A DNA stretch of 64,000 nt from a bacterium. Its GTDB lineage: Bacteria > UBA8248 > JACPRG01 > G963555815. Shown piece by piece: positions 1 through 64,000 of this stretch (position 1 is the stretch's first letter; the number at the start of each line of letters is the position of its first letter). The translations under genes were made by a program, and so were the position numbers. The DNA is taken from assembly GCA_965218795.1 (NCBI GenBank), contig OZ244653.1, positions 3,104,001-3,168,000 of the forward strand, written 5' to 3'. The notes below the pieces were generated by a model, which ran no database searches, was not told the DNA's origin, and saw only the letters and a list, made by a program, of their open reading frames with translations.

Positions 1-998
1 GCCTCTTCGCTGTATTTTTTCGAGTAGTCCGGCTCGACCGATACGGCCGCGTGGAAACCGAACAGGGCGTTGTGCTGCTCCACCTCCCACTCTTCACAGC
101 GTTTGACGATGATGTCGGGCAGGTATTCAGCCCCGACCATCTTGAGGAACGTGGCCGGCGGATCGACTTCCGAGGCGATGAACCGGCTCGCCGTGAATTT
201 CTGGCCGTTGGACAGCTCGACGCCAGTGGCCCGCCCGCCTTCCACCGTGATTCGCTCGACGTGGCACCCGTTCAGGATGACGCCGCCGTGTGCGTGGAAA
301 TAGGCCGCCAGCGAGTGGGCCAGCTGGGACGTCCCCCCGCGGATGATGCTCAGCCGGGGAGAGGCGGAGTAACGCAGAAAAAAGTCCCCCACGCCCGGAT
401 AGAAATCCGTGTTCCCCCGGACGCAGGCGTTGACGGCGATGAAGGTCTTCAGCTTGTCCGATTCGTACAGCTCGTCCATGAGCTCGCGTCCGCTCATGGC
501 GCAGTGGCGCTGGTAATCGCGGCGGACACTGTCGGGCAGACCGCCTCCCCGCTCCTCGCTGGGCTTGGGAGGCGCATAGAACTCCTCCTCCACCTTGACG
601 AGGTAGCGGTAGAAAATTTCCTCCAGCGTGTCGGCATCCGCCTTGCCGATGACGTCCTTGAACTGTTTGTACGTTCGGTGGGGGTCGTCGGTATAGGTGG
701 TCAGCGTGGTTCCGTCATCGAACAGATAACACCGCTCGACCTCGCCATACATCAGCTTCAGGCCGTATTTGTCGAGCTCGAAATCCTGGTGGGGAGGGCC
801 GTACGACCAGGTGAAGTTGGCGTGCAGGTTGTGATAGACGCCGGGGACCGTGACCTCTTCGGTGATGGTCGCGCCGCCGTAGTGCAGGCGTCTCTCGAGC
901 ACCAGCACCTTGAGCCCTTGTTTCGCCATGTACCCCGCGAGCGTCAACCCGTTGTAACCGCTTCCGATGATAATTCCGTCGAATTCACCGTCGGGCAT
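1..998 (-). CDS. NAD(P)/FAD-dependent oxidoreductase, phytoene desaturase family (3' end runs off the window)
   Basis: Not in the ORF track because it is open-ended. Manual translation from ATG 998 after a GGAGG RBS gives MPDGEFDGIIIGSGYNGLTLAGYMAKQGLKVLVLERRLHYGGATITEEVTVPG, with a Rossmann GxGxxG and an E-R...GG motif. Confidence 0.85.
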   Translation of the reverse strand, partial: MPDGEFDGIIIGSGYNGLTLAGYMAKQGLKVLVLERRLHYGGATITEEVTVPGVYHNLHANFTWSYGPPHQDFELDKYGLKLMYGEVERCYLFDDGTTLTTYTDDPHRTYKQFKDVIGKADADTLEEIFYRYLVKVEEEFYAPPKPSEERGGGLPDSVRRDYQRHCAMSGRELMDELYESDKLKTFIAVNACVRGNTDFYPGVGDFFLRYSASPRLSIIRGGTSQLAHSLAAYFHAHGGVILNGCHVERITVEGGRATGVELSNGQKFTASRFIASEVDPPATFLKMVGAEYLPDIIVKRCEEWEVEQHNALFGFHAAVSVEPDYSKKYSEE

Positions 999-1141
999 GG
1001 GTCTCCTCCCTTTTGAGTCCTGTTCTGAGTAGCGGTATGGCCTCATCCGGCAATACTTGATTTTCAGGAAGGTGGGGTATGCGCGAGCCCCCCCTCTGGA
1101 CAATGACCGGTTTCAGGAAATGGATCCGAAACGGATTTTCG

Positions 1142-2392
1142 TTATACCTCTGAACCGAATACGTTCAAATCCGCGGCTCCCGGCGTCGTAGAGACGATCC
1201 GGCCGGCTCGGATCACAAGAAGTCTCGCGGGCCGATCCATGATGACCGTGTCCGGCTGGGTGGAATCCAGAACGAGGAGGTCCGCCCGTGAACCCGCCTG
1301 GACGCCATAGGGCTCGCCTAACCCGACCGCCTTGGCGGGCCGGGCCGTAACCATGTCGAGGAGCTTGGAGACCTCGTTGGGGCTCCATTGGGCGGCCAGG
1401 GCTGTGAGTATGGCCGCCTCCAGGGTGTCCGCCCGCCCGTAGGGTCCGAAGGGATCCTGTACGTTGTCCGAGGCGCAATAGACGTTGACGCCGGCCTCTT
1501 CGAGTTCCTTCACGCGCGTGATGCCCCTCCGAATGGGCTGGGTGTCCTGACGGCCCTGGAGGTACAGATTGCAAAAGGGCATGGTGATCACGGAGACGCC
1601 CGCCCTGGATACTTTTTCGATGATCCGGCCGGCCGTGGCGTCGTCCATGGCGGCCAGCGAGCAGCAATGGCCCGCAACGACGCGTCCCTGGTACCCTTCC
1701 GCCAGGGTCTTTTCGGCCAGGATTTCCAGGGTCTGATCGTCGGGATTGTCGGACTCGTCAATGTGCATGTCAATGGGGAGATCCCGCGCCATTGCCATCT
1801 CGAAGGCGACGTCGATATGTTCATTCGGTTCTTGTGAGAGAGTCGGAGATCCCCCCACCACATCGGCGCCCATGTCGATGGCGGCCTCGAACCGTTCCCG
1901 GTCGGCTCCTTTTCCCAGAGGGCCGGAAATTCCGCTGGCAAAGGCGGTGACCTGGAGGTTCACCTTGTCCCGGTACGCCTCCCGGAGTCTCACCAGGGCC
2001 TCCATCCCCCGAAGCTCGTTGGAGGGGTCTACATCGACGTGCGTCCGGACAGTTGTCGCGCCATGGGAAATGAACATTTGCAGGCACCGTTCGGCGCGCC
2101 CGTAAATTTCCTCGGCGGTCGTCGACTGCTTGAATTCGCCCATCGCCTGAATGGCTCCCAGAAGGGTGCCTTCAGGGTTCTCGCAGAGGTCGAGCGACAG
2201 GGCCTTGTCCAGATGGGTATGCCCGTCCACCAGACCGGGGATCACAACCCGTCCGGCGAGATCGATGGCTCCACTCTCCGGCGCCTCCAACTTCTCGCCC
2301 ACGGCTTTGATGCGTCCGTCTTCCAACAAAATGTCGCGGGGAGATTCCCATTCGGGGGATACCGCGTTCCGCAGCAGCCTGGAAGTGGTCAT
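1142..2392 (-). CDS. codA: Cytosine deaminase-like metal-dependent amidohydrolase
   Basis: Motifs PGLVDGHTHLDK, RTHVD, DMHIDESD and ASDNVQDPFGPYG. Likely start is MTTSRLL at 2392 (track ORF 1142..2458). Exact substrate uncertain. Confidence 0.8.
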   Translation of the reverse strand: MTTSRLLRNAVSPEWESPRDILLEDGRIKAVGEKLEAPESGAIDLAGRVVIPGLVDGHTHLDKALSLDLCENPEGTLLGAIQAMGEFKQSTTAEEIYGRAERCLQMFISHGATTVRTHVDVDPSNELRGMEALVRLREAYRDKVNLQVTAFASGISGPLGKGADRERFEAAIDMGADVVGGSPTLSQEPNEHIDVAFEMAMARDLPIDMHIDESDNPDDQTLEILAEKTLAEGYQGRVVAGHCCSLAAMDDATAGRIIEKVSRAGVSVITMPFCNLYLQGRQDTQPIRRGITRVKELEEAGVNVYCASDNVQDPFGPYGRADTLEAAILTALAAQWSPNEVSKLLDMVTARPAKAVGLGEPYGVQAGSRADLLVLDSTQPDTVIMDRPARLLVIRAGRIVSTTPGAADLNVFGSEV

Positions 2393-2454
2393 GGCGTTAC
2401 CTTCTTGCCTCACGAGGATTGACAGGGTCGTGACCCGCTCCAATCGACATTGTT

Positions 2455-4737
2455 TCAATGAACGACGGTCCGTCCTTCATGCAATGCATCCAGGATAACG
2501 GACGGCGTGACCGGGGTCGAAAGAAATCGGATGCCCAGGGCGTGGTGCAGGGCATTGGAAAACGCGGGCGGGAACGGGTTCATCGGCAGCTCGGCGATCC
2601 CCTTCGCCCCGACCGGCGAGGTTTCTTCAGGGGATTCGATCCAGGCGGTTTCGATTTCGGGAATGTCCATCGAGGTCGGAATCAGGTAATCCGCGAGCGA
2701 GGCGTTCTGGTGAATGCCGTCCTTGAGGACCAAATCCTCCATGTACGCACAGCCCAGCCCCATGATCACTCCGCCCTCGGATTGGCCTTCGACCCCCACG
2801 GGATTGATCACGCGACCCGGATCCAACAGAGAGAGGACCTTCTGGACTTCGAACTCACCCGTTGTCACGTCCACGTCCACCTGGACGAGGTGCACGGCGA
2901 AGGCGAATAAATAGGGGGGCAGCCAATCGTCGTCACCATGGAACTGAGCCGCCTGAAAGAACCCTTCGGCCTGGAGGGGACCTTCCCTCGCCAGGTCGGC
3001 CCATGAGATTTCGACGTCGGCCGGTGGACGGCCGCGGACAAAGCCGTCCTCCAGGTACAGGTTATCCCGGGGGACGTCCGCCCGGTCCGAGGCGCGGGAG
3101 AGGATTTCATCCTTCAGCGCGGAAGCGGCCTGATGAACGGCGCTGGCCCCCATGTACACCGTCCGCGACGCGTTGGTGGGGCCCCCGTCCGGGGAATCCG
3201 TGTCGCCTTCGACCATCCGGAAGCGCTCAACCTCGCAGTTCAGAATTTCGGCCGCCACCTGCGCGATGGCCGTCAGATTGCCCGTGCCGATTTCCGTAAT
3301 CCCGGATTCAATGACGATCTCGTCGTCCTGGACTCGAACCTCGGCGGCGGTTTCATCCTTGATCCGGGAGCCCATGCACCAGTTTTTCATGGAGAGCGCC
3401 GCACCGACGCCGGTCCTGCAGTCTTTCCGGCGCTCAGGCGGGAGGTCCGGCTGCTCGGCGCGGATCCGTTCCCGCTCTGCGTAGAGCGGATGGGTTCGGG
3501 CCGATTCCAGGAGCTCGGCGACCGGCGCCGAGATTTCCAGGGTCTTGTTCCCAATCATCGTCTTCCCTTTGCCCACGCAATTTCGGAGGCGAAATTCGAT
3601 CGGGTCCAATCCCGCCCGTTCGGCCAGCATGTCCATGAAGATCTCGATGGCGAACGCGGGCTGCGCGGAGCCGAAGCTTCGGAAGGCTCCCCCGAACGAG
3701 CCGTGGGAGAAGATGGTCGAGGCTTCGAGCTTGGCGGCGGGAAGGGAATACGCCCCGCAGGAATGCGTGAGGGCGACATTCGTGATGACGTGGCCGTAGG
3801 ACAGATAAGGCCCGGTGTCGTTCTCGACGCTGACCGAAAGACCCGTGAGGGTCCCGTCCTCCCGGACCCCGCCCTTGTAACGGAATCGCATGCTGTGCCG
3901 CTTGGTCCCCGAGACGATGGATTCCTCCCGATCCAGAACCACGCGGGCCGGCCGGCCCGTCAGCCGGGTCACCAGGGCCGGATAGATCTGGACGGTGATC
4001 TCCTCCTTCCCTCCGAAGGCGCCCCCATGAATCGGGTTAATGACGCGGACCTCACCCTCCGTCATCCCCAGGGCCTCGGCGATCTGGGTGCGGTCAAACT
4101 GGGGAAATTGACCGGTGGCGACGACGGTCAACCTTCCCTCATTGTCCAGATAGGAAAAGGAGGACTCGGTCTCCAGGTAAATGTGGGACTGGGCCTGGGT
4201 TTGGAAGCGCTCTTCGACGGTCCAGTCGGCTTCGCTGAACCCCGCCTCCAGGTCGCCCCAGGCCACCTGAATATCCTTGAAGACGTTCGAGTCGCCGTGA
4301 ATCGCCTCGGCCCCATCGGACAAGGCGTCTTCAATGGAGAGGAGGGGTGGAAGGTCTTCGTACTGTACGCTGATCTTCGCAAGGGCCCGGTCCGCCGATT
4401 CCGGAGTTTCGGCCGCGACCAGCGCCACGGCGTCTCCCTCATACCTCACGACGTCTTCACAAAGAACCGGCCGGTCGGCCACGACCGCCCCGCAGAGATT
4501 GCGCCCGACGACGTCCCGCGCCGTCAATACGGCTGCAACGCCCGGTTGCCGGGCGGCCTCACTCGTATCCACGCCCAGGATCCGCGCATGAGGGCGTCCA
4601 GCCCGAAGGATACGCACCCAGAGCATCCCTTCCTCCGTCAGGTCGGAGGGGTACAGGAGGGCGCCCGTCGCCTTTGCGGGAGCGTCCACGCGCGGGACGG
4701 GTTTTCCCAGGTGACGCCATTCCGTGAGGCTTCCCAA
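2455..4737 (-). CDS. Xanthine dehydrogenase/aldehyde oxidoreductase family molybdopterin-binding large subunit
   Basis: 760 aa; motifs GKPVPRVDAPAKATG, GGAFGGKE, AFRSFGSAQ, GGPTNASR, GQSEGG and GAKGIAE (catalytic Glu region). Confidence 0.9.
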   Translation of the reverse strand: MGSLTEWRHLGKPVPRVDAPAKATGALLYPSDLTEEGMLWVRILRAGRPHARILGVDTSEAARQPGVAAVLTARDVVGRNLCGAVVADRPVLCEDVVRYEGDAVALVAAETPESADRALAKISVQYEDLPPLLSIEDALSDGAEAIHGDSNVFKDIQVAWGDLEAGFSEADWTVEERFQTQAQSHIYLETESSFSYLDNEGRLTVVATGQFPQFDRTQIAEALGMTEGEVRVINPIHGGAFGGKEEITVQIYPALVTRLTGRPARVVLDREESIVSGTKRHSMRFRYKGGVREDGTLTGLSVSVENDTGPYLSYGHVITNVALTHSCGAYSLPAAKLEASTIFSHGSFGGAFRSFGSAQPAFAIEIFMDMLAERAGLDPIEFRLRNCVGKGKTMIGNKTLEISAPVAELLESARTHPLYAERERIRAEQPDLPPERRKDCRTGVGAALSMKNWCMGSRIKDETAAEVRVQDDEIVIESGITEIGTGNLTAIAQVAAEILNCEVERFRMVEGDTDSPDGGPTNASRTVYMGASAVHQAASALKDEILSRASDRADVPRDNLYLEDGFVRGRPPADVEISWADLAREGPLQAEGFFQAAQFHGDDDWLPPYLFAFAVHLVQVDVDVTTGEFEVQKVLSLLDPGRVINPVGVEGQSEGGVIMGLGCAYMEDLVLKDGIHQNASLADYLIPTSMDIPEIETAWIESPEETSPVGAKGIAELPMNPFPPAFSNALHHALGIRFLSTPVTPSVILDALHEGRTVVH

Positions 4738-4896
4738 TGGTGTTTCCCCTTCAAGGTTTTCGGGAATTTCAACGGATTATACCTTACCATAGGGAAGGCG
4801 CCCCGCCGGGCGGGATCCGGATTCAGAAGGCTCAAAAGGTTCCGGCGCCTGGACTCGATTTTATTTCCTCGAAATGGGTCATAGAGGGAGCGACCG

Positions 4897-5400
4897 ATGA
4901 AATCAGAAGATATCGATGCGAACCCCGAAATGGAAGATCCAAAAAGCGCACATACGGGGCGGCGGTTTTTTTGAAGGAGCTCATGGGGCTGGCCGGTCTG
5001 TCGGCGGCCGGAACCCTGTGGATCCCCATGGAAGCCGCCGCGGGGAAAGGGCTGCCCGAAATCAGGCAGCCTTTGAAATCCGGTCCGGACCATTTCATGG
5101 CCCGCGCCGCCGAGATGAGGCGCAAGGCAGTGGAGAGCGGCGATCTGGCCTACGGCGCGATCATCGTTAAGGATGGACGGATTGTCGGTGAGGGACCTGG
5201 CCGGGTGATCGTCAACCACGACCCCACTGACCACGGTGAGATGGAGGCAATCCGGGATGCGGGTCGCAGGTTGGGGACAAACGGTCTCAGTGGGTGCGAG
5301 ATTTACACGACGGCCAGCCCCTGTCAGATGTGCGAGACTGTCTGCTATTGGCCAATCCGTCGCTGTTTCCCTCTCCCAGTGGGAGAGGGTTGGGTGAGGG
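4897..5400 (+). pseudogene. Nucleoside/guanine deaminase (CDA/TadA fold) with a Tat signal; frameshifted and C-terminally disrupted
   Basis: HGE...PCQMC zinc motif in track ORF 4737..5486. ATG 4897 after GAGGGAG reads MKSEDIDANPEMEDPKSAHTGRRFF-stop. One extra T in the T7 run (4966-4972) would give TGRRFFLK... in frame with the deaminase. Homology appears lost after CYW, where a REP-like hairpin sits. Confidence 0.7.
5369..5400. repeat. REP-like palindromic element CCCTCTCCC-agt-GGGAGAGGG-ttgggtgaggg
   Basis: Perfect 9-bp stem with a 3-nt loop plus a GGGTGAGGG tail, matching a widespread bacterial intergenic repeat. Confidence 0.7.
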
Positions 5401-5501
5401 CATCCGGATGGAAGTGGCGGCTGCGGGGAGATGGCGCGGCTCGTCCTGTCTTCCGGATCGCTCCATGGCGATTTCGAAAGGGATAGAAGGAGGGTGAATC
5501 A

Positions 5502-5942
5502 ATGGATCTCTTGTACACGACAAGCTATTCGTGGCCGTTGTTCCTGATTCGCGTATTCCTGGGTATCGTGGTGTTCGCCCACGGAGCGCAAAAGCTTTTC
5601 GGGTGGTTCGGAGGGCATGGTCTGAGGGGAACCAACGAGTACATGAAGAACGCGCTTGGGATTTCCCCGTTCTTCGCCACGCTGGCGGCATTGGTGGAAA
5701 CTTTCGGCGGTCTTGCCCTGATCCTCGGCGTGTTTTCCCGTCTGGCGGCGCTTGGCGTGATCATCGTGCAGGCGGTGGCAATTGCCAAGGTTCACAAGGG
5801 GAACGGGTTCTTCATCAACTGGGCCATGGCCGAGGGCAAGCGTCACGGCTGGGAGATGAGCTTTGTATTGATCGGCATGGCCCTCACCATCCTGTTCTCG
5901 GGCGGCGGCTTGATGTCAATCGATCTGGCAGTTTTTTACTAG
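5502..5942 (+). CDS. DoxX family membrane protein
   Basis: RVFLGIVVFAHGAQKLFGWFGG, E.FGG...LG and GGG..SID motifs; four hydrophobic segments. Confidence 0.9.
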   Translation: MDLLYTTSYSWPLFLIRVFLGIVVFAHGAQKLFGWFGGHGLRGTNEYMKNALGISPFFATLAALVETFGGLALILGVFSRLAALGVIIVQAVAIAKVHKGNGFFINWAMAEGKRHGWEMSFVLIGMALTILFSGGGLMSIDLAVFY

Positions 5943-6755
5943 GGCCTGTTAGCACTAATGGGTGGGGTTATGTTATCCTTTGCGGATGGAGATCACCCAA
6001 GCTCAGTACGAACGCATTGCGCCCTCCCTGCCGGTGCAGCGCGGCAACGTCAGCGTGTCGAACCTGCAAGTGCTCAACGCCATCCTGTACGTCGCCGAGC
6101 ATGGCTGCAAGTGGCGGGGGCTGCCGACCCGGTTCGGTAACTGGCACACCATCTACACGCGGATGAACCGCTGGTCCAGGAACGGGGTGCTCGACCGGGT
6201 CTTCGAGCAGTTGCAGCGGGAACGGATCGTGCGCATCAAGCTCGAGGCGGTGTCGCTGGACAGCGCCATCGTCAAGGTCCATCCCGACGGTACGGGTGCG
6301 CTAAAAAAACGGCCCCCAGTCCATCGGCCAGTCCCGGGGCGGCTGGACCACCAGGATTCATCTGGTTGCCGCGGATGCTCGAACGGCCCTGACGTTCTCG
6401 CTGTCGCCCGGACAGGCGCATGACGTGCCGGAAGGGCGCAAGCTGCTGAACCGCCTGGGTCGGCGGTCGGGCAACCCGTCCCTGGTGATGGATCGCGCAT
6501 ACGAGGGCAGCGAGACACAAAGGCTGGCCTTGGCGCTGGGGTTTACACCGGTGGTTCCGCCTCTGAAGGCCCGGCACGATCCCTGGGCGTACGACCGGGA
6601 GACGTACAAGAGGCGCAACGAGATCGAGCGTCTGTTCCGGCGATTGAAGGGCTTTCGGCGGATCTTCACCCGCTTCGAGAAGCTCGACGCCCTGTACCTC
6701 GGGTTCATCCTGTTCGCGCTCATCGTCGATGCACTGCGCTAGGGTTAACAGGCCC
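5942..6755 (+). mobile_element. IS5-family (IS427-like) insertion sequence, apparently complete
   Basis: Terminal inverted repeats GGGCCTGTTA / TAACAGGCCC; TA target duplication at 5940-5941 and 6756-6757; two-ORF transposase. Confidence 0.9.
5986..6742 (+). CDS. IS5-family transposase expressed via a programmed -1 frameshift
   Basis: orfA has GCKWRGLP.RFGNWHTIY.R..RW and SLDS; slippery CTAAAAAAAC at 6301-6310; orfB has MDRAY and YKRRNEIERLFRRLKGFRRIFTRFEK. Confidence 0.88.
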
Positions 6756-6829
6756 TAAGACATTCGAGTGCAGGCATCCGGGGGAGCTCGTTTCCCCTTT
6801 GCAAGACATCATTTGTTCGGTTACAGCCA

Positions 6830-7167
6830 TAAGCACGTTCTATTCAGCCGTGAAACTCCGCTATTCTATTGATATTATTGTTAATATCCATTATTCAAAA
6901 TCTCATTTGGAACCTGCCTTTTACAGTCCGTAATCAAAATGAAAGCGGATTCGTTAAAACCCCTGCGCATTTTGGCGAGTCCCTGTCGTAAGCATTCAGT
7001 CGTGGGGTGACAGCGCCGAGACCGGCGACAGCTGCAGGATATTCGGGCGTATCCAGTTCATAGCTAGAATTCTCCATCTTGTCGATCACATCATTGAGCC
7101 CACCGTCACGCTTGCCAAAGTCCGAACCGCAACAGCTTGCTTACGGTTAGCTTCAGTGCCCAGCAAC
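6830..7167. repeat. Copy 1 of a diverged bipartite direct repeat flanking the three-gene cassette
   Basis: 6830-6997 aligns by eye with 13743-13909 (shared ctattgatattattg, agtccgtaatcaaaatgaaagcggattcgt, aaaacccctgc, ggcgagtccctgtcg). 7115-7167 aligns with 13922-13975 (ccaaagtccga.ccgcaacagcttgcttacggtta). Confidence 0.85.
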
Positions 7168-7472
7168 ACCCATTCAGGAACCACCGATCCACGCCCTCGG
7201 CGCAATCGACCACAGCAACGATGACCTCAGATCGGGTGCTCGCCAGCACAGTCCATGTCCAAGACGCGGATTATCGCAGCCTACAGCCCCCTTTGGTCTG
7301 GATACTCCGCTTCTCTCGGTTCGATCTGTCACGTTCCGTCCATCGTCACTGTATTCTGGCCTAGCCATCGCTTCTCATCGTGAGCTGAATCAACATCTGA
7401 GCCATGAGAACACCTCCTCTGCACAGCCAGAAAGTGTTCACTAAGAATGGGAAAACTCCGCTGAGACGCCCC

Positions 7473-10334
7473 TTAAGTAGACCGTACGTCCAACTCCAGA
7501 TTGAAGCTCAGTTCGTCTGCAATGCTCTTCGGGAGTCGGGCGACCGTATTCGAATCACGGGTTATCAAGCGCGCAACCTCGTCCTGGCCCATCACAACGC
7601 GAAACCACTGCTCCCGCTCGGTCATCACCCGGTATTGGCGCTCATCGGCGGCCCCCGCCAAGTAGGGGAGATAGACACTGATGGGTTCTTGCCCCTCTGC
7701 CTTGCAGCCGAGTCGGTCGACGCGGCCGGTCCGCTGCTCGATGCTGCTCGGGTTCCACGCGAGGTCGTGGTGGATGACGTGGCGGCAGTAGCGCTGGAGG
7801 TCAACCCCTTCGCCCATGACCTGGCTGCAGATGAAGATGTCGGGGAAAAACGGCGTGTTGAATGCACGCATGAGACGTGATCGAGTGTCGCGCTTCGTCG
7901 CGCCGGTCGCCACCTGCACGTTCGCGAGGGTGACGATGGACTCCTTTCCGGCCTCGTCGTCCACTGCCATAAGATCTGCATCGACGCGGATCCCACTGGT
8001 CGTCGTCCCGGCCGTGGCCTCTAGATAGTCGACTCGCTCCGTGGCGGAGCAGTGCTTGGTCAGAAAATCGACAAACCCCTCGAACTTGGCCCGCCAAGTC
8101 ATCCTTGAGGCGTCTTCGTTATCCAGCATACGCTCCACTGCAATAGTCGGAGCCAGCGCCTCGTACTCGCCGAGAGGGAAACAGCGGACTAAGGTCGTTC
8201 GAACTCGCAAGTAACGGCGCATGACATCAATGGCTCGCGCCAGGTCCGGTTCCGGTACTCGCAAGTCTAAGAGGTCATCCCGACGGCGATCCACGATGGA
8301 CCGGAGCGCGTGGTCGATCGCTCTGCGGCCCGGTGCCTCTGGATCATCAAAGTATCGGTCCTGGATACGCTTTAGGACGTGGTCGACTTTCACCGCCGAG
8401 AGGCGCCGCTGGGCGAGCGCCACAGTCCGCAGCTCGATTTCCTTGCTAATGTGAATGCGAAGCGCGGCACAAGTCTGCCGATAGAAAGCGAACACGAGGA
8501 CCTTTTCCCCGGCTTCCCACAGATCGACGACTCTTCCTACCGTCGCTGCGATCTTGGGGTGGTTCTTGCCCGTACACTGCTTGAGCGCGGCATCAAACTC
8601 CTGTAGGTACCAAGCCGAGTGCGTGAGATCGACGCTGTCGGGCCTGTCGTCATGTTCATCGCGCTCAGGAGCACGTTGCTCCCGTGTGTTGCGAAAGGCT
8701 TCGTAGGACGAGCACAGGGCTTCGCCCAGTAGATCTTTCCCTGGATTGACCGCGCTACGGGCAGCAAGAAAGAAGGGCAGTAGTTGGTCCGCCGGCACTG
8801 GCAAGCCGGTCGCGCCAGCTTCGTCGGCCACCGCCGCCCCGTCGATGCGTCGGCGGCGCTCAATCTCGGTCCCGACCCAGTGGGTGCCTTTGTTATGGCG
8901 GACGATCCACTGGCGAAGAGCCTCTTCGGCCGAGTCTCGGCATCGACGCGTCTCTTCGAGGCCTTCCACGACCGCACGCTGGTGGCCGGTAAGCTCGTCA
9001 CGAGGTGAGCTCCGAAGCCGTGTCCACCACGCCTCCATGTCTTCCTCGCAGTCTTCGGGGCGCAACCGACTCCAGCGGCGCTGCAGACCCACTGCGGCAC
9101 GCTGGCTGTCATCGAGACGTTTCCTGAGCGTCCGGAGGCGCGCGCGAAACCTCTCCCGTTCGCCGAACTGGATCGGATCCCATCGAACGTCGGCGAAACG
9201 TTCCAGGACGCAGACCAACTCGTGGTGGCCGAGCTGAAACGGCGTCGCCGTGAGGAAGAGCATTCGATCGAACGCCCGTGCCATGGCCCCGTCGCCGGTT
9301 CGGAGATCGTGGTCCGAATCCGGAGACTGGAGCTGTCTGGCAAGCGACGTTCCTGGATTCTTGAGATGGTGCGCCTCGTCCATGACCAGAAGGGGCGACC
9401 GCCACTGTGCTTGGGAGAGGAGGTCTTTCCAGAGCTCTTCCTCAACCTCCCTCAGAGCAGCGCGCACTTTGTTGAGGCGTTCGGAGACCCGCTCCTGTCC
9501 CCCTCGAGCGCGCAGCGGCATCTGCTTCAACGCATTGGCGAGCGGCGACAAGTCGATGCGGTGGAGAGCGCGCGCGACGGACTTGGGCACAGGGTCATCA
9601 TCGAGACGTTTTCGCTTGTCGCTCACCGCATCGTTGTAGATTTGCTTCCACGCAGACGATTCCGTCTGCAGAAGGCTCTTCCACAGCTCGTCGCCCCAGT
9701 CGTGTGCTTGCTCCTCACCGATTGCCCGCAACAGCTCGGCGAGGAAGCGGTGGATCTGTTGCTTCACCTTGATGAGCCGTTCCGCACGACCGCGACCGTG
9801 CCGCCTCAGTGCTTCGGAAATTAGCGCCAGACGAACCCACTTGTCCGTCTGACGACGGGACATGGCGCCTTGAGCCAACAGGATGAGTTGGCAGCGCTGG
9901 CGAGGTGGATCGTCGAGAAGCCGCATCAGGTCGACACTGTGCCGCGCCGTGCCGTAGCGCAGGGACTCGGAGGCGGTCAGTTCCTTGCGTGTTGCACCAT
10001 CGCGACAAACCGGACGGCGATTCTCGATGTAGAGTTCACAGAAGGTCGTAAGGTCCTGCTCCCATTTGTCGATGAGGTTCGCCGGGACCATCACGATGAC
10101 CGGCCCTTGCGGGTTTCGGGCGGCGACGCTATACGCGATGGCGAGCGCGACGAAAGTCTTTCCCATGCCGACCTCGTCGGCGAGAATCACACCGGACTGT
10201 CGGCGCAGTCGCGCCAGGATCGCCTCGACTTCCGCGCGCTGGCGTGTTTGGTCCGCCACGGGAACACGGTTGTTCAACTCAGCCCCAAGCACCAGTTCGG
10301 GTGGGGTGCGGTACGGATCGCCTTTTATCGGCAT
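7473..10334 (-). CDS. SNF2-family (SF2) helicase/ATPase, putative defence-system subunit (ZacC-like)
   Basis: Motif I LADEVGMGKT, Ia VPANL..KW, II MDEAHH, III LTATPFQ, IV KVLVFAFY, V GEGVDLQ, VI WNPSSIEQRTGRVDR; start overlaps the upstream gene's stop. Confidence 0.9.
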   Translation of the reverse strand: MPIKGDPYRTPPELVLGAELNNRVPVADQTRQRAEVEAILARLRRQSGVILADEVGMGKTFVALAIAYSVAARNPQGPVIVMVPANLIDKWEQDLTTFCELYIENRRPVCRDGATRKELTASESLRYGTARHSVDLMRLLDDPPRQRCQLILLAQGAMSRRQTDKWVRLALISEALRRHGRGRAERLIKVKQQIHRFLAELLRAIGEEQAHDWGDELWKSLLQTESSAWKQIYNDAVSDKRKRLDDDPVPKSVARALHRIDLSPLANALKQMPLRARGGQERVSERLNKVRAALREVEEELWKDLLSQAQWRSPLLVMDEAHHLKNPGTSLARQLQSPDSDHDLRTGDGAMARAFDRMLFLTATPFQLGHHELVCVLERFADVRWDPIQFGERERFRARLRTLRKRLDDSQRAAVGLQRRWSRLRPEDCEEDMEAWWTRLRSSPRDELTGHQRAVVEGLEETRRCRDSAEEALRQWIVRHNKGTHWVGTEIERRRRIDGAAVADEAGATGLPVPADQLLPFFLAARSAVNPGKDLLGEALCSSYEAFRNTREQRAPERDEHDDRPDSVDLTHSAWYLQEFDAALKQCTGKNHPKIAATVGRVVDLWEAGEKVLVFAFYRQTCAALRIHISKEIELRTVALAQRRLSAVKVDHVLKRIQDRYFDDPEAPGRRAIDHALRSIVDRRRDDLLDLRVPEPDLARAIDVMRRYLRVRTTLVRCFPLGEYEALAPTIAVERMLDNEDASRMTWRAKFEGFVDFLTKHCSATERVDYLEATAGTTTSGIRVDADLMAVDDEAGKESIVTLANVQVATGATKRDTRSRLMRAFNTPFFPDIFICSQVMGEGVDLQRYCRHVIHHDLAWNPSSIEQRTGRVDRLGCKAEGQEPISVYLPYLAGAADERQYRVMTEREQWFRVVMGQDEVARLITRDSNTVARLPKSIADELSFNLELDVRST

Positions 10335-12430
10335 TGGTCGAGGACCCGCCGCCAGAAACCCATAAGCTCTGGTGATTCACTCGATTGTTGGGCGGCGATC
10401 TGCTCCTGTAGCCTGCCGGCGAGATCGCGGAGGAACGGCCGAAACACGGCGTCGAACTCTCGCTTGGACAAGCAACCGTCGCTCGGCGCGTAGTCCACCT
10501 CGCGCAGTACGATGAGAAAGTCCGCGAGGGTCAGCAGTGCCTCATCCGCCTTACCGGCGCCAGTAGCAACTTCTCTGACCAGACGCTCTGCAAGGGCCTC
10601 GATGCCGATCATGCCCCGCAATCGCCATTCGAGCGCCTGCCGCCCCCAAACCGGGCGCTGAAGATTCGCGCGAAGCTGCGCCAGAATGCGTGCCCGCCGT
10701 CGAATGCGATGAAGGAAGGTTGCCTGCAAATCGTGGCGACGGAGCGGATCGAGGTCGATTGGGGTTGCTGAATCGAGGTCCGTGTCGAACCAATCGGATG
10801 GCTGTTGGCCGCGTGCCCAGGCCCGAAATGCGGCGCTCGGGTCCGCCGCCGCCAGGATCCAGAGCATGTCGTCAGCGGACATCTGCTCGAGCCGCGCCGG
10901 GGGCGGAAGGTGCCGCGCATCCTCCACATTCAGCGGCAGGAAAGCTTCGTGGCCATCCCACGAGACCAAGAGCCGATCAGGCGGCTGCGGCGGCGACCAC
11001 AGCAGCGTCACAACTGACTGGGAGCCGGTCGCCGCCCACGTCGACTCGGCCAGGAGCTCCCTCTCATCCCGACCGCATGCATGGATGCGCCACTCGGGCG
11101 GCAGATGCGCGGGATCAAGTCGCAGCACAATCTTTCGCTCGTCACCCGCTCGGTAGGTACCCGACACGAAACCAGCGGGTATCGACTGGGCGACTGCCTC
11201 CTCCTCTTCGTCATTTTCGGCCTTGCGGCCCATCCATTCTGCCGCTTCCAGGTCGGCGACCGTCTTCATCTCTGGCCATATAGCTTCTAGGCTGCCTGCC
11301 TCTCGCCTGTAAGCCACGCGCTGGACAACCGTCACGAGATTCGCCTCGGCGTTCCGGTGCGACGTGGCCCCCATCCCCGCACAGGTAAAGTTCGACGAAC
11401 CGATCATGAGAGCCGTATAGCTGTTTCCTCGCAAGGCGAGCATCTTTGCGTGCCAGGGTCGGTGGTTCTTGTCACCATCGAAATCCGGGAGGACCGCGAC
11501 GGTGACGTGCCCTCGATATTTGAGCGGAGTCGTCGTGATGGCCTTCGGCGCAGCCAGACGCGGGACGGCAGTCTCACCGTCATCGCTCGCGGCGGGCACG
11601 TAGAAGCGGATCTCACGAGTTCGGCCTCTTGCCATCAACTTGCAGAGCGCGGCGGCCACGCGACCACTATCGTCATCTACGTCGAAAAATGGTGAGGCAA
11701 CCCAGGCCTCATGCGGCGACCCACCACGCCGGTGGCACGCTGCAAACGCCTCGTCGAGGCTGCTGCGCGGGCCTCTCCCCGACCGGACCGTGGGCAGCGT
11801 GCAGGCGAACTGCTGGCGAACGACGGCTTTGCGCCGGGGACGTTCCCAGGCCTCAGCCTGTCGTTCCACTTGCGAGAGATAGTTTGACGCCCTCTGAACC
11901 TCAGGCGCGCCCTCCTGAGCACCTGGCACGAGGGCAAGCAGCTCGCGGAGGAAGGTGATTGCCTGCATCAGCAAATCTCCGTCCGCTTCGGTGGGCGAAA
12001 GATCGACGGTTGCGGCAACCTCGTGGTTCGTCCGGTAGCCCCGCTCTGTGAGGTTCGCCGAGGCCACGATGATCCGGATGTAGTGACTCCAGGCGAGAAG
12101 ACTGAGCTTGGCGTGCTGCTTCCCGCCCCGGACACGCACCGGCAGCACGTCCCACCGGAGCGAGTGCTCCACACCGGCCTGCGTGTGGTCGACCATGACA
12201 CCAGCGTAGACGCCCCCGAGAAGGCTTTCGCGCTCGAGCAGGAACGCCAAGTCCTCTCGATCAGGTTCGGACTCGATCTCCAGGAAGCGGCCGAGGCACT
12301 GCTCGTCGAAGAGGCCAGGCGTGAACGTGTAGGTCGTCGCGAGGCAGCCGATGGGGTGGCCGGCATTCGGGGGCGGCCGCCACAGCTCGAGCATGACGCC
12401 GCTCCTGGTTCTTCGCTTGCTCTTACTCAT
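10325..12430 (-). CDS. Phospholipase D-like nuclease-fold protein with two HxK motifs (ZacB-like)
   Basis: QHAKL...IVASANLT and WHAKM...IGSSNFT motifs; N-terminal ATTYTF. Real start MSKSKRR at 12430 overlaps the previous stop (ATGA). Confidence 0.8.
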   Translation of the reverse strand: MSKSKRRTRSGVMLELWRPPPNAGHPIGCLATTYTFTPGLFDEQCLGRFLEIESEPDREDLAFLLERESLLGGVYAGVMVDHTQAGVEHSLRWDVLPVRVRGGKQHAKLSLLAWSHYIRIIVASANLTERGYRTNHEVAATVDLSPTEADGDLLMQAITFLRELLALVPGAQEGAPEVQRASNYLSQVERQAEAWERPRRKAVVRQQFACTLPTVRSGRGPRSSLDEAFAACHRRGGSPHEAWVASPFFDVDDDSGRVAAALCKLMARGRTREIRFYVPAASDDGETAVPRLAAPKAITTTPLKYRGHVTVAVLPDFDGDKNHRPWHAKMLALRGNSYTALMIGSSNFTCAGMGATSHRNAEANLVTVVQRVAYRREAGSLEAIWPEMKTVADLEAAEWMGRKAENDEEEEAVAQSIPAGFVSGTYRAGDERKIVLRLDPAHLPPEWRIHACGRDERELLAESTWAATGSQSVVTLLWSPPQPPDRLLVSWDGHEAFLPLNVEDARHLPPPARLEQMSADDMLWILAAADPSAAFRAWARGQQPSDWFDTDLDSATPIDLDPLRRHDLQATFLHRIRRRARILAQLRANLQRPVWGRQALEWRLRGMIGIEALAERLVREVATGAGKADEALLTLADFLIVLREVDYAPSDGCLSKREFDAVFRPFLRDLAGRLQEQIAAQQSSESPELMGFWRRVLDQCR

Positions 12431-13737
12431 GCCAGATCGTCCCGAAAACGGCGGATCGGCCAACCGCGATAGTTGTGCAGGTACCGTGCGGAGGCGATCT
12501 CGGGCTGCGGGATACGATACGCTTGGCGGATGTAGATGCGCTCGCCGCCGATGCGATCGAACCAGGACCGCTTGCCCTCCGCGGACTTCGCCCGCTGAAC
12601 CGCCTCGTGATGCACGCACAGCGCAAGCGCGCAGGTCTGCGCATCCATCGGCTCAGCCAGCTTGCCGAAGCGCTCGTCGAACTGATTCTGGAGCGAGAAG
12701 GCGGTGGACGTAATCTCCCCCAGCGCCCGATGTGCGGCTGCGAAACGCTCGTTGAGCCGATAGACGCTCGCTCGGAAGGCTTCCTTCCGGGCAATGTGGG
12801 GAACGACATATCCGCAGGCATCCGGCCCCACGGCTTCGGCCCGAAGCACGTCGAACGCGTCCTGAAGGCCCCGCGCGAAGCTCTCGTAGGTGCGGATTGC
12901 CTTTACGAGCGCGCCATACGCCGGCAAGTTTCGCTCCAGGTCGGCGTGGAGCGTCTCCTCCCGCAAGTCCTCGTCTCGGTATTTCGACTGAAGCCGCCAG
13001 AGTTCAGGAAGTGCGCCGAGTCGCTGGTCGTCAGAAGACATCAGCAGCTCGCGCAGCAGCCGCTTCTCTCTCATCCGCGCCGCCTTGGGAGCAAACGCCT
13101 GAGCCAACTCCCGCCACTCCGACGCGTTCCAATGCGGGTTGGTGCGCGGCGGGGCGTGGTTCAGACTCCGGCGAACGGCATCCGTCCATCGCGCCAAGAG
13201 GGTCTTGGCGCCAGCGACTCCCCCGGGCCCCTGCCCCCGTGCCCATGCGTCCGCCAAGCGCTCCGCATTCGGCCCAGGACCCAGATGGACGTCCAGCAAC
13301 CCGAGACGGACCGCGAGGGGTTTGTAGACCCCATGGAAGCCGAAGACACGAGGGGTCTTGAGGTAGCACCGGGCGTCGACGTATCCGTGCTGCGCGAGCG
13401 CTGTCCGGGTCACCCCGGTTCCCGGTACACCCCAGATCGACGTGTCGTCCGCCATCTCTCGTGTCAGCGCCCCGACAACGAGCCACTCCCAAACGAGGTA
13501 CGGCGAGGCGTCGCGATGGCGGGCGTCTCCTTCCAGGTTCTCTATCACGAGAGAGCCCACGGCCATCGCAGTCAAAAATCGGATCCGCTGCATGCGCTCG
13601 CGCACGGCCGGCACAAGCTGGACGGCTAGTTGATCGGCAATCTGGTAGAGACCGAGGGGGTCGAGGGAGCCTTCGCCGGTACCCGGTGGATCGTAGGTAG
13701 TGAGAAAAGGAAAAACTGCGGCCATTGTTTCAACCAT
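12427..13737 (-). CDS. Conserved hypothetical protein with N-terminal GSLDPLGL...LVPAVRERMQRIRF motif (DUF6361/ZacA-like)
   Basis: 436-aa intact ORF, first gene of the coupled operon. The DPLG / P..t...R.R(Y/F) pattern is typical of proteins encoded before PLD and helicase pairs. Confidence 0.65.
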   Translation of the reverse strand: MVETMAAVFPFLTTYDPPGTGEGSLDPLGLYQIADQLAVQLVPAVRERMQRIRFLTAMAVGSLVIENLEGDARHRDASPYLVWEWLVVGALTREMADDTSIWGVPGTGVTRTALAQHGYVDARCYLKTPRVFGFHGVYKPLAVRLGLLDVHLGPGPNAERLADAWARGQGPGGVAGAKTLLARWTDAVRRSLNHAPPRTNPHWNASEWRELAQAFAPKAARMREKRLLRELLMSSDDQRLGALPELWRLQSKYRDEDLREETLHADLERNLPAYGALVKAIRTYESFARGLQDAFDVLRAEAVGPDACGYVVPHIARKEAFRASVYRLNERFAAAHRALGEITSTAFSLQNQFDERFGKLAEPMDAQTCALALCVHHEAVQRAKSAEGKRSWFDRIGGERIYIRQAYRIPQPEIASARYLHNYRGWPIRRFRDDLA

Positions 13738-13742
13738 GTGAG

Positions 13743-13975
13743 TAAGGACGTTCTTTCCGGCCGTAAAATCCTATTATCCTATTGATATTATTGGATAATA
13801 CATATTTTTTCTACTCTCGTTCGGAACTCGACTTCTGTAGTCCGTAATCAAAATGAAAGCGGATTCGTAAAACCCCTGCCCATCTCGGCGAGTCCCTGTC
13901 GGACCATTGCACCTCCGTCCTCCAAAGTCCGACCCGCAACAGCTTGCTTACGGTTACGCTCCGGCACCCCGCAAC
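13743..13975. repeat. Copy 2 of the diverged direct repeat; overlaps the AT-rich promoter region of the three-gene operon
   Basis: See copy 1. Contains a GTCGGAC...GTCCGAC hairpin (13898-13933) whose loop position is occupied by ~115 bp of different sequence in copy 1. Confidence 0.85.
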
Positions 13976-14059
13976 TCCTCGTCGCGCTGATCTCGACCGA
14001 AAATTAGATCGTGTCGCTGCCTTCTTTCAGTTTCCCCGTCATTGACGTCTTAATCGCCT

Positions 14060-14412
14060 GCTCCTTGGGCTCCGGAAATCTGAACACAGGGTTCTACCCG
14101 GCTCCCATAGCATCCTTTGCCAATAACTCCCGCTCTTCGCGAAGGTGACAGACCTCCCGACGAAGCCGACGCAACTCCTCGAGCTCGGCTGTCCTCAGAC
14201 CGTCCTCACGACGTCCCTCGTCGCGACCGGCTTGGCGCACCCAGTTGCGAATCGCCGAAACGGAGCACTCGAACTCGCGAGCCAACTCCCCGGGCGTGCG
14301 GCCCGCTCGGACCAACTCGACCATCTGTCGCCGGTACTCCAGCGCGTAAGCGGAATGTGTTTTCGGCATCTGAACACCTCCTACGTACAGTCTGAAGGTG
14401 TCCACCAAAACA
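14060..14412 (-). mobile_element. IS3-family remnant (orfA and left end)
   Basis: MPKTHSAYALEYRRQMVELVRAGRTPGELAREFECSVSAIRNWVRQ...EELRRLRRE is an HTH orfA, homologous to the copy at 27650. Confidence 0.8.
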
Positions 14413-14413
14413 G

Positions 14414-14680
14414 GCTGACCTGCCCCCCTAACGAGACTGACCTGCCCCCACGTTTAGTACCACACGTAAAGTTAGAGTCGTAGTTCTTTTGGTTGCCGGC
14501 GCGTTCCGCGCGACGTGTGCTGTGCGGAGCGGAACGCGCCTTGGCTGGGCATCAGGGTTTGCGGCGCTGGCGGTCTGTAGCCCAGCGCACTGTGCGGCCG
14601 GATGGTGTTGTAGTGGCGCCGCCATTGCTCGATCAGCACTTTTGCCTCCTTCAGTGTGTAGAAGAGGGACTTCGGAATAT
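14414..14680 (-). mobile_element. IS3-family (IS407-like) remnant: orfB C-terminus and duplicated terminal repeat
   Basis: FYTLKEAKVLIEQWRRHYNTIRPHSALGYRPP is the integrase-core C-terminus; CTGACCTGCCCCCC occurs twice at about 14415 and 14437. Confidence 0.75.
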
Positions 14681-14753
14681 GAGCCACTGTTAAAATATGG
14701 CGGCCGTCACACGGAGATACGGAGCGAACGGAAATATTCGGCGGTAGACTTCT

Positions 14754-17700
14754 TTATGCCATACCAGAAGACGCAATCGATCTGGCGCGCACTTGAAACC
14801 ATGAATCTATCGGCAAGACCTTGCCAATTTCATCGAGATGGTCTTGAAACACCTTCAAGCAATTGTTCGGCGGACTCGGTAAATGGATGGCGATATACGT
14901 CAATCTCTCCTCAATCCATTGGAACCATGTGTCATGAGCTTCATGCGCGGCGACGGCCTGTAAAATGAATTGAAAAAGTTTGTGAATCTCTTCTCCTTGG
15001 GTTACCTGCGGAGCCATCCTGACAGCAGCATCCGCAATGTCGTCGGCCAAGATAGTATCGCGGTTTGCCGCCGCGACAATACTCGCCGATGCCAAGCACT
15101 TCAGATTCGACTCGCTGACCTCGTGAGATAACTCTCTCACTGTCTTTCGAGCATGGTCCAGTTCCGGTTCTCCGACGGCAAAGAGCTGAGAAACTGTTAC
15201 GAGCGGCTGCAAAGGACACGTCTCTGGATCGTGAACATCTGCTTCTTCAAGTTTCTCGGATAGTTCTTGTGGAATGAGTTCCGTTGGCCGCCGATGACCC
15301 TCCAGGGGGCCCGGAAATTCCAACACGAGGATCTCTCCAGAATCGGTCGCTCGGGCCAATGCTTGATCCAGATCGTTCGATCGTGGCACCTGCCGTCCCT
15401 CGCTTTCATGTCGCCATCTGAGCAGACGAAGACGGCCGAGTATTTCATTCTTCAAAACCCGTGCTGTTATGCGGCTCGCAAAAAGCATCGGTTCATCTCT
15501 GGCATCCACTAGCCCGGCAAAATCGCCCGCCGCAGTCATATTGTCACGGAGCCACTCTTCTAGAGAGTCAGGATCAATTGAAATAGATGGCCGTGACAAT
15601 GCTCGAGCGATCATGCCAGCCTGCATCCATGCGCACATGCGCTTCCAGTAGCCAGGATATGTTGCTCCGTTCTCGATCAGGTTGATCCGATTCAACACAA
15701 AATCGAACAAGACCTGAAGCAGCATGTAGAGGTCGGGGCCATCCTGACGTCCGAACCTTTCGTTGGAAAGTGTTGTCACGGCCTCCGCTGCGAACTCTTC
15801 GAAACGCTCGTCATCCTGTCGATAGAGCGCAACGTCGAGAGCGCCAAGTAACGAGAAAGGGTTTTCTTTTGCATGACATGAAGCCAGTGCGTCCCAAACA
15901 ACATCGACGTGAACATCGGCTAGCCATTGACCGGGGGCGAGATCGTCGCGTAGTGCTCCCAGGAAGCAGATATCGAGCCCTGCTCGGATATTTCTCTGCA
16001 AAAGCTCCTGCCGGTAAGGAATAAGGATTTCTCGAAAATACAACTCAGGTTTGCGAGTATCCGGTGCGGGACCGCAAAATCTCTCAAAATACGAAATATC
16101 CTGTGGAACAATATCCGTAACGCCGATTGGCAAACCGTGATCCAATTTCTGGACCAAGCGGGATTGGACAGCCGCTACGCCGTTCGCTGACTCAGCGAAT
16201 ACGCTGGCAAGTTCCTGTTTGTTTAGTTCGCGAGAATCCAAGTCATTGGAGGAATAAAGGAATTCAGGGCCAGTTGCACCCATGCGGTCAGTGATACTGC
16301 GGAGCGAGTTGATTCGTGTTTGCTGACTAGGCGAAAGAATGGCCAATTCCCGAAGCGAAGCGTGTTGAGATGTACCCTCACTATCAGTCCATGTAACAAC
16401 AATGTTTTGGTTCGCCCGGTCGACGCTGATCGACACGTCCTTGCCCGAAGTATCTTGAATGGTCTTTTCAGCACCGTTAGCGAAAACCTCCCGGACGGCC
16501 TTCACTAACTTGCTTTCTGCCAATTTGATCTCGGGCCCTATTTCAAGAACTGATTCTGTCTTGAAACCGCAACGCTCAGAGAATTCGGGATTCTTCGATA
16601 TGACGACTTTGCGAGCAGAGGACGGCAATTGCTCGAGAAAGAGGTTTCCATAGACCTCGTGATGGTCCTCCAGAGCTGAAATCTTGTCGCACATCGTTGC
16701 AAGCGCTTTCTCGATTGTGTCCGCATTCGCTGGACGCAGGGGTTCGATGACGGACTGCTCGATCCAGTCAGCGAACTGGATGCGTCTCTCCTCAGACTGG
16801 ATTGTCATGGGCATGAGCAAATACCCTAAACGCAGAGATATCAGGTCTCTGACCCAGTCTGCACGATTGTCTGCTGCAATCTGCTCGCGTGCCAAAACTG
16901 CCGTCTTCATAAGATGATGCCAAACCCAGTCGGATAGCGCTCCTGCTTGTTCCACAGTGAAGGAAGCATCTTCCCACACGCGGTCGATTGCGGTTTTGCA
17001 AACACGGTCAAGGTTGGTGGACAGAGTCGCCGCCTCCTTCAGAGACGACAAGCCTAGAAAGTCAATGTTAGCCATTGTCTGGCGGAGAATTCTCAGCTCG
17101 GCGCTTTCCCTCATTCGACCATCGTCGACCCTCGCCGCCGTCAGCCAATGCATCAATTCGTCGGACTCGAGCGGGATGAACGCGAAACCGCTCCGTCGTA
17201 GCTTGTGTCGCGCTGTCCAATGGCCGGCAATGTCGATCACGCCTCGAGAAGAAAGATGACGGATCACGTCCAAGACGCAAGCTATGGGTACGTTTTGTCC
17301 GGTATCGTCGGTGATATTCGCATGACTGTTGATGTAGCGATCGTCAATACAGAGTGCGTCGCATGCAGGCGTGCCCGCCAACAGTGTTGCCGTCGCCTGG
17401 AACCGGGGTGCACGATTCTGAATTCGCTCGTCTCGATTAGCCGTACGAGGCAGAAACGATGCCGCGCCGTTGTCGACCGCATTTCGCAATAGTGTCCGGA
17501 TTCCTTCGATTTTTGTCCCAAGTTCATGTCCCACATCGCCCTCTTCGATGAACGCGTGAGCACGTTTCAACACGTTTGGATGGACTCGGATATTCAAGCC
17601 GGCAGCCGCCACAGGCTGCAAGATGTTGGCGTCTTGAAGGTACGAGAGAGCGAGGTTGTCGATGTAAACGGGGCCGTTGAAGCTCGATCGCCGCAGATTA

Positions 17701-20700
17701 GAGCACTCCTTTTGACCCTGGCTCTTCAAAAACATCGTTGCGCGCTGATAATCCTCTGTGTCGATCTTTCCTTCTTCGTGTAACAGGGTGCAAATATCCA
17801 TTGTCGACAGAATCAAGTGATCGTGAGCGCTTGTGTCCGCGAACTGTTCCATCAGCGATTCAGGTCTATGGATCGGTTGAACACAAACGACCATGCCCCC
17901 GTCGTGTTCGGCCATATGCAGAAGCATGGCCAGTTCAAGTCCCACCTCGTCAACCAAGGCGTCGGGAGGATGGATGAAGGAATTGGCTGCTTGAAGCTTC
18001 CCTGCGCTTTCAAGGACTCGTACCTCCTTGGCTGCGGCGATGCGAGAAGGCTGATGAAAGCGTGTTTCGTCCCGCTCTCGGAACAGAAACTCCATTATGT
18101 CGGGCGCTAGTTTGACATGATGAAACGCTTCGATCGTCTGTTCCAATAGATCGAGATAAGCAAGAACCATGACAGAAGTGACGTCTAAGCCGATCGTCCA
18201 ATTCTTCTGCAACTCGACCGGACTCCGTCCGCCGGAGATAATCGGGAGTATCACTCGCGGTCGACCATCCAGTCGGGCGGCATTTTGGTCAGGGATATGA
18301 AGAAGGAGACGGGCGAGAGAAACATTGAAAACACCCGCTGCCACGCTCATGGGGATTTCTCCACCAAGCCATTTCCGCTCTATCTCTTGCAGCAGGTCCC
18401 GGCGCTTTGGGAACAGATCGTTGACTGCATCTCTCAAATCCACAGGCCATATCGGCCCTTCATCTGTGGAGGAAAGCGCGGATGCTCGCATAAGCCACTT
18501 GGGGTCTGCTTCGCCATCCCGCCCGAGCTTGAAATGCAGCCAGTATGCGGCCGCCAGAATGCGAGGGTCATCCGGCGCCTTCTGTGCTGCCAGGCTTGCA
18601 AGTTCCAGTGCATGGTCCGGCTCCTGCCCCCTTTGACCGGAAAGACATGCCAATTGCATAAGTGTTTCCGCGTCATGCGAATCTCGCTTCGGCCATTCGC
18701 GGTCAATAATCGCGGACACACGTTCCCAATGTCCGGATGAAACGGCGATATAGACGTCCAAATGAAAATCGTCCTGATTTGACCTTCTTCTCAAAAGATC
18801 ATCGTTGATATCCTTTGCGTCCTGAAGCCGGCCCGACTGAAACAATGCCCACGCCTTTACCGCCTTCAGGTCATCGTTCTGTACGACAAGGTCACCGTTG
18901 GTCTCCAGAAACTCGATGACTGACTCGTGGTCAAAACAGGAAGGATCACCCAAACACCGGACGACATCCAACGCATTTTTGATGGTGGTCTCACAGTCGA
19001 ACAACTCAATAACCAAAGGCTGAAGCGCCGCGCGATCATCCACGGTCTTCAAATAGGAAATCAGGTTTTTTAGATCAATGAGTTGTCCTGTCTCGCGATA
19101 AAGGTGCTCAAGTTGCTCACGAGGATCACTCCCCTCATGGTCATCGATCATAACGGTCAGGCGATTCGAATCCCCTTCGCCAAGGTCAGCCGCATGCCCA
19201 GCGACCAGCGCGCGTGCCCTCTTTGTTTGCCCGTCCCTTACCAAGGCGTCAACATGCATGATTGTCAGAAAGGCTGGATGAAGGAGCTTGCTCAAGCGCG
19301 TCCGGTGTTGCTCCAGATACGTCACGAAATCACGAGGGCTAATGGATTGATTAAAAAGCAGACACTCTGCCAGAAGTTCACGCTCGTTGAGCCCGCCGAG
19401 CTGCTTTCTTCGAGCCAAATGCTGCGTTAGAGGTTCTGCGTCGAACTCGATGTCGAAAACATGAGCAAAGAGAATCAGGTTGACCGCGTGCGATCCGCTA
19501 TTCATGCGCTGGCTTATCTCTTGCTTGGTGGCAGTCGCGTTGCTCAAATTTGGGTCCATTAAACGAAGCCAAAGTTGCCAATCGGAAACAACATTCGTGA
19601 AATGCTGACCGGCGAAATCTGCAAAATTGTTAGTGACGTATTCAAAACAGATCGTAGCGCGAGCATGATGTTGCTCCACCTTCGCTCTCTGAATAACGTT
19701 TATGCCCGCATAAAGTGGAGCGTGATCAAGCACTTGGTTTCGGTACTCAAGGGGGAGTAGCATTGCCGAGTTGATGCTTCCTTCGACGAAGGCGAGAAAG
19801 GGGGCCTCGGACCAATACGTTTCGACCTTGATGAGTTGCCGGCATGTTTCCTCCCACTTACCTCGTTTAGCGGTGCAAATGGCCCAATTTCTCCAGCCGA
19901 AGCCTGTGAAGAAATCCGGATCATCGCGTGCTTCGTGTTGTTCATACCAGTCCAGTGCTGCAGACTCGCCCTGGGAATCAGCAAGTATGCTAAAGAATAC
20001 GGACCTTGAATCGGGATCATCCTTATCGCGAATAATGCGAAGGCCGTCATTGCTATTTCCCATGGTAGTAGCAAACAGGGCATCCAAAATGGATAAATCT
20101 CTCCGCGGATCGCTTTGTTCCAGCTCCTCTCGGAGTTCTCGTGCCGTTGCAAGCGTGTCTGTATCTACAGCAAGTAATCTGACTGCCCAGTACAAAATAT
20201 CTGCCTTGGTCTGATTACTAGCCGCAACGAGATCGCCACCGCGCGTACGGTTTAGAAGTATTTGGATATCGCTTCTCGATGCGGGAGGGTCGATTGCCCG
20301 GAGCCGAAGAACCTTGGATAGCTCGACGTCTGCCTCTTCCGTGTGGAATTTCTGTATGATTGGGTCAGGTGTGCCTTGTGGGAGAAGCGCCTCTAGACGA
20401 TCAAAACGAGCATCCATGCGCTTGAAGCCGGCCTGACTTATGCCGGTGGATGCGCGTTGATCAGAGGGTATCGACGCGATGTAGCCCGCAACGAGAACGG
20501 CGATCACGACGTTTATCGGTCCGGTTGCCAACTGATCGGCTTCCCCTGTTCGATCCGAATAGCTTTCAATAAGGCGGGTCCTTGCCTCCTCATTATCTTC
20601 AACACCCATCATTAGGTTTGTTGTAGCGAGCGTCTTGAAATCGGTCGCAACACGCTCTTCAGCAAGCCATTCCTGCAACGCCGGTTTCCTCAGGAAGTCG

Positions 20701-20942
20701 GGAGAAATGTATTGCTGGCCGAACTGAGCTAGGATGTTCCGCCACCAAACGTCTTCGATGCTTCCTCCCCGTAGCCTACCCAATGTCTCGTTTAGGACGT
20801 TATCCATTAGGTCCGTTGGTTGGATGGCAAGCATTTGACTGGCTTGCCGCTCCGCACGAAGTCGTGAGACGTGCGTGAGCACAGCGTTAACGAAGGGTCG
20901 GAGAAGGGAGGCGGCAGCGGACAGGAGCGGTTGGTCGGACAT
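14754..20942 (-). CDS. Giant (~2060 aa) helical-repeat (TPR-like) protein with PIN-like nuclease segments, putative defence effector
   Basis: Intact ORF (track 14754..20981; likely start MSDQPLL). TPR-like helices such as KAWALFQSGRLQDAKDIND. PIN-like segments TIGLDVTSVMVLAYLDLL...RFHQPSRI, VYIDNLALSYLQ and LCIDDRYIN. Visibly less GC-rich than the core genes. Confidence 0.65.
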   Translation of the reverse strand: MSDQPLLSAAASLLRPFVNAVLTHVSRLRAERQASQMLAIQPTDLMDNVLNETLGRLRGGSIEDVWWRNILAQFGQQYISPDFLRKPALQEWLAEERVATDFKTLATTNLMMGVEDNEEARTRLIESYSDRTGEADQLATGPINVVIAVLVAGYIASIPSDQRASTGISQAGFKRMDARFDRLEALLPQGTPDPIIQKFHTEEADVELSKVLRLRAIDPPASRSDIQILLNRTRGGDLVAASNQTKADILYWAVRLLAVDTDTLATARELREELEQSDPRRDLSILDALFATTMGNSNDGLRIIRDKDDPDSRSVFFSILADSQGESAALDWYEQHEARDDPDFFTGFGWRNWAICTAKRGKWEETCRQLIKVETYWSEAPFLAFVEGSINSAMLLPLEYRNQVLDHAPLYAGINVIQRAKVEQHHARATICFEYVTNNFADFAGQHFTNVVSDWQLWLRLMDPNLSNATATKQEISQRMNSGSHAVNLILFAHVFDIEFDAEPLTQHLARRKQLGGLNERELLAECLLFNQSISPRDFVTYLEQHRTRLSKLLHPAFLTIMHVDALVRDGQTKRARALVAGHAADLGEGDSNRLTVMIDDHEGSDPREQLEHLYRETGQLIDLKNLISYLKTVDDRAALQPLVIELFDCETTIKNALDVVRCLGDPSCFDHESVIEFLETNGDLVVQNDDLKAVKAWALFQSGRLQDAKDINDDLLRRRSNQDDFHLDVYIAVSSGHWERVSAIIDREWPKRDSHDAETLMQLACLSGQRGQEPDHALELASLAAQKAPDDPRILAAAYWLHFKLGRDGEADPKWLMRASALSSTDEGPIWPVDLRDAVNDLFPKRRDLLQEIERKWLGGEIPMSVAAGVFNVSLARLLLHIPDQNAARLDGRPRVILPIISGGRSPVELQKNWTIGLDVTSVMVLAYLDLLEQTIEAFHHVKLAPDIMEFLFRERDETRFHQPSRIAAAKEVRVLESAGKLQAANSFIHPPDALVDEVGLELAMLLHMAEHDGGMVVCVQPIHRPESLMEQFADTSAHDHLILSTMDICTLLHEEGKIDTEDYQRATMFLKSQGQKECSNLRRSSFNGPVYIDNLALSYLQDANILQPVAAAGLNIRVHPNVLKRAHAFIEEGDVGHELGTKIEGIRTLLRNAVDNGAASFLPRTANRDERIQNRAPRFQATATLLAGTPACDALCIDDRYINSHANITDDTGQNVPIACVLDVIRHLSSRGVIDIAGHWTARHKLRRSGFAFIPLESDELMHWLTAARVDDGRMRESAELRILRQTMANIDFLGLSSLKEAATLSTNLDRVCKTAIDRVWEDASFTVEQAGALSDWVWHHLMKTAVLAREQIAADNRADWVRDLISLRLGYLLMPMTIQSEERRIQFADWIEQSVIEPLRPANADTIEKALATMCDKISALEDHHEVYGNLFLEQLPSSARKVVISKNPEFSERCGFKTESVLEIGPEIKLAESKLVKAVREVFANGAEKTIQDTSGKDVSISVDRANQNIVVTWTDSEGTSQHASLRELAILSPSQQTRINSLRSITDRMGATGPEFLYSSNDLDSRELNKQELASVFAESANGVAAVQSRLVQKLDHGLPIGVTDIVPQDISYFERFCGPAPDTRKPELYFREILIPYRQELLQRNIRAGLDICFLGALRDDLAPGQWLADVHVDVVWDALASCHAKENPFSLLGALDVALYRQDDERFEEFAAEAVTTLSNERFGRQDGPDLYMLLQVLFDFVLNRINLIENGATYPGYWKRMCAWMQAGMIARALSRPSISIDPDSLEEWLRDNMTAAGDFAGLVDARDEPMLFASRITARVLKNEILGRLRLLRWRHESEGRQVPRSNDLDQALARATDSGEILVLEFPGPLEGHRRPTELIPQELSEKLEEADVHDPETCPLQPLVTVSQLFAVGEPELDHARKTVRELSHEVSESNLKCLASASIVAAANRDTILADDIADAAVRMAPQVTQGEEIHKLFQFILQAVAAHEAHDTWFQWIEERLTYIAIHLPSPPNNCLKVFQDHLDEIGKVLPIDSWFQVRARSIASSGMA

Positions 20943-20980
20943 CTTCCAGTATTCCGTTTCGCAAAGCTCACGCTTTGGCA

Positions 20981-21385
20981 CTAGGAGTCAACGTTCCCCG
21001 GTATCTCTAAAGTATCGTTCAGCAACGATGCCTGCATTTCTCGGGCGGCCTGAACCATGTCATCCATTTCTCCACTACGCCCCTGGCGGGTCATTTCGTC
21101 GCGCTTCAGGGTCGCAAGGATATAGGTGGTTCGGAAAATACGCTCGAGCAACTCCACATGTCCAGGTGTGAAAGCGGCGGTGCCGGCGATGAATTTGCCA
21201 TCAGCGAGACTCATTGCGGCGTGGCGCACGAACACCGCAGCCGTCATCCCGCGCTCGTTGGCCGCCTGTTCAACCCGAGCCCATTCGGAATCCGAGAACC
21301 GGATCGAGCGCGGCGTGCGCGGATCGGTATTTTTTTTGTCCGCGTTCGCATCGGTTTCGGCGGCGGCTGGATCGCTTTCCGTCAT
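20981..21385 (-). CDS. Ribbon-helix-helix (CopG/MobC-like) DNA-binding protein
   Basis: RTPRSIRFSDSEWARVEQAANERGMTAAVFVRHAA pattern; start MTESDP at 21385 after a GGAGG RBS. Confidence 0.7.
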   Translation of the reverse strand: MTESDPAAAETDANADKKNTDPRTPRSIRFSDSEWARVEQAANERGMTAAVFVRHAAMSLADGKFIAGTAAFTPGHVELLERIFRTTYILATLKRDEMTRQGRSGEMDDMVQAAREMQASLLNDTLEIPGNVDS

Positions 21386-21480
21386 AATTTTGCTCCTCCA
21401 GGCTTCGGTTTTCGTTGGGAAGCCGCCACCTTCGCGCAGATAACGGGATGGTTCCGGTCTCCCATGACGTCGATCCTTCC

Positions 21481-21497
21481 GTATGCTTGCAGCATAC
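21481..21497. promoter_or_regulatory. Palindromic putative operator upstream of the RHH gene
   Basis: GTATGCT-tgc-AGCATAC is a perfect 7-bp inverted repeat ~95 bp upstream of the RHH start. Confidence 0.4.
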
Positions 21498-21960
21498 ACG
21501 AAGTGCCGCGGCCGCAGAAGGGCCGTCTGCTTCCGGAATACGGTCCGGCCGGAACGCAGGGATTCCAAGGGATCCAGGCGTATGCTGGAGAGCATACGCT
21601 CGATCCAACAACAATCGGGCGGATACTGACGTTGTTTGCGCCAGACACTGCATGACAAGCGCGCGCAGGATGTCCCTTCACCTTCAGGTGCGTGGGGTAT
21701 GAGAGTAAAGCGCCGACCGGCGTCCGACAGACCAGAATGCGAGGAACGAACGAAGGGAGAATCTCCGCGGGCGCGGGACGCGCGGGGGAGCCGCCGCGGC
21801 GATTGAGCGGACGGCCGTGCGGAGCACGGTGCATGGAGCAGTGCGGGACGGAGTCAGCAGTGGGGTCCGCACCAGTCGGTGCGAAGTGCGGCGGGCGGTG
21901 CAAGGAAGGAAGAACGGGCCGCGCCGCCGGGTGGCGACACGACCCGCGAGGTCGTTCGGA

Positions 21961-22884
21961 TCAGGCGGCAACGCACTGGACCGGGATACCGAGCTTGCGC
22001 GCCTTGTCCACCAGATTGTCCGTGATGCCCGAACCCGGGAACGCGATGACGCCCTTGGGCAACAGGTCCAGCAGCTCGTCGTTCCTACGGAAGGGAGCGG
22101 CGCGTCCGTGTGCGTCCCAGTCGGGCTTGCAGACGATCTGGTGGACGCCGTTGCGATCCGCCCACTTGGCCGCGATGCGCTCGACGCCGGGGCCGCCTCC
22201 GTGGACCAGGACCACATCGTCGTACTTGGCCTTGAGCCTCTCCAGATGCCGGATGACCGTACCGGCGTCGGTGGCCTGCTTGCCGCCTGCCACCGCCACG
22301 AGCGTTCCCTGTGGCAGGAGCGCCTTGTTCTCCCGGTCCCTGCGGGCACGCTGGAAGTCGCGGGCGTCGATCATGGCCGAAGTGAGCTTGCCGGTCTGGC
22401 TGGTGTGGGACCCGCGCCGGGGCCGCCAGACATCGCCGGTCTCGATGCGGTAGGCCTCGGCCGCTGCATCTCTGAGCTGCTCGAAGGCGTCCCGCCGGTC
22501 CGTGAGGTTCTTGGTCCGGTCGGTGACGAGTTCGAGCTCTCGGGACCGGATCTCGGAGCCGTCCTGCTCTCGCTGGAGGTCGCGCATGTCGGGGACGAGC
22601 CTGTCGGCCGCGCGGTCGAGGCGCTGGGTCTGCGCGTCGAGCATGTTGACGAAGCCCCAGAGCAGGCTCTCGCGCTCGTCGGCGAGTTGCGTTCCGTCGG
22701 GCGCGACGCCGTGTGCCATGATGCGGAAGGCTTCCGTGACGGCGGAGATCGCGTTCTCCGGGTCCCAGAGCTCCCGGTTGTCGAATTCGTCTTGCTCCGG
22801 GGTAGCGCCGAAGAGAGCCGCCTGGTCGCAGACGGTGGCGGTGACGGACTGCGCTTGCGCTTGGATGTTGTCGATATCGTTCAT
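21961..22884 (-). CDS. DUF2493 (SLOG/YspA-like) domain protein of plasmid/ICE backbones
   Basis: C-terminal VAVAGG...LVHGGGPGVERIAAKWA...KPDW..HGRAAPFRRND...IAFPGSGIT; start MNDIDN after an AAGGAG RBS. Confidence 0.85.
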   Translation of the reverse strand: MNDIDNIQAQAQSVTATVCDQAALFGATPEQDEFDNRELWDPENAISAVTEAFRIMAHGVAPDGTQLADERESLLWGFVNMLDAQTQRLDRAADRLVPDMRDLQREQDGSEIRSRELELVTDRTKNLTDRRDAFEQLRDAAAEAYRIETGDVWRPRRGSHTSQTGKLTSAMIDARDFQRARRDRENKALLPQGTLVAVAGGKQATDAGTVIRHLERLKAKYDDVVLVHGGGPGVERIAAKWADRNGVHQIVCKPDWDAHGRAAPFRRNDELLDLLPKGVIAFPGSGITDNLVDKARKLGIPVQCVAA

Positions 22885-23532
22885 GATGCTCTCCTTATGG
22901 ATTGAGTGTAGAGAACCGTTATGGTTCGTTGTGCGGAGAGAGTCTCCGAACGTGATGGTTGAGTGGCCCACGCGCGCGCAGCAAAGTCACCGCGGCCGCA
23001 AGGCCTGGCGCGGCGAGGGGCGCGAGTGGTGCGGGCGCACAAGCGACCGCAGGGAGCGCGGAGCCTCGGTCGCGTTTCTCGGCGCGCCTAGGCGCTTCAG
23101 CGCCGTAGCCTTGCGAGCCAAGGCCGGAACGGAGCGTAGCGGAGAGTAGGACCCCTTAGGGGTTGGCGCAGCGAGCACGTGTGGGACAATGGGCCATCAC
23201 GTCGGGAGGGATATTGTTAGCGATTGGCGCGGACCCCCTGGGCGGTTCCGGAATTGAGACCCGGGTCTCGGGCGCCGGCCCGGCAAGCGGAGATTGCAGC
23301 GGAGAGCCCGGCCCGAAGGGATCGCCCGAAGACGGCATGGCCCGTCACCGCAAGGGACGCGTATCGACGAGTCGCTCCGCAACCTCGCAGGCGAGATTGC
23401 CATCGTGGTAGACCCTGGACTCGTACGGGCGATGCTCCTCAAGGTAACGGATTGCATTTCGGTTCTCCTTCCGTGTTGCCGATGCCCGGGGCCCTCTCTC
23501 TCCCTCCTCGCGGCGTTCGCCCCTCTCCCGCT

Positions 23533-23868
23533 TCACTCTCCCCTCCGTTCCGCCAGAACGGAGGCCGCCCATGCCGCGGCGCGGGCGAGGACCTGCCCAT
23601 GGCAGGGCAGCGGCGCGCACCGGCAGGCCAGCGGCTTGCCGTGAAGGGCGGCGAGTTCGTCGAGCCCGACCTCGGCGGCGCGAATGCGGCGCCAGAGATC
23701 GGCGCGATAGCGCGCGATCACTTCATCGCGCGGTCCGTCCGGGCCGATGCGGAACCGGTTTCCCCATTGAAAGCGGCGGTCGATCCGCACGGTCCCGCCG
23801 TGCTCCGCCTTGCCGTCGAGCGCCGCCCGCAGGGCGGGCGCATGCCTGAGATTGACGATGTGCGCCAT
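23533..23868 (-). CDS. DUF4326 domain protein
   Basis: VRIDRR.QWGNRFRIGPDG.RDEVIARY...LHGKPLAC.CAPLPCHGQVL. Confidence 0.8.
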   Translation of the reverse strand: MAHIVNLRHAPALRAALDGKAEHGGTVRIDRRFQWGNRFRIGPDGPRDEVIARYRADLWRRIRAAEVGLDELAALHGKPLACRCAPLPCHGQVLARAAAWAASVLAERRGE

Positions 23869-23892
23869 GCTCCGTTTCTCCTTTGGATCCGT

Positions 23893-24797
23893 TCACCCCT
23901 CCCCGGCTCTCCCCTCCCTCTCTCCGACCCGCTGCGGCGCGGGGAACAGGGCGGCGAGCCGAAGGGACAGGACCCGGGGTCCGAGTGCAACGAGGTCGTC
24001 GTTGAAGTCGCCGTATTCGGAGACGATGACGTGGGCGGCGACGCCCGCCCGCGCGCAGCGCCGGGCGAGGCGTTGGGCGGCCCGCTCTCCCTCGGAATCG
24101 TTGTCGCGGGCGATGACGAGGCGCGCGACGCCGCCAGGCGGAGCGAACGCGCCGAGGCTTCCGGCCGAGAGCGCGGCCGCCGAAATGACCCCGGGCGCCG
24201 CGGTGACGATCGACAGCACCGTCTCGATGCCTTCGCCGACGAGCAGCGAAGCGGCGGCGGCGGGCCTGCCGAAGCGCACGGCGCGTCCGTGGATGCGGCC
24301 GAGCGCCTTGCGCGGGGCCGCGACGTCCGCCTTGGCGGGCAAGCGCGGATCGAGCCAGGTGCGCTGCACGCCGTGGATGGCGCCGTCGTCGCCGGTCACG
24401 GCGGCGACCAGCGCCGGAAAACGGCGCAGGGAAGAGCCTTCGCGATAGCGAAGCTCGGGATGGAAGCGCAATGCCGGGAACCGGCAGCGCGCGAGCCCGC
24501 GGGCGCGGAGATAGGCCTCCGCATGGGTGCCGTGGATGGCGCGGCAACGCCGCCAGAGGCGGCGGGCCGCTTTTGTTGCGTCGTAGCTCTTGCCCGACGC
24601 CGGCGGAGCCGGCAGGGCGAGGAAGGCGCGGGCCTCGGCGAGCGCCCGCGAGCGCCTTCGAGATCGCCGGCGACCCAGTACCGGCCCTGCTTGCGGCCCT
24701 GGGGCAGGTAACGCCGGCAGACGGCCTCGGCGCGCGCGCCGAGCGCGGCGGCGATGTCGGCGGCGGGAGATGCGGAACGGGACGATGGGGGCGGCAT
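23893..24797 (-). pseudogene. Plasmid toprim/primase (TraC-like) with an internal deletion and frameshift
   Basis: The N-terminal AEAVCRRYLPQGRKQGRYWVAGDL segment is joined out of frame at ~24645 to LAEARAFL...AEAYLRARG...LRFHP, followed by toprim GEGIET...IARDND...GDFNDDL. Confidence 0.8.
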
Positions 24798-24990
24798 GAC
24801 GGGCCTCCTCTGGATGGACGGGGAACGCCCGATACCGGCCGGCCTCCGCTCTCGCCGGCGCCGGAGGACGAAGCGCCGCGCGTAGCGCTGGCGCGATGCC
24901 CGAACGGGTACGGACTCGGAACGGGCAGCAAAAAGATGGGCCGACGCGCGAAGCGCCGGCCCAGGTGGAGAGAGGAAACGGAATGCGCGA

Positions 24991-25416
24991 TCAGAACGGG
25001 ATGTCGTCGATGGGCGCTTCGGCGGACGGCGTCTCCGTCTCCGACACCGGCGCGCCGTTGCCGTTGGGCTTGTCGAGGAACTGCACGCGCCCGCCCGGAA
25101 CCAGCAGGATCTCGGTCGAGAACCGGTCGGAGTCCTCCTCGTCCTTCTTCCAGCGACGGGTCTGCAGCTTGCCCGCCACATAGACCAGCCGGCCCTTCGT
25201 CGCGTGCTTCTCGAACATGTCCACCAGCCCGGGCTGGAAGGTCACGACCCGGTGCCACTCGGTCTTGTCGACCCGATCGCCGGTCTGCTTGTCGATGTAG
25301 CCCTCGTCGGTGGCGATGGACAGGTTGGCCACGCGTCCTCCGGTGGCGAGGTGGTTGACGGTGACGTCGGCCCCGAGGCGTCCGATCAGTTCAGCGCGAT
25401 TGAGTCCGAATGCCAT
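24991..25416 (-). CDS. ssb: Single-stranded DNA-binding protein (mobile-element copy)
   Basis: LNRAELIGRLGAD, TEWHRVV, GRLVYVAGKLQTRRW and the acidic tail DDIPF. Confidence 0.95.
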   Translation of the reverse strand: MAFGLNRAELIGRLGADVTVNHLATGGRVANLSIATDEGYIDKQTGDRVDKTEWHRVVTFQPGLVDMFEKHATKGRLVYVAGKLQTRRWKKDEEDSDRFSTEILLVPGGRVQFLDKPNGNGAPVSETETPSAEAPIDDIPF

Positions 25417-25497
25417 GATTGTTCTCCTTATGCGTGTGGGTGTGGATGACAACGGGTGACGGAAGGGGGGAGAGCCTCTCTCTCCGGCCCCCTTGGT

Positions 25498-25644
25498 TCA
25501 CCCTATGAACAGCCTCTCTTCTTCTCCGGCGTCGGCCTGGGCGGCTTCGGCGCGGATCCTGCGGATCGTGTACGAGTCGAGGCCGATCTCGGCGAGCAGT
25601 TCGTCACCTGTGGGGAGTTCGAGGTCGAGGTCCGGGTCGATCAT
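25498..25644 (-). CDS. Small acidic hypothetical protein (48 aa)
   Basis: Below the track cutoff. MIDPDLDLELPTGDELLAEIGLDSYTIRRIRAEAAQADAGEEERLFIG, with an AGGAG RBS. Confidence 0.45.
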   Translation of the reverse strand: MIDPDLDLELPTGDELLAEIGLDSYTIRRIRAEAAQADAGEEERLFIG

Positions 25645-26246
25645 GGGCTTGTCTCCTGTCCGGGATTGCCGCTTCCGGCATCGGGACCGGGAGATCGTCT
25701 CCCTCTCCCCTGCCGGGCGTTCGCCCGGCTCTTGCCCGACTCGTCCTCTCCAAAGGCGGTTCGCGAGCTTGCATCGCGGCTCGTCATGCGGTCCGGTGCG
25801 GCATGGACGGACGGGGATTTCTCAGGCGGCGCTGATTCTGGCTGCCGGCGCTGCTGTGGCTGCCGGCAGGGGTCATGGCGCAGGCGGCGTTCCGCTTCAT
25901 GCCCGGAGAGGGATCGTGGGCAGGCCTCGGCATGTGGCTGCCGATGATGCTGATGGCGGGGTCGTCGCTGATCGTCGTGGCGCCGTGCGGCCTGCCGCCG
26001 CCTGGGCAACGGGGATCGGTCTGGGGGCCGTCACGGTGGTGGCGTCCGTCCTCGCGGGACTGCTCGGCCCGCCGGCGATCGCGGTCTGTGTGGCGGTGCT
26101 CAGCCTGCCGGTCTGGATCGCGGCGCTGTAGCTCGCCCGGCGGGGTTGAAAGCAGACGGCGGCAGACCGGCCATACGTATGGCCGCCGCCCGGCCGGCGA
26201 TACGGATACGCGGATTCCGGCGGCGAGCGGCCCCGCCGAACGCGGA

Positions 26247-26863
26247 TCACCACGAGGTAGAGGTCAAGGTCGCCATGGGTGAAACATCGGAGATGATCTC
26301 GACTTGTTCCCGGGAAAGCCGGGCGAAGGCCAGGCACATCGCGACCTCCTCCCAGCTGTCCCAGGTTCCGTGATCCTCGCCCGTCGCGGTCTCGATGACC
26401 GTGTAACGCGGAGGCCAGATCGGAATGCCGCGATGTTCGCCCGAATGCACATAAGAGCGGCGGGCGCAGGAGGGACAACGCGACGCGCCCCGGGATGGCT
26501 CCCGGCAGTCCGTGCAAAGCCCCCGTACGTGCCGCCTTCAACGGGCGGATGCCTGCCGCAGCGCGTGCACAGGCCGGCGTCCCTCCGAGCCTGATCGCGT
26601 CGCCTGCTCCTACCGCGTGCGATCCTGCGGCATCGTTCGGCGTCGCGGCCGCCGTAAAGCTTGCCGGCCGCCTTGCCCGCCGCGTAGCGGGCGCGCTCGG
26701 CCTTGCGCCGCTTCTCGCGGCAGCGTTGGCACAAGCTGTGATCCGGTGCGGGCGGGGCCGATCCGCATTTCGGGCAAAGCCCGAGCGCGATGTGCTCTTC
26801 GGTGAGGCGCCGGTAGCATTGCCGGTCGCGGGCGCGCGCCTTGGCGGGATCCTTGTAAGGCAT
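26247..26863 (-). pseudogene. Repeated C4 zinc-ribbon protein, frameshifted or internally deleted
   Basis: LCPKCG...LCQRC and LCTRCG, then in another frame after ~26525 LCTDCREPSRGASRCPSC followed by HSGEHRGIPIWPPRYTVIE...CLAFARL. Confidence 0.6.
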
Positions 26864-26903
26864 CGGCGGTGTCCTCCCTGCCGCGGTTGCGATCGAACGC
26901 CGT

Positions 26904-27227
26904 TCAGCGATGCTTGCCGTTCACGAACAGGCCGGTCGCCAGGTCGCCCCAGTACTGCACGCCGGCGGTGGCGTAATTGACGCCCGTGCAGATGATGATC
27001 TCGTCGCGCTGGGGTCGCATCCGCTGGACGGTGCGCAGCGAGACGACCTCGCGGGACGCCTTGCCCCGGACCTTCTTCGACGGCCCGCCGGCGCGCGCGG
27101 GGTGGATCTCGCCGTCGGCCATAGACTGGAACCGTTCGACGCGGTACCGGTCGTCATCGAGGCCCCGGCCGAACAAGTGGGTGAGGAAAGTGTGCGCGTT
27201 TCCGCGCGGCAGCCTGATCGTCTGCAT
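26904..27227 (-). CDS. Hypothetical protein (107 aa)
   Basis: Start MQTIRLPRG after a GGAGA RBS; same strand as the rest of the backbone. Confidence 0.5.
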   Translation of the reverse strand: MQTIRLPRGNAHTFLTHLFGRGLDDDRYRVERFQSMADGEIHPARAGGPSKKVRGKASREVVSLRTVQRMRPQRDEIIICTGVNYATAGVQYWGDLATGLFVNGKHR

Positions 27228-27419
27228 TGTGCCGTCTCCCGTGTCTTGGTGGTTGCGGGCGGCGGAGACGCCCTCCCCGGGCATCCGACCGCCGCCCCGC
27301 TCACGGCCCGGCTCGCCCTCTCCGCGGCGCGATGCACGGCGGGGAACCGCGGCGCGGGTTCGGCGTGTTGCCGGAAGAAAGCTGGCGCGGGCGCGGAACC
27401 AGCTTCCCGGGCGGTGGCG

Positions 27420-27598
27420 TACCGATGGGGTGGACGCCCCCTCCCGACGGCATCGCAGTGTGGCAAGGTGGTGGTGTTGTTTACCGCCCTGAAGGAGGAG
27501 CATCCATGGAACAAGTGAGCATCATCGGCATTGATCTGGCGAAACACGGCTTTCAACTGCACGGTGCGCGGTTGGACGGATCGGTTGCGTTTCGCAAG
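27420..27598 (+). mobile_element. IS110-family left end and transposase N-terminus, truncated by IS3
   Basis: GAAGGAGGAG RBS, then ATG 27506 MEQVSIIGIDLAKHGFQLHG...VAFRK (DEDD RuvC-like first strand); cut at TG 27599. Confidence 0.8.
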
Positions 27599-28455
27599 TG
27601 GATTTAACCCGGCGGTGGACACCTCAGACTGTGCGCAGGAGGTGTTCAGATGGCAAAGACTCATCCGCCTTACGCGCTGGCGTACCGGCGCCAGATGGTC
27701 GAACTGGTTCGCTCGGGCCGTACGCCCGGGGAGCTGGCACGCGAGTTGGAGTGCTCCGCTTCGGCGATTCGCTACTGGGTACGCCAAGCCGATCGGGATG
27801 AGGGCCGTCGTGAGGACGGTCTGAGGAGCACGGAGCTCGAGGAACTGCGGCGGCTTCGTCGGGAGAATCGCCAGCTTCGCGAGGAACGGGAGAGCCTACA
27901 AAAAAGCTACGGCTTGGTTCGCACGGGAGACCGGCTCGGTACGGGCGAAGTGTTCGAGCTCGTGAGGGCGAATCAGGCCCATCATCGGGTAGCCACGATG
28001 TGCCGGGTGCTGGGTGTCTCTCCCAGCGGGTACTACGCGTGGCGAAGCCGTGGGCGTTCGAATCGTGCGAAGCGCGACGAGGAGTTGCGGGGCACGATAC
28101 GGACCATCCACGATGCCTCTGGAGGCGCCTACGGGGCGCCTCGGGTGCATGCCGAGCTGGTGGCCCAGGGATGCCAAGTGAGTCGCAAACGGGTAGCTCG
28201 CCTGATGCGCGAGGCGGGATTGGCCGGGGTGAGCTGACGCCGAGGCACGGGCACTACGCGTGTGGACCCGAGCCATCGTGCGGTGCCGGACCGGGTCGAA
28301 CGCCAGTTCCAGGACGATGCGCCGGACCGCCTCTGGGTGGTGGGATGGTCGATGGCCCATCATCTTCGCACCGAACTGGTGCTCGGGGCGCTGAACATGG
28401 CGTTGGGACAACGCCGCCCCGAAGGGGTCGTGCATCATTCCGACAGGGAGTATGT
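27599..28455 (+). mobile_element. IS3-family element, internally deleted
   Basis: Left end TGGATTTAACCCGGCGGTGGACAC; orfA at 27650; A-rich slippery site near 27900; orfB MCRVLGVSPSGYYAW and YGAPRVHAEL; stop at 28237; remnant VHHSDR. Confidence 0.85.
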
Positions 28456-28459
28456 GAGG

Positions 28460-28790
28460 GCCGGTTACCTGAGGTGGTCTGACCCGTACCGCGAGCAACG
28501 CCTTCGCACCTGCGCGGCCTGGAGACCGGACACCGTCGGATACCGCGACCCCGTCCGTGGTCGCCACCAAGCTCTCGCTGAAGTACCTCGCCCGCAGGGT
28601 CCTGGACCTGAATGACGAGATCGCCGAGCTGAACCGGTTCAACGGTCCGCTGGTCGAGGAGCTCGCGCCCAATCTGCTCGAGCTCGAAGGCGTGGGAATC
28701 GAGAATGCTGGCGAACTGATGGTCGCCGCGGGGGAGAATCTGGACCGGCTGCGCTCCGAGGCGAGCTTCGCGATGATGTGTGGCGCCTGC
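28460..28790 (+). pseudogene. IS110 transposase central fragment
   Basis: LARRVLDLNDEIAEL...APNLLELEGVGIENAGELMVAAGENLDRLRSEASFAMMCG. Confidence 0.75.
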
Positions 28791-28889
28791 CTGACCAGAC
28801 CGAGTTTTTGTACCACTCCTTGGGAGAGAGTTTACATGACAGCCTGAGGCTGTGAACCCGGTTTTGGGGGGAAGGAATGGCTTACAGGC

Positions 28890-29025
28890 CCCCGGCGCCT
28901 CGGCCTGCGCCTCGTTGCAGAACCACCGCTCGCCCTTCGACGTGTCGATTCGGGTCTGGTCATAGGCCCGGCCTCCCGGCACATGATAGATGCGCACGCC
29001 CGTGCGGCTGATGTTCCCCTTTCTG
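28890..29025 (-). pseudogene. C-terminal fragment of a thermonuclease/ExoI-like protein
   Basis: KGNISRTGVRIYHVPGGRAYDQTRIDTSKGERWFCNEAQAEA. Confidence 0.65.
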
Positions 29026-29167
29026 ATGCGCTACAACCTTTCGAGATGTCCTCCATGCGGAGGAGGGGACGGGTCATGGGCCGGCCGCGGTCGGTAGAGG
29101 AGCCGACGGGGGGAAAGCCGGGCGATGCCGGCCCTCCCCCGTGTCCGAATCGTATGGACTGAGACGG

Positions 29168-30157
29168 CTAGTTCTTCAGGGGTTTCGGAATGAACGGCAC
29201 CTTGATCTTTCCGGCGATGATGTCGTCCCGAATCTTCAGCACTTTGTCCTGTATGGATTTGGGGACGTTGTGAAACTCGGAAAGATCGGTGACCCCTCCG
29301 ACCTTCATCGGATTGACATAAAGGCCGGGGGTGAAGGACCCGTCCTTGAAATACTTGACGATGGGATCAACGGCGGTTCCGCCGTAATCGACGAGTTGCG
29401 TCACGATCACGGCCTTGGGCGCCACCTTGTATTGGTCGAGCCCGTTTCCGATCGCCATAACCCCCTTGTCCTGCGCCGCCCGGACAATCGCCAGGCCCGC
29501 GTGGTCGGCCACATGGTAGAGAACGTCCGCGCCGGCGGAGATCTGCGCCAAGGCCGCCTCCTTGGCCTTGCTCAGGTCTTCAAAGCTGTTGATGTACACC
29601 ATATGGATTTTCGCGCAGGGGTTGACCGCCTTGGCGCCGAGCCGGAAGGCCTCCGCCTGTGAGACGATGGAAGGAAACGGGAACCCGCCGATTGCCCCCA
29701 ACTGGTTCTTTTTCGTCATCATCCCGGCCAATGCGCCCGCGACGTAGGCGCTCTCGTTGCTGGCAATCTGGAGCACGCGAACGTTCTTCTGCTTCCCGTC
29801 CTTGTTCACAATCCCGAGGATATTGAGGAATTTCGTTTTTGGAAACTTGGGGGCGACCTTCATGATCGGATCGCCGAACTGGAACCCCTGCCCGACGACC
29901 ACGTCGTATCCCTGGACGGCGTAATTGCTCAGTGTGGAGACGAATTTCGGAGGCGGGGTGTTCTCCGAGAAAGCGACCTCGTACCCCATCTTTTTCAGGC
30001 GCAACACCGCCTCGTATCCCGTCTGGTTGAATCCCTCGTCGTTGATGGTTCCGGGAAGCACCCAGGCCACCCGCTTTTGAGCCCAGGCCTGTCCTCCTGT
30101 CAGAAACGATGTGATCAAGAAGCCTGCGGCCGCAATCCCTATGAGAATTTTCTTCAT
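29168..30157 (-). CDS. BMP-family (purine/nucleoside) ABC substrate-binding protein
   Basis: Signal peptide ending AWA; PGTINDEGFNQ, AYVAGALAG, GAIGG..FP, SFEDLSKAKEAA.AQI..GADV and DIIAGKIKVP motifs. Confidence 0.9.
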   Translation of the reverse strand: MKKILIGIAAAGFLITSFLTGGQAWAQKRVAWVLPGTINDEGFNQTGYEAVLRLKKMGYEVAFSENTPPPKFVSTLSNYAVQGYDVVVGQGFQFGDPIMKVAPKFPKTKFLNILGIVNKDGKQKNVRVLQIASNESAYVAGALAGMMTKKNQLGAIGGFPFPSIVSQAEAFRLGAKAVNPCAKIHMVYINSFEDLSKAKEAALAQISAGADVLYHVADHAGLAIVRAAQDKGVMAIGNGLDQYKVAPKAVIVTQLVDYGGTAVDPIVKYFKDGSFTPGLYVNPMKVGGVTDLSEFHNVPKSIQDKVLKIRDDIIAGKIKVPFIPKPLKN

Positions 30158-30321
30158 TTCACTTCCTCCTTTCCATGGCGATATGCCTTTGAGCCCTTCC
30201 GGAACTCACGTGTCGCCCCCTCGGACCGATCGGCGCCCGGAGGATACCGGCCGGGTATTCGGTATTCCGAGGAAGCGTCCTACACTCCACCCGCTTCTGC
30301 GCTTCCGGCCTCAACCTCCGC

Positions 30322-30728
30322 TCATTTGGGGTTGGGACGGGGCTTCGGAATAAACGGGACCTCGGTCTTCCCGTCGAGGATATCCTGGCGGGCCTTCATC
30401 ACCCGTTCTCTGATCGACTGCGAGACGTTGCCGTGAATCTTGCTGAAGTCCGTGACCCCTGACTTCATGCTATACCGAAGGTCGATACGAACTTCGGCGG
30501 CGGGGTGAGCTCGAAGAACGCGGTCTTGACGCCGTGCATTTTCCGAAGCCTCACCAGTCCGCTGTATGCGCTCTGATTGAAACCGTTGTCGTTGATGGTT
30601 CCAGGCAGGACCAGCGCCACCCTTTTTGGGGCCAGGGCCGGTCCCGTCCCCATCCACAGGACAACGAAAAAAACGGCGGTCGATATTGTTGCGAGAATCG
30701 GCCTGATGTCTGTCCCTCCCTCAGACAA
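30322..30728 (-). pseudogene. Second BMP paralog with a large internal deletion
   Basis: N-terminus KRVALVLPGTINDNGFNQ...TPPPKFVST is fused at ~30475 to C-terminus MKSGVTD...DILDGKTEVPFIPKP; both match 29168..30157. Confidence 0.85.
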
Positions 30729-30826
30729 ATGAGTTCACTTCGCGATCCAGTGCCCTGGCGAAACTCTGATTAATAGGCAGGACATTATACATATAGTTAT
30801 GATTCTACGGAGATGAGGACATTTGT

Positions 30827-30980
30827 ATGTGCCAGCAAACGTTTTCAGAGACGGGGTTCGAGAAGTACCAGAAGAAGACGAGGAAGGAACAGTTTTTGGA
30901 GGAGATGGAAGGAATTATACCGCGGAAAGAGCTGACGGAAGCCATAGAACCCTTCTATCCCAAACCGGAGGGGGGGGCGG
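30827..30980 (+). pseudogene. IS5 (IS5 subgroup) transposase N-terminal fragment
   Basis: QQTFSETGFEKYQKKTRKEQFLEEMEGIIP.KEL...IEPFYPKPEGG. Confidence 0.75.
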
Positions 30981-31640
30981 GAATGGCCATGACCCTCTTC
31001 GCGCGCAGGGCGGCGTATTTGGCCTTGTAGAGAGGTTCGTAGGCCTCGGAGAGCAGCGTGGCGAGGACAATTCTGCCGACACCGGGAAGTGATGCCAGGA
31101 TTGCCGCGTCACGCTGCGGTTCCATCCCCGGGCTGGCCTCCGGATTTTCAGAGAGGCTCCCACGGCCGCGGTCAGCCGGTCCATTTGACGATATGCCCTC
31201 GCCAGCTGGTTGGCGACAAGTTGGAGCTGGCTGACGATGACCTCGATATGGGCGACGGCCGCTTCGGTAGTTTGGGGCGCGACGACGATGGCCAGCTCCC
31301 GCAAGCGCTTCAGGACTTCCTGAGCGCTGATGGATCGCACGCGATGGCACTTGAGGAACTTCTCCACGGCGGCCAAGCGGAGGCATCCGGCTTTGGCGGG
31401 CGTCGGCGCGAGCACCCACAGATTGAGCACCCAGGCCCTGGTCAAATCGCTCTCGACCTTGAGAAGCTGGGGAAAATAGCGCCAGAGCTCCTGTCTCAGG
31501 CGGTTCACCAAGCGGGTCCGTTCACCGGTAAGGTCGTTGGCGATGCGCGTCCACTCGCGAAGCTGGATCACTTCAGGCGTGTCCGTATCGAGCTTGCGGA
31601 AGAAGCGGCGATCAGTGCGCAGCGCATCGGCCAGCGTGAG
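30980..31640 (-). pseudogene. IS110 transposase fragment, frameshifted
   Basis: LADALRTD...IQLREWTR...ERTRLVNRLRQELWRYFPQ and RDAAILASLPGVGRIVLATLLSEA. Confidence 0.8.
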
Positions 31641-31699
31641 GATGGCGTTACCCCGTCCGAGCGCCTGTACGACACGGAGCGTGATGACAGACCTGCGCT

Positions 31700-31835
31700 G
31701 TGATTGGATTCCGTGTGATTCCCAATAGATTCCCAGTACGGTAAAATCGCGCTGCTTTGATAAACGAAAATCATGGAAACTTATTTATTTACAATAAGTT
31801 GAATTGGTTACAGTGGACGGGATTTGGACCCTCGA
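31700..31835 (-). other. Putative degenerate att-site scar (tRNA 3'-half-like) with arm-type repeats
   Basis: The reverse complement of 31805-31834 is CGAGGGTCCAAATCCCGTCCACTGTAACCA, resembling a T-arm plus CCA. It adjoins an AT-rich tract and three GATTCC repeats 10-11 bp apart (31707-31734). Confidence 0.35.
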
Positions 31836-31869
31836 AATTCAGTTTGTCAGGCTGAAGAAGACGCCGAGC

Positions 31870-32478
31870 TCAGTCGAGGTAACCCGGCTTCGCGAGCTTG
31901 GCCTTGACGGCTTCGGCTTCCTCGGGGGTGTAGTGGTAATCTCCCTGTTCGAGGTGGCCGAGCGCCTCAAGGGTATCCAGTATCCGGCCCGCGCTTTCCT
32001 CGGGGATTTCTTTATCGGTTTCAACGACCAGCTCGGGATCCTCCGGTTCCTCGTAGGGATCGGATACGCCGGTGAAGTTCTTGATTTCCCCACTGAACGC
32101 CTTGGCGTACATCCCCTTCACGTCCCTGCGGGCGCACTCCTCCACCGGGCACTTGACGTAGACCTCCACGAAATTTTCGATCTGCTCGCGAACCTGTGTC
32201 CGGATTTCGCTGTAAGGCGAGATGACTGCCGTGATGGTGGGCACCCCGTTTCGGTTGAGAAGGTGATTGAGGAAACCGACCCGAAGAATGTGAATGTCGC
32301 GGTCCTTTTTTGAAAACCCCAATTCCGAGCTCAGGCGCCTGCGAACCTCATCACCGTCGAAGACTTCGACGTGAGGAAAATCCCTGGCGTACAATCTGTC
32401 CTTGAGGATCAAGGAGAGTGTGCTTTTGCCCGAGCAAGGCAATCCGGTCATCCATACGGTAAAGCTCGATGAACCCAT
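31870..32478 (-). CDS. cysC: Adenylyl-sulfate kinase
   Basis: WMTGLPCSGKST, DGDEVR, LGFSKKDRD, ISPY, RDVKGMYAKA and FTGVSDPYE; start MGSSSF. Confidence 0.95.
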   Translation of the reverse strand: MGSSSFTVWMTGLPCSGKSTLSLILKDRLYARDFPHVEVFDGDEVRRRLSSELGFSKKDRDIHILRVGFLNHLLNRNGVPTITAVISPYSEIRTQVREQIENFVEVYVKCPVEECARRDVKGMYAKAFSGEIKNFTGVSDPYEEPEDPELVVETDKEIPEESAGRILDTLEALGHLEQGDYHYTPEEAEAVKAKLAKPGYLD

Positions 32479-32518
32479 AGGCGTCCCTTCTTTTCGCTCG
32501 ATCGGATCAGCGGTGAAC

Positions 32519-33694
32519 TCAGCCGACGCGTTGCGTGTCGCCCGCATAGGCTTGAATCAAGATCTTCGCCACCTCGGCCCGCGTCCATTCGGGGGACGGC
32601 ATCTCTCCTTTTCCCAGCATCTCCCGGACTCTGGTGCCGCTCAGAAAGACGCGGTTTTCCGGTTCGTGGGGACAGGTCTTCGTCGTCGCCATCCCTTCGC
32701 AGACGGTGCAGAAAAAGGAGTGATCGAACAAAAGCGGCTGGATGCCGATGGCCTCCGGATCAAATTCCTTGAAGATGTGGTGTGCGTCGTAGGTTCCGTA
32801 ATAGTTGCCCACTCCGGCGTGGTCTCGGCCGACGATGAAGTGGGTGCAGCCGAAATTTTTCCGCACAATCGCGTGGAAGACGGCCTCCTTCGGTCCCGCG
32901 TAGCGCATGGCGGCGGGAAATACGGACAGAACCGCCCGATCGTCGGGAAGGTATTTGTCCAGTATCACCTGGTAACAGTCCATGCGGACATTGGCGGGGA
33001 TGTCGTCGTCCTTGGTCGCTCCGACGAGCGGATGGATCATCAATCCGTCCACGCACTCCAGGGCCACCTTCATCAGGTATTCATGCGCCCGGTGGATGGG
33101 GTTCCGCGTTTGGAAGGCCACGACGGTCTCCCAATTCCGTAGCTGGAAGAGCATCCGCGTCTCTTTAGGCTCCAGATACCTGTGAGCCCATTCGGGGAAG
33201 GCGTTCCTGCGCAGCAACCTCACGGGACCGCCGAGAAGTACTTCACCCCTGCGGCGGAGCGTCTGAACGCCCGGATGATCGTCGTCCGCGGTCCGGAAGA
33301 CTTCCTGGGCCTCCTTGTCGAGATCGGCCGAAAACCGCTCCTCGACAGTCATCACCCCGACCCGGCTTCCGGTCTCTTCGTCAGCGAGGGCCACCTCATC
33401 GCCCTCGGAGACTCCGGCCGCTGTCCCGGCATCCGCGCCCAATACGATGGGGAGCGTCCAGGGCAGCCCCGACGAGGCCAAGTGACCCGTCTCCACCACG
33501 CTCTCGTAATCGGCCTTCCCCATGAACCCGCTGAGCGGGCTGTAGGCTCCGGTCGAGATCAACTCCAGGTCCGCCCGCTCCATCATCGTTAAGGGGACCC
33601 AAGGGAACTCTTCGGACCTTTCGAGAATGTCGGGCAGTTCTTCTTCGGAAACCGTTTGATCAATCAGCAGACCGCCGTGCGGCCTAATCGGCAT
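32519..33694 (-). CDS. sat: Sulfate adenylyltransferase (ATP sulfurylase)
   Basis: PHGG, YSPLSGFM, AFQTRNPIHRAHE, MRYAGPKEA, GRDHAGVG and LSGTRVREML. Confidence 0.97.
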   Translation of the reverse strand: MPIRPHGGLLIDQTVSEEELPDILERSEEFPWVPLTMMERADLELISTGAYSPLSGFMGKADYESVVETGHLASSGLPWTLPIVLGADAGTAAGVSEGDEVALADEETGSRVGVMTVEERFSADLDKEAQEVFRTADDDHPGVQTLRRRGEVLLGGPVRLLRRNAFPEWAHRYLEPKETRMLFQLRNWETVVAFQTRNPIHRAHEYLMKVALECVDGLMIHPLVGATKDDDIPANVRMDCYQVILDKYLPDDRAVLSVFPAAMRYAGPKEAVFHAIVRKNFGCTHFIVGRDHAGVGNYYGTYDAHHIFKEFDPEAIGIQPLLFDHSFFCTVCEGMATTKTCPHEPENRVFLSGTRVREMLGKGEMPSPEWTRAEVAKILIQAYAGDTQRVG

Positions 33695-33797
33695 CGTTCC
33701 GTCTCATGCAGGATAGGAAATAAGCGCGGGGAGAGCCCCCGGCTCGATATTACGCGCGTGTTCCGTTAACGCTATTCACACACCGCCCCAGAACCCG

Positions 33798-35096
33798 TCA
33801 AGACGCAACTGGAACGGGCTGACGGTAATGCGATTCCCGAATACTGAAGCTCAGGATGGAGGCCGTGACCAACAAAACGGCGGCCACGACAAACACAGGT
33901 GTATAGGAACCCGTCAGATCGAATACATACCCGCCGGCGAAGGCTCCGACGGCCGATCCAATCTGATGGATTCCGGAGATTGACCCGTACAGGAAGCCCA
34001 CGTTCCGGGAGCCGTAGATCTCGCGGGTCAGGGTCGCTGTCGGCGGCACGGTCGCAAACCAGGAGAATCCGGTCGCTATGGCGAAGATGTACAACGTCAG
34101 GTAGTTTTGCCATAAGGCGAAGAAGAGGAACGACATGCCCCGGATAAAATAGGTGACCGCCAAGGGATTTTTTCTGCCAACCCTGTCCGATATCCACCCT
34201 GAAAAGAGGGTTCCGAATACGTTGCAGAATCCGGCAGCGGCCACAGCCACGGCAGCTACACTGATGTCGAAACCCGCGTCCGTAACGTAGGAAGGGAAGT
34301 GAACAGCGAACAGCATGACGGTAAATCCGCATGTGAAGAAAGAACACGCAAGCAGCCAGAAGGGCGTGGTTCTCAATGCCTCGCGTCCGGTCAGGTGCTC
34401 CAGGTTATTGGAGCGAACGGCCGTTCTCGCCGAGGCGGAACCGGCGGTCCCCTCCCGGACGACTTCTCCATCCGGTAAGAGACCCATATCTTCCGGCTTG
34501 TTGCGAACAATCAGAAGAACCAGTGGAAATGCCGTTGCCAAAAGGATGATCCCCAAGAGCGGAAACGCCCATCTCCAGCCTATGGCCAGAATCAGGAAGC
34601 TCGACAGCGGGACGACGATCAACTGTCCCAGCGGCGCTCCGGCGTTGCAGATCCCGACGGCGGTTCCCCGCTTCTCGTGGAACCACTGCATGACGCACGT
34701 CGCACTGGGGACGAAGCTGGTGGAGGCGGCGCCGACGGCGACGATGACCCCATAGAACAGGTACACCATCCAAAGGTTCTGCGTGAGCCCCAGGAGCATA
34801 TAGCCCAGCGCAATCAAGGTGATTCCCGACGTGATCACCGGCCTGGACCCATACCTGTCGAGACAATGACCGATGAAGGGACTCAGCAAGGCAATCAGAA
34901 AATAGGCCAGCGAGACGGAGCCCGAAAGCTCGGTCCGGTTCCAGCCGAATTCATTCAGAAGCGGTTTGAAGAAAAACCCGATGGAAGCCGTCGTTCCAAA
35001 GGTCATGCATAAGGAAAACGTCAGTGTCGCCAGGACAAACCAGCCGAAAAAGATCCTGCGGCTCGGCCTGCCTTTGGATGTCATATCGGATGCCAT
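33798..35096 (-). CDS. MFS transporter
   Basis: About 12 TM segments; G..LDRYGSR and GWISDRVGRK motifs; WFHEKRG. Confidence 0.9.
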   Translation of the reverse strand: MASDMTSKGRPSRRIFFGWFVLATLTFSLCMTFGTTASIGFFFKPLLNEFGWNRTELSGSVSLAYFLIALLSPFIGHCLDRYGSRPVITSGITLIALGYMLLGLTQNLWMVYLFYGVIVAVGAASTSFVPSATCVMQWFHEKRGTAVGICNAGAPLGQLIVVPLSSFLILAIGWRWAFPLLGIILLATAFPLVLLIVRNKPEDMGLLPDGEVVREGTAGSASARTAVRSNNLEHLTGREALRTTPFWLLACSFFTCGFTVMLFAVHFPSYVTDAGFDISVAAVAVAAAGFCNVFGTLFSGWISDRVGRKNPLAVTYFIRGMSFLFFALWQNYLTLYIFAIATGFSWFATVPPTATLTREIYGSRNVGFLYGSISGIHQIGSAVGAFAGGYVFDLTGSYTPVFVVAAVLLVTASILSFSIRESHYRQPVPVAS

Positions 35097-35099
35097 GCC

Positions 35100-36386
35100 T
35101 TATCCCTCTGCCGGGACCATATCCCGGTACTTGGATTCCTGAATCAGAAAGCTCACGAAGGCCGCGCCCATCAAGAGGATGAAGGCCATGATGTAAGCCC
35201 CCTGGTACGACCCCGTCCGATCGAACACGAGTCCGCCAAGGTAGACCCCGGTCGCGGATCCCACTTGGTGCACCCCCGTCATGGCCCCATAAATCACACC
35301 CATGTTCCTGAGACCGTAGATGTCTCCCGCCAAACCCGCCGTCAAGGGGACCGTCGCAAAATAGGAGAACCCAATGACGGCGGCGAATGCGAACAGCGTG
35401 AACACATTCTGCCACACCAAAAAGATCAAAAACGAGAGACCCCGGACAAAGTAGGTGATGGCCAGGATGTTCTTTCGGCCCACCCGGTCGGAGACCACCC
35501 CGGCCGTCAACGTTCCGAGGACATTGAAAAACCCGGAAAAGGATACGGCAGCGGCGGCCGTCAGCGAGTCAAAACCCAGGTCGGTGGCATAAGGGACGGT
35601 GTGGATGCTGAACATCGTGACCGTAAATCCGCAAACGAAATACCCCCCCGATATCAGAAAAAAAGGGGATGTCTTCATGGCTTCCCGCCAGCTGAGGTGC
35701 GCCAAACTCCTCGACGGAGCGCCGGAGCTCCCCATCTTGGCAGCGGACGCATTCTCCGCCGGGCGGCCGTCGGGGCGCAGCCCCAGATCCCGGGGGTCAT
35801 TCCTGATGACGACAAGGATGACCGGCAGCGTGGTCACGGCCAAGATCACCGCACTGTAGACGAAGGCCTGCCTCCACCCCACTTGCTCAATCAAGAATGC
35901 CGCAAGATAGATCACCAACAGGAGGCCGAGCGCGCCCCCGGCATTCCCGATGCTGAGGGCCATTCCCCGCCGTTTCTCGAACCATCGGACCACCGTGGCC
36001 GAAACGGTGACAAAGGTGGTTGACGCCCCGCCCAGCGCCACCAAAACGCCGTAGTAGAAATACACGTGCCACAGCTTCGAGACGACGGACATCAGCCCGA
36101 AGCCGACGGCCATCAGAATGATTCCGACCACGAATACGGTACGAACGCCGAACCGATCGACGATTCGCCCGACGATGGGGCAGGAAATCGCAAACAGAAG
36201 AAACCCAACCGAGATACCCAGGGACAGATCGGCCCGAAGCCAGTTGAATTCCTCGATAATCGGCTTGAAGTACACGCCGATGGACGTACTGGTGCCGAAC
36301 GACATGCAAAGCACGAACGTCGTCGCGGCCAAGACATACCAGCCGTAGAAGACGCCAGTTCCGGATTTTGAACCGCTTGTCGTCAT
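35100..36386 (-). CDS. MFS transporter (paralog of the neighbour)
   Basis: GRIVDRFGVR, WFEKRRG and GVVSDRVGRK motifs. Confidence 0.9.
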   Translation of the reverse strand: MTTSGSKSGTGVFYGWYVLAATTFVLCMSFGTSTSIGVYFKPIIEEFNWLRADLSLGISVGFLLFAISCPIVGRIVDRFGVRTVFVVGIILMAVGFGLMSVVSKLWHVYFYYGVLVALGGASTTFVTVSATVVRWFEKRRGMALSIGNAGGALGLLLVIYLAAFLIEQVGWRQAFVYSAVILAVTTLPVILVVIRNDPRDLGLRPDGRPAENASAAKMGSSGAPSRSLAHLSWREAMKTSPFFLISGGYFVCGFTVTMFSIHTVPYATDLGFDSLTAAAAVSFSGFFNVLGTLTAGVVSDRVGRKNILAITYFVRGLSFLIFLVWQNVFTLFAFAAVIGFSYFATVPLTAGLAGDIYGLRNMGVIYGAMTGVHQVGSATGVYLGGLVFDRTGSYQGAYIMAFILLMGAAFVSFLIQESKYRDMVPAEG

Positions 36387-36565
36387 GGAGATCTACGCAA
36401 TGTGAACATCCAGTCGGGTATTCGTCACTCGGAACAAACCCATCGTAACACGGAAAAGCCTCTCAAATCCCGTACCCCAGGTGGGGAAACAGAGAATTGT
36501 ACAATCCGTGCAGGCCGTGCAGGCTCAAGCGGCCTCAGGGACCGCCACAGGAGGGGACCGGTTCT

Positions 36566-37555
36566 TCAGCCGTCCAGCTTGAAGAGCCGGACCGCGTTCT
36601 CGCCCAGGGTCTTCTTCGTTTCGTCGTCTGGCCGTCCCCAGTCCTTGATGCTCGTGACCGACCTGTCGAGGTCTCCGATCCGAAACGGGAAGTCGCTTCC
36701 CAGCATCATTTGGTCCGCCCCCGCCAGGGCGTAGGTGCAATCAAGGGCGGGCTTGTAAAAGCTGGTGGTGTCGTAATAAAGCATCCCGTAATACTCGTGG
36801 GGATTCTTCGGGATGTTCTTCTCCGTATCCGGGTAGTTGTACCCCCAGCTGATCCGCTCGGCCAAAAACGGAAGCGCGCCGCCCAGGTGGGTGGCGATCA
36901 TCTTGAGATTCGGAAACTCCTCGAAGATTCCCTGATAGATGAGCTTGGAGTAATGGATGGTAATCTCGAACATGAACCCGATCAACGCCCCGAAATGATG
37001 GTCCTTGAGAAGCGGATGCTTCGCACCCACCGTCGGATGAAAGATGATCGGGACGTCCAGCTCGGCGGCCTTGGCGATAACGGGTCGGAACCGCTTGTCG
37101 CTGGCGGGAGTCCCCGCGATGTTGGCGAAAGTGAAAAGACCCTTCAGGCCGAGCTCCTTCACGGCACGCTCGAGCTCTTTGGCCCCTTCCTCCGGCTCCT
37201 GCATGTAGACGGAAGCAACGCCCGCGAAGCGATCCGGACGTTTGGCGCAGACCTCCGCCATCTCGTTGTTCAGGTCCCGGCACAAGGCGATTCCTTCCTC
37301 CGGGCCCAGAAGCTCTCCGTTGGGGAAGCCGTTGGTCAGGATTTGCATATCCATCCCGGCCTGATCCATCTGCCGAATGCGCTGCGCAGGGTCAAAGGCG
37401 GGCTCTACGATCGGGCCGTAGTCGATCCCGTTCCAGTAAATCGTCGGCAGGCCGGATTCTCCGTACCTGACCTCGAATTCGTGGCTCGAGCTGAGCGCAT
37501 CGAGGCGGGGAATGTACATCTTCGGGTAGATGTGCGTATGTACGTCGACAATCAT
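36566..37555 (-). CDS. Amidohydrolase_2 family (ACMSD/LigW-like decarboxylase or hydrolase)
   Basis: IVDVHTH, IIFHP, THLGG.LP, YYDT and MLGSDFPF motifs. Confidence 0.88.
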   Translation of the reverse strand: MIVDVHTHIYPKMYIPRLDALSSSHEFEVRYGESGLPTIYWNGIDYGPIVEPAFDPAQRIRQMDQAGMDMQILTNGFPNGELLGPEEGIALCRDLNNEMAEVCAKRPDRFAGVASVYMQEPEEGAKELERAVKELGLKGLFTFANIAGTPASDKRFRPVIAKAAELDVPIIFHPTVGAKHPLLKDHHFGALIGFMFEITIHYSKLIYQGIFEEFPNLKMIATHLGGALPFLAERISWGYNYPDTEKNIPKNPHEYYGMLYYDTTSFYKPALDCTYALAGADQMMLGSDFPFRIGDLDRSVTSIKDWGRPDDETKKTLGENAVRLFKLDG

Positions 37556-37800
37556 TGGGAAGCCCCTTCCACCAAAGTTCCGTAACCATTCGCCTCACCC
37601 CGGCATCTCGAGAATCAGCGATTGCAGGTGTCGAGATGGGATCCTCTTCGAGGACGAGCTTCTCAGCCTCGGCAACGCCGACAAGGCCAAGACCACGAAA
37701 CAAGACTTTGGTTCCGGTGATCGAATGCAGCACCGGCGGGTGTCGATATCGACACTCTAAGCGAGCCGCGTAGCGGTGAGCGGGCAGGTGGAACGCGTTG

Positions 37801-38076
37801 TCAGGCAGCGCCCTCGATCGTCCGCCCGCAGAATCGGCACACTCGCGCCTCCAGCTTTATGACTTCAGCGCAATGAGGGCACTTACGGCGCGTTCCACCC
37901 GACAACTGCTGAGCCTCAAGAGCGGTAACATTGGGCTTGGCCAGAAGCGCGTGGGGTAGCGCCACGATGAAAAGAAGTGCGCCGTAGATCCAGAATCCGA
38001 AAAAGCTCCGACCCTTGCGCCGCGCGATCGCCGCCGGAATAAGACCAAGGACCACAGGGAGTAAAAGAATCTCCAT
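37801..38076 (-). CDS. Small membrane protein with a C-terminal zinc ribbon
   Basis: LGLIPAAIARRKGRSFFGFWIYG.LLFIVAL.HA followed by KCPHCAE.IK.EARVCRFCG; typical of mobile elements. Confidence 0.75.
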   Translation of the reverse strand: MEILLLPVVLGLIPAAIARRKGRSFFGFWIYGALLFIVALPHALLAKPNVTALEAQQLSGGTRRKCPHCAEVIKLEARVCRFCGRTIEGAA

Positions 38077-38112
38077 GCAGAGCTATCTCCAGTAAGTGTG
38101 ACCACCGGTGGA

Positions 38113-38400
38113 TCACAAGTAAAGGGTCTCGCTGCATGGCAGCCTCGCGATGATGACATCTTGGTTTCCAAGCTTCGCGAGAACGGCACCCCGACAGAGC
38201 AGATTCACGCCCCCCATCTGACGCTCACACCAGGCATCGGCGCTATCTACGAACTTCATCGTATTGAGACGCCAGATGACCAGGGTGCGGCCTTCAGGCA
38301 CCGCGCCGAGCGGCTGCACGACGAAGAGCGTTAGCTGCGTCGTCACAAAGATGACAGCGGCGGCTATACCGATGAGCATGACGACACCTGAGAACTTCAT
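38113..38400 (-). CDS. Hypothetical membrane-anchored protein
   Basis: N-terminal hydrophobic helix; FVVQPLGAVPEGRT...FVDSADAWC...VNLLCRG. Confidence 0.55.
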   Translation of the reverse strand: MKFSGVVMLIGIAAAVIFVTTQLTLFVVQPLGAVPEGRTLVIWRLNTMKFVDSADAWCERQMGGVNLLCRGAVLAKLGNQDVIIARLPCSETLYL

Positions 38401-38665
38401 CGAAGTTGCCGTCCGGCTTCGAGTTCTTGCAGGTCGCAGGACTCCATAATCTGATGGCTCCCGCCGATCACATCAGCAACTTGGGTGCAAATGGACCGGA
38501 GGCAACTTGGTTTCTCAAATCATAACATCAAGTGAAGGGCGAAGCCGAAAGGGTTCCAGTGATATTCCAAGCCGTGCGGTCCTTCGCCCTCGGAAACAGC
38601 CGCAACCCATGAATCATGAAGAGATTATTGAATTCGCTCATCCGTGAGCGATGCCGGCCGCCGTC

Positions 38666-40147
38666 CTAATGCCCGGTCGCCTCTTCCAGGTTGACCTCGA
38701 TGAATTCAGCAATAGAAGGATGAACGCGCTGCACCTCGTGGAACATCTGCTGAGCCACCCGCCGATAGGTGAAATGGCCGTTCGGGGCGCTCCTCAGCTT
38801 GACGACGTGCATGATCTCGCGGAGGTTGAGCGTCCAGAGCAGTCGGCGCCGGTGGGCGTTCAGGACGAAGTAACGCGCCTCGTTGGGGAAATCCTTCGAG
38901 TACCTGTCAAAACAGGATTCCGCCTGTTCAACCCCCGCCATGTAGTCCTCGCGGGCGTCTGCGTCATCAATGAGTTCGGGAGTGACGAACCCGTGCCGGA
39001 TGGTCGGCGGCTGGACGCTCTGCGTACACATCCTGTGCCGTTTGAGGTCCAGGTAGGCGCCCTGGTCGACCAGGCACTCGAAGGTGTAGGTCAGGTGCTC
39101 CATCTGGCGGAGGGGAATGTCGAAGCGATCAAGCCGCCGGAGGGCTTCTTCGATGACGGCGCGTTTTCGATCGTCGGGCAGACCCGCCACGCGCCCGCGA
39201 AGCTCCTCATAGGGAACGTCGGTATGGGGATACAGGATGGCGGCCGCGAGGCTGGATTCCGGATCTTCGGGATATTCAAGGAGACGGGTGTAGCTCTCCT
39301 CATCCGATACGGGTTCCGAGGCGGCCATGTCTTCCGCCAGCAATTGCACCGCCTCCCGGGTCTCCGACATGTAGGCGTTGTAGTCGGCATATTTCACGAG
39401 CGTGGGCACGGCCTGCTGGCAGACCTCTTTCAAGGTATCGCCGATTTGACGGATCTCGCTCAGCTCGTGACTTACCATCTTGCGGATGGCGTGCTCCAGC
39501 ACCCGGGCGTTGGCCGTCATGCCCACGTTGGCCAGCGCGGAAACGGGCAGGAGGAACCTCGCGCGGTCCAGGGCGTAAGCCCGCACGCGCACGCCGTAGC
39601 CCCGGTCGGATTCGCCTTCGCGCCGGGGAAGCCGCCCGGACCTCCGAAGGAAGGCGTCCAGCTTGTTCTGGAGGCCGAGGTAGTTTTCGAACATCCAGCG
39701 GGTCGCCTCCCGGTACTCTCCGGCCAGGGGGGAGGCGTCGATCTCCTCTGGAACGTAATAGTCGTCCACCGAGAAGATCTGGTAGCGGGAGGACTTCTCT
39801 GTATAGGAGGCGAGCCGGTTGGCCTCGATGACTTCGGTGGCGTACCGGCTCACGTTCTCGATGGCGATGGAGAGGACGGCGTGCTCGGCGACCGAGGCGT
39901 GCCCGTAGCCCACCACCCATTTCTCGTGAAACCGGGCGGAGGACTCATCCGTCAGCTCTTCGGCAATCTCATCGAAGGCCTTCGGCGACCGGCTCGTCTT
40001 GGCAAAGGCGACCGCCACGATTTCGGGCGGAAGATCCTTCAACAAATATACCCGACGACTTTTGCCTGTTTGTGGACTGCCGGGGTTTTGGGGGGCAGGG
40101 TTTCCGATGGAGGATTTCGCAACCGACGCCGACTCTGGGCTCATCAC
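38666..40147 (-). CDS. thyX: FAD-dependent thymidylate synthase, tandem two-domain form
   Basis: Domain 1 has YGHASVAEH, NRLASYTEKSSRY and ARFLLP; domain 2 has DLKRHR, RYFVL and LR..PNGHFTYR. Confidence 0.85.
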   Translation of the reverse strand: MMSPESASVAKSSIGNPAPQNPGSPQTGKSRRVYLLKDLPPEIVAVAFAKTSRSPKAFDEIAEELTDESSARFHEKWVVGYGHASVAEHAVLSIAIENVSRYATEVIEANRLASYTEKSSRYQIFSVDDYYVPEEIDASPLAGEYREATRWMFENYLGLQNKLDAFLRRSGRLPRREGESDRGYGVRVRAYALDRARFLLPVSALANVGMTANARVLEHAIRKMVSHELSEIRQIGDTLKEVCQQAVPTLVKYADYNAYMSETREAVQLLAEDMAASEPVSDEESYTRLLEYPEDPESSLAAAILYPHTDVPYEELRGRVAGLPDDRKRAVIEEALRRLDRFDIPLRQMEHLTYTFECLVDQGAYLDLKRHRMCTQSVQPPTIRHGFVTPELIDDADAREDYMAGVEQAESCFDRYSKDFPNEARYFVLNAHRRRLLWTLNLREIMHVVKLRSAPNGHFTYRRVAQQMFHEVQRVHPSIAEFIEVNLEEATGH

Positions 40148-40335
40148 ACCGCTGCTTTCAGGAAGGGATTCTGCGAGGCTGAATTTCTGCAGGCGGAGAG
40201 GCCTGCGCTTCTTATATCAGATGGCGTTTCCGGGAGCAAATTCGAGCCGCCAATTGACATGCCGGCGGCAACTGGACGACGAGTGCGGGGCTTTCAGGCG
40301 ACTCCCCGACTGAGACTCTCGGGGGCATGGGAGGC

Positions 40336-41820
40336 CTAATGGGCCAAGGCGACGGCGGAGAGACCTTTCAAGAGTCCGGCCACGGAGGTCTGGGCGGCGC
40401 TGAAGAAGGGATGAGGATACAGCCCGATGAACAGGACGCCGATCACCATGATCGCGATGCCGACCGTCAAGGGGAAGGAATTCGACGTCTGAATCCGGCC
40501 CGTCGGTTCTTCCATATACATCAGCATGACGACGCGGAAGTAGTAATAAAGCGATATCGCGCTGTTCAGCATCCCGATGATGGCCAGCCAAACGAACCCG
40601 GCATCAATCGCCGCCGCAAAGAGGTAGAACTTGCCCACGAAACCTCCGGTCGGCGGGATTCCCGTCAAGCTGAGGAAGAAGATCACCAAAGCCAGGGAGG
40701 GCCAGGGATGCTCCCGGGCGAAACCCCGGAAGTCCTCCAGGTTGTCTCCCCGCATGTTCGGCCGGCAGAGGAGGATGATCAGCGCGAAAGCCCCGAGGTT
40801 CGTAAAGAGATAAGCCGCCATGTACAGCATGATGCTGGCGATCCCGGTGCTCGTCGCCACGACGAGCCCGATCAGGATATATCCGGCGTGCGCGATGCTG
40901 GAATAGGCCAACAGCCGCTTGAGGTTGGACTGGACGAGAGCGCCAATGTTGCCCCAGGTCATCGTGACCACCGCCAGGAGCCAGAGCAGGATGGTCCACT
41001 CGTCCTGGGAGCGGCCGAGGCCGACCATAAAAACCCGCACCAGAGCGGCGAAGGCGGCCGCCTTGGTCCCGACGGACATGAAGGCCGTAATGGGGGTGGG
41101 GGCTCCCTGATAGGCGTCCGGCGCCCACATGTGAAACGGCACCAAAGCCACTTTGAAGGCAAATCCGGCCGTCAGCAGGATGATGGACAGGGTCAGCAGG
41201 GGACTGGAGCCCGAGGGCTTTCCCAGGAGGGCCTCGCGGATGCCGTCCAGATAAATCGTTCCGGTGTATCCGTAAATGAGCGCGATCCCGTACAGGACGA
41301 TGGCCGAGCTGAATATCCCAAGCAGGAAATACTTGATGCCCCCTTCCTGCGACGCCAAGTCGCGCTTGAGAAAGCCCACCAGAATGTAAACGGGGATGGA
41401 GAGCAGCTCCAGGCCGATATAAATGGTCAACAGGTCGTTGCCCGAAGCCATGACCATCATGCCGATGGTCGAGAACAGCAGGAGGGAATAGTATTCACCC
41501 AGATTGATCTCTTCGATCTTCAGATAACGGAAGGAGATCAAGACGGTCAGGAAGGTGACGCCCAAAAAGATGAACTTGAAAAACGTGGAGAAATCGTCTA
41601 CCCGGTACATTCCGCCGAACGCCCGAGTGTCCTGTCCCACCATCCGGGCCAAAAAAATTCCAGTGACGACCAGTCCCACCAAAGTGAGGAACCCCACGAA
41701 GCCCTTTCGGGAGGGTGAGAGGAACAGATCCACCAGGATCACCAGGCAGACCAGGGCCGTCATGATGATCTCGGGCAGGATCGGGCCCAACTGAACCGTT
41801 GGCAGGAGAATGGGTTCCAT
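40336..41820 (-). CDS. nuoN: NADH-quinone oxidoreductase subunit N (operon 2)
   Basis: LELLS, EGGIKYF, FKVALVPFHMWAPDAYQGAP and KRLLAYSSIAHAGY. Confidence 0.95.
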   Translation of the reverse strand: MEPILLPTVQLGPILPEIIMTALVCLVILVDLFLSPSRKGFVGFLTLVGLVVTGIFLARMVGQDTRAFGGMYRVDDFSTFFKFIFLGVTFLTVLISFRYLKIEEINLGEYYSLLLFSTIGMMVMASGNDLLTIYIGLELLSIPVYILVGFLKRDLASQEGGIKYFLLGIFSSAIVLYGIALIYGYTGTIYLDGIREALLGKPSGSSPLLTLSIILLTAGFAFKVALVPFHMWAPDAYQGAPTPITAFMSVGTKAAAFAALVRVFMVGLGRSQDEWTILLWLLAVVTMTWGNIGALVQSNLKRLLAYSSIAHAGYILIGLVVATSTGIASIMLYMAAYLFTNLGAFALIILLCRPNMRGDNLEDFRGFAREHPWPSLALVIFFLSLTGIPPTGGFVGKFYLFAAAIDAGFVWLAIIGMLNSAISLYYYFRVVMLMYMEEPTGRIQTSNSFPLTVGIAIMVIGVLFIGLYPHPFFSAAQTSVAGLLKGLSAVALAH

Positions 41821-41823
41821 GGT

Positions 41824-43461
41824 TTACTTTTCCGGCGCGCTCCGGAAGGCCTTTGAAACGATCTCTCGGACTTCCCGGGCCGACCCGGGCGGCGACTTGG
41901 GCACGACAGGACGCGCGAACGCCTTGCCGTCGATGGGCTTGCCCGCTTTCGCCAGTTCCATCTGCTTCACGAGGTTTTTGACCGCGGGCTCCATCAGGTT
42001 GATGAACGGTTTCGGATAGATTCCGATCCAGAACATGAGGAGAATAATCGGCATCATGTAGACGACTTCCCGCACGTTCAGATCCGTCAAATTCTGGTTC
42101 TCGGGCTTATCGAGGTTTCCGAACATCATCCGTTGGAAGAGCCAGAGCATGTATGCCGCCCCCAGGACAATACCCGCCACCGCAAAGCCCGCATAGACCT
42201 TGCTGACCTGGAATGCGCCCACCAGGATCAGGAACTCACCGATAAATCCGTTCAGCCCCGGCAGGCCGATCGAAGAGAACATGGTGATCGCGAAGATGAC
42301 GGTGAAGATTGGGACGACCTTCGAGAGGCCGCCGTAATCGGCGATCAACCTCGTATGACGCCGCTCATAGATGATTCCGACAATCAGGAAGAGCGCCCCC
42401 GTGGAGAGACCGTGGTTGAGGTTTTGAAGGAGAGCGCCCACCAGCCCCTGAGAGTTGAGGGCGAATATGCCCAGCATGACAAAGCCCAAGTGACTCACTG
42501 AGCTGTAGGCCACGAGCTTCTTGACGTCCTGCTGCGCCATGGCGACCAGAGCCCCGTAAATGATGCCGACAATGGCCAACAGCGCCATGAACGGGACCAT
42601 CGTCTCACTCGCCTGCGGCACCAACGGCAAATTGAAACGGACGAAACCGTAGGTTCCCATCTTCAGCAGCACGCCCGCCAGGATCACACTCCCGGCCGTG
42701 GGAGCCTCCACATGCGCGTCGGGCAGCCACGTGTGGAATGGAAACATGGGAACCTTGATGGCGAACCCCACGAAGAGCGCCAGGAAGACCCAGAACTGGT
42801 AGTCCGCAGGAAGCCTGGGCGCCATCCGATAAAGCTCGAGGAGATTGAACGTCAGCTCGCCCGAGCCGTACGCCGGGTTGGCGTTCAGGAAATACAGGGC
42901 CAGGAAGCCCAGCAGAAGGAGGACGCTGCCCACCAGCGTATACAGAAAGAACTTGATGGCCGCGTAAAGCTTTCTGGGCCCGCCCCAGATCCCGATCAGG
43001 AAGTACATCGGGACGAGCATCACCTCCCAGAAGATATAGAACAGGAACAGATCCAGCGAAACGAAGACGCCCAGCATCCCTGTCTCGAGAATGAGGAGGC
43101 TGATGTAGTACTCTTTTTCACGTTCCCCAATGGCTTTGTAGGAACAAAGAATCGAGATCGAGGAGAGAAGGGTCGTCAAGAGAATCAGAAGGATGCTGAT
43201 GCCGTCCAGGCCCATGAAGTAGGTGACGCCGATGGACGGGATCCAAGTGTATTGCTCCACAAACTGCATTCGGACGTTGTTGGCGTCGAAGGCCGGCAAC
43301 AGCCAGAGGGAAAGGGCCAGGGTGATCAGCGATACGATCAGGGTGAAGTTCCTGATGGCCGCCGCCTTCTCCCGGGGGAAGAAGAGCATCACGATGAAGG
43401 CCCCGATGATGGGGACAAAAACCATATAGGTCAAAACCGGGAAACCCAGAACGTTCGTCAT
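41824..43461 (-). CDS. nuoM: NADH-quinone oxidoreductase subunit M (operon 2)
   Basis: FWEVMLVPMY, IKVPMFPFHTWLPDAHVEAPT and KKLVAYSSVSHLG. Confidence 0.95.
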   Translation of the reverse strand: MTNVLGFPVLTYMVFVPIIGAFIVMLFFPREKAAAIRNFTLIVSLITLALSLWLLPAFDANNVRMQFVEQYTWIPSIGVTYFMGLDGISILLILLTTLLSSISILCSYKAIGEREKEYYISLLILETGMLGVFVSLDLFLFYIFWEVMLVPMYFLIGIWGGPRKLYAAIKFFLYTLVGSVLLLLGFLALYFLNANPAYGSGELTFNLLELYRMAPRLPADYQFWVFLALFVGFAIKVPMFPFHTWLPDAHVEAPTAGSVILAGVLLKMGTYGFVRFNLPLVPQASETMVPFMALLAIVGIIYGALVAMAQQDVKKLVAYSSVSHLGFVMLGIFALNSQGLVGALLQNLNHGLSTGALFLIVGIIYERRHTRLIADYGGLSKVVPIFTVIFAITMFSSIGLPGLNGFIGEFLILVGAFQVSKVYAGFAVAGIVLGAAYMLWLFQRMMFGNLDKPENQNLTDLNVREVVYMMPIILLMFWIGIYPKPFINLMEPAVKNLVKQMELAKAGKPIDGKAFARPVVPKSPPGSAREVREIVSKAFRSAPEK

Positions 43462-43558
43462 TGCAATCGGTCCTTTACATCGCGTCCGGGCGACGGGTCT
43501 TTTCCGACGTCATGCCCGAGAGCTCAGTCATCCGTCCAGTGCGGATTCCGTCCCTCCG

Positions 43559-45595
43559 TTATCCATACAAGAGGTACAAACTCAGAATGATGAATACACC
43601 GATGAGCATGGCGAGGGCATAGTTCTGAACAGCCCCGGTCTGAACCCGCCGGAGGCCCCGCCCCCAATTCGTCAGGATCACACCGATCCCGTTGACGGCC
43701 CCGTCCACCGTCCGCAGGTCAAAGACACCTGACAACCTGCTGGACCAAACGGTCACCCAGGAGGTCCCGTTGACGGCCCCGTCCACGCCCTTGGAGTCCA
43801 CCCAAAACAGGGCCCGCATCAGCCAAAGTATCGGTCGGATGATGCAGGCATCGTAAATCTCGTCCACCCAATACTTGTTCAGCAGCAGGCGATAGGTGCC
43901 CTGGAATCTATCGGTCAGGCGATTGGCCAGATCCAGGTTCTTCGTGTACATGTGCCGGGCGAGCATCCACCCGCTGACCCCGACGACAACGGAGACCGCC
44001 GCCAGAATCCAATGCAGCGCGCCCGATGAACCGCCCCCCGCCGCCGCTGCCAGCTGAATTCCCGCAGGCGCCGCGGCATGGGAAGAAGCCCTGAAAACGG
44101 GCGCCATATAATCCGAAAACCAGTGCAGCCCCGGCATATCCACCCAACCGCCAATCGCCGCCAAAACCGCCAGGATCATCAACGGGATCGTGATGACCGA
44201 TGGTGACTCGTGCAGATGGTGCGCCGCCTCATGGCCCACCCGAGACTCGCCGTAAAAGGTCATGTAGATCAGCCGGAACATGTAAAAAGCCGTCATGAAC
44301 GCCCCGATCAGCCCGATCACGTAGAGCGTGTAATGGCCCGATTCGAACGTCCCGGCCAGAATGGAGTCCTTGCTGAAGAAACCCGCGAACGGGGGAATCC
44401 CCGCGATGGCCAGCGCACCGATGTAGAACGTGATCGCAGTGACGGGCATGTGCTTGCGGAGCCCGCCCATATAACGCATGTCCTGCCGCCGCGCCTCGTC
44501 CGGATCCCCGTGGAGGGCGTGGATGACGCTCCCCGATCCCAGAAAGAGCAGTCCCTTGAAGAAGGCGTGAGTCATCAGGTGAAAGATCGCGAAGGAAAAG
44601 GCTCCCACGCCGCAGCCCAGGAACATATAGCCCAACTGACTCACGGTCGAATAGGCCAGGACCCGTTTGATGTCGTTCTGCACCAGCCCGATAGCCGCCG
44701 CGAATATCGCCGTCAGCCCGCCGATAATCGCCACGATTTCCATTGAGACGGGAGCCAGCAGGTACAGGGCGCTGGATCGGGCCACCATATAAACCCCCGC
44801 CGTCACCATGGTGGCGGCATGGATGAGCGCGCTGACGGGAGTCGGGCCTTCCATGGCGTCGGGCAGCCACACATACAGCGGAATCTGCGCCGATTTTCCG
44901 ACCGCGCCGATGAACAGACAAATCGTGATGAAGGTGGCGGAGGAGGCGATGGCGGAGCCGGGCCCCGCGGCCCGGGCCTGATCGATCACCCCGTCCCCGC
45001 CAAAATAAGCGAGGGTGCCGAAGACCTGGAAGATCATGAACACGCCCAGGAGGAAACCCGCGTCACCGATTCGGTTGACGATGAAGGCCTTCTTCCCCGC
45101 GTCGGACGCGGACTTCTTGTGGTACCAGAAACCAATCAGCAGATAAGAGCACAGCCCCACGCCCTCCCAGCCGACGAACATCAGCAGGTAGTTGTTCCCC
45201 AGGATCAGGATCAGCATGGCGAACATGAAGAGATTCAGGTACGTGAAGAACCGTGCGTAACCCGGATCGCCGTGCATATAGCCGATGGAATAGACGTGGA
45301 TCAGGAAGCCCACACCCGCTACGACAAGCAGCATGACCGAGCTCAGCGGATCGAGACGAAAGCCCACTTCCGTTTTCAGCGTTCCAGCCAGAACCCAGTC
45401 GAAAAGGGTGACTTCGATCGTCCTGCCCTGCAGGATCGTCTGGTTGAGGACGATCAGGGCGAAGAGAAGCGAGAGGGCCGTCGACAGGATGGCGATCCAG
45501 TGCGCCTTCCTGCCGGTCCACCGGCCGAAGAGACCGTTGATCAGGGCTCCCAGACCAGGCAACGCGACAATCCAAGGAATGAGTTGTTCGGCCAT
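43559..45595 (-). CDS. nuoL: NADH-quinone oxidoreductase subunit L (operon 2) with a lengthened amphipathic helix
   Basis: GWEGVG, GKSAQIPLYVWLPDAMEGPTPVSALIHAATMV and HAFFK; VDGAVNG occurs twice, 26 aa apart. Confidence 0.95.
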   Translation of the reverse strand: MAEQLIPWIVALPGLGALINGLFGRWTGRKAHWIAILSTALSLLFALIVLNQTILQGRTIEVTLFDWVLAGTLKTEVGFRLDPLSSVMLLVVAGVGFLIHVYSIGYMHGDPGYARFFTYLNLFMFAMLILILGNNYLLMFVGWEGVGLCSYLLIGFWYHKKSASDAGKKAFIVNRIGDAGFLLGVFMIFQVFGTLAYFGGDGVIDQARAAGPGSAIASSATFITICLFIGAVGKSAQIPLYVWLPDAMEGPTPVSALIHAATMVTAGVYMVARSSALYLLAPVSMEIVAIIGGLTAIFAAAIGLVQNDIKRVLAYSTVSQLGYMFLGCGVGAFSFAIFHLMTHAFFKGLLFLGSGSVIHALHGDPDEARRQDMRYMGGLRKHMPVTAITFYIGALAIAGIPPFAGFFSKDSILAGTFESGHYTLYVIGLIGAFMTAFYMFRLIYMTFYGESRVGHEAAHHLHESPSVITIPLMILAVLAAIGGWVDMPGLHWFSDYMAPVFRASSHAAAPAGIQLAAAAGGGSSGALHWILAAVSVVVGVSGWMLARHMYTKNLDLANRLTDRFQGTYRLLLNKYWVDEIYDACIIRPILWLMRALFWVDSKGVDGAVNGTSWVTVWSSRLSGVFDLRTVDGAVNGIGVILTNWGRGLRRVQTGAVQNYALAMLIGVFIILSLYLLYG

Positions 45596-45605
45596 GCTCA
45601 GCGAC

Positions 45606-45908
45606 TCACCACTTGAGGATGTTGATCTCGTCCACGTTCAGCGTGGCTTTTCTACGGTTCAGTGAAATGATGAAGGCCAGACCGACCGCCGCCTCGACGG
45701 CGGCAACCGTGATCACGAAGATGACGAACATCTGCCCCATCATGTTTCCGTTCATTTTGGCGAACGCGATGAACGTCAGGTTGACGGCGTTCAGCATCAA
45801 CTCAATCGACATCAGAATCATGATGACGTTCCGCCGCGTCACGACGCCGATCCCGCCGATGACAAAGACCATCCCGGCGAGGGCCAGGTAGTATTCGCCC
45901 GGTACCAT
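45606..45908 (-). CDS. nuoK: NADH-quinone oxidoreductase subunit K (operon 2)
   Basis: RRN...MSIELMLNA and [10 protein letters not shown]; start MVPGEYY. Confidence 0.93.
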
Positions 45909-45978
45909 CAGCGTTTCTCTCCCCGAAGGTCGCACGGGCCGGGCAGGCAAACCGGTTGAAGTCTCGCTTGTGTGGTCA

Positions 45979-46500
45979 TCACTCGATATTTCGCTTCGCC
46001 ATGACGATTGCGCCGATCATGGCCGCCAACAGCAACAGCGAAGTCACCTCAAAGGGAAAAAGGAACTGGGTGTAGAGCGTGGCGCCGAACGCCTCGGTGT
46101 TTCCCCCATATGCGTTCAAGACCGATTTCGCGGCTTCGGCCGTCTTCGCCGAAGGGGCCGCGATGCCCTTCGCAAAGATGGCCAGAAGCTCTACGGCGAG
46201 CAGAACCCCGATCACGGCCGCCGCAACCTTCTGGCGGTGCCACTGCCGCTCGGCCATCGACTCCCGGACGTTGATGAGCATGATGACAAAGACATAGAGC
46301 ATCATGATGGCGCCGGCGTAAATCAGCACCTGAATCGCCGCCAGGAATTCCGCTTCGAGCATGACGTACAGGGCGGCCGCGCAAAAGAGCGTCAGCAGCA
46401 GATAGAGCGCCGCGTGAACGACGTTTCGTCGCGTGATCACCAGCACCGAAGCGATCAGCATGACGCCGCCAAAGAGTATGAAGAAGGCCCATTCCATCAA
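45979..46500 (-). CDS. nuoJ: NADH-quinone oxidoreductase subunit J (operon 2)
   Basis: [17 protein letters not shown] and [10 protein letters not shown]. Confidence 0.93.
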
Positions 46501-46557
46501 TTCGACCGTCCTTTGCGCTTTCGATCCACCCCGGTCTGCGCGCCGCGCTCGGGCCGA

Positions 46558-47511
46558 TCAGACCAGGTACATCAAAAGTCCAGTCGCGAAGATATTGGCC
46601 AGAGCAAGGGGAAACATGATCTTCCATCCCAATCGCATGAGCTGGTCGTACCGGAACCGCGGCAACGTCGCACGGAGCCACATCATGAAGAACATGCCGA
46701 GGAACACCTTGATGATGAACCAGTGAACGCCCGGAACGATGGGGCCCAGGTAGCCGCCGAAGAAGACGACGGCGGCGACGGAGCAGACGATCAGCATGTT
46801 GGCGTACTCGGCCAGGAAGAAGAAGGCGAACTTCATCCCGCTGTATTCGGTATGGAACCCGGCCACCAGTTCGGTTTCAGCTTCGGGCAGGTCGAAAGGC
46901 ACCCGGTTGGTCTCCGCAAGTCCGGCGATGAAGAACAACACGAAGGCCAGAGGCTGGTAAAAGATATACCAAGCCTCTTGCTGACCCTCGACGATTCCCT
47001 TCATATTCAGAGTGCCCGCAACCATCAATGGCCCGATGAGGGCAAATCCCAGGAAAATCTCATAGGAGATCATCTGCGCAGCCGCTCGGAAGGCCCCGAG
47101 CATTGAATACTTGCTTCCCGAGGCCCAGCCCGCCATCACGACGCCGAATATCCCCAATGAGGAGACACCGACGATAAACAACAGACCAATGTTCAGGTTG
47201 GCGATAATGAACCCTTCGGAAAACGGGATCACGGAATAGACGACGAAGGCGGGGATCAGCGCAAGGAGAGGCGCGATCAGGAAGACCGCCTTGTCGGACT
47301 CCCGCGGAATGATGTCTTCCTTCAAAAAGAGCTTGAGTCCGTCGGCGATTGGCTGCAACAGCCCATGCGGTCCGACGCGCATCGGCCCCAGACGCACCTG
47401 CATATGGCCGATCACCTTCCTCTCCATATACGTCATATAGGCCACCACCAGGGACACGGTCCCCCACACGACGACGATCTTAATCACGGCAAAAACGGTT
47501 TCGACCCACAT
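46558..47511 (-). CDS. nuoH: NADH-quinone oxidoreductase subunit H (operon 2)
   Basis: [23 protein letters not shown] and [17 protein letters not shown]. Confidence 0.95.
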
Positions 47512-47550
47512 CCCTGGTCTGCTGACTCCCTTGCCGGACTGAGGCCTTGG

Positions 47551-48681
47551 TTAGCGGTCTACCTCGCCCAGGACAATGTCGATGCTCCCGATGGCCGCGA
47601 TGGCGTCGGCCACGAGCTGGTCCTGCAACATAAAGGGCAGGGCCTGAAGGTTGATGAAGGAAGGGGGCCGGATCCGCAGCCGGTAGGGCCGGTCCGTCCC
47701 GTCGCTCACAAGGTAATAGCCCAACTCCCCCTTCGGACTCTCGATCCGGTGGTAGACATCCCCCAGCTTCGGCTTGAGCGTCCTCGGCACCTTGGCCATC
47801 GTTCGTCCGGTCGGCAAATCGGAGACTGCCTGATCGATGATGTAGCAGCTCTGACGCATCTCTTCCAATCGGACGAGATAACGATCATAGGTGTCGCCGT
47901 TTTTCCCCACCGGAACGGTAAAGTCGAAATCCTCATAGGCGGCATACGGCTCGGCTTTGCGAATGTCGAACGGGACGCCGGCCCCCCGGATGATGGGCCC
48001 GCTGACGCCCAGATTGGTCGCGTCTTCCGCATTGAGCACCGCGACCCCGCGCGTGCGCTTCTGCCAGATCCGGTTCTCCGTCAGGAGGTCCTCGTAGTCG
48101 TACATCGCCCGGGGGAAATAGCGGACAAAATCTTCGCAGGCGAGGAAAAACTCGGTCGGCGGATCTTCAAAAATTCCACCGACACGGAAGCTGTGAACGG
48201 TGAGTCGCGCCCCGTAGGCGGTCTCAAACAGGTCCAGGATTTTCTCCCGGTCCCGGAAGCAATAGAGAAACACCGTCATGGCCCCGATATCCAGGGCGTG
48301 GGTGCCCAGCCAGAGCAGGTGGCTCGCAATACGGGTCAACTCCGCCGTGATGACGCGAACGTATTTGGCCCGGATGGGAACGTCCAGCTCCAGGAGCTTT
48401 TCGACGGTCTCAACGTAGCCCTCGTTGCCGGTGGGAGAGGCGACGTAGTCCGTTCGATCCGTATAAGGGACAAATTGGCCGTAGGCGAGATTTTCCCCGA
48501 TCTTCTCCACTCCGCGATGGAGGTAACCGATGTCGCAGTCGGTATGCTTGATGGTCTCACCGTCCAACTGGAGGATGACCCGGAGAACACCGTGGGTGCT
48601 GGGGTGCTGGGGCCCCATGTTCACCACCAGTTCTTCGGTCTGCGGAACGATGGGGTCGGTTTTCTCAGGCGCCTGAACCAC
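47551..48681 (-). CDS. nuoD: NADH-quinone oxidoreductase subunit D (operon 2)
   Basis: [24 protein letters not shown] and DIVLGEVDR; no NiFe CxxC motifs. Likely GTG start at 48681. Confidence 0.93.
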   Translation of the reverse strand: MVQAPEKTDPIVPQTEELVVNMGPQHPSTHGVLRVILQLDGETIKHTDCDIGYLHRGVEKIGENLAYGQFVPYTDRTDYVASPTGNEGYVETVEKLLELDVPIRAKYVRVITAELTRIASHLLWLGTHALDIGAMTVFLYCFRDREKILDLFETAYGARLTVHSFRVGGIFEDPPTEFFLACEDFVRYFPRAMYDYEDLLTENRIWQKRTRGVAVLNAEDATNLGVSGPIIRGAGVPFDIRKAEPYAAYEDFDFTVPVGKNGDTYDRYLVRLEEMRQSCYIIDQAVSDLPTGRTMAKVPRTLKPKLGDVYHRIESPKGELGYYLVSDGTDRPYRLRIRPPSFINLQALPFMLQDQLVADAIAAIGSIDIVLGEVDR

Positions 48682-48694
48682 TTGGGGTGTCCTC

Positions 48695-49384
48695 TCAGCC
48701 CTTGGACTGGACGGGCCGACTGTCCGGGGGGATCTGCCGTTGCACCCAAGACAATCCGAAACCGTCGCCGGGGAGGGGGTATTCCTTCCGTAGGGGAAAT
48801 CCTTCCCAATCCGCGGGAAGCAGAATCCGGCGCAGGTCGGGATGACCTTCGAACTCAATCCCGAACATGTCGAAAGCTTCCCGCTCGAGCCAGTTCGCTG
48901 TCCGCCAAACGCCCTGAACCGACGAAACGGCATCACCCTCGGCCAGCCGCACCTTCAGCCGGAGGCGCTCGGAGCGCTCGATCGAAAACAACTGATAGAC
49001 GACCTCCAGAGGCTTTTCCCGCTCCGGATAGTGGACCCCGCACAGGTCCGACAGGAAATCGAAGCCATGTTCCTCTTTGAGGAAGCGGCACAATACCAAA
49101 ATCCGGCCAGCGGGCACGACCATGGAGACCTCATCGGGACCTTCCGTAAACGAGGTGACCTCTTCGACTTCGTCTCCGATCAGGCTCCGGACGGCCTGCA
49201 CCCCTCGCAGGGACTCGATGGGATCCTCCGGCTCTTCGGACGGTTCCTCAGGGGGCGCAGCTTCGCCTTCGCCGCCTCCCGCGGAAGCGGCTTCTTCCGT
49301 GTTTTCTTGAGTTTCCGAGGACGGTTCCGACTCGGCAGCGGAGGGAGCCCCTTCTTCCTCCTCCGTCTGATTCTCTTCGGCCAT
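48695..49384 (-). CDS. nuoC: NADH-quinone oxidoreductase subunit C (operon 2), with an acidic N-terminal extension
   Basis: ANWLEREAFDMFGI.FEGHPDLRRIL and GFPLRKEYP. Confidence 0.92.
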   Translation of the reverse strand: MAEENQTEEEEGAPSAAESEPSSETQENTEEAASAGGGEGEAAPPEEPSEEPEDPIESLRGVQAVRSLIGDEVEEVTSFTEGPDEVSMVVPAGRILVLCRFLKEEHGFDFLSDLCGVHYPEREKPLEVVYQLFSIERSERLRLKVRLAEGDAVSSVQGVWRTANWLEREAFDMFGIEFEGHPDLRRILLPADWEGFPLRKEYPLPGDGFGLSWVQRQIPPDSRPVQSKG

Positions 49385-49399
49385 AAGTTTCCTGAATTG

Positions 49400-49876
49400 T
49401 TACGCGCGCAGGAACTTCTCCTGCTGAATCTTTTCCTGGAGTTTCAATACCCCCCACATCAGGGCTTCAGGACGCGGCGGGCACCCGGAGATGTAAATGT
49501 CTACCGGAACCACCTGGTCCACCCCCTGAAGAGTGGAGTAGGAGTTGAACGGTCCGCCGGCGGTCGAACAACTCCCCATCGAAATCACCCATCTCGGCTC
49601 GGGCATCTGGTCGTACACCTTTCGGAGCACCGGAGCCATCTTGTACGTGACCGTCCCGGCGACGATCATGACGTCCGACTGTCGCGGCGTCGCGCGGAAG
49701 ATCACACCGAACCGGTCGAAGTCGAAGCGCGAGGCTCCCGACGCCATCATCTCGATGGCACAGCAGGCCAATCCGAACGTCATGGGCCACAAGGCCGACT
49801 TCCGCGCCCAGTTCACCAGATAATCCAGCGTCGTGGTGAGAATGTTCTCCTGAAATCGGTGTTCGACTATACCCAT
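49400..49876 (-). CDS. nuoB: NADH-quinone oxidoreductase subunit B (operon 2)
   Basis: [15 protein letters not shown] and GCPPRPE; start MGIVEH at 49876. Confidence 0.95.
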
Positions 49877-50259
49877 TCCAGGGCTCCCTTCTTCCAGGCG
49901 TAAACGTATCCTACGAGCAGGATCAAGAGGAAGAGCATCATCTCGATGAACCCGAACAGACCGATACGGTCGTAGACCACGGCCCACGGAAAGAGAAATA
50001 CGCCTTCCACATCGAACAAGAGAAACAGGATGGCAACGATATAGAATCGGATGGAGAAATGCTCGCGCGCCCGGATTAAGGGAGGAATTCCGCATTCATA
50101 AGGTGAAAGTTTTTCCGGATCAGGTCGATGGGGGCGCACAATCGCGGCGATGATCAGCGTTCCTCCTCCGAAGGCCGCCGCCACCAGCAGAAAGATAAAG
50201 ACGGGTATAAATGGATGTATCGACGTATAGTCGCTGAAAAAGCGGCTCAGTAATTCCAC
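49867..50259 (-). CDS. nuoA: NADH-quinone oxidoreductase subunit A (operon 2)
   Basis: [15 protein letters not shown] and [10 protein letters not shown]. Confidence 0.95.
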
Positions 50260-50337
50260 GCTGACAGACCCTCGACTTGAATTGGATAGCAGACAGTCGA
50301 AATGTCACCGGATTGGGTACCACCAGAACGTAACGAA

Positions 50338-50390
50338 ATTATAATCCTTCCTCCACCCTCGTAAAAGGGCAAATCGTAAATATTTGCACT
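50338..50390 (-). promoter_or_regulatory. Sigma70-like promoter and upstream inverted repeat for nuo operon 2
   Basis: Minus strand reads TTTACG-N16-TATAAT (50365-50338); GCAAAT-N7-ATTTGC inverted repeat at 50369-50387. Confidence 0.5.
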
Positions 50391-50403
50391 TTTTTTCACA
50401 AGC

Positions 50404-51900
50404 TCAAAACCCCCCGGCGGCGGCCCATCTGGCCAGCGCCAAGGCCTGTGAAGGGAATATCCCGAGCTGAAGCGTCCCCCAGCCCGCGATCAGGAGACCC
50501 GCGGCGGTCAGGACACCGACCCGGAGGACCGCGGCGCCCGGGCCGGCTTCCATTTTCGCATCACCGGCCACAGCGCCCTCCGGCTCCCGCATGTACAGGT
50601 GGACGACGACACCCAGGTAGTAAGTCACGGCCGCCACGCTGTTCAGCACGGCGATGATCACCAGCCAGGTGTAACCGGCCTGCACCGCCGCACTGAAGAT
50701 GTAGACCTTGCCCATGAATCCGGCCGTCGGCGGAAGTCCTGCAAGGCTGAACATGAACAGGGCCAGGACGAATCCCAAAACCGGATGGCGGAACCCCAAC
50801 CCGTCGTATTCGGACAGCTCGAGCGATTCACGGCCGTCCCGATTCATCGCACCCAAAGCAATGATGACCCCGAAGGCTCCGACCGTGCTCAGCGTGTACT
50901 GGAACAGGTAGAACAGGAGACCACCGGAGCCGGTCTCATTCAGAGCAACCAGCGCCACGAGGAGATAGCCGGCATGGGCGATGCTCGAGTAGGCCAGCAT
51001 CCGCTTGATGTTGCGCTGGGTGATGGCAGCCACATTCCCCAAGGTCATGGTCAGGACGGCCATCACCCATAGAATTCCGCCCCAATCCACATGAAGGGCG
51101 GCGAGCGGGCCCGCGAAGACGCGGAACAGAGCAGCGAAGCCCGCGGCCTTGACAGCGGCCGCCATAAACCCCGTGACCGGAGTGGGCGCGCCTTCGTACA
51201 CGTCGGGGGCCCACATATGGAACGGCACCGCAGCCACTTTGAACCCGAACCCCACCACCAGCAACCCGATGCCCACCAGCAGGAGCCAGTCGGCGCCGCC
51301 CGATTGGCCGGCCAGCCTCTCGCTCAGGATGGCGTGGTCCAGGCTTCCGGTGCTGCCGTAGATCAGGGCGATTCCATAAAGCAAAAAACCGCTGGCAAAG
51401 GCCCCCATCAGGAAGTACTTCATGGACGCCTCGCTGGAGGCGACCCTCGTCTTGAGCAATCCCGCCAGGACATAGGAAGCAATGGACATCACCTCGAGAC
51501 CGAGGAAGATTGTGACCAGGTTCGTCCCGCCCGCCATCATGACCATCCCCGCAGCCGCAAAAAGCAATAGGGCGTAATACTCGCCCCCGGCGATTCCTTC
51601 GCGCGCCGTATAGTTGTAGGACAGAAGCCATGTGAGGGCAGTCCCCAAGACGAAGATCAACGTAAAGGCCTGGGTCACCCGGTCGGAGGAGAACATCCCG
51701 TTGAAGACCCGCTGGGGCGTATCCCAAATCGCGATGGCCGACGCCGCCGTTCCCGCCAAAATCACCAGGCCCAGTCCCGCGAGCCAGCCGCGGGCATCCT
51801 TCATGAAGACATCCACCATCAATACCGCAATGGCGCCCAGGCAGAGCCACACCAGGGGCAGAACGGCGGTCAGGTTAACGCTGGGAATTTCGGGCAACAC
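50404..51900 (-). CDS. nuoN: NADH-quinone oxidoreductase subunit N (operon 1)
   Basis: LEVMS, EASMKYF and FKVAAVPFHMWAPDVYEGAPTP; start estimated near 51900. Confidence 0.93.
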   Translation of the reverse strand: MLPEIPSVNLTAVLPLVWLCLGAIAVLMVDVFMKDARGWLAGLGLVILAGTAASAIAIWDTPQRVFNGMFSSDRVTQAFTLIFVLGTALTWLLSYNYTAREGIAGGEYYALLLFAAAGMVMMAGGTNLVTIFLGLEVMSIASYVLAGLLKTRVASSEASMKYFLMGAFASGFLLYGIALIYGSTGSLDHAILSERLAGQSGGADWLLLVGIGLLVVGFGFKVAAVPFHMWAPDVYEGAPTPVTGFMAAAVKAAGFAALFRVFAGPLAALHVDWGGILWVMAVLTMTLGNVAAITQRNIKRMLAYSSIAHAGYLLVALVALNETGSGGLLFYLFQYTLSTVGAFGVIIALGAMNRDGRESLELSEYDGLGFRHPVLGFVLALFMFSLAGLPPTAGFMGKVYIFSAAVQAGYTWLVIIAVLNSVAAVTYYLGVVVHLYMREPEGAVAGDAKMEAGPGAAVLRVGVLTAAGLLIAGWGTLQLGIFPSQALALARWAAAGGF

Positions 51901-53455
51901 GAGTCGGCTCCCGCATCGAATCAACAGACCATGAACCATTTCGGAGCGATGCCGTGCGTTCAGCCTTGGAGGCATTTTCCTTCAGAACTTGCACGACGGA
52001 CGCTTCCATCTTCTGCAAGAATGGTTTGGGGGCCAGTCCGATCCAAAAGACAAACAGGACGATGGGGACCAGAACCGCCCACTCCCTCGGATTGAGGTCG
52101 GGGAGTGACCGATTTTCATCCTGCGTCAACTCTCCGAAGATCACTCGCTGAACCATCCAGAGCATATAGACGGCTCCCAGGATGATCCCCAGCGCGGCCC
52201 ACGCGGTCGCCCAGCGGTGCACACGGAATGAACCCATCAAAAGGGTGAATTCACCGATGAACCCGTTCAGCCCCGGAAGCCCGATCGAAGAAAACGTAAT
52301 AATGAGAAAAATGACCGAGTAGGCCGGAATGATCTTGGCCAGCCCTCCGTACTGCGCCATGAGACGGGTATGCCGTCGCTCGTAGAGAATCCCGACCAGA
52401 AGGAACAAGGCACCGGTCGACAGCCCGTGATTCACCATCTGAAGGATTCCGCCTTCAATCCCCTGGACGTTTACCGCAAACAAACCCAACATGACGAACC
52501 CCAAGTGACTGACCGAGCTGTATGCCACCAATCGTTTGATATCTTCCTGGACAAAGGCCATCAAAGCTCCGTACAGGATCCCGATGACCGACAGAGCGAC
52601 GATGAACGGAGTAAAATCTCTTGCGGCCAGCGGAAAGAACGGAATCGCGAAACGAATGAAGCCATACGTCCCCATCTTCAGGAGGACGCCCGCCAGGATT
52701 ACACTCCCCGAGGTGGGGGCCTCCACATGGGCGTCCGGAAGCCAGGTATGGAATGGAAACATGGGGACCTTGATGGCGAAGGCCAGGAAAAACGCTCCAA
52801 ACAGCCACCACTGGACGTCGCCCGCGAGTCCGAGCCGATTCAGCGTGAAATAATCGAAGGTCAAGGCGCCGGTAGCCTTGTAATTCAGATACACCATCAC
52901 CAGAAGAGCGACCAGCATCAGGACGCTTCCGGCCATGGTGTAGAGAAAAAACTTCACTGCCGCGTAGATCCTTCGCTCCCCCCCCCAAACGCCGATGAGC
53001 AGCGCCATGGGAATCAGCATGACCTCCCAGAACACGTAAAAGAGGAACATGTCGAGGGCAACGAAGACCCCCAGCATGGCCGACTCGAGGACGAGCATGG
53101 CGATATAGAACCCCTTAATGCGGCGCTGGATCTCCCGCCAGGAGCTCAGGATGGCAAGCGGTGTCAGGAACACCGTCAGCAACACCATCCACAAACTGAT
53201 TCCATCCACCCCCAATCGATAGCCAATCCCGAAGGTGGGGATCCACTCGACGTTTTCCGAGAACTGCATCGCTGCCACATCTGGGCGGAATGAGATACAG
53301 AGGATCACGCCCAAAACAAACGTCGCCGTCGAGAAAATCAGGGCGATTCCCTTTAGCGTCGACGGCTCCCGGCGGCTCCATCCGCCCACCAGAAACGCGC
53401 CCGCCAGGGGAAGAAAAACAATCCAACTCAAAATGGGAAATTCCATCGAATCCAA
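51875..53455 (-). CDS. nuoM: NADH-quinone oxidoreductase subunit M (operon 1)
   Basis: FWEVMLIP and IKVPMFPFHTWLPDAHVEAPT. Confidence 0.95.
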   Translation of the reverse strand: MDSMEFPILSWIVFLPLAGAFLVGGWSRREPSTLKGIALIFSTATFVLGVILCISFRPDVAAMQFSENVEWIPTFGIGYRLGVDGISLWMVLLTVFLTPLAILSSWREIQRRIKGFYIAMLVLESAMLGVFVALDMFLFYVFWEVMLIPMALLIGVWGGERRIYAAVKFFLYTMAGSVLMLVALLVMVYLNYKATGALTFDYFTLNRLGLAGDVQWWLFGAFFLAFAIKVPMFPFHTWLPDAHVEAPTSGSVILAGVLLKMGTYGFIRFAIPFFPLAARDFTPFIVALSVIGILYGALMAFVQEDIKRLVAYSSVSHLGFVMLGLFAVNVQGIEGGILQMVNHGLSTGALFLLVGILYERRHTRLMAQYGGLAKIIPAYSVIFLIITFSSIGLPGLNGFIGEFTLLMGSFRVHRWATAWAALGIILGAVYMLWMVQRVIFGELTQDENRSLPDLNPREWAVLVPIVLFVFWIGLAPKPFLQKMEASVVQVLKENASKAERTASLRNGSWSVDSMREPTRVARNSQR

Positions 53456-53493
53456 CCCGTCCCTATCCGGGATCGGCGCTCCGCTTCATTCCC

Positions 53494-55416
53494 TCAGCGC
53501 CACGTGTAAAACAGAGTAATCGCCAACACCCCAATCAACATCGAAAGCAGATAGGTCTTCGCGTAACCCGTTTGGAGAGTTCGAAAATATCCCGAAAAGT
53601 TTCGGAAGGTCCCGCCAATCCCATTCACCAGACCATCGACGATAATGACATCCACCCTCGCCCAGAGCGCATGGGCGACCGTTCCTAAAGGTACAACGAA
53701 GAGCGCGTCGTACATCTCATCCACATAGAATTTGTTGACGAACAGCCGGTAGAAACCCGGCAGCCTGTCCGCCGCACGCTTTGCCAGCTCGGGCCGGACC
53801 AGATACATCCGATTGGCCAGATAAATCCCCAATAGGGCCACGGCCAGGGAAATCAGCATCAAACCCAACTCCAGCCCCACGCTGCCGTGAGACGGCCCGT
53901 GGGCGCCGGGCAGTTTCGCCGCGCCCGCGAACACTGGTCCCAGGAAATCCCCGAACACATCGGCGCCGTGGATGATGGGAACCCCGATCCACCCACCGAT
54001 GACGGCCAGCACGCTCAGAACAATCAGTGGAAGGGTCATCACGGCGGGCGATTCGTGCGGACTGGGCGCCGCCGCCCCGCCAAACCGGAAGGACCCGTGG
54101 AATGTCAGAAACGTGCACCGAAACATGTAGAACGCCGTCAGGCCCGCCACGAGCACGCCGAAGATCCAGAAAACCGGATTCCCCTGCGACCATGCGTTCC
54201 AGAGGATGGCGTCCTTACTGAAAAACCCGGCCAGTGGAAAAACGCCGGCCAGTGCCAAGCCACCCGCTACAAAGGTCCAATACGTGGTCGGCATCTTTTT
54301 CCGCAGGCCGCCCATCTTCCGGATGTCCTGCTCCCCTCCCATCGCGTGGATGACGCTTCCCGAGCCCAGGAAAAGGAGGGCTTTGAAGAACGCGTGCGTC
54401 ATGAGGTGAAAAATGGCCGCGCCGAACGCGCCCACACCGCACGCCAGGAACATGTACCCCAGCTGGCTGATGGTGGAATACGCGAGAACTCGCTTGATAT
54501 CGGTCTGAACCAGGGCGATCAGAGCCGCCAGGAGAGCCGTGGCGGTCCCGATGACGGCAATCGTCATCAGCGCCGCCGGAGACAGAAGGAACAGAACGTG
54601 GGTCCGGGCGACCATGTAGACGCCAGCCGTCACCATGGTGGCCGCGTGAATCAAGGCGCTGACCGGCGTCGGTCCCTCCATGGCGTCGGGGAGCCAGGTA
54701 TAAAGAGGGATCTGCGCGGATTTTCCCGTGGCCCCCAGAAAGAGCAGAAGCGCAATGGCGGTCACGACCGCGCTTCCCGCGGCCAGCTTTTCGGGCGCGG
54801 CGGCGAAAACCTCTTTGAAATCCAGCGTTCCAAGGGTGGAGAAGAGCAGGAAGATCGCGATAGCGAATCCGAAATCCCCAATTCGATTGACGATGAAGGC
54901 CTTCTTCCCCGCGTCCGAGGCGGATTTCTTCTCGAACCAGAACCCGATAAGCAGGTAGGAGCACAGGCCGACACCCTCCCAGCCGACGAACATCAGGAAG
55001 AAGTTGTCAGCCAGCACCAGCAGCGACATGGCGAACAGGAACAGGTTCAGGTATGCGAAGTAGCGTGGCTGACCCGGATCGTCATGCATGTACCCGACGG
55101 AATATACGTGAATGACAAAGCCTACCCCTGTGACCACCAGAATCATGACGGCGGAGAGGGGGTCCAGAAGCAGAGAGGCTTTGATGACGAAATCCCCTGA
55201 GGCGATCCAGGTGTAGAGCGTGTGGTGAATCGAGCGTTCCGACGGCTCCAGGCTCAGAAGGCTGAAGAAGATCCATAAGGCCGCCGCGAAGCTCAATCCC
55301 GACGCAATGCAGGCGATGGCGCCCGCTCGCCGGGCTCCAGTCCAACGGCCGAACAGTCCGTTGACGACGGCGCCCAGGGCGGGGAACAGCGGAATCAGCC
55401 AGAGGTTTTCTTGCAT
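53494..55416 (-). CDS. nuoL: NADH-quinone oxidoreductase subunit L (operon 1), normal-length helix
   Basis: GKSAQIPLYTWLPDAMEGPTP; single VDGLVNG; start MQENLW. Confidence 0.95.
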   Translation of the reverse strand: MQENLWLIPLFPALGAVVNGLFGRWTGARRAGAIACIASGLSFAAALWIFFSLLSLEPSERSIHHTLYTWIASGDFVIKASLLLDPLSAVMILVVTGVGFVIHVYSVGYMHDDPGQPRYFAYLNLFLFAMSLLVLADNFFLMFVGWEGVGLCSYLLIGFWFEKKSASDAGKKAFIVNRIGDFGFAIAIFLLFSTLGTLDFKEVFAAAPEKLAAGSAVVTAIALLLFLGATGKSAQIPLYTWLPDAMEGPTPVSALIHAATMVTAGVYMVARTHVLFLLSPAALMTIAVIGTATALLAALIALVQTDIKRVLAYSTISQLGYMFLACGVGAFGAAIFHLMTHAFFKALLFLGSGSVIHAMGGEQDIRKMGGLRKKMPTTYWTFVAGGLALAGVFPLAGFFSKDAILWNAWSQGNPVFWIFGVLVAGLTAFYMFRCTFLTFHGSFRFGGAAAPSPHESPAVMTLPLIVLSVLAVIGGWIGVPIIHGADVFGDFLGPVFAGAAKLPGAHGPSHGSVGLELGLMLISLAVALLGIYLANRMYLVRPELAKRAADRLPGFYRLFVNKFYVDEMYDALFVVPLGTVAHALWARVDVIIVDGLVNGIGGTFRNFSGYFRTLQTGYAKTYLLSMLIGVLAITLFYTWR

Positions 55417-55420
55417 GCCG

Positions 55421-55723
55421 TTACAAGCGGAGCAGGTTGACTTCGTCCACGTCAACCGACTGCTTATGCCGATAAATCGAGATGATAATGACGAGCCCCA
55501 CGGCGGCCTCAGCCGCCGCGACCGTCATCACAAAGAAAACGAGAATCTGCCCGTCCAAGGTTTGCAGAAATCGGGAAAACGCGACGAGCGTCAGGTTGGC
55601 CGCGTTCAGCATCAACTCGATGCACATGAAGATCACGATGGCATTTCGACGCAGGAGCACACCGATAACGCCGATCCCAAAGAGGATCGCGCTCAAAATC
55701 AGGTAGTGTGAGAGAGGAACCAA
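55421..55723 (-). CDS. nuoK: NADH-quinone oxidoreductase subunit K (operon 1)
   Basis: [17 protein letters not shown] and AAAEAAVGL; TTG start. Confidence 0.92.
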
Positions 55724-55827
55724 CTCGTCTTTCCTCCGCTTTTCTCCGATTCCATGCCGAATCGATTCAGGTTGCCCTGGAACGACTTCCGAGGCGTCCA
55801 CCGGTAAATCGTTAACGCGGGGAGCGC

Positions 55828-56343
55828 CTAACCGGGACTCCGCCGGGCCAGGACCACTGCCCCGATGATCGCGACAAACAGTAAGATGGAAGTGATCTCA
55901 AAGGGCAGGAGATAGTCGGTGAACAGGAGCCAACCGATGGACTTCACTCCGCCAATCTCGGCCAACCGCTCCGGAGAGAAAGCTCCGACCGCTTCCGGAT
56001 TCTTCACGCCACGCATCCGAGCAAGAACGAAAATCAATAAACCGAGGGCAAAAACCAAGCCCGCGATTTTCTGGCCTTTCAGCCTGAGCGGCGTCCGCTT
56101 CTCCCGGCCGACGTTGAGCAACATGATGACAAACAAAAAGAGCACCATGATGGCCCCGGCGTAGATCAGCACTTGAATAGCGGCGAGGAATTCAGCGTGG
56201 AGGAGCAGGAAGATACAGGCCAGGCTGAACAGGGTCCCGATGAGGTACAGGGCGCTGTACACCGCGTTTTTCGAACAGAGCACCATCAGCGCCGTCACGA
56301 CTGAGATCACCGCAAAGACGTAAAACAGGATCATCGGCATCAT
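55828..56343 (-). CDS. nuoJ: NADH-quinone oxidoreductase subunit J (operon 1)
   Basis: [27 protein letters not shown]. Confidence 0.93.
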
Positions 56344-56861
56344 GGGGCCGGGTTCTCTGATTTGGGGACACGCCTCCCACCGATCGGGACGGTGTCATGC
56401 TTGGGCTCGGGCTCTTTTCGGAGAGATTCCGGCATCGGCACCAAGAGCCTATCCTTCGTGTACAGCATCGACTCGCGGGTATAGTCGCAGAACTCGTACG
56501 CTTCCCCCATGACGATGGCGTCCACCGGGCAGGCCTCGTCGCACATCCCGCAATAAATACATCGCAGCTCGTTGATCTCATATACCGAGGCGTATCGTTC
56601 CCCGGGCGATACCCGGTTTTCCGCCGTGTTCTCCTCCGACTCGATATAGATGCAATCCACCGGGCAGGCGGCCTGGCAAAGCTTGCAGCCGATACAGCGT
56701 TCCATGCCCGCATAGGGGCCGTCTTCATACCGCATCAGCTTGTGGAGCCCGCGGTATCCCGGCACCATGGGCGCCTTTTCTTCCGGATATTGAACCGTGA
56801 TGGGTTTTTTAAAAAGATGCCGGAACGTCAGGGCCAGCCCTTTTCCCAGTTCGGTAATCAT
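56340..56861 (-). CDS. nuoI: NADH-quinone oxidoreductase subunit I (operon 1)
   Basis: TVQYPEE; [12 protein letters not shown] and [12 protein letters not shown] (2x[4Fe-4S]). Confidence 0.95.
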
Positions 56862-56889
56862 CCTGCCGCCCTCCTGAGCGGCGTCGCCC

Positions 56890-57873
56890 TCAACCCCAGA
56901 ACGCCAGCACCGCACTCGTGATCAGGATGTTGGCCAGGGACAGCGGCAACAACACCTTCCAACCGTAGTCCATCAACTGGTCGTAACGGAGCCGAGGAAA
57001 CGTGGCCCGCAGCCAGATGAAAAAGAACAGAAAGCAAAATGTCTTGATGAGAAACCACACCACGGGCGGCAAGAGGGGGCCTCTCCATCCGCCCAAAAAC
57101 AAAGTGGAAGCCAAGGCCGAAATGGTGATCATAGCCGCGTACTCGCCCATAAAGAACATGGCAAATTTCATGCTGCTGTATTCCGTGTGATACCCGGCGA
57201 CCAGCTCCGTCTCCGCCTCCGGCAGATCGAAGGGAGCCCGATTGACCTCGGCCACCCCTGCAACCACGAACAGAAGAAATCCCAGAGGCTGCAACAGCAA
57301 GAAGGGAACCTTCGACTGAGCGTTCACAATCTCCACCAAGCTCAGGGAACCGGCCATCATGATAACGCCCACGGTCGATAACCCGAGGGTCAGCTCATAG
57401 CTAATCATCTGGGCCGAAGACCGGAGACCCCCGAGCAGGGAATATTTGCTGTTGGACGACCATCCGGCCATGACAAAACCCAGCACCCCCAGAGACGATA
57501 GCGCAAAGAAATACAGGAGCCCTACGTTGACATCCGCGATGACCAGATCGATGGACATGCCCATGACCTTCACGGAGCTGCCAAAGGGAATAATGGCGAA
57601 GGACGCGAGGGCGGGCACAAGGGTGACCATCGGGGCCACCACGAAGATTGCCTTGTTGGCCTCCCGCGGGATAACGTCTTCTTTGAAAAAAAGCTTGATG
57701 CCGTCGGCAATCGGCTGGAGGAGGCCGTGGAAGCCAACGCGCATCGGTCCCAGCCGCACCTGAATGCGCCCGAGCAATTTCCGCTCCACATACGTCATGT
57801 AAGCAACGGTGAGCAGGAGGATATGGAAGACGATGAGAATCTTCACCACCGTCGCGAGTACGAAGGCCATCAT
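56890..57873 (-). CDS. nuoH: NADH-quinone oxidoreductase subunit H (operon 1)
   Basis: [14 protein letters not shown] and [18 protein letters not shown]. Confidence 0.95.
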
Positions 57874-60443
57874 CCGGGGAGCGCCTCCAGCACATCGGTC
57901 GGCTCCATTCCGGCAGTCGGGACCATTTCCTCAGGCGACAAGAGAGCGTTGGAAGGACTTTTCCCCACCCCGCTCGGCACATACACCAACCCCGGGGGCG
58001 TCTTGCGATCGACCCGAACCGTGACGGGTATCCGCCCCCGATTCGTGAAAAGGGTCACGAAATCTCCATCCGCAAGACCCATGGAATCCGCTGTCTCCGG
58101 ATGCAATTCCCCGTAGGCCTGGGGACCGGCCGCCTGAATCGCGCGCGATTCCGCGACCATCGGACCCGAGGCAAACAGCTGCGGAGAGGTCATGAGTCTT
58201 AGCGCGGAACCGTCTGACGAGCCTCTCGGCGTCTCCCTCGCAGATGGCTCCGGCACTTCGAGGGTTCCCCCCCTCAGGTCTTCCGCCTCCCATTGGCAGC
58301 CGCCATCTCCCAAGCCGTGATTCGCCAATCCCGCATAAGCCGGAACGACACGGGCGATTTCCTCCTGGACACCCTTCAGACCGCCTGAGAGTTGAGGAGC
58401 GCCCATCTGGTGGATCAATTCCAGAATGACCTCCCACTCCGGCCGCGCGGCGGATTTCGGAAGGAGAGCAACGCCAAGGGCCTGAACCTGCCGTCCCAGC
58501 CCGGTGACTGTCCCTTCCATCTCCGTAACCGTCCTGGCGGGGAGAACCGCATCGGCAAATTCCGCACAGGCGTTCGGCAAACTGTCCTGAACCACGAGAA
58601 AGTCGAGTCTGGAAATCGCGCTGCGAAGGCTCTCCGGATCCGGGCAATCCCGCAGGGGGTCGGCGCTCAGAAGATAGAGACCCTTGATTCGGCCTTCTCG
58701 GATTCCCGCCGCAATGCCGCCCGTGTCGAGACCTGCCCGTTCCGGGTACTTCAGGATGCCCGCCTCGAAAAGCTCGTTATCCCGCCCCACCGGCCGGTAC
58801 CCGGGGAAGGCATACGGCAGACAACCCATATCCATCGCGCCCTGGAGATTCGGGCCCGTGTGGAGATAACCGCCTTTGGCTTCCGGAAGGGCCGCCTCCA
58901 AGCGGGCAAAAGAGGAGGCAGCGATCGGGTCTCCCACTCCGGGTCCCATCAATAGGGCGCACCCGGGCGCTTCCCCGAGAATTTCCGCCGCGCGCCGCAG
59001 GTCTTCAGTCTTCACGCCGGCCGATTCCGCATGTCCTTCCACCGAGCCCTCCGACCCGGCGGGCAACGTCAAATCAGAGTGCGCCTCGCCCAGGGCGCAC
59101 CACAGACCGGACACCAGAGCCCGTTCCGCCCCGGGGGCATACATCAGACGAACGGCCACCGGCGCGTTGATCGAAACGCGCCTCGGGTGGGCCATGACAA
59201 GGGGGGCCCCTGCCTTGACGGCCTTCCTCAAGCGAATGGCCAGGATCGGATGTTCGTAGAAAAGATCGGAACCGATCAGAAAAACGGAGGAAACGGTTTC
59301 CAAATCCTCGAAGCTCAAGCTCATCCCGGGGTATCCCCGGGCGGCGTTGAATCCATCCGTCCCCGCGATATCGAATGGCCGCGTCCGCGCATCGACATGA
59401 TTTGTTCCCAGCGCGCCCCGGAGGAACTTTTGAAACAGATAGGCGGCCTCATTGGTGGATCGGCCCCCCCCAATCCCCGCGATCGCCTCGGCGCCGTGCG
59501 TCTCCCGAACCTGACGGAACCCCTCCACCACGCGGGTCAGACACTCCTCCCACGTCTTCCCCGATCGGTCCCCTTTTCGGCCGAGGGCCGGGGTCCGAGA
59601 ACGGTTCGGACTGCATACGAACTCCATCCCCCAGCGTCCGGCGTCACAGATCCACGTCTCGTTGACGGCTTCATTGAATCCGGCCGTCACGCGTTTGATG
59701 TCGTTTTCCCGGGTCCACACCCTGCTTTGGCATTGGACAGGACATAAAAGGCAGGGCGTCTCAACTGAATCCATCTCCCAGACGCGGGCCTTGAATCGGT
59801 AGGGCTTGTTGGTCAGCGCGCCAACGGGGCAAATGTCAATCACGTTGCCCGACACCGTGGACTTCACGGAAACGTCGAAATCATGGTACGTGTCGACCAT
59901 CGTCCGGTCCCCGCGCTCCACGAAACCGAACTCACTGGCTCCGTCGATCTCCTCGCTGAAACGGATGCAACGGGTGCAGTGGACACAGCGGTTCATCTCC
60001 GGCTCGATGAAGGGGCTGATGTCCAGCTTCGGATAGGTTCGCCGCACAAACTCATTCCGTGTCAGCGAATCGCCGAACCCCAGGGTGATGTCCTGGAGCG
60101 GGCATTCGCCTCCCTGGTCGCAAATCGGGCAATCCAGAGGGTGATTCAAGAGGAGGAATTCGACGACCGCCTTCTGGGCCTGGACGGCGACATCCGATTT
60201 CGTCGAAACCACCATCCCATCGGCCACGGGAGTCGAGCAGGCAGTAAAAGGGCGGGGAGCCGCGCCGGGAGGCGGAGCGGGCTGCTGGATCTCCACCATG
60301 CACTGGCGGCACTGGGCGACCACCGAGAGCTTCGGGTGGTAGCAGAACCGGGGGATATAGATCCCCAGCCGATCGGCCGCCTGGATGATCGTCGAGCCCG
60401 GCTCGACCTCGGTGGTCTGCCCGTCAATGGTGACGGTCGGCAT
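57870..60443 (-). CDS. nuoG: NADH-quinone oxidoreductase subunit G (long form with N7 motif)
   Basis: CYHP..CRQC..C, HPLDCPICDQGGEC, CVHCTRC and CLLCPVQC...C; C-terminal molybdopterin-enzyme-like domains. Confidence 0.95.
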   Translation of the reverse strand: MPTVTIDGQTTEVEPGSTIIQAADRLGIYIPRFCYHPKLSVVAQCRQCMVEIQQPAPPPGAAPRPFTACSTPVADGMVVSTKSDVAVQAQKAVVEFLLLNHPLDCPICDQGGECPLQDITLGFGDSLTRNEFVRRTYPKLDISPFIEPEMNRCVHCTRCIRFSEEIDGASEFGFVERGDRTMVDTYHDFDVSVKSTVSGNVIDICPVGALTNKPYRFKARVWEMDSVETPCLLCPVQCQSRVWTRENDIKRVTAGFNEAVNETWICDAGRWGMEFVCSPNRSRTPALGRKGDRSGKTWEECLTRVVEGFRQVRETHGAEAIAGIGGGRSTNEAAYLFQKFLRGALGTNHVDARTRPFDIAGTDGFNAARGYPGMSLSFEDLETVSSVFLIGSDLFYEHPILAIRLRKAVKAGAPLVMAHPRRVSINAPVAVRLMYAPGAERALVSGLWCALGEAHSDLTLPAGSEGSVEGHAESAGVKTEDLRRAAEILGEAPGCALLMGPGVGDPIAASSFARLEAALPEAKGGYLHTGPNLQGAMDMGCLPYAFPGYRPVGRDNELFEAGILKYPERAGLDTGGIAAGIREGRIKGLYLLSADPLRDCPDPESLRSAISRLDFLVVQDSLPNACAEFADAVLPARTVTEMEGTVTGLGRQVQALGVALLPKSAARPEWEVILELIHQMGAPQLSGGLKGVQEEIARVVPAYAGLANHGLGDGGCQWEAEDLRGGTLEVPEPSARETPRGSSDGSALRLMTSPQLFASGPMVAESRAIQAAGPQAYGELHPETADSMGLADGDFVTLFTNRGRIPVTVRVDRKTPPGLVYVPSGVGKSPSNALLSPEEMVPTAGMEPTDVLEALPG

Positions 60444-60446
60444 TGG

Positions 60447-61736
60447 CTATCCACCCCCTTGGGCGATCGCGGGCGCCCGCCGAATATAGGCTTCAAACTC
60501 ATGGCGAAATTTTCGGATACCGCTTTCGAGGGGTCCGCAGGCGGCATCCCCCAGCGGGCACAAGCAACGGCCGCCCTTGATGTTCGCCGCCATTTCCAGC
60601 AGCAGATCCTGATCTTCCTGTCTCCCTTCCCCATCCAGAATCCGCCTCAGGATGCGATACGACCAACCCGTGCCCTCGCGGCAGGGCGTGCATTGACCGC
60701 AGGATTCGTGACGGAAGAACCGGAGCAGGATGTAGGTGGCGCGAACGATGTCGGTGGTCTCGTCCATGACGATGACCGCTCCCGAGCCGCCCATGGTCCC
60801 AATGGCGGCGAGTGTGTCGAAGCCCATCTGCACGTCAATCTCATCAGCCGTGATCATCGGCGCAGACGCCCCGCCGGGGATCACCGCTTTGAGCTGCTTT
60901 CCGCCGGGTATCCCGCATGCATGGCCGTAGATGAGTTCGCGGCAGGTGACGTTCAGCGGAAGCTCGTAGCAACCGGGACGCTCGACGTGGCCGCTGACGG
61001 CGAATACGCGCGTTCCCGTATTCCGCTCGAATCCGATACCGGCGAACCACTCCGGACCGTTGTTGATGATGGAGGACAGAAAGCAAAGCGTCTCCACGTT
61101 GTTGACGACGGTCGGACTTGCGTAAAGACCCTGGAGCGCAGGAAACGGCGGTTTCGGCCGGGGCTGGCCGCGCTTGCCCTCCAGCGATTCGAGAAGGCCC
61201 GTCTCCTCCCCGCAAATATAGGCCCCCGCGCCCCGGTGGAGATGGATTTCCACGTTCAGCCCCTTTCCGAGGATGTCCCGGCCCAGGAGGCCCGCCTGGT
61301 ACGCCTCCTCCACGGCGGCTCGAATTCGGCGGTAGGCCAGTCCGAATTCCCCCCGGACATAGAGGTAAGCGGTTGGGATGCCGACGGCATAGCAGGCGAT
61401 CAGGATTCCTTCCAGGAGCAAATGGGGGTCTTCTTCCATCAGCAACCGGTCCTTGAAGGTTCCCGGCTCGCTCTCGTCGCCGTTCACGCAGAGGTACTTG
61501 GGCCCGGGGTGGTCCTTCGGGACAAAGCCCCACTTCACACCCGTGGGGAAACCCGCGCCCCCCCGTCCGCGCAGACCGGAGGCCTTGACCGTCTCGATGA
61601 CTTCCCCTGGGTCGCGCCGTTCGTCCAAGATATTCTGAATCGCCTGGTACGCCCCGTTGGCCCGTGCGCCCTCCAGCGTGTGGCTGCCTTCCAGGTGGAC
61701 GTTCTTTGTGACGATCGGGAGAATTTCCACGCTCAC
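60447..61736 (-). CDS. nuoF: NADH-quinone oxidoreductase subunit F
   Basis: GLRGRGGAGFPTG, NGDESEPGTFKD, GAYICGEET and ESCGQCTPCREG; GTG start overlapping the nuoE stop. Confidence 0.95.
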   Translation of the reverse strand: MSVEILPIVTKNVHLEGSHTLEGARANGAYQAIQNILDERRDPGEVIETVKASGLRGRGGAGFPTGVKWGFVPKDHPGPKYLCVNGDESEPGTFKDRLLMEEDPHLLLEGILIACYAVGIPTAYLYVRGEFGLAYRRIRAAVEEAYQAGLLGRDILGKGLNVEIHLHRGAGAYICGEETGLLESLEGKRGQPRPKPPFPALQGLYASPTVVNNVETLCFLSSIINNGPEWFAGIGFERNTGTRVFAVSGHVERPGCYELPLNVTCRELIYGHACGIPGGKQLKAVIPGGASAPMITADEIDVQMGFDTLAAIGTMGGSGAVIVMDETTDIVRATYILLRFFRHESCGQCTPCREGTGWSYRILRRILDGEGRQEDQDLLLEMAANIKGGRCLCPLGDAACGPLESGIRKFRHEFEAYIRRAPAIAQGGG

Positions 61737-62344
61737 GGTGACTCTTTCCCCCCGGACGATTCGGGCGAGGAATCCCCTCCGTCTTCCCCGGATGGAATGG
61801 CTTTCGGACCGGCATCGGCCTCCGCCGTCCCTCCGTTGGCCGTTCCTTTTGACCATTGGTCGATCAATTCATCCAGTCGTTCCGGCGTCAGGTCCACAAT
61901 CAACTCGTCATTGCACCACATCATCGGAGCCCGATCGCAGGCCCCCAGGCATTCGGCCCGCGCCAGGGAAAAACGACGGTCCCGGGAGACCCCTCCCACC
62001 CGAATCCCGAGTTTTCCCTCCAGGTGCTTGATGATGTTCTCCGCCCCCGCCAGGAAACAACTCAGGTTGTGACAGACCCACAGATGGCGCTCGCCGACCG
62101 GCTCGGTGTGAAGCATCTCGTAGAAGCTGGTCACGCTGAGCACATCCATCGGGGAAAGCTCCAGAAGGTCGGCGACGTACTGGATGGCCGCCGGGGAGAG
62201 ATGGCCAAACTCCTCCTGTGCGAGGCGCAGCGTCGGGATCAGCGCGGACCTTCTCCGGTCTTCCGGATACCGGGCGCAGATTCGCTCGAATTCGGCCGTG
62301 CCGTCATCGGAGAACCTCATGGCGGTTCCGTGGCTGTCACTCAA
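61733..62344 (-). CDS. nuoE: NADH-quinone oxidoreductase subunit E
   Basis: VCHNLSC...ECLGAC [2Fe-2S] motif. Confidence 0.93.
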   Translation of the reverse strand: MSDSHGTAMRFSDDGTAEFERICARYPEDRRRSALIPTLRLAQEEFGHLSPAAIQYVADLLELSPMDVLSVTSFYEMLHTEPVGERHLWVCHNLSCFLAGAENIIKHLEGKLGIRVGGVSRDRRFSLARAECLGACDRAPMMWCNDELIVDLTPERLDELIDQWSKGTANGGTAEADAGPKAIPSGEDGGDSSPESSGGKESP

Positions 62345-63579
62345 CGATCGACCTCTCCCAGGACGAAGTCCAAGCTGGCGATGATGGCCACGACGTCCGC
62401 CATCAGCTTTCCGACCATCACCTTTTCCAGGGCCTGAACACTGATGAATGACGGTGGACGGAGCTTGGCTTTATAGGGCTTCGGCCCCCCATCGCTCACG
62501 ATGTAGAACCCCGCCTCTCCCCTTGGTCCCTCAATCGGGACGTAAGCCTCGCCCTTGGGGACGTCAAAACCATGGGTGAAAATCAGGAAGTGATGAATGA
62601 GGGCCTCCATATCGTAACGGAGGCGCTCTTTCGGAGGCGGGACGATCTTGGGCGCGTCCGCGAGGACGGGTCCGTCCGGCAGCCGGGCCAGCGCCTGTCT
62701 GACGATCTTCGCGCTCTCCCTCATTTCCGCCATCCGGACGCGATACCGGTCATAGACGTCGCCTCCGTCCAGGACGGGTACCTCAAAGTCGTAATTCTCG
62801 TATCCGCAATACGGATTCGCCCGTCTCAAGTCGTGCGCGACACCGCATGCGCGAAGATTGGGACCGGTCAGCCCGAGATCGATCGCTTCCTCTACGGTAA
62901 ACGCGCCCACGCCGACCGTCCGCCTTTTGAAGATCGGGTTTTCCGTGAGCAGGGTTTCGTATTCATCCACACGGTCCGGGAAGGCGTTGATGAACGCCCA
63001 AATCTCTTCTTCGAACTCGGGGTAGAGCGGCCGGGCCAGCCCGCCGATTCGGAAATAGCTCGTCATCATCCGAACGCCGGAGACCCGTTCGAAGATTCGG
63101 AGGATCTGCTCCCGTTCCCGAAAGCAGTACAAGAAGACCGTCATGGCGCCCAGGTCGAGGGCGTGCGTTCCCAGCCAGACCAGATGGCTCGCGATCCGCG
63201 TCAATTCGGCCAGGATCACGCGGGCCGTCTCCGCCCGAGGCGGAATCTCCAGCCCCAGAAGCTTTTCCACCGGCAAAACATACGCCAGGTTGTTGGACAG
63301 GGGGGCGAGGTAATCCATTCGGTCCGTGACGGTGATGGCCTGGGTGTACGTTTTCGCCTCCATCGTCTTCTCCATACCGGTATGGAGATAGCCGATGTCG
63401 GCCTCTGCCTTGACCACCGTTTCGCCGTTCAGCTCCAGCGCCAGGCGCAACACCCCATGGGTGCTGGGGTGTTGGGGGCCCATGTTGAGCATCATGGTTT
63501 CGGACTGGAGGCCGGATTCGTCCCCGACGGCCGCGCCTTCCGTCCAGGGCGCTCCAATATCGTCCAGGATCTCAGCCAT
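62341..63579 (-). CDS. nuoD: NADH-quinone oxidoreductase subunit D (operon 1)
   Basis: [18 protein letters not shown] and DFVLGEVDR; start MAEILDD. Confidence 0.95.
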
Positions 63580-64000
63580 CGTCCGACTCTCTTTTTGGCC
63601 CCGGCCCGGAGGACTCCGGCTCCCGATACTCGTTGACGTATTCTTCGATGGTGGTTTTGTGCCGGGCCCGAACATACGCCTGCCCTTCGGTGAATTGCAC
63701 CGGCTCGTCCCCCGTATCGAAGTCCCTGCGGTGGGGATGCCCTTCGAAGCCCTCCGGCGTCAGGATGCGTTCCAGATGGGGGTGCCCCTTGAATTCGATG
63801 CCCATCAGGTCAAAGGCCTCCCGTTCGTGCCAGTTCGCGGAAGTCCACATCGAAACGACCGAATCCACCGCCGGCGGGTCTCCATCGACGCAGGCCTTCA
63901 GCCGAAGCCGCCGGTGATGGGGAATGGAATAAAGGTTGTAGACCACTGCGAAGCGCGGGCCGTCCACGCCCAGGTCCAGTCGATCCAGACCGCACAGATC
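63572..64000 (-). CDS. nuoC: NADH-quinone oxidoreductase subunit C (operon 1), 5' end outside the window
   Basis: [25 protein letters not shown] and GHPHRRDF. Confidence 0.92.

Follow-up and report, generated by a model that had tools for sequence, protein, structure and literature searches.

The locus analysed here raises the question of how a complex-I-type enzyme can be supplied with electrons when its gene set lacks NuoI (TYKY), which is regarded as belonging to the core of even the smallest, 11-subunit enzyme. NuoI is a defining member of that 11-subunit set, and the Q-module wire begins with its clusters. Within the window, a 64,000-nt stretch of DNA from a Nitrospinota-type bacterium, a canonical 14-gene nuo operon (operon 1) is followed by a second, ten-gene set (operon 2) containing neither nuoI nor nuoEFG. 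A literature search found no published description of this gene order.

Operon 2 occupies positions 40336–50259 of the minus strand in the order nuoA-B-C-D-H-J-K-L-M-N. Its ten genes were identified using Pfam and NCBIfam and their starts were curated. In the direction of transcription the features are:

50260–50403, minus strand: spacer between nuoN1 and nuoA2, 144 nt, with promoter-like boxes and an 18-nt block
49867–50259, minus strand: nuoA2, 130 aa, GTG start; Pfam PF00507, profile positions 4–99 of 99
49400–49876, minus strand: nuoB2, 158 aa, carrier of cluster N2, start set by curation at ATG 49876 with a ribosome-binding site; Pfam PF01058; NF005012 259.9 bits, cut-off 116
48695–49384, minus strand: nuoC2, 229 aa; Pfam PF00329; TIGR01961 148.7 bits, cut-off 122
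47551–48681, minus strand: nuoD2, 376 aa, GTG start at 48681; Pfam PF00346; TIGR01962 491 bits, cut-off 459
47512–47550, minus strand: spacer between nuoD2 and nuoH2, 39 nt; the site of nuoEFG in 14-gene operons
46558–47511, minus strand: nuoH2, 317 aa; Pfam PF00146, profile positions 1–297 of 298; NF004741 377 bits, cut-off 305
46501–46557, minus strand: spacer between nuoH2 and nuoJ2, 57 nt; the site of nuoI in relatives
45979–46497 or 46500, minus strand: nuoJ2; Pfam PF00499
45606–45908, minus strand: nuoK2, 100 aa, curated ATG start at 45908; Pfam PF00420; NF004320 111.8 bits, cut-off 57
43559–45595, minus strand: nuoL2, 678 aa; Pfam PF00361 and PF00662; TIGR01974 760 bits
41824–43461, minus strand: nuoM2, 545 aa; Pfam PF00361; TIGR01972 643 bits
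40336–41820, minus strand: nuoN2, 494 aa; Pfam PF00361; TIGR01770 468.8 bits

Every gene is intact, with each Pfam match spanning nearly the whole of its profile (10 of 10), and by the same measure the membrane subunits A, H, J, K, L, M and N form a complete, full-length set. The NCBIfam subfamily cut-offs are passed by H, K, L, M and N, while NuoA2 matches the NuoA models below their equivalog cut-offs; nuoA2 is found in the relatives too. The initial annotation had described ten intact genes in this order, separated by 39 nt between nuoD and nuoH and by 57 nt between nuoH and nuoJ, and both the order and the gaps are confirmed. The second gap is 57 nt if nuoJ2 starts at a TTG codon or 60 nt if it starts at ATG, and both gaps are too short to hold nuoI or nuoEFG. 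The span originally given, 40336–50403, contains the genes, but its end takes in the 144-nt spacer up to the nuoN1 stop at 50404.

None of nuoE, nuoF, nuoG or nuoI lies within operon 2, and the E, F and G genes of the window are confined to operon 1, of which nuoA1 and nuoB1 fall outside the window:

50404–64000, minus strand: operon 1 (canonical), nuoC (cut off), D, E, F, G, H, I, J, K, L, M and N, by Pfam
63572–64000, minus strand: nuoC1, cut off by the window edge
56340–56861, minus strand: nuoI of operon 1, 173 aa from the ATG at 56861; Pfam Fer4 families; NF004537 183.4 bits, cut-off 163
50404–51975, minus strand: nuoN1

The nuoI of operon 1 is the sole NuoI-type gene, encoding two [4Fe-4S] clusters, in the 64-kb window. 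A six-frame scan of the window for the motif CxxCxxCxxxCP returned two matches, both within this gene, and tblastn with six NuoI proteins from relatives matched only at 564xx–56861, with all other window hits at E values of at least 0.069. NuoC2 has an acidic, low-complexity N-terminal extension of about 80 aa that could be imagined as a stand-in for NuoI; this was rejected because nuoI-keeping relatives have such extensions too. The subunits of operon 2 are 44–58% identical to their operon 1 counterparts, and a tree of NuoH places the operon 2 clade apart from operon 1.

The absence of nuoI is a lineage trait. We examined 35 related loci of the operon 2 clade with flanks of 10 kb on either side; in 31 of these nuoH is followed directly by nuoJ with a spacer of 16–85 nt, two contain nuoI (L022 and L023) and two are cut off (L002 and L019). 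The 31 I-less loci are species-level, with labels that are mostly Nitrospinota, Tectomicrobia or unclassified, and their proteins have diverged to about 50–70% identity. In a five-subunit tree, built alongside that of NuoH only, the operon 2 clade has a support of 100 and L023 and L022 branch at its base, which is compatible with a single loss of nuoI. Outgroup clusters in which nuoH directly follows nuoD (Acidobacteriota, Methanosarcinales and Bacteroidota-type) have nuoI as the next gene in 29 of 29 cases, bearing out the earlier statement that EFG-less relatives normally keep it.

The I-less sets also share a position on the chromosome. Twenty-eight of the 30 evaluable I-less loci (L025 is not evaluable) lie directly downstream of an operon-1-type nuoN belonging to a 14-subunit operon, and neither of the two I-containing relatives, the closest ones to retain that gene, does. 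The junction between the operons is conserved but the genes downstream of nuoN2 are not, at least five different neighbours occurring across the window, L003, L014/L033, L020 and L027. The nuoI of operon 1 is the only ferredoxin-type ORF in 24 of the 28 I-less tandem loci, the other four (L012, L029, L030 and L035) ending short of nuoI1, and also in the cut-off tandem locus L002. No second ferredoxin-type ORF was found in the roughly 21 kb of any I-less locus or in the 64-kb window. L005 and L006, which are nested within the subclade of the window, carry the I-less set too, but operon 1 is missing from the roughly 7 kb upstream of it and their 21 kb of sequence contain no ferredoxin-type ORF. 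Adjacency is therefore not obligatory. Since tandem position and loss of nuoI probably go back to one evolutionary event, their link is an association rather than a statistical test.

A set with a core gene missing might be a duplicate that is silent or decaying, with the loss of nuoI as a step towards pseudogenisation. We consider this very improbable, as the ten genes are intact, the arrangement is kept in all 31 species-level loci despite their divergence, and the promoter-like spacer in front of the set is conserved. Among columns at least 95% conserved in the reference sequences, 496 of 509 are unchanged in 90% or more of the I-less rows. Relative to L001, dN is 0.008 for NuoB2 and 0.019 for NuoD2 and ranges from 0.008 to 0.13 across operon 2, compared with 0.035–0.10 for operon 1, with dS saturated in this comparison. 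Operon 2 is therefore under purifying selection and is not a relic, and relaxed selection, which the initial annotation had raised against its own proposal, is ruled out by the retained columns and by dN values as low as those of operon 1.

The residues that define the chemistry of the enzyme have been retained. The four N2 cysteines of NuoB2 (Cys38, Cys39, Cys103 and Cys132, the first two forming the CC pair) do not vary in any of the 34 rows labelled I-less, among which the two cut-off loci are counted. In NuoD2, His55 (of HRG) and Tyr79 (of DRTDY), which we take from the Thermus and Yarrowia structures to be quinone-site ligands, are invariant in the same 34 rows and in all 38 reference rows. 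The large subunit of a [NiFe] hydrogenase binds NiFe through two CxxC pairs. NuoD2 has cysteines only at positions 49, 141, 182 and 279, with no CxxC and a cysteine-free C-terminus ending in GEVDR, so operon 2 is not a group 4 membrane-bound hydrogenase of the Ech/Mbh/Hyc type; on the N2 and quinone-site residues, and on this exclusion, the first reading was right. The best structural relatives of NuoD2 are the 49-kDa/NuoD chains of solved complex I, with chain B of 7q5y the best of all. The presence of NuoB, C, D and H excludes a Mrp-type cation/proton antiporter, in which antiporter-like subunits occur without a Q module. A 2M-type complex I is marked by an additional nuoM and a lengthened nuoL (Chadwick et al. 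2018, as described in PMC6606698); operon 2 has one nuoM, and NuoL2 (678 aa) is close in length to NuoL1 (653 aa). Judged by its N2 cysteines, its His/Tyr pair and its membrane subunits, operon 2 belongs to the quinone-reducing complex I superfamily of the Nuo/Ndh/Fpo type.

Within that superfamily the ten subunit families are those of canonical 14-subunit complex I (operon 1, Thermus 4hea and the E. coli 7z7s type), but operon 2 lacks an N-module (NuoE, F and G) and NuoI of its own and so cannot be classed as a 14-subunit NADH:quinone oxidoreductase. It resembles the 11-subunit EFG-less enzymes in having no nuoEFG and in keeping the N2 and quinone-site residues. The 11-subunit order is found in L023, in L022 (apart from nuoB) and in the 29 outgroup clusters, and Desulfitobacterium (D.) hafniense has an operon nuoABCDHIJKLMN (PMC11238625); operon 2 differs from such sets in the absence of nuoI and in being fixed immediately after a full 14-gene operon. 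Second complex I sets in other autotrophs related to this lineage, in Nitrospinota and Nitrospira, are also non-canonical clusters without some of the core genes, and reverse electron transport to ferredoxin has been proposed for them (PMC3578206 and PMC6606698). The NUO-2 of N. gracilis, unlike operon 2, has nuoI together with modified nuoE, F and G (PMC3578206).

We lean, with somewhat less than even confidence, towards operon 2 being a separately promoted second quinone-plus-pump chassis that is completed in trans by the NuoI of operon 1. The ten genes would give the cell a second, working chassis for a redox-driven proton pump of the complex I type, made up of a quinone module (NuoB, C and D, with H and A) and a complete pump module (J, K, L, M and N). 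Its ancestor may have been an EFG-less cluster with its own nuoI between nuoH and nuoJ, this gene having been lost in the ancestor of the large Nitrospinota/Tectomicrobia group in which the set sits directly behind the 14-gene operon. With N2 and the quinone site kept, electrons would still have to reach N2 through a NuoI-type subunit with its two [4Fe-4S] clusters, and the NuoI of operon 1 would be the most likely source, used by both assemblies. The initial annotation had suggested a swap-in kit sharing NuoI, NuoEFG and perhaps NuoM with operon 1. Sharing of NuoI gains indirect support from the 28 of 30 tandem loci, the non-tandem nuoI keepers and the conserved junction, with the set of L005 and L006 standing apart; sharing of NuoEFG is possible; sharing of NuoM is unnecessary, operon 2 having its own L, M and N. 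The alternative named there, a distant ferredoxin-type input subunit, would lie beyond the window and the ±10-kb loci covered here. If NuoEFG also attach, the product may be a second NADH:quinone isoenzyme, and if they do not, it may be a ferredoxin-type enzyme that could run in reverse, its physiological role perhaps including reverse electron transport to ferredoxin.

Sharing of subunits between such assemblies has parallels. Cyanobacterial NDH-1 variants swap NdhD/NdhF around a shared core. Some genomes, such as that of Syntrophobacter fumaroxidans, have one N-module and two copies of the rest, and resemble our proposal in the idea of one subunit set serving two assemblies (Spero et al. 2015, PMC4453560). 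The present case would differ from both in sharing NuoI and exchanging ten subunits, nearly the whole enzyme, and it does differ in the physical tandem of the two operons with an internal promoter-like spacer.

The main rival, which we rate somewhat lower, is a dedicated operon-2-type nuoI at another place in the genome, either alone as an orphan or within a small cluster; operon 2 would then be an ordinary 11-subunit EFG-less enzyme with scattered genes, probably ferredoxin-linked. The NUO-2 of N. gracilis is scattered in this way, as nuoACHIJKLMN, nuoEGD, a single nuoB2 and nuoF2 (PMC3578206), and relatives of operon 2 can be short of other single genes, the L022 cluster lacking nuoB and L065 lacking nuoB and nuoI. 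The separation of the I-less set from operon 1 in L005 and L006 fits the same picture, as do ten database proteins that group with the L023 NuoI (support 87), five of which (P0006, P0007, P0009, P0011 and P0013) are protein sequences without gene context. A dedicated gene would, however, leave unexplained why 28 of 30 evaluable loci retain the operon 1 junction even as the genes beyond nuoN2 vary, and why the two nuoI-keeping relatives are those not in tandem; the lack of a second ferredoxin-type ORF near the I-less sets also counts against it. Pointing the same way, a search with the L023 NuoI gave only five clusters of at least 60% identity to it, while the adjacent NuoJ gave well over 100 at 46–58%, many named Nitrospinota, a weak comparison given that the NuoI search took only 56 candidates and missed the NuoI of L022.

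The fit that sharing by operon 1 would demand is not self-evident from the sequences, since the operon 1 NuoI falls in the 14-subunit NuoI group and is only 37–38% identical to the NuoI of L022 and L023. Compared with relatives that have their own NuoI, fixed differences are limited to 9 columns in NuoB2, 3 in NuoD2 and 6 in NuoH2 and are mostly conservative, which speaks for unaltered NuoI-binding surfaces. The same small number speaks against a bolder and less likely form of the proposal, in which N2 of the second chassis receives its electrons with no NuoI-type subunit involved. The direct feed to N2 would then come from a different Fe-S or flavin protein, encoded elsewhere and docked on NuoB2/NuoD2, much as mbx-like operons have a GltD-like flavoprotein at the NuoI position (Degli Esposti 2015, PMC4758237). 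We regard this as improbable. In its favour, what donates electrons to 11-subunit enzymes is in general not settled (PMC11238625), and Cys49 of NuoD2 is typical of the clade, with proline at this position in 11- and 14-type relatives. Against this, no conserved candidate gene lies beside operon 2 in the window or the loci examined, and a NuoI-type subunit is present in every solved relative recovered with a NuoI query, namely complex I, photosynthetic NDH-1 (6hum), MBS (6u8y), MBH (6cfw) and FHL (7z0s).

The 144-nt spacer between the operons is a conserved promoter-like region. A promoter scan placed its best site in 40000–51000 here, with boxes TTTACG and TATAAT separated by 16 nt at 50365–50338 (10 of 12 matches). 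An 18-nt block at 50384–50401, which occurs once in the window, is shared with three of the four nearest relatives (alignment with L001–L004), L004 differing at two bases. Most of L007–L035 have a different, equally conserved box pair (TTGGTT and TATAAG/TATAGA) in the same place. With a conserved promoter-like region of its own, the second chassis could probably be adjusted independently of the first. The same feature counts against sharing of NuoI, as operon 2 could be transcribed while operon 1 is silent.

Taken further, the sharing of the operon 1 NuoI leads to a reading that we regard as possible rather than probable, that one input unit, for which operon 1 has the only genes (NuoI and possibly NuoEFG), serves two tandem chassis, the second with its own conserved promoter. 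The Fe-S wire would stay the same while the cell switched the quinone and proton-pumping part or the direction in which it runs, and this modular arrangement would be stable across a large part of Nitrospinota/Tectomicrobia. For annotation, a comparative study of the phylum described a second nuo set as absent from most non-Nitrospinia Nitrospinota (PMC10839748), in contrast with the second, partial set present in many MAGs labelled Nitrospinota here. A NuoI-less ten-gene set conserved in at least 31 species points to one of two things, a core Fe-S subunit shared by two respiratory assemblies or a new input to N2. Either outcome bears on how EFG-less complex-I-like enzymes are fed with electrons, and on the supply of reduced ferredoxin in autotrophs using the reductive TCA cycle.

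The 64-kb window carries two nuo gene sets, both on the minus strand, as identified from the ORF list with Pfam and NCBIfam. Operon 1 is the canonical set and runs in from the window edge; operon 2 comprises ten genes in the order nuoA-B-C-D-H-J-K-L-M-N, written here with the suffix 2. The starts of nuoB2, nuoD2, nuoK2 and the nuoI of operon 1 were curated from start codons and ribosome-binding sites.

The two nuo gene sets in the window (genes identified by Pfam and NCBIfam)
Window edge to 50404, minus strand, operon 1: nuoC (cut by the edge, 63572-64000), then nuoD, E, F, G, H, I, J, K, L, M and N
144 nt, minus strand, nuoN1-nuoA2 spacer between operon 1 and operon 2
49867-50259, minus strand, nuoA2
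49400-49876, minus strand, nuoB2 (start curated)
48695-49384, minus strand, nuoC2
47551-48681, minus strand, nuoD2 (start curated)
46558-47511, minus strand, nuoH2
45979-46497/46500, minus strand, nuoJ2
45606-45908, minus strand, nuoK2 (start curated)
43559-45595, minus strand, nuoL2
41824-43461, minus strand, nuoM2
40336-41820, minus strand, nuoN2

The gaps between nuoD2 and nuoH2 (39 nt) and between nuoH2 and nuoJ2 (57 nt) leave no room for nuoE, nuoF, nuoG or nuoI. A six-frame scan of the 64 kb found two CxxCxxCxxxCP motifs, both in the nuoI of operon 1 and none outside it, and tblastn with six NuoI proteins of relatives detected no second nuoI in the window, matching only the operon 1 gene. 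The Pfam matches of all ten operon 2 genes cover nearly the whole profiles, so that no gene is truncated and none is fused to a ferredoxin domain. NuoB2 contains the four cysteines of the Fe-S cluster N2, while NuoD2 contains the HRG histidine and DRTDY tyrosine of the quinone site and has no cysteine pairs. The initial annotation had described ten intact genes without nuoEFG and nuoI, with these residues kept and no hydrogenase character, and on each of these points gaps, motif scan, tblastn, Pfam coverage and residues agree with it. Operon 2 is accordingly not a group 4 [NiFe] hydrogenase; nor is it a 2M-type complex I or an Mrp antiporter, and it departs from the gene-content definition of the 11-subunit enzymes, which are also without nuoEFG, at nuoI.

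Directly downstream of nuoN2 lies a ThyX-like protein of 493 aa with two Thy1 stretches (38666-40147, minus strand). Elsewhere the window has what looks like a mobile or defence-like island (7476-28237), in which a SNF2-type helicase (7476-10334) adjoins a PLD-domain protein (10328-12619). A 2075-aa ORF (14757-20981) of this region matches HTH_upst_double_PIN and permuted GreAB-C and lies in a stretch of 52-55% GC; a YspA/SLOG protein is encoded at 21961-22971 and a transposase HTH fragment at 27650-28237. Across 22-28 kb, where the long ORFs are all without a Pfam match, GC stands at 68-71%. An Rfam scan of the window gave no matches.

A genome scan with NuoH2 as query returned 80 loci, which were taken with flanks of up to 10 kb either way and annotated by blastp against the window Nuo proteins; nuoA2 was found in the relatives' loci by direct reading of the sequence. 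The operon 2 clade comprises L001-L035, assigned, where taxa are named, to Nitrospinota, Nitrospinae, Nitrospinaceae or Tectomicrobia. In 31 of these 35 loci nuoH is followed directly by nuoJ (the I-less order), with spacers of 16-85 nt. Pfam identifies a 2x[4Fe-4S] NuoI gene between nuoH and nuoJ in two, L022 and L023, and in L002 and L019 the contig ends before this region, leaving the nuoI status unreadable. The synteny check proposed initially shows the I-less order recurring, and 28 of the 31 sets immediately follow an operon-1-type H-I-J-K-L-M-N. The upstream sequence of L025 is too short to judge tandem position. In L005 and L006 about 7 kb upstream of the set is occupied by unrelated genes in place of operon 1 (pentapeptide-repeat protein, aminotransferase, SDR, DsbA-like protein and methyltransferase), with downstream genes that match those of the window (ThyX, ATP sulfurylase and APS kinase). 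The 7 kb upstream of the L022 and L023 sets contains no nuo genes.

Outside the clade, all 29 clusters that lack nuoEFG and have nuoD directly followed by nuoH carry nuoI next; they belong to Acidobacteriota, GoM-Arc1-type archaea and Bacteroidota-type taxa. The expectation that such sets normally keep nuoI therefore holds, with L065 as the exception. This locus, labelled Vicinamibacterales (L065:2119-6315), has the cluster A-C-D-H-J-K-L without nuoB and nuoI, with gaps of 63 nt between A and C and about 50-120 nt between H and J, and represents an independent absence of Fe-S subunit genes. L022, a close relative of the I-less sets, keeps nuoI and has no nuoB in the 204-nt gap between nuoA and nuoC (L022:7445-8688), so different Fe-S subunit genes are missing in different lineages of this cluster type. 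In three loci labelled Eiseniibacteriota (L037, L042 and L056) the cluster consists of nuoA, a NuoE-like gene and H-J-K-L-M(-N); it lacks B, C, D and I and is split in a different manner.

In a NuoH tree (85 rows, quick search) the operon 2 clade of 36 rows has an SH-aLRT of 96 and stands apart from operon 1 NuoH. Its support is 100 in a concatenated tree of NuoB, D, H, L and M (LG+G4 with a quick search on 48 rows, each with at least three of the five subunits, and 12 outgroups picked by hand). In the five-subunit tree L023 and the cut-off L019 are sister to the remaining clade, and L022 forms a three-way split without resolution with two I-less subclades of 7 and 26 rows, each of them tandem. 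On this topology nuoI may have been lost once, or possibly twice, within the clade. L005 and L006 fall within the window's own subclade with support 100, and their separation from operon 1 is therefore secondary. The subunits of operons 1 and 2 share 44-58% identity, and operon 2 is an old paralogue or an import rather than a copy recently made from operon 1.

Of the sigma-70-like matches in 40000-51000, the best lies in the nuoN1-nuoA2 spacer (TTTACG, 16 nt, TATAAT; 10 of 12 matches); promoter-like sites in this interval are no more numerous than by chance (two against a shuffle mean of 4.0). Both boxes are conserved in an alignment of L001-L003, and the second subclade has a different, equally conserved pair in the same place (TTGGTT, 17-18 nt, TATAAG or TATAGA). 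Because of their position and conservation we infer that the boxes are a putative internal promoter for operon 2. An 18-nt block, TTGTGAAAAAAAGTGCAA, follows directly after the nuoN1 stop (50384-50401, minus strand) and occurs only once in the window. L001 and L003 share it unchanged, L002 and L004 have near-identical versions (two bases changed in L004), and a regulator may bind to it upstream of the boxes. No convincing terminator was seen after nuoN1, so read-through into operon 2 is also likely.

Conserved columns were defined as those at least 95% identical in all sequences that are not I-less, across nine subunits (NuoC was omitted, as too few rows passed the length filter). At least 90% of I-less rows keep 496 of these 509 near-universal columns, and most of the 13 exceptions are conservative changes. 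The N2 cysteines and the quinone-site His and Tyr show no variation across all 34 rows, L002 and L019 among them. Values of dN relative to L001 are 0.008 for nuoB2, 0.019 for nuoD2 and 0.036-0.13 for the other operon 2 genes, against 0.035-0.10 for operon 1 genes; dS is saturated (about 0.7-2.2 or undefined), which leaves dN as the only informative measure and makes dN/dS ratios rough. The relaxed selection on operon 2 that the initial annotation had raised against its own reading was not found, given the retained columns, the invariant residues and dN near that of operon 1, and it is scarcely credible that operon 2 is a decaying set.

NuoB2, NuoD2 and NuoH2 differ from relatives binding their own NuoI at 9, 3 and 6 columns, of which 5, 2 and 0 agree with relatives of the 14-subunit type and 3, 1 and 4 with those of the 11-subunit type; these columns give no clear signal of convergence on 14-subunit-type residues. 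Residue 49 of NuoD2 (48535-48537), six residues before the quinone-site histidine, is Cys in 88% of I-less rows and Pro in about 80% or more of both types of relative. The acidic N-terminal extension of NuoC2 was considered as a stand-in for NuoI and rejected on the ground that relatives with nuoI have similar ones. It is about 80 aa long in the window and about 170 aa (59 Asp+Glu) in L002 (L002:~7740-8770); these low-complexity tails are highly variable in length in the clade and also present in Acidobacteriota.

As the operon 2 enzyme retains N2 and the quinone site, it needs an electron feed. N2 is fed via a NuoI-type subunit in every solved relative recovered with a NuoI query, and its neighbour in the Thermus structure is N6b. 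The NuoI of operon 1 could well be the supplier, a reading that we favour tentatively. Loss of nuoI goes with tandem position, although this association may be a single event. The junction between the operons persists while the flank beyond nuoN2 varies: the window and L005 have ThyX there, L003 has an outer-membrane protein and an amidohydrolase, L014 and L033 have HAD/AIR-synthase-like genes, L020 carries two MFS genes and L027 hydantoinase genes. No further ferredoxin-type ORF was seen in any locus examined, and NuoB2, NuoD2 and NuoH2 are barely changed. Against this, L005 and L006 carry the I-less set apart from operon 1, and the two NuoI types are only 37-38% identical. A predicted complex of operon 1 NuoI with NuoB2 and NuoD2 gave neither support nor counter-evidence.

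An orphan nuoI elsewhere in the genome is the main rival source, somewhat less likely than operon 1, for which there are parallels in the single nuoB2 and nuoF2 genes reported for N. gracilis (PMC3578206) and in the clusters of L022, without nuoB, and L065, without nuoB and nuoI. A protein search with the L023 NuoI gave 42 proteins from 56 candidates and missed L022's own NuoI; it is not comparable with the search using the adjacent NuoJ (7073 proteins among 8000 scored). That a different input protein feeds N2 is improbable: mbx-like operons offer a precedent (PMC4758237), but no candidate was seen in the window or the loci examined.

Subunits common to complex I isoforms have been suggested earlier (PMC4453560). 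Full-text searches found no published account of a conserved set of ten genes, without nuoI, that stands in fixed tandem with a canonical operon; supplementary Fig. S6 of PMC10839748, on nuo genes, may bear on the point. The same phylum-wide comparison describes most non-Nitrospinia classes as being without a second nuo set (PMC10839748).

With NuoI supplied by operon 1, the role of the enzyme would depend on NuoEFG. If these subunits of operon 1 also attach, the cell would have two NADH:quinone isoenzymes that differ in their quinone and pump modules. Otherwise the result would be a hybrid without NuoEFG, and its exposed NuoI could pass electrons to or from ferredoxin. Such an exchange has been suggested for other second complex I sets, those of Nitrospina and Nitrospira, whose reductive TCA cycle requires reduced ferredoxin (PMC3578206, PMC6606698). 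On genomic grounds, operon 2 is of clear interest for the evolution of complex I and for ferredoxin reduction in autotrophs.

Follow-up and report, generated by a model that had tools for sequence, protein, structure and literature searches.

A NuoL with a duplicated lateral-helix module encoded beside a single nuoM: an ancient, conserved and widespread feature of the 2M type

The 64,000-nucleotide stretch of bacterial DNA analysed here (the window) carries two nuo operons on its minus strand, of which operon 2 encodes a NuoL with a lengthened lateral helix HL. Operon 2 reads nuoA-B-C-D-H-J-K-L-M-N; neither a Pfam scan nor the ORF list contains a nuoE, F, G or I in it, and the spacing between nuoH2 and nuoJ2 is only 57 nt. 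Operon 1, of canonical content, lies directly upstream.

40336..41820, minus strand: nuoN2, 494 aa (Pfam and a curated NCBIfam model)
41824..43461, minus strand: nuoM2, 545 aa, the sole nuoM of operon 2 (Pfam; TIGR01972, 643 bits against 263.8)
43559..45595, minus strand: nuoL2, 678 aa, with a lengthened lateral helix HL (ORF, Pfam, NCBIfam, AF2 model, superposition)
43565..43630, minus strand: TM16 of NuoL2, the C-terminal anchor helix, residues 656-677 (AF2 helix)
43631..43708, minus strand: second 26-residue HL unit, residues 630-655, counterpart of the single canonical unit and overlapped by the 22-nt copy at 43687-43708
43709..43786, minus strand: first 26-residue HL unit, residues 604-629 (VDGAVNG plus 19 residues), extra relative to NuoL1 and holding the 22-nt copy at 43765-43786
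45606-45950, minus strand: nuoK2 (ORF limits, Pfam)
45979-46500, minus strand: nuoJ2 (ORF limits, Pfam)
46558-47511, minus strand: nuoH2 (ORF limits, Pfam)
47551-48936, minus strand: nuoD2 (ORF limits, Pfam)
48695-49384, minus strand: nuoC2 (ORF limits, Pfam)
49400-50095, minus strand: nuoB2 (ORF limits, Pfam)
49867-50259, minus strand: nuoA2 (ORF limits, Pfam)
50404..64000, minus strand: operon 1, canonical, with nuoN1, M1, L1, K1, J1, I1, H1, G1, F1, E1, D1 and the start of C1
51875-53455, minus strand: nuoM1, in operon 1
53494-55455, minus strand: nuoL1, in operon 1, with one VDGLVNG

The product of nuoL2 is a NuoL. It contains the Proton_antipo_M and Proton_antipo_N domains, passes the curated NCBIfam models TIGR01974 (760.2 bits, cut-off 407.5) and NF005141 (740.6 bits, cut-off 556), and takes up the NuoL fold with HL and TM16 in its AF2 model. 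The initial annotation had reported a 22-nt string occurring twice, 78 nt apart, with VDGAVNG doubled at a distance of 26 residues, and string search and ORF translation agree on this. Both copies lie within the nuoL2 ORF, the string has exactly two occurrences in the window and none in 100 dinucleotide-preserving shuffles, and VDGAVNG is encoded at residues 604-610 and 630-636. The distances from VDE to QTG were likewise reproduced, at 78 residues in NuoL2 against 53 in NuoL1 with its single VDG-type motif, a helix HL longer by 25 residues.

Comparison of the two units of nuoL2 provides a view of how the repeat arose. Across the two 78-nt units 36 of 78 nucleotides are identical, 21 of these falling within the motif, and the encoded 26-residue units share 8 residues; outside the motif the likeness is at chance level, and the duplication is therefore old. 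The exact identity over 22 nt arises because a conserved motif is read with the same favoured codons (nuoL2 has a GC3 of 0.80) and not because the duplication is recent. The 22-nt repeat is thus the mark of an old, selectively kept tandem duplication of a 26-residue HL module consisting of [VI]DGxVNG and about 19 further residues. Codon identity between the motif copies is higher within genomes than expected (18.6 against 17.4 of 21, a value reached in 0 of 5000 permutations), although this excess is confounded by a GC3 range of 0.23-0.93, so that gene conversion between the two copies is only hinted at.

The duplication extends well beyond this genome. Full-length NuoL2 orthologues occur in 34 of 40 relatives, comprising all six members of the same family and 28 members of a second family of that class, with identities of 57-86% across the two families, and five of the remaining six relatives hold pieces of NuoL2 at contig ends. 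All 32 orthologous loci that were fetched (two were omitted, their gene lying at a contig start) encode both motifs exactly 26 residues apart, and every one of the 31 loci extending past nuoL reads L-M-N with one nuoM, a further locus being cut after L. Most relatives also encode a second, shorter NuoL at a distance of about 10 kb, so that the paired arrangement of the window recurs in them. The long-HL cluster is orthologous across the class, and its insertion is neither recent nor an assembly error.

The single nuoM of operon 2, the 97-bp gap separating it from nuoL and the abutting nuoN had all been described in the initial annotation, and the ORF coordinates match: 97 nt lie between the stop of nuoL2 (43559) and the start of nuoM2 (43461), and the end of nuoM2 (41824) abuts the start of nuoN2 (41820). 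The genome is a single contig of 5.17 Mb, 98.9% complete, and the proposed search for an orphan nuoM covered its full length. Exactly six antiporter-like (PF00361) genes were recovered, the L, M and N of both operons, with the NuoM2 query and Pfam in agreement, and neither approach returned an orphan or spare nuoM. A check of read depth over nuoM2 had also been suggested, on the view that a second nuoM might have been collapsed in assembly and the operon might be an ordinary two-nuoM one. Over 39500-46500 the comparison drew on contigs from four public runs, each from a different study and one possibly representing the source sample. A 14,179-nt contig of run X1 spans 39500-44858 with zero differences, contigs of runs X5, X6 and X11 bridge the N/M and M/L junctions, and depths in run X6 are equal (28.5 over N and M, 29 over M and L, 27.2 over K/J). 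A collapsed nuoM duplication is contradicted both by these contigs, which in four runs cross both ends of nuoM2, and by the 31 of 31 related loci with one nuoM between L and N; we regard its probability as close to nil.

Two members of the same family, G002 and G005 (2.1 Mb, 95% complete), carry the long-HL cluster as their sole nuo operon, A-B-C-D-H-J-K-L(long)-M-N, and have only three PF00361 genes each, with no NuoF match to the NuoF1 query at E 1e-5. A conserved orphan gene most likely supplies the NuoI of the operon-2 enzyme. In the window's genome this nuoI is a 152-aa gene at G000:C1:4702370-4702759, 1.5 Mb from operon 2 and adjoining a thioredoxin reductase gene; its product is 44% identical to NuoI1 and scores 124.3 bits against TIGR01971 (cut-off 113.05). 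The gene is kept in five of five family relatives at 73-95% identity, G002 and G005 included, and the long-HL enzyme would therefore most simply be an eleven-subunit complex I that lacks the NADH module, although in the window's genome operon 1 could alternatively lend E, F, G and I to the operon-2 complex. Given that NuoEFG are absent, the electron partner of the operon-2 enzyme is probably not NADH; for 2M complexes a published proposal names ferredoxin in this role. Eleven-subunit complex I-like enzymes devoid of NuoEFG, namely NDH-1, Fpo and compact bacterial forms, are treated by Moparthi and Hagerhall 2011 (PMC3144371). Operon 2 resembles them in encoding no NADH module, and G002 and G005 pair this cluster with the orphan nuoI and yield no match to the NuoF1 query; operon 2 differs from them in that its nuoI lies outside the cluster and its HL is one module longer.

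These two small genomes also bear on how an additional antiporter position, if there is one, might be filled. The initial annotation had offered borrowing of the paralogous NuoM1 from operon 1, and the adjacency of the two operons in the window and in relatives, together with the reliance of operon 2 on an outside gene for NuoI, gives this proposal some footing. G002 and G005, however, keep the long HL with three PF00361 genes and one nuo operon, so that borrowing of NuoM1 cannot be the general answer, and NuoM1 and NuoM2, at 57% identity, belong to different clades. We consider borrowing very improbable. The extra position might instead be taken by a second NuoN, or by some non-antiporter membrane protein whose gene lies elsewhere, as the gene for NuoI of this enzyme also does; yet no conserved extra membrane gene accompanies the cluster in 31 related loci, and real four-antiporter clusters duplicate nuoM and not nuoN, which makes a filler of this kind improbable, if somewhat less so than a borrowed NuoM1. 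Since G002 and G005 have no other antiporter-like gene, a second copy of NuoM itself is the candidate for any extra position.

A scan of one genome per species placed the cluster in a wider setting, returning at least 80 loci in a listing biased towards the query. Among the 80 matches listed, 33 combine a long HL in NuoL with a doubled [VI]DGxVN module, three of them cut by contig ends. One nuoM adjoins the long-HL nuoL in 28 of the listed loci (nuoN follows in 26, and two are lone L-M pairs), against two listed loci, L043 and L069 from MAGs of Deltaproteobacteria and Thermodesulfobacteriota, that hold two full nuoM along with nuoEFGI; three apparent splits proved to be overlapping frameshift fragments of one gene. 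As labelled, the long-HL carriers among the matches listed belong to Acidobacteriota, Verrucomicrobiota, NC10/Methylomirabilales, Aquificota and Binatia, and the closest named relatives of NuoL2 in that listing are NC10/Methylomirabilales MAG records at 55-56% identity. The majority gene content of the listed long-HL clusters is A(B)CDH(I)JKLMN with no EFG, and the cluster of the window is one of this widespread type, with a long HL and a single nuoM. Five of the long-HL, one-nuoM genomes were searched whole: four contain only nuo-type L/M/N sets or Mrp-like pairs, and one, from Aquificota, has an extra M/N pair.

The insertion itself is uniform across this range. In an alignment of 96 chosen NuoL (60 long and 36 canonical), the segment that begins with the Asp of VDE and ends with the Gln of QTG measures 75 or 76 residues in 55 of the 60 long NuoL and 79, 85 or 86 in the remainder, compared with 50 or 51 in each of the 36 canonical NuoL, and the added HL length is therefore held at one fixed value. 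The alignment of NuoL C-termini that had been called for places the insertion of NuoL2 at the same position, and with the same doubled [VI]DGxVN, as in the two-nuoM loci L043 and L069. Classification as a 2M-type NuoL, as initially annotated, thus holds for the 26-residue HL insertion, which is of the same kind as in those two loci, and does not extend to gene number, there being no second nuoM in the cluster or among the six PF00361 genes of the genome. In this sense the insertion belongs to the 2M type, and it is old, conserved and broadly distributed.

Phylogenetic analysis provided a partial account of this relationship. In a NuoM tree of 48 rows selected out of 93, a split supported at 94/94 separates 12 canonical NuoM from those encoded in long-HL clusters, the two paralogues of the two-nuoM clusters among them. 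On the long-HL side the 31 sequences from clusters with one nuoM group together (97/88), in a polytomy with the 2M-a and 2M-b paralogues, so that gain and loss of a second nuoM are not separable. A quick NuoL tree, built with the distal HL columns dropped, requires seven changes of insertion state over a weak backbone, with the starred branches forcing at least three; it does not unite the long forms and does not discriminate between a single origin of the insertion and several. The question raised earlier of whether operon 2 branches within a 2M clade is thus answered in part: NuoM2 groups on the side of the two-nuoM paralogues, while placement inside them is left as a polytomy and the NuoL tree is weak.

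Structural models of NuoL2 bear on the form of the insert. The AF2 model, calculated from a 96-row alignment, has a mean pLDDT of 87.7 and places helices at residues 575-625 and 631-652, with a break at 626-630, followed by TM16 at 656-677; mean pLDDT over successive 10-residue blocks from residue 601 is 62, 59, 46, 51, 54, 42, 66 and 71. The corresponding model of the NuoL from two-nuoM locus L043 contains an unbroken 79-residue helix (576-654) leading to TM16, with pLDDT means of 59-83 over residues 591-660. An insert modelled as a loop had been named as an outcome that would speak against the four-antiporter reading, and in NuoL2 it is modelled as helix, though with low confidence. Residues 2-601 of the NuoL2 model superpose on residues 1-562 of E. 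coli NuoL (Z 54, rmsd 2.0), E. coli residue 562 aligning to residue 601 just ahead of the first VDG, and looser fits extend to residue 625, equivalent to T. thermophilus residue 580. The duplicated module contains a conserved Asp that we take to be the counterpart of E. coli D563, a residue reported to be functionally important. Solved NuoL, Nqo12 and ND5 chains (for example 7p64_L, 3rko, 4he8 and 8e9g) share with NuoL2 the core and HL up to the first VDG (Z 54-55, 41-46% identical) and differ in having a single VDG-type module, both NuoL2 copies aligning to one stretch of 6hum_F; the doubled motif is absent from the solved chains compared. No alignment in the fold comparison with solved NuoL joined TM16 to the core, in a region that this comparison barely tested. 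The second HL unit is strongly amphipathic, with a helical moment of 0.54 that was reached by 10 of 5000 shuffles, whereas the inserted unit alone is not (0.13, reached by 3376 of 5000); values are similarly low (0.10-0.30) in the middle of the NuoL1 HL, and hydrophobic moments do not separate the competing models.

Several of these results are compatible with an enzyme of only three antiporters (L-M-N) that accommodates the extra 25-26 residues in some other way. The docking site of TM16 might be shifted by about 39 A down the arm, next to NuoK/J/A/H, or a bulge or kink in the extra unit might be a fixed part of the structure, and the long HL would then be a trait of the NuoEFG-less class that merely permits a later second NuoM. 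Such an enzyme would suit the excess of one-nuoM clusters over two-nuoM clusters (28 to 2 among the matches listed with downstream genes known), a ratio that weakens the inference from insertion to fourth antiporter, as well as the four of five further genomes with no antiporter-like gene beyond nuo or Mrp-like sets. The AF2 break at the junction of the units, itself of low confidence, the non-amphipathic inserted unit and the failure of any solved-NuoL alignment to join TM16 with the core, in that barely tested region, point the same way. Set against this, the second unit and TM16 are canonical in sequence and would most simply dock canonically, the length and both Asp-Gly motifs are rigid over several phyla, which would not be expected of a bulge, and in L043 and L069 the insertion is accompanied by a second nuoM. 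A three-antiporter enzyme is the main rival reading and a serious possibility, which we place below an even chance and slightly behind an L-M-M-N arm.

The reading in which the arm has the order L-M-M-N treats HL as a ruler, with one module for each antiporter-like subunit that it passes. A canonical HL can be read as a proximal stretch followed by one VDE and one VDG module ahead of TM16, and the HL of NuoL2 has one VDG module more. The terminal unit and TM16 retain their canonical character and would dock at the canonical site; since both are canonical in sequence, the additional 39 A contributed by 26 helical residues would most simply fall between L and that docking site, where it could match the width of one added subunit. 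The membrane arm would then hold four antiporter positions, the extra one being filled by a second copy of its own NuoM. In its favour we counted the fixation of both motifs in 32 of 32 orthologues, the fixed length of the insertion among long forms, the insertion shared with L043 and L069, the grouping of both NuoM paralogues of these two loci with the NuoM of one-nuoM clusters, the conserved Asp of the duplicated module, the PF00361 gene counts (six here, three in G002 and G005), the helical state of the insert in models, and the orphan NuoI. Counted against it were the 28-to-2 predominance of one-nuoM clusters among the matches listed, the AF2 helix break at 626-630, in contrast to the unbroken helix of the L043 model, the non-amphipathic inserted unit, the NuoM polytomy, the seven changes on the NuoL tree, and the lack of a solved chain with the doubled motif. 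To our knowledge, there is no complex I in which the product of one antiporter-like gene occupies two positions. On balance we favour the module ruler and an L-M-M-N arm with NuoM used twice only tentatively, at a little less than an even chance. The broader proposal, in which one nuoM supplies two adjacent subunits whose number is set by an HL one module longer, and the two-nuoM clusters are a later, subfunctionalised form of an ancestral homo-tandem, is slightly less probable again.

The 2M-type complex I to which these comparisons refer was described by Chadwick et al. 2018 (ISME J 12:2668), as conveyed by PMC6606698, PMC9040806, PMC12342949 and PMC7117926. NuoL2 resembles the 2M form in an HL about 26 residues longer at the same place, with the doubled [VI]DGxVN seen in L043 and L069, and NuoM2 falls on the same side of the tree as the NuoM of these loci. 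Operon 2 differs in having one nuoM, with none elsewhere in the genome, and in lacking the nuoEFGI that L043 and L069 carry; the clade-3 cluster of Nitrospira is described in PMC6606698 as being without nuoE, F and H, whereas operon 2 has nuoH. A long HL beside one nuoM is not new. Yu et al. 2022 (PMC9040806) report that in Ca. Manganitrophaceae the NuoL of both Complex_I_1 and Complex_I_2, each with one NuoM, carries a 2M-like insertion, and they already give the same readings, that such clusters are able to take an extra pump or are in evolutionary transition. These two complexes share with operon 2 the HL insertion beside a single nuoM and are described as canonical in gene content and order, unlike operon 2 with its missing nuoE, F, G and I. 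The insertion is present in both of them and in just one of the two NuoL of the window's genome, and the MrpD-type Complex_I_3 of Ca. Manganitrophaceae, as described there, has no counterpart among the six PF00361 genes found here. Beyond Yu et al. 2022, the literature covered, which did not include Chadwick et al. 2018 itself or supplements, contained no further mention of long-HL clusters with one nuoM.

The distinction between these readings has consequences beyond the present locus, as the link between a longer helix and a fourth pump rests on two-nuoM clusters, while most sampled long-helix clusters have one nuoM. Should the L-M-M-N reading be true, four-pump complex I would be far commoner than gene counts reveal, across Acidobacteriota, Verrucomicrobiota, NC10, Aquificota and the class to which this genome belongs. 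If NuoM is used twice, gene-count screens would overlook this, and the H+/e- ratio assigned to many bacteria of soils and sediments would be too low. If the long HL instead serves otherwise, the structural argument for 2M complexes would need to be revisited.

A final observation concerns the 97-nt spacer between nuoL2 and nuoM2. A scan for promoters and terminators gave no hit in the spacer itself; its one candidate, a weak promoter-like site, falls within nuoM2. Relatives do not conserve the spacer, and at many of their loci the gap between nuoL and nuoM is 3-20 nt.

The cluster with the long-HL nuoL, in which a 26-residue module of lateral helix HL is doubled, lacks nuoE, nuoF and nuoG and immediately adjoins the canonical nuo cluster in the window (40336-64000), an arrangement that recurs across the class. 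Acidobacteriota and Verrucomicrobiota MAGs likewise carry a canonical and a long-HL, EFG-less cluster together on one contig; cluster pairing is seen at loci L039, L063, L087, L102, L108 and L109. The long-HL cluster is also without nuoI, and an orphan nuoI-like gene lies outside the window in the same genome:

G000:C1:4702370-4702759 (locus L119:8332-8790), minus strand, orphan nuoI-like gene, 152 aa, above the TIGR01971 cut-off

Its product carries two 4Fe-4S motifs and is 44% identical to NuoI1 of the canonical cluster. The gene adjoins a thioredoxin reductase gene and is kept in all five family relatives, including two whose sole nuo operon is of the nuoI-less type.

Within the doubled module, the two VDGAVNG-coding stretches of nuoL2 (43688-43708 and 43766-43786) are identical in codons over 21/21 nt, and identical codons occupy both copies at the same sites in about ten relatives (among L013-L039). 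These codons vary from genome to genome, the third being GGC in both copies of L013 and GGG in both copies of L014. Such matching within genomes hints at short-tract gene conversion, with codon bias as a confounder. In the 97-nt spacer between nuoL2 and nuoM2, contigs from three of the four sequencing runs compared carry one additional G at 43524, a non-coding position that differs between strains.

Five long-HL, one-nuoM genomes were searched whole for antiporter-like genes, and a spare M-like gene was found in G044, an Aquificota MAG, only; there, an additional nuoM/nuoN-like pair (C4:12938-15408) lies apart from both nuo clusters. Two Acidobacteriota MAGs each hold an isolated long-HL nuoL and nuoM pair (L062:9725-13562 and L075:9983-13689), with no further nuo genes within 10 kb on either side.

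Elsewhere in the window, one run of large genes resembles a defence island, and one further ORF was noted:

7473-21658 (run), minus strand, SNF2-like helicase, 953 aa
Same run, minus strand, PLD-like protein, 764 aa
Same run, minus strand, unassigned ORF, 436 aa
Same run, minus strand, protein matching HTH_upstream_double_PIN and permuted GreAB-C, 2075 aa
38666-40147, minus strand, 493-aa ORF with two stretches matching the ThyX (Thy1) family

At about twice the usual ThyX length, this last ORF may encode a tandem-domain ThyX.
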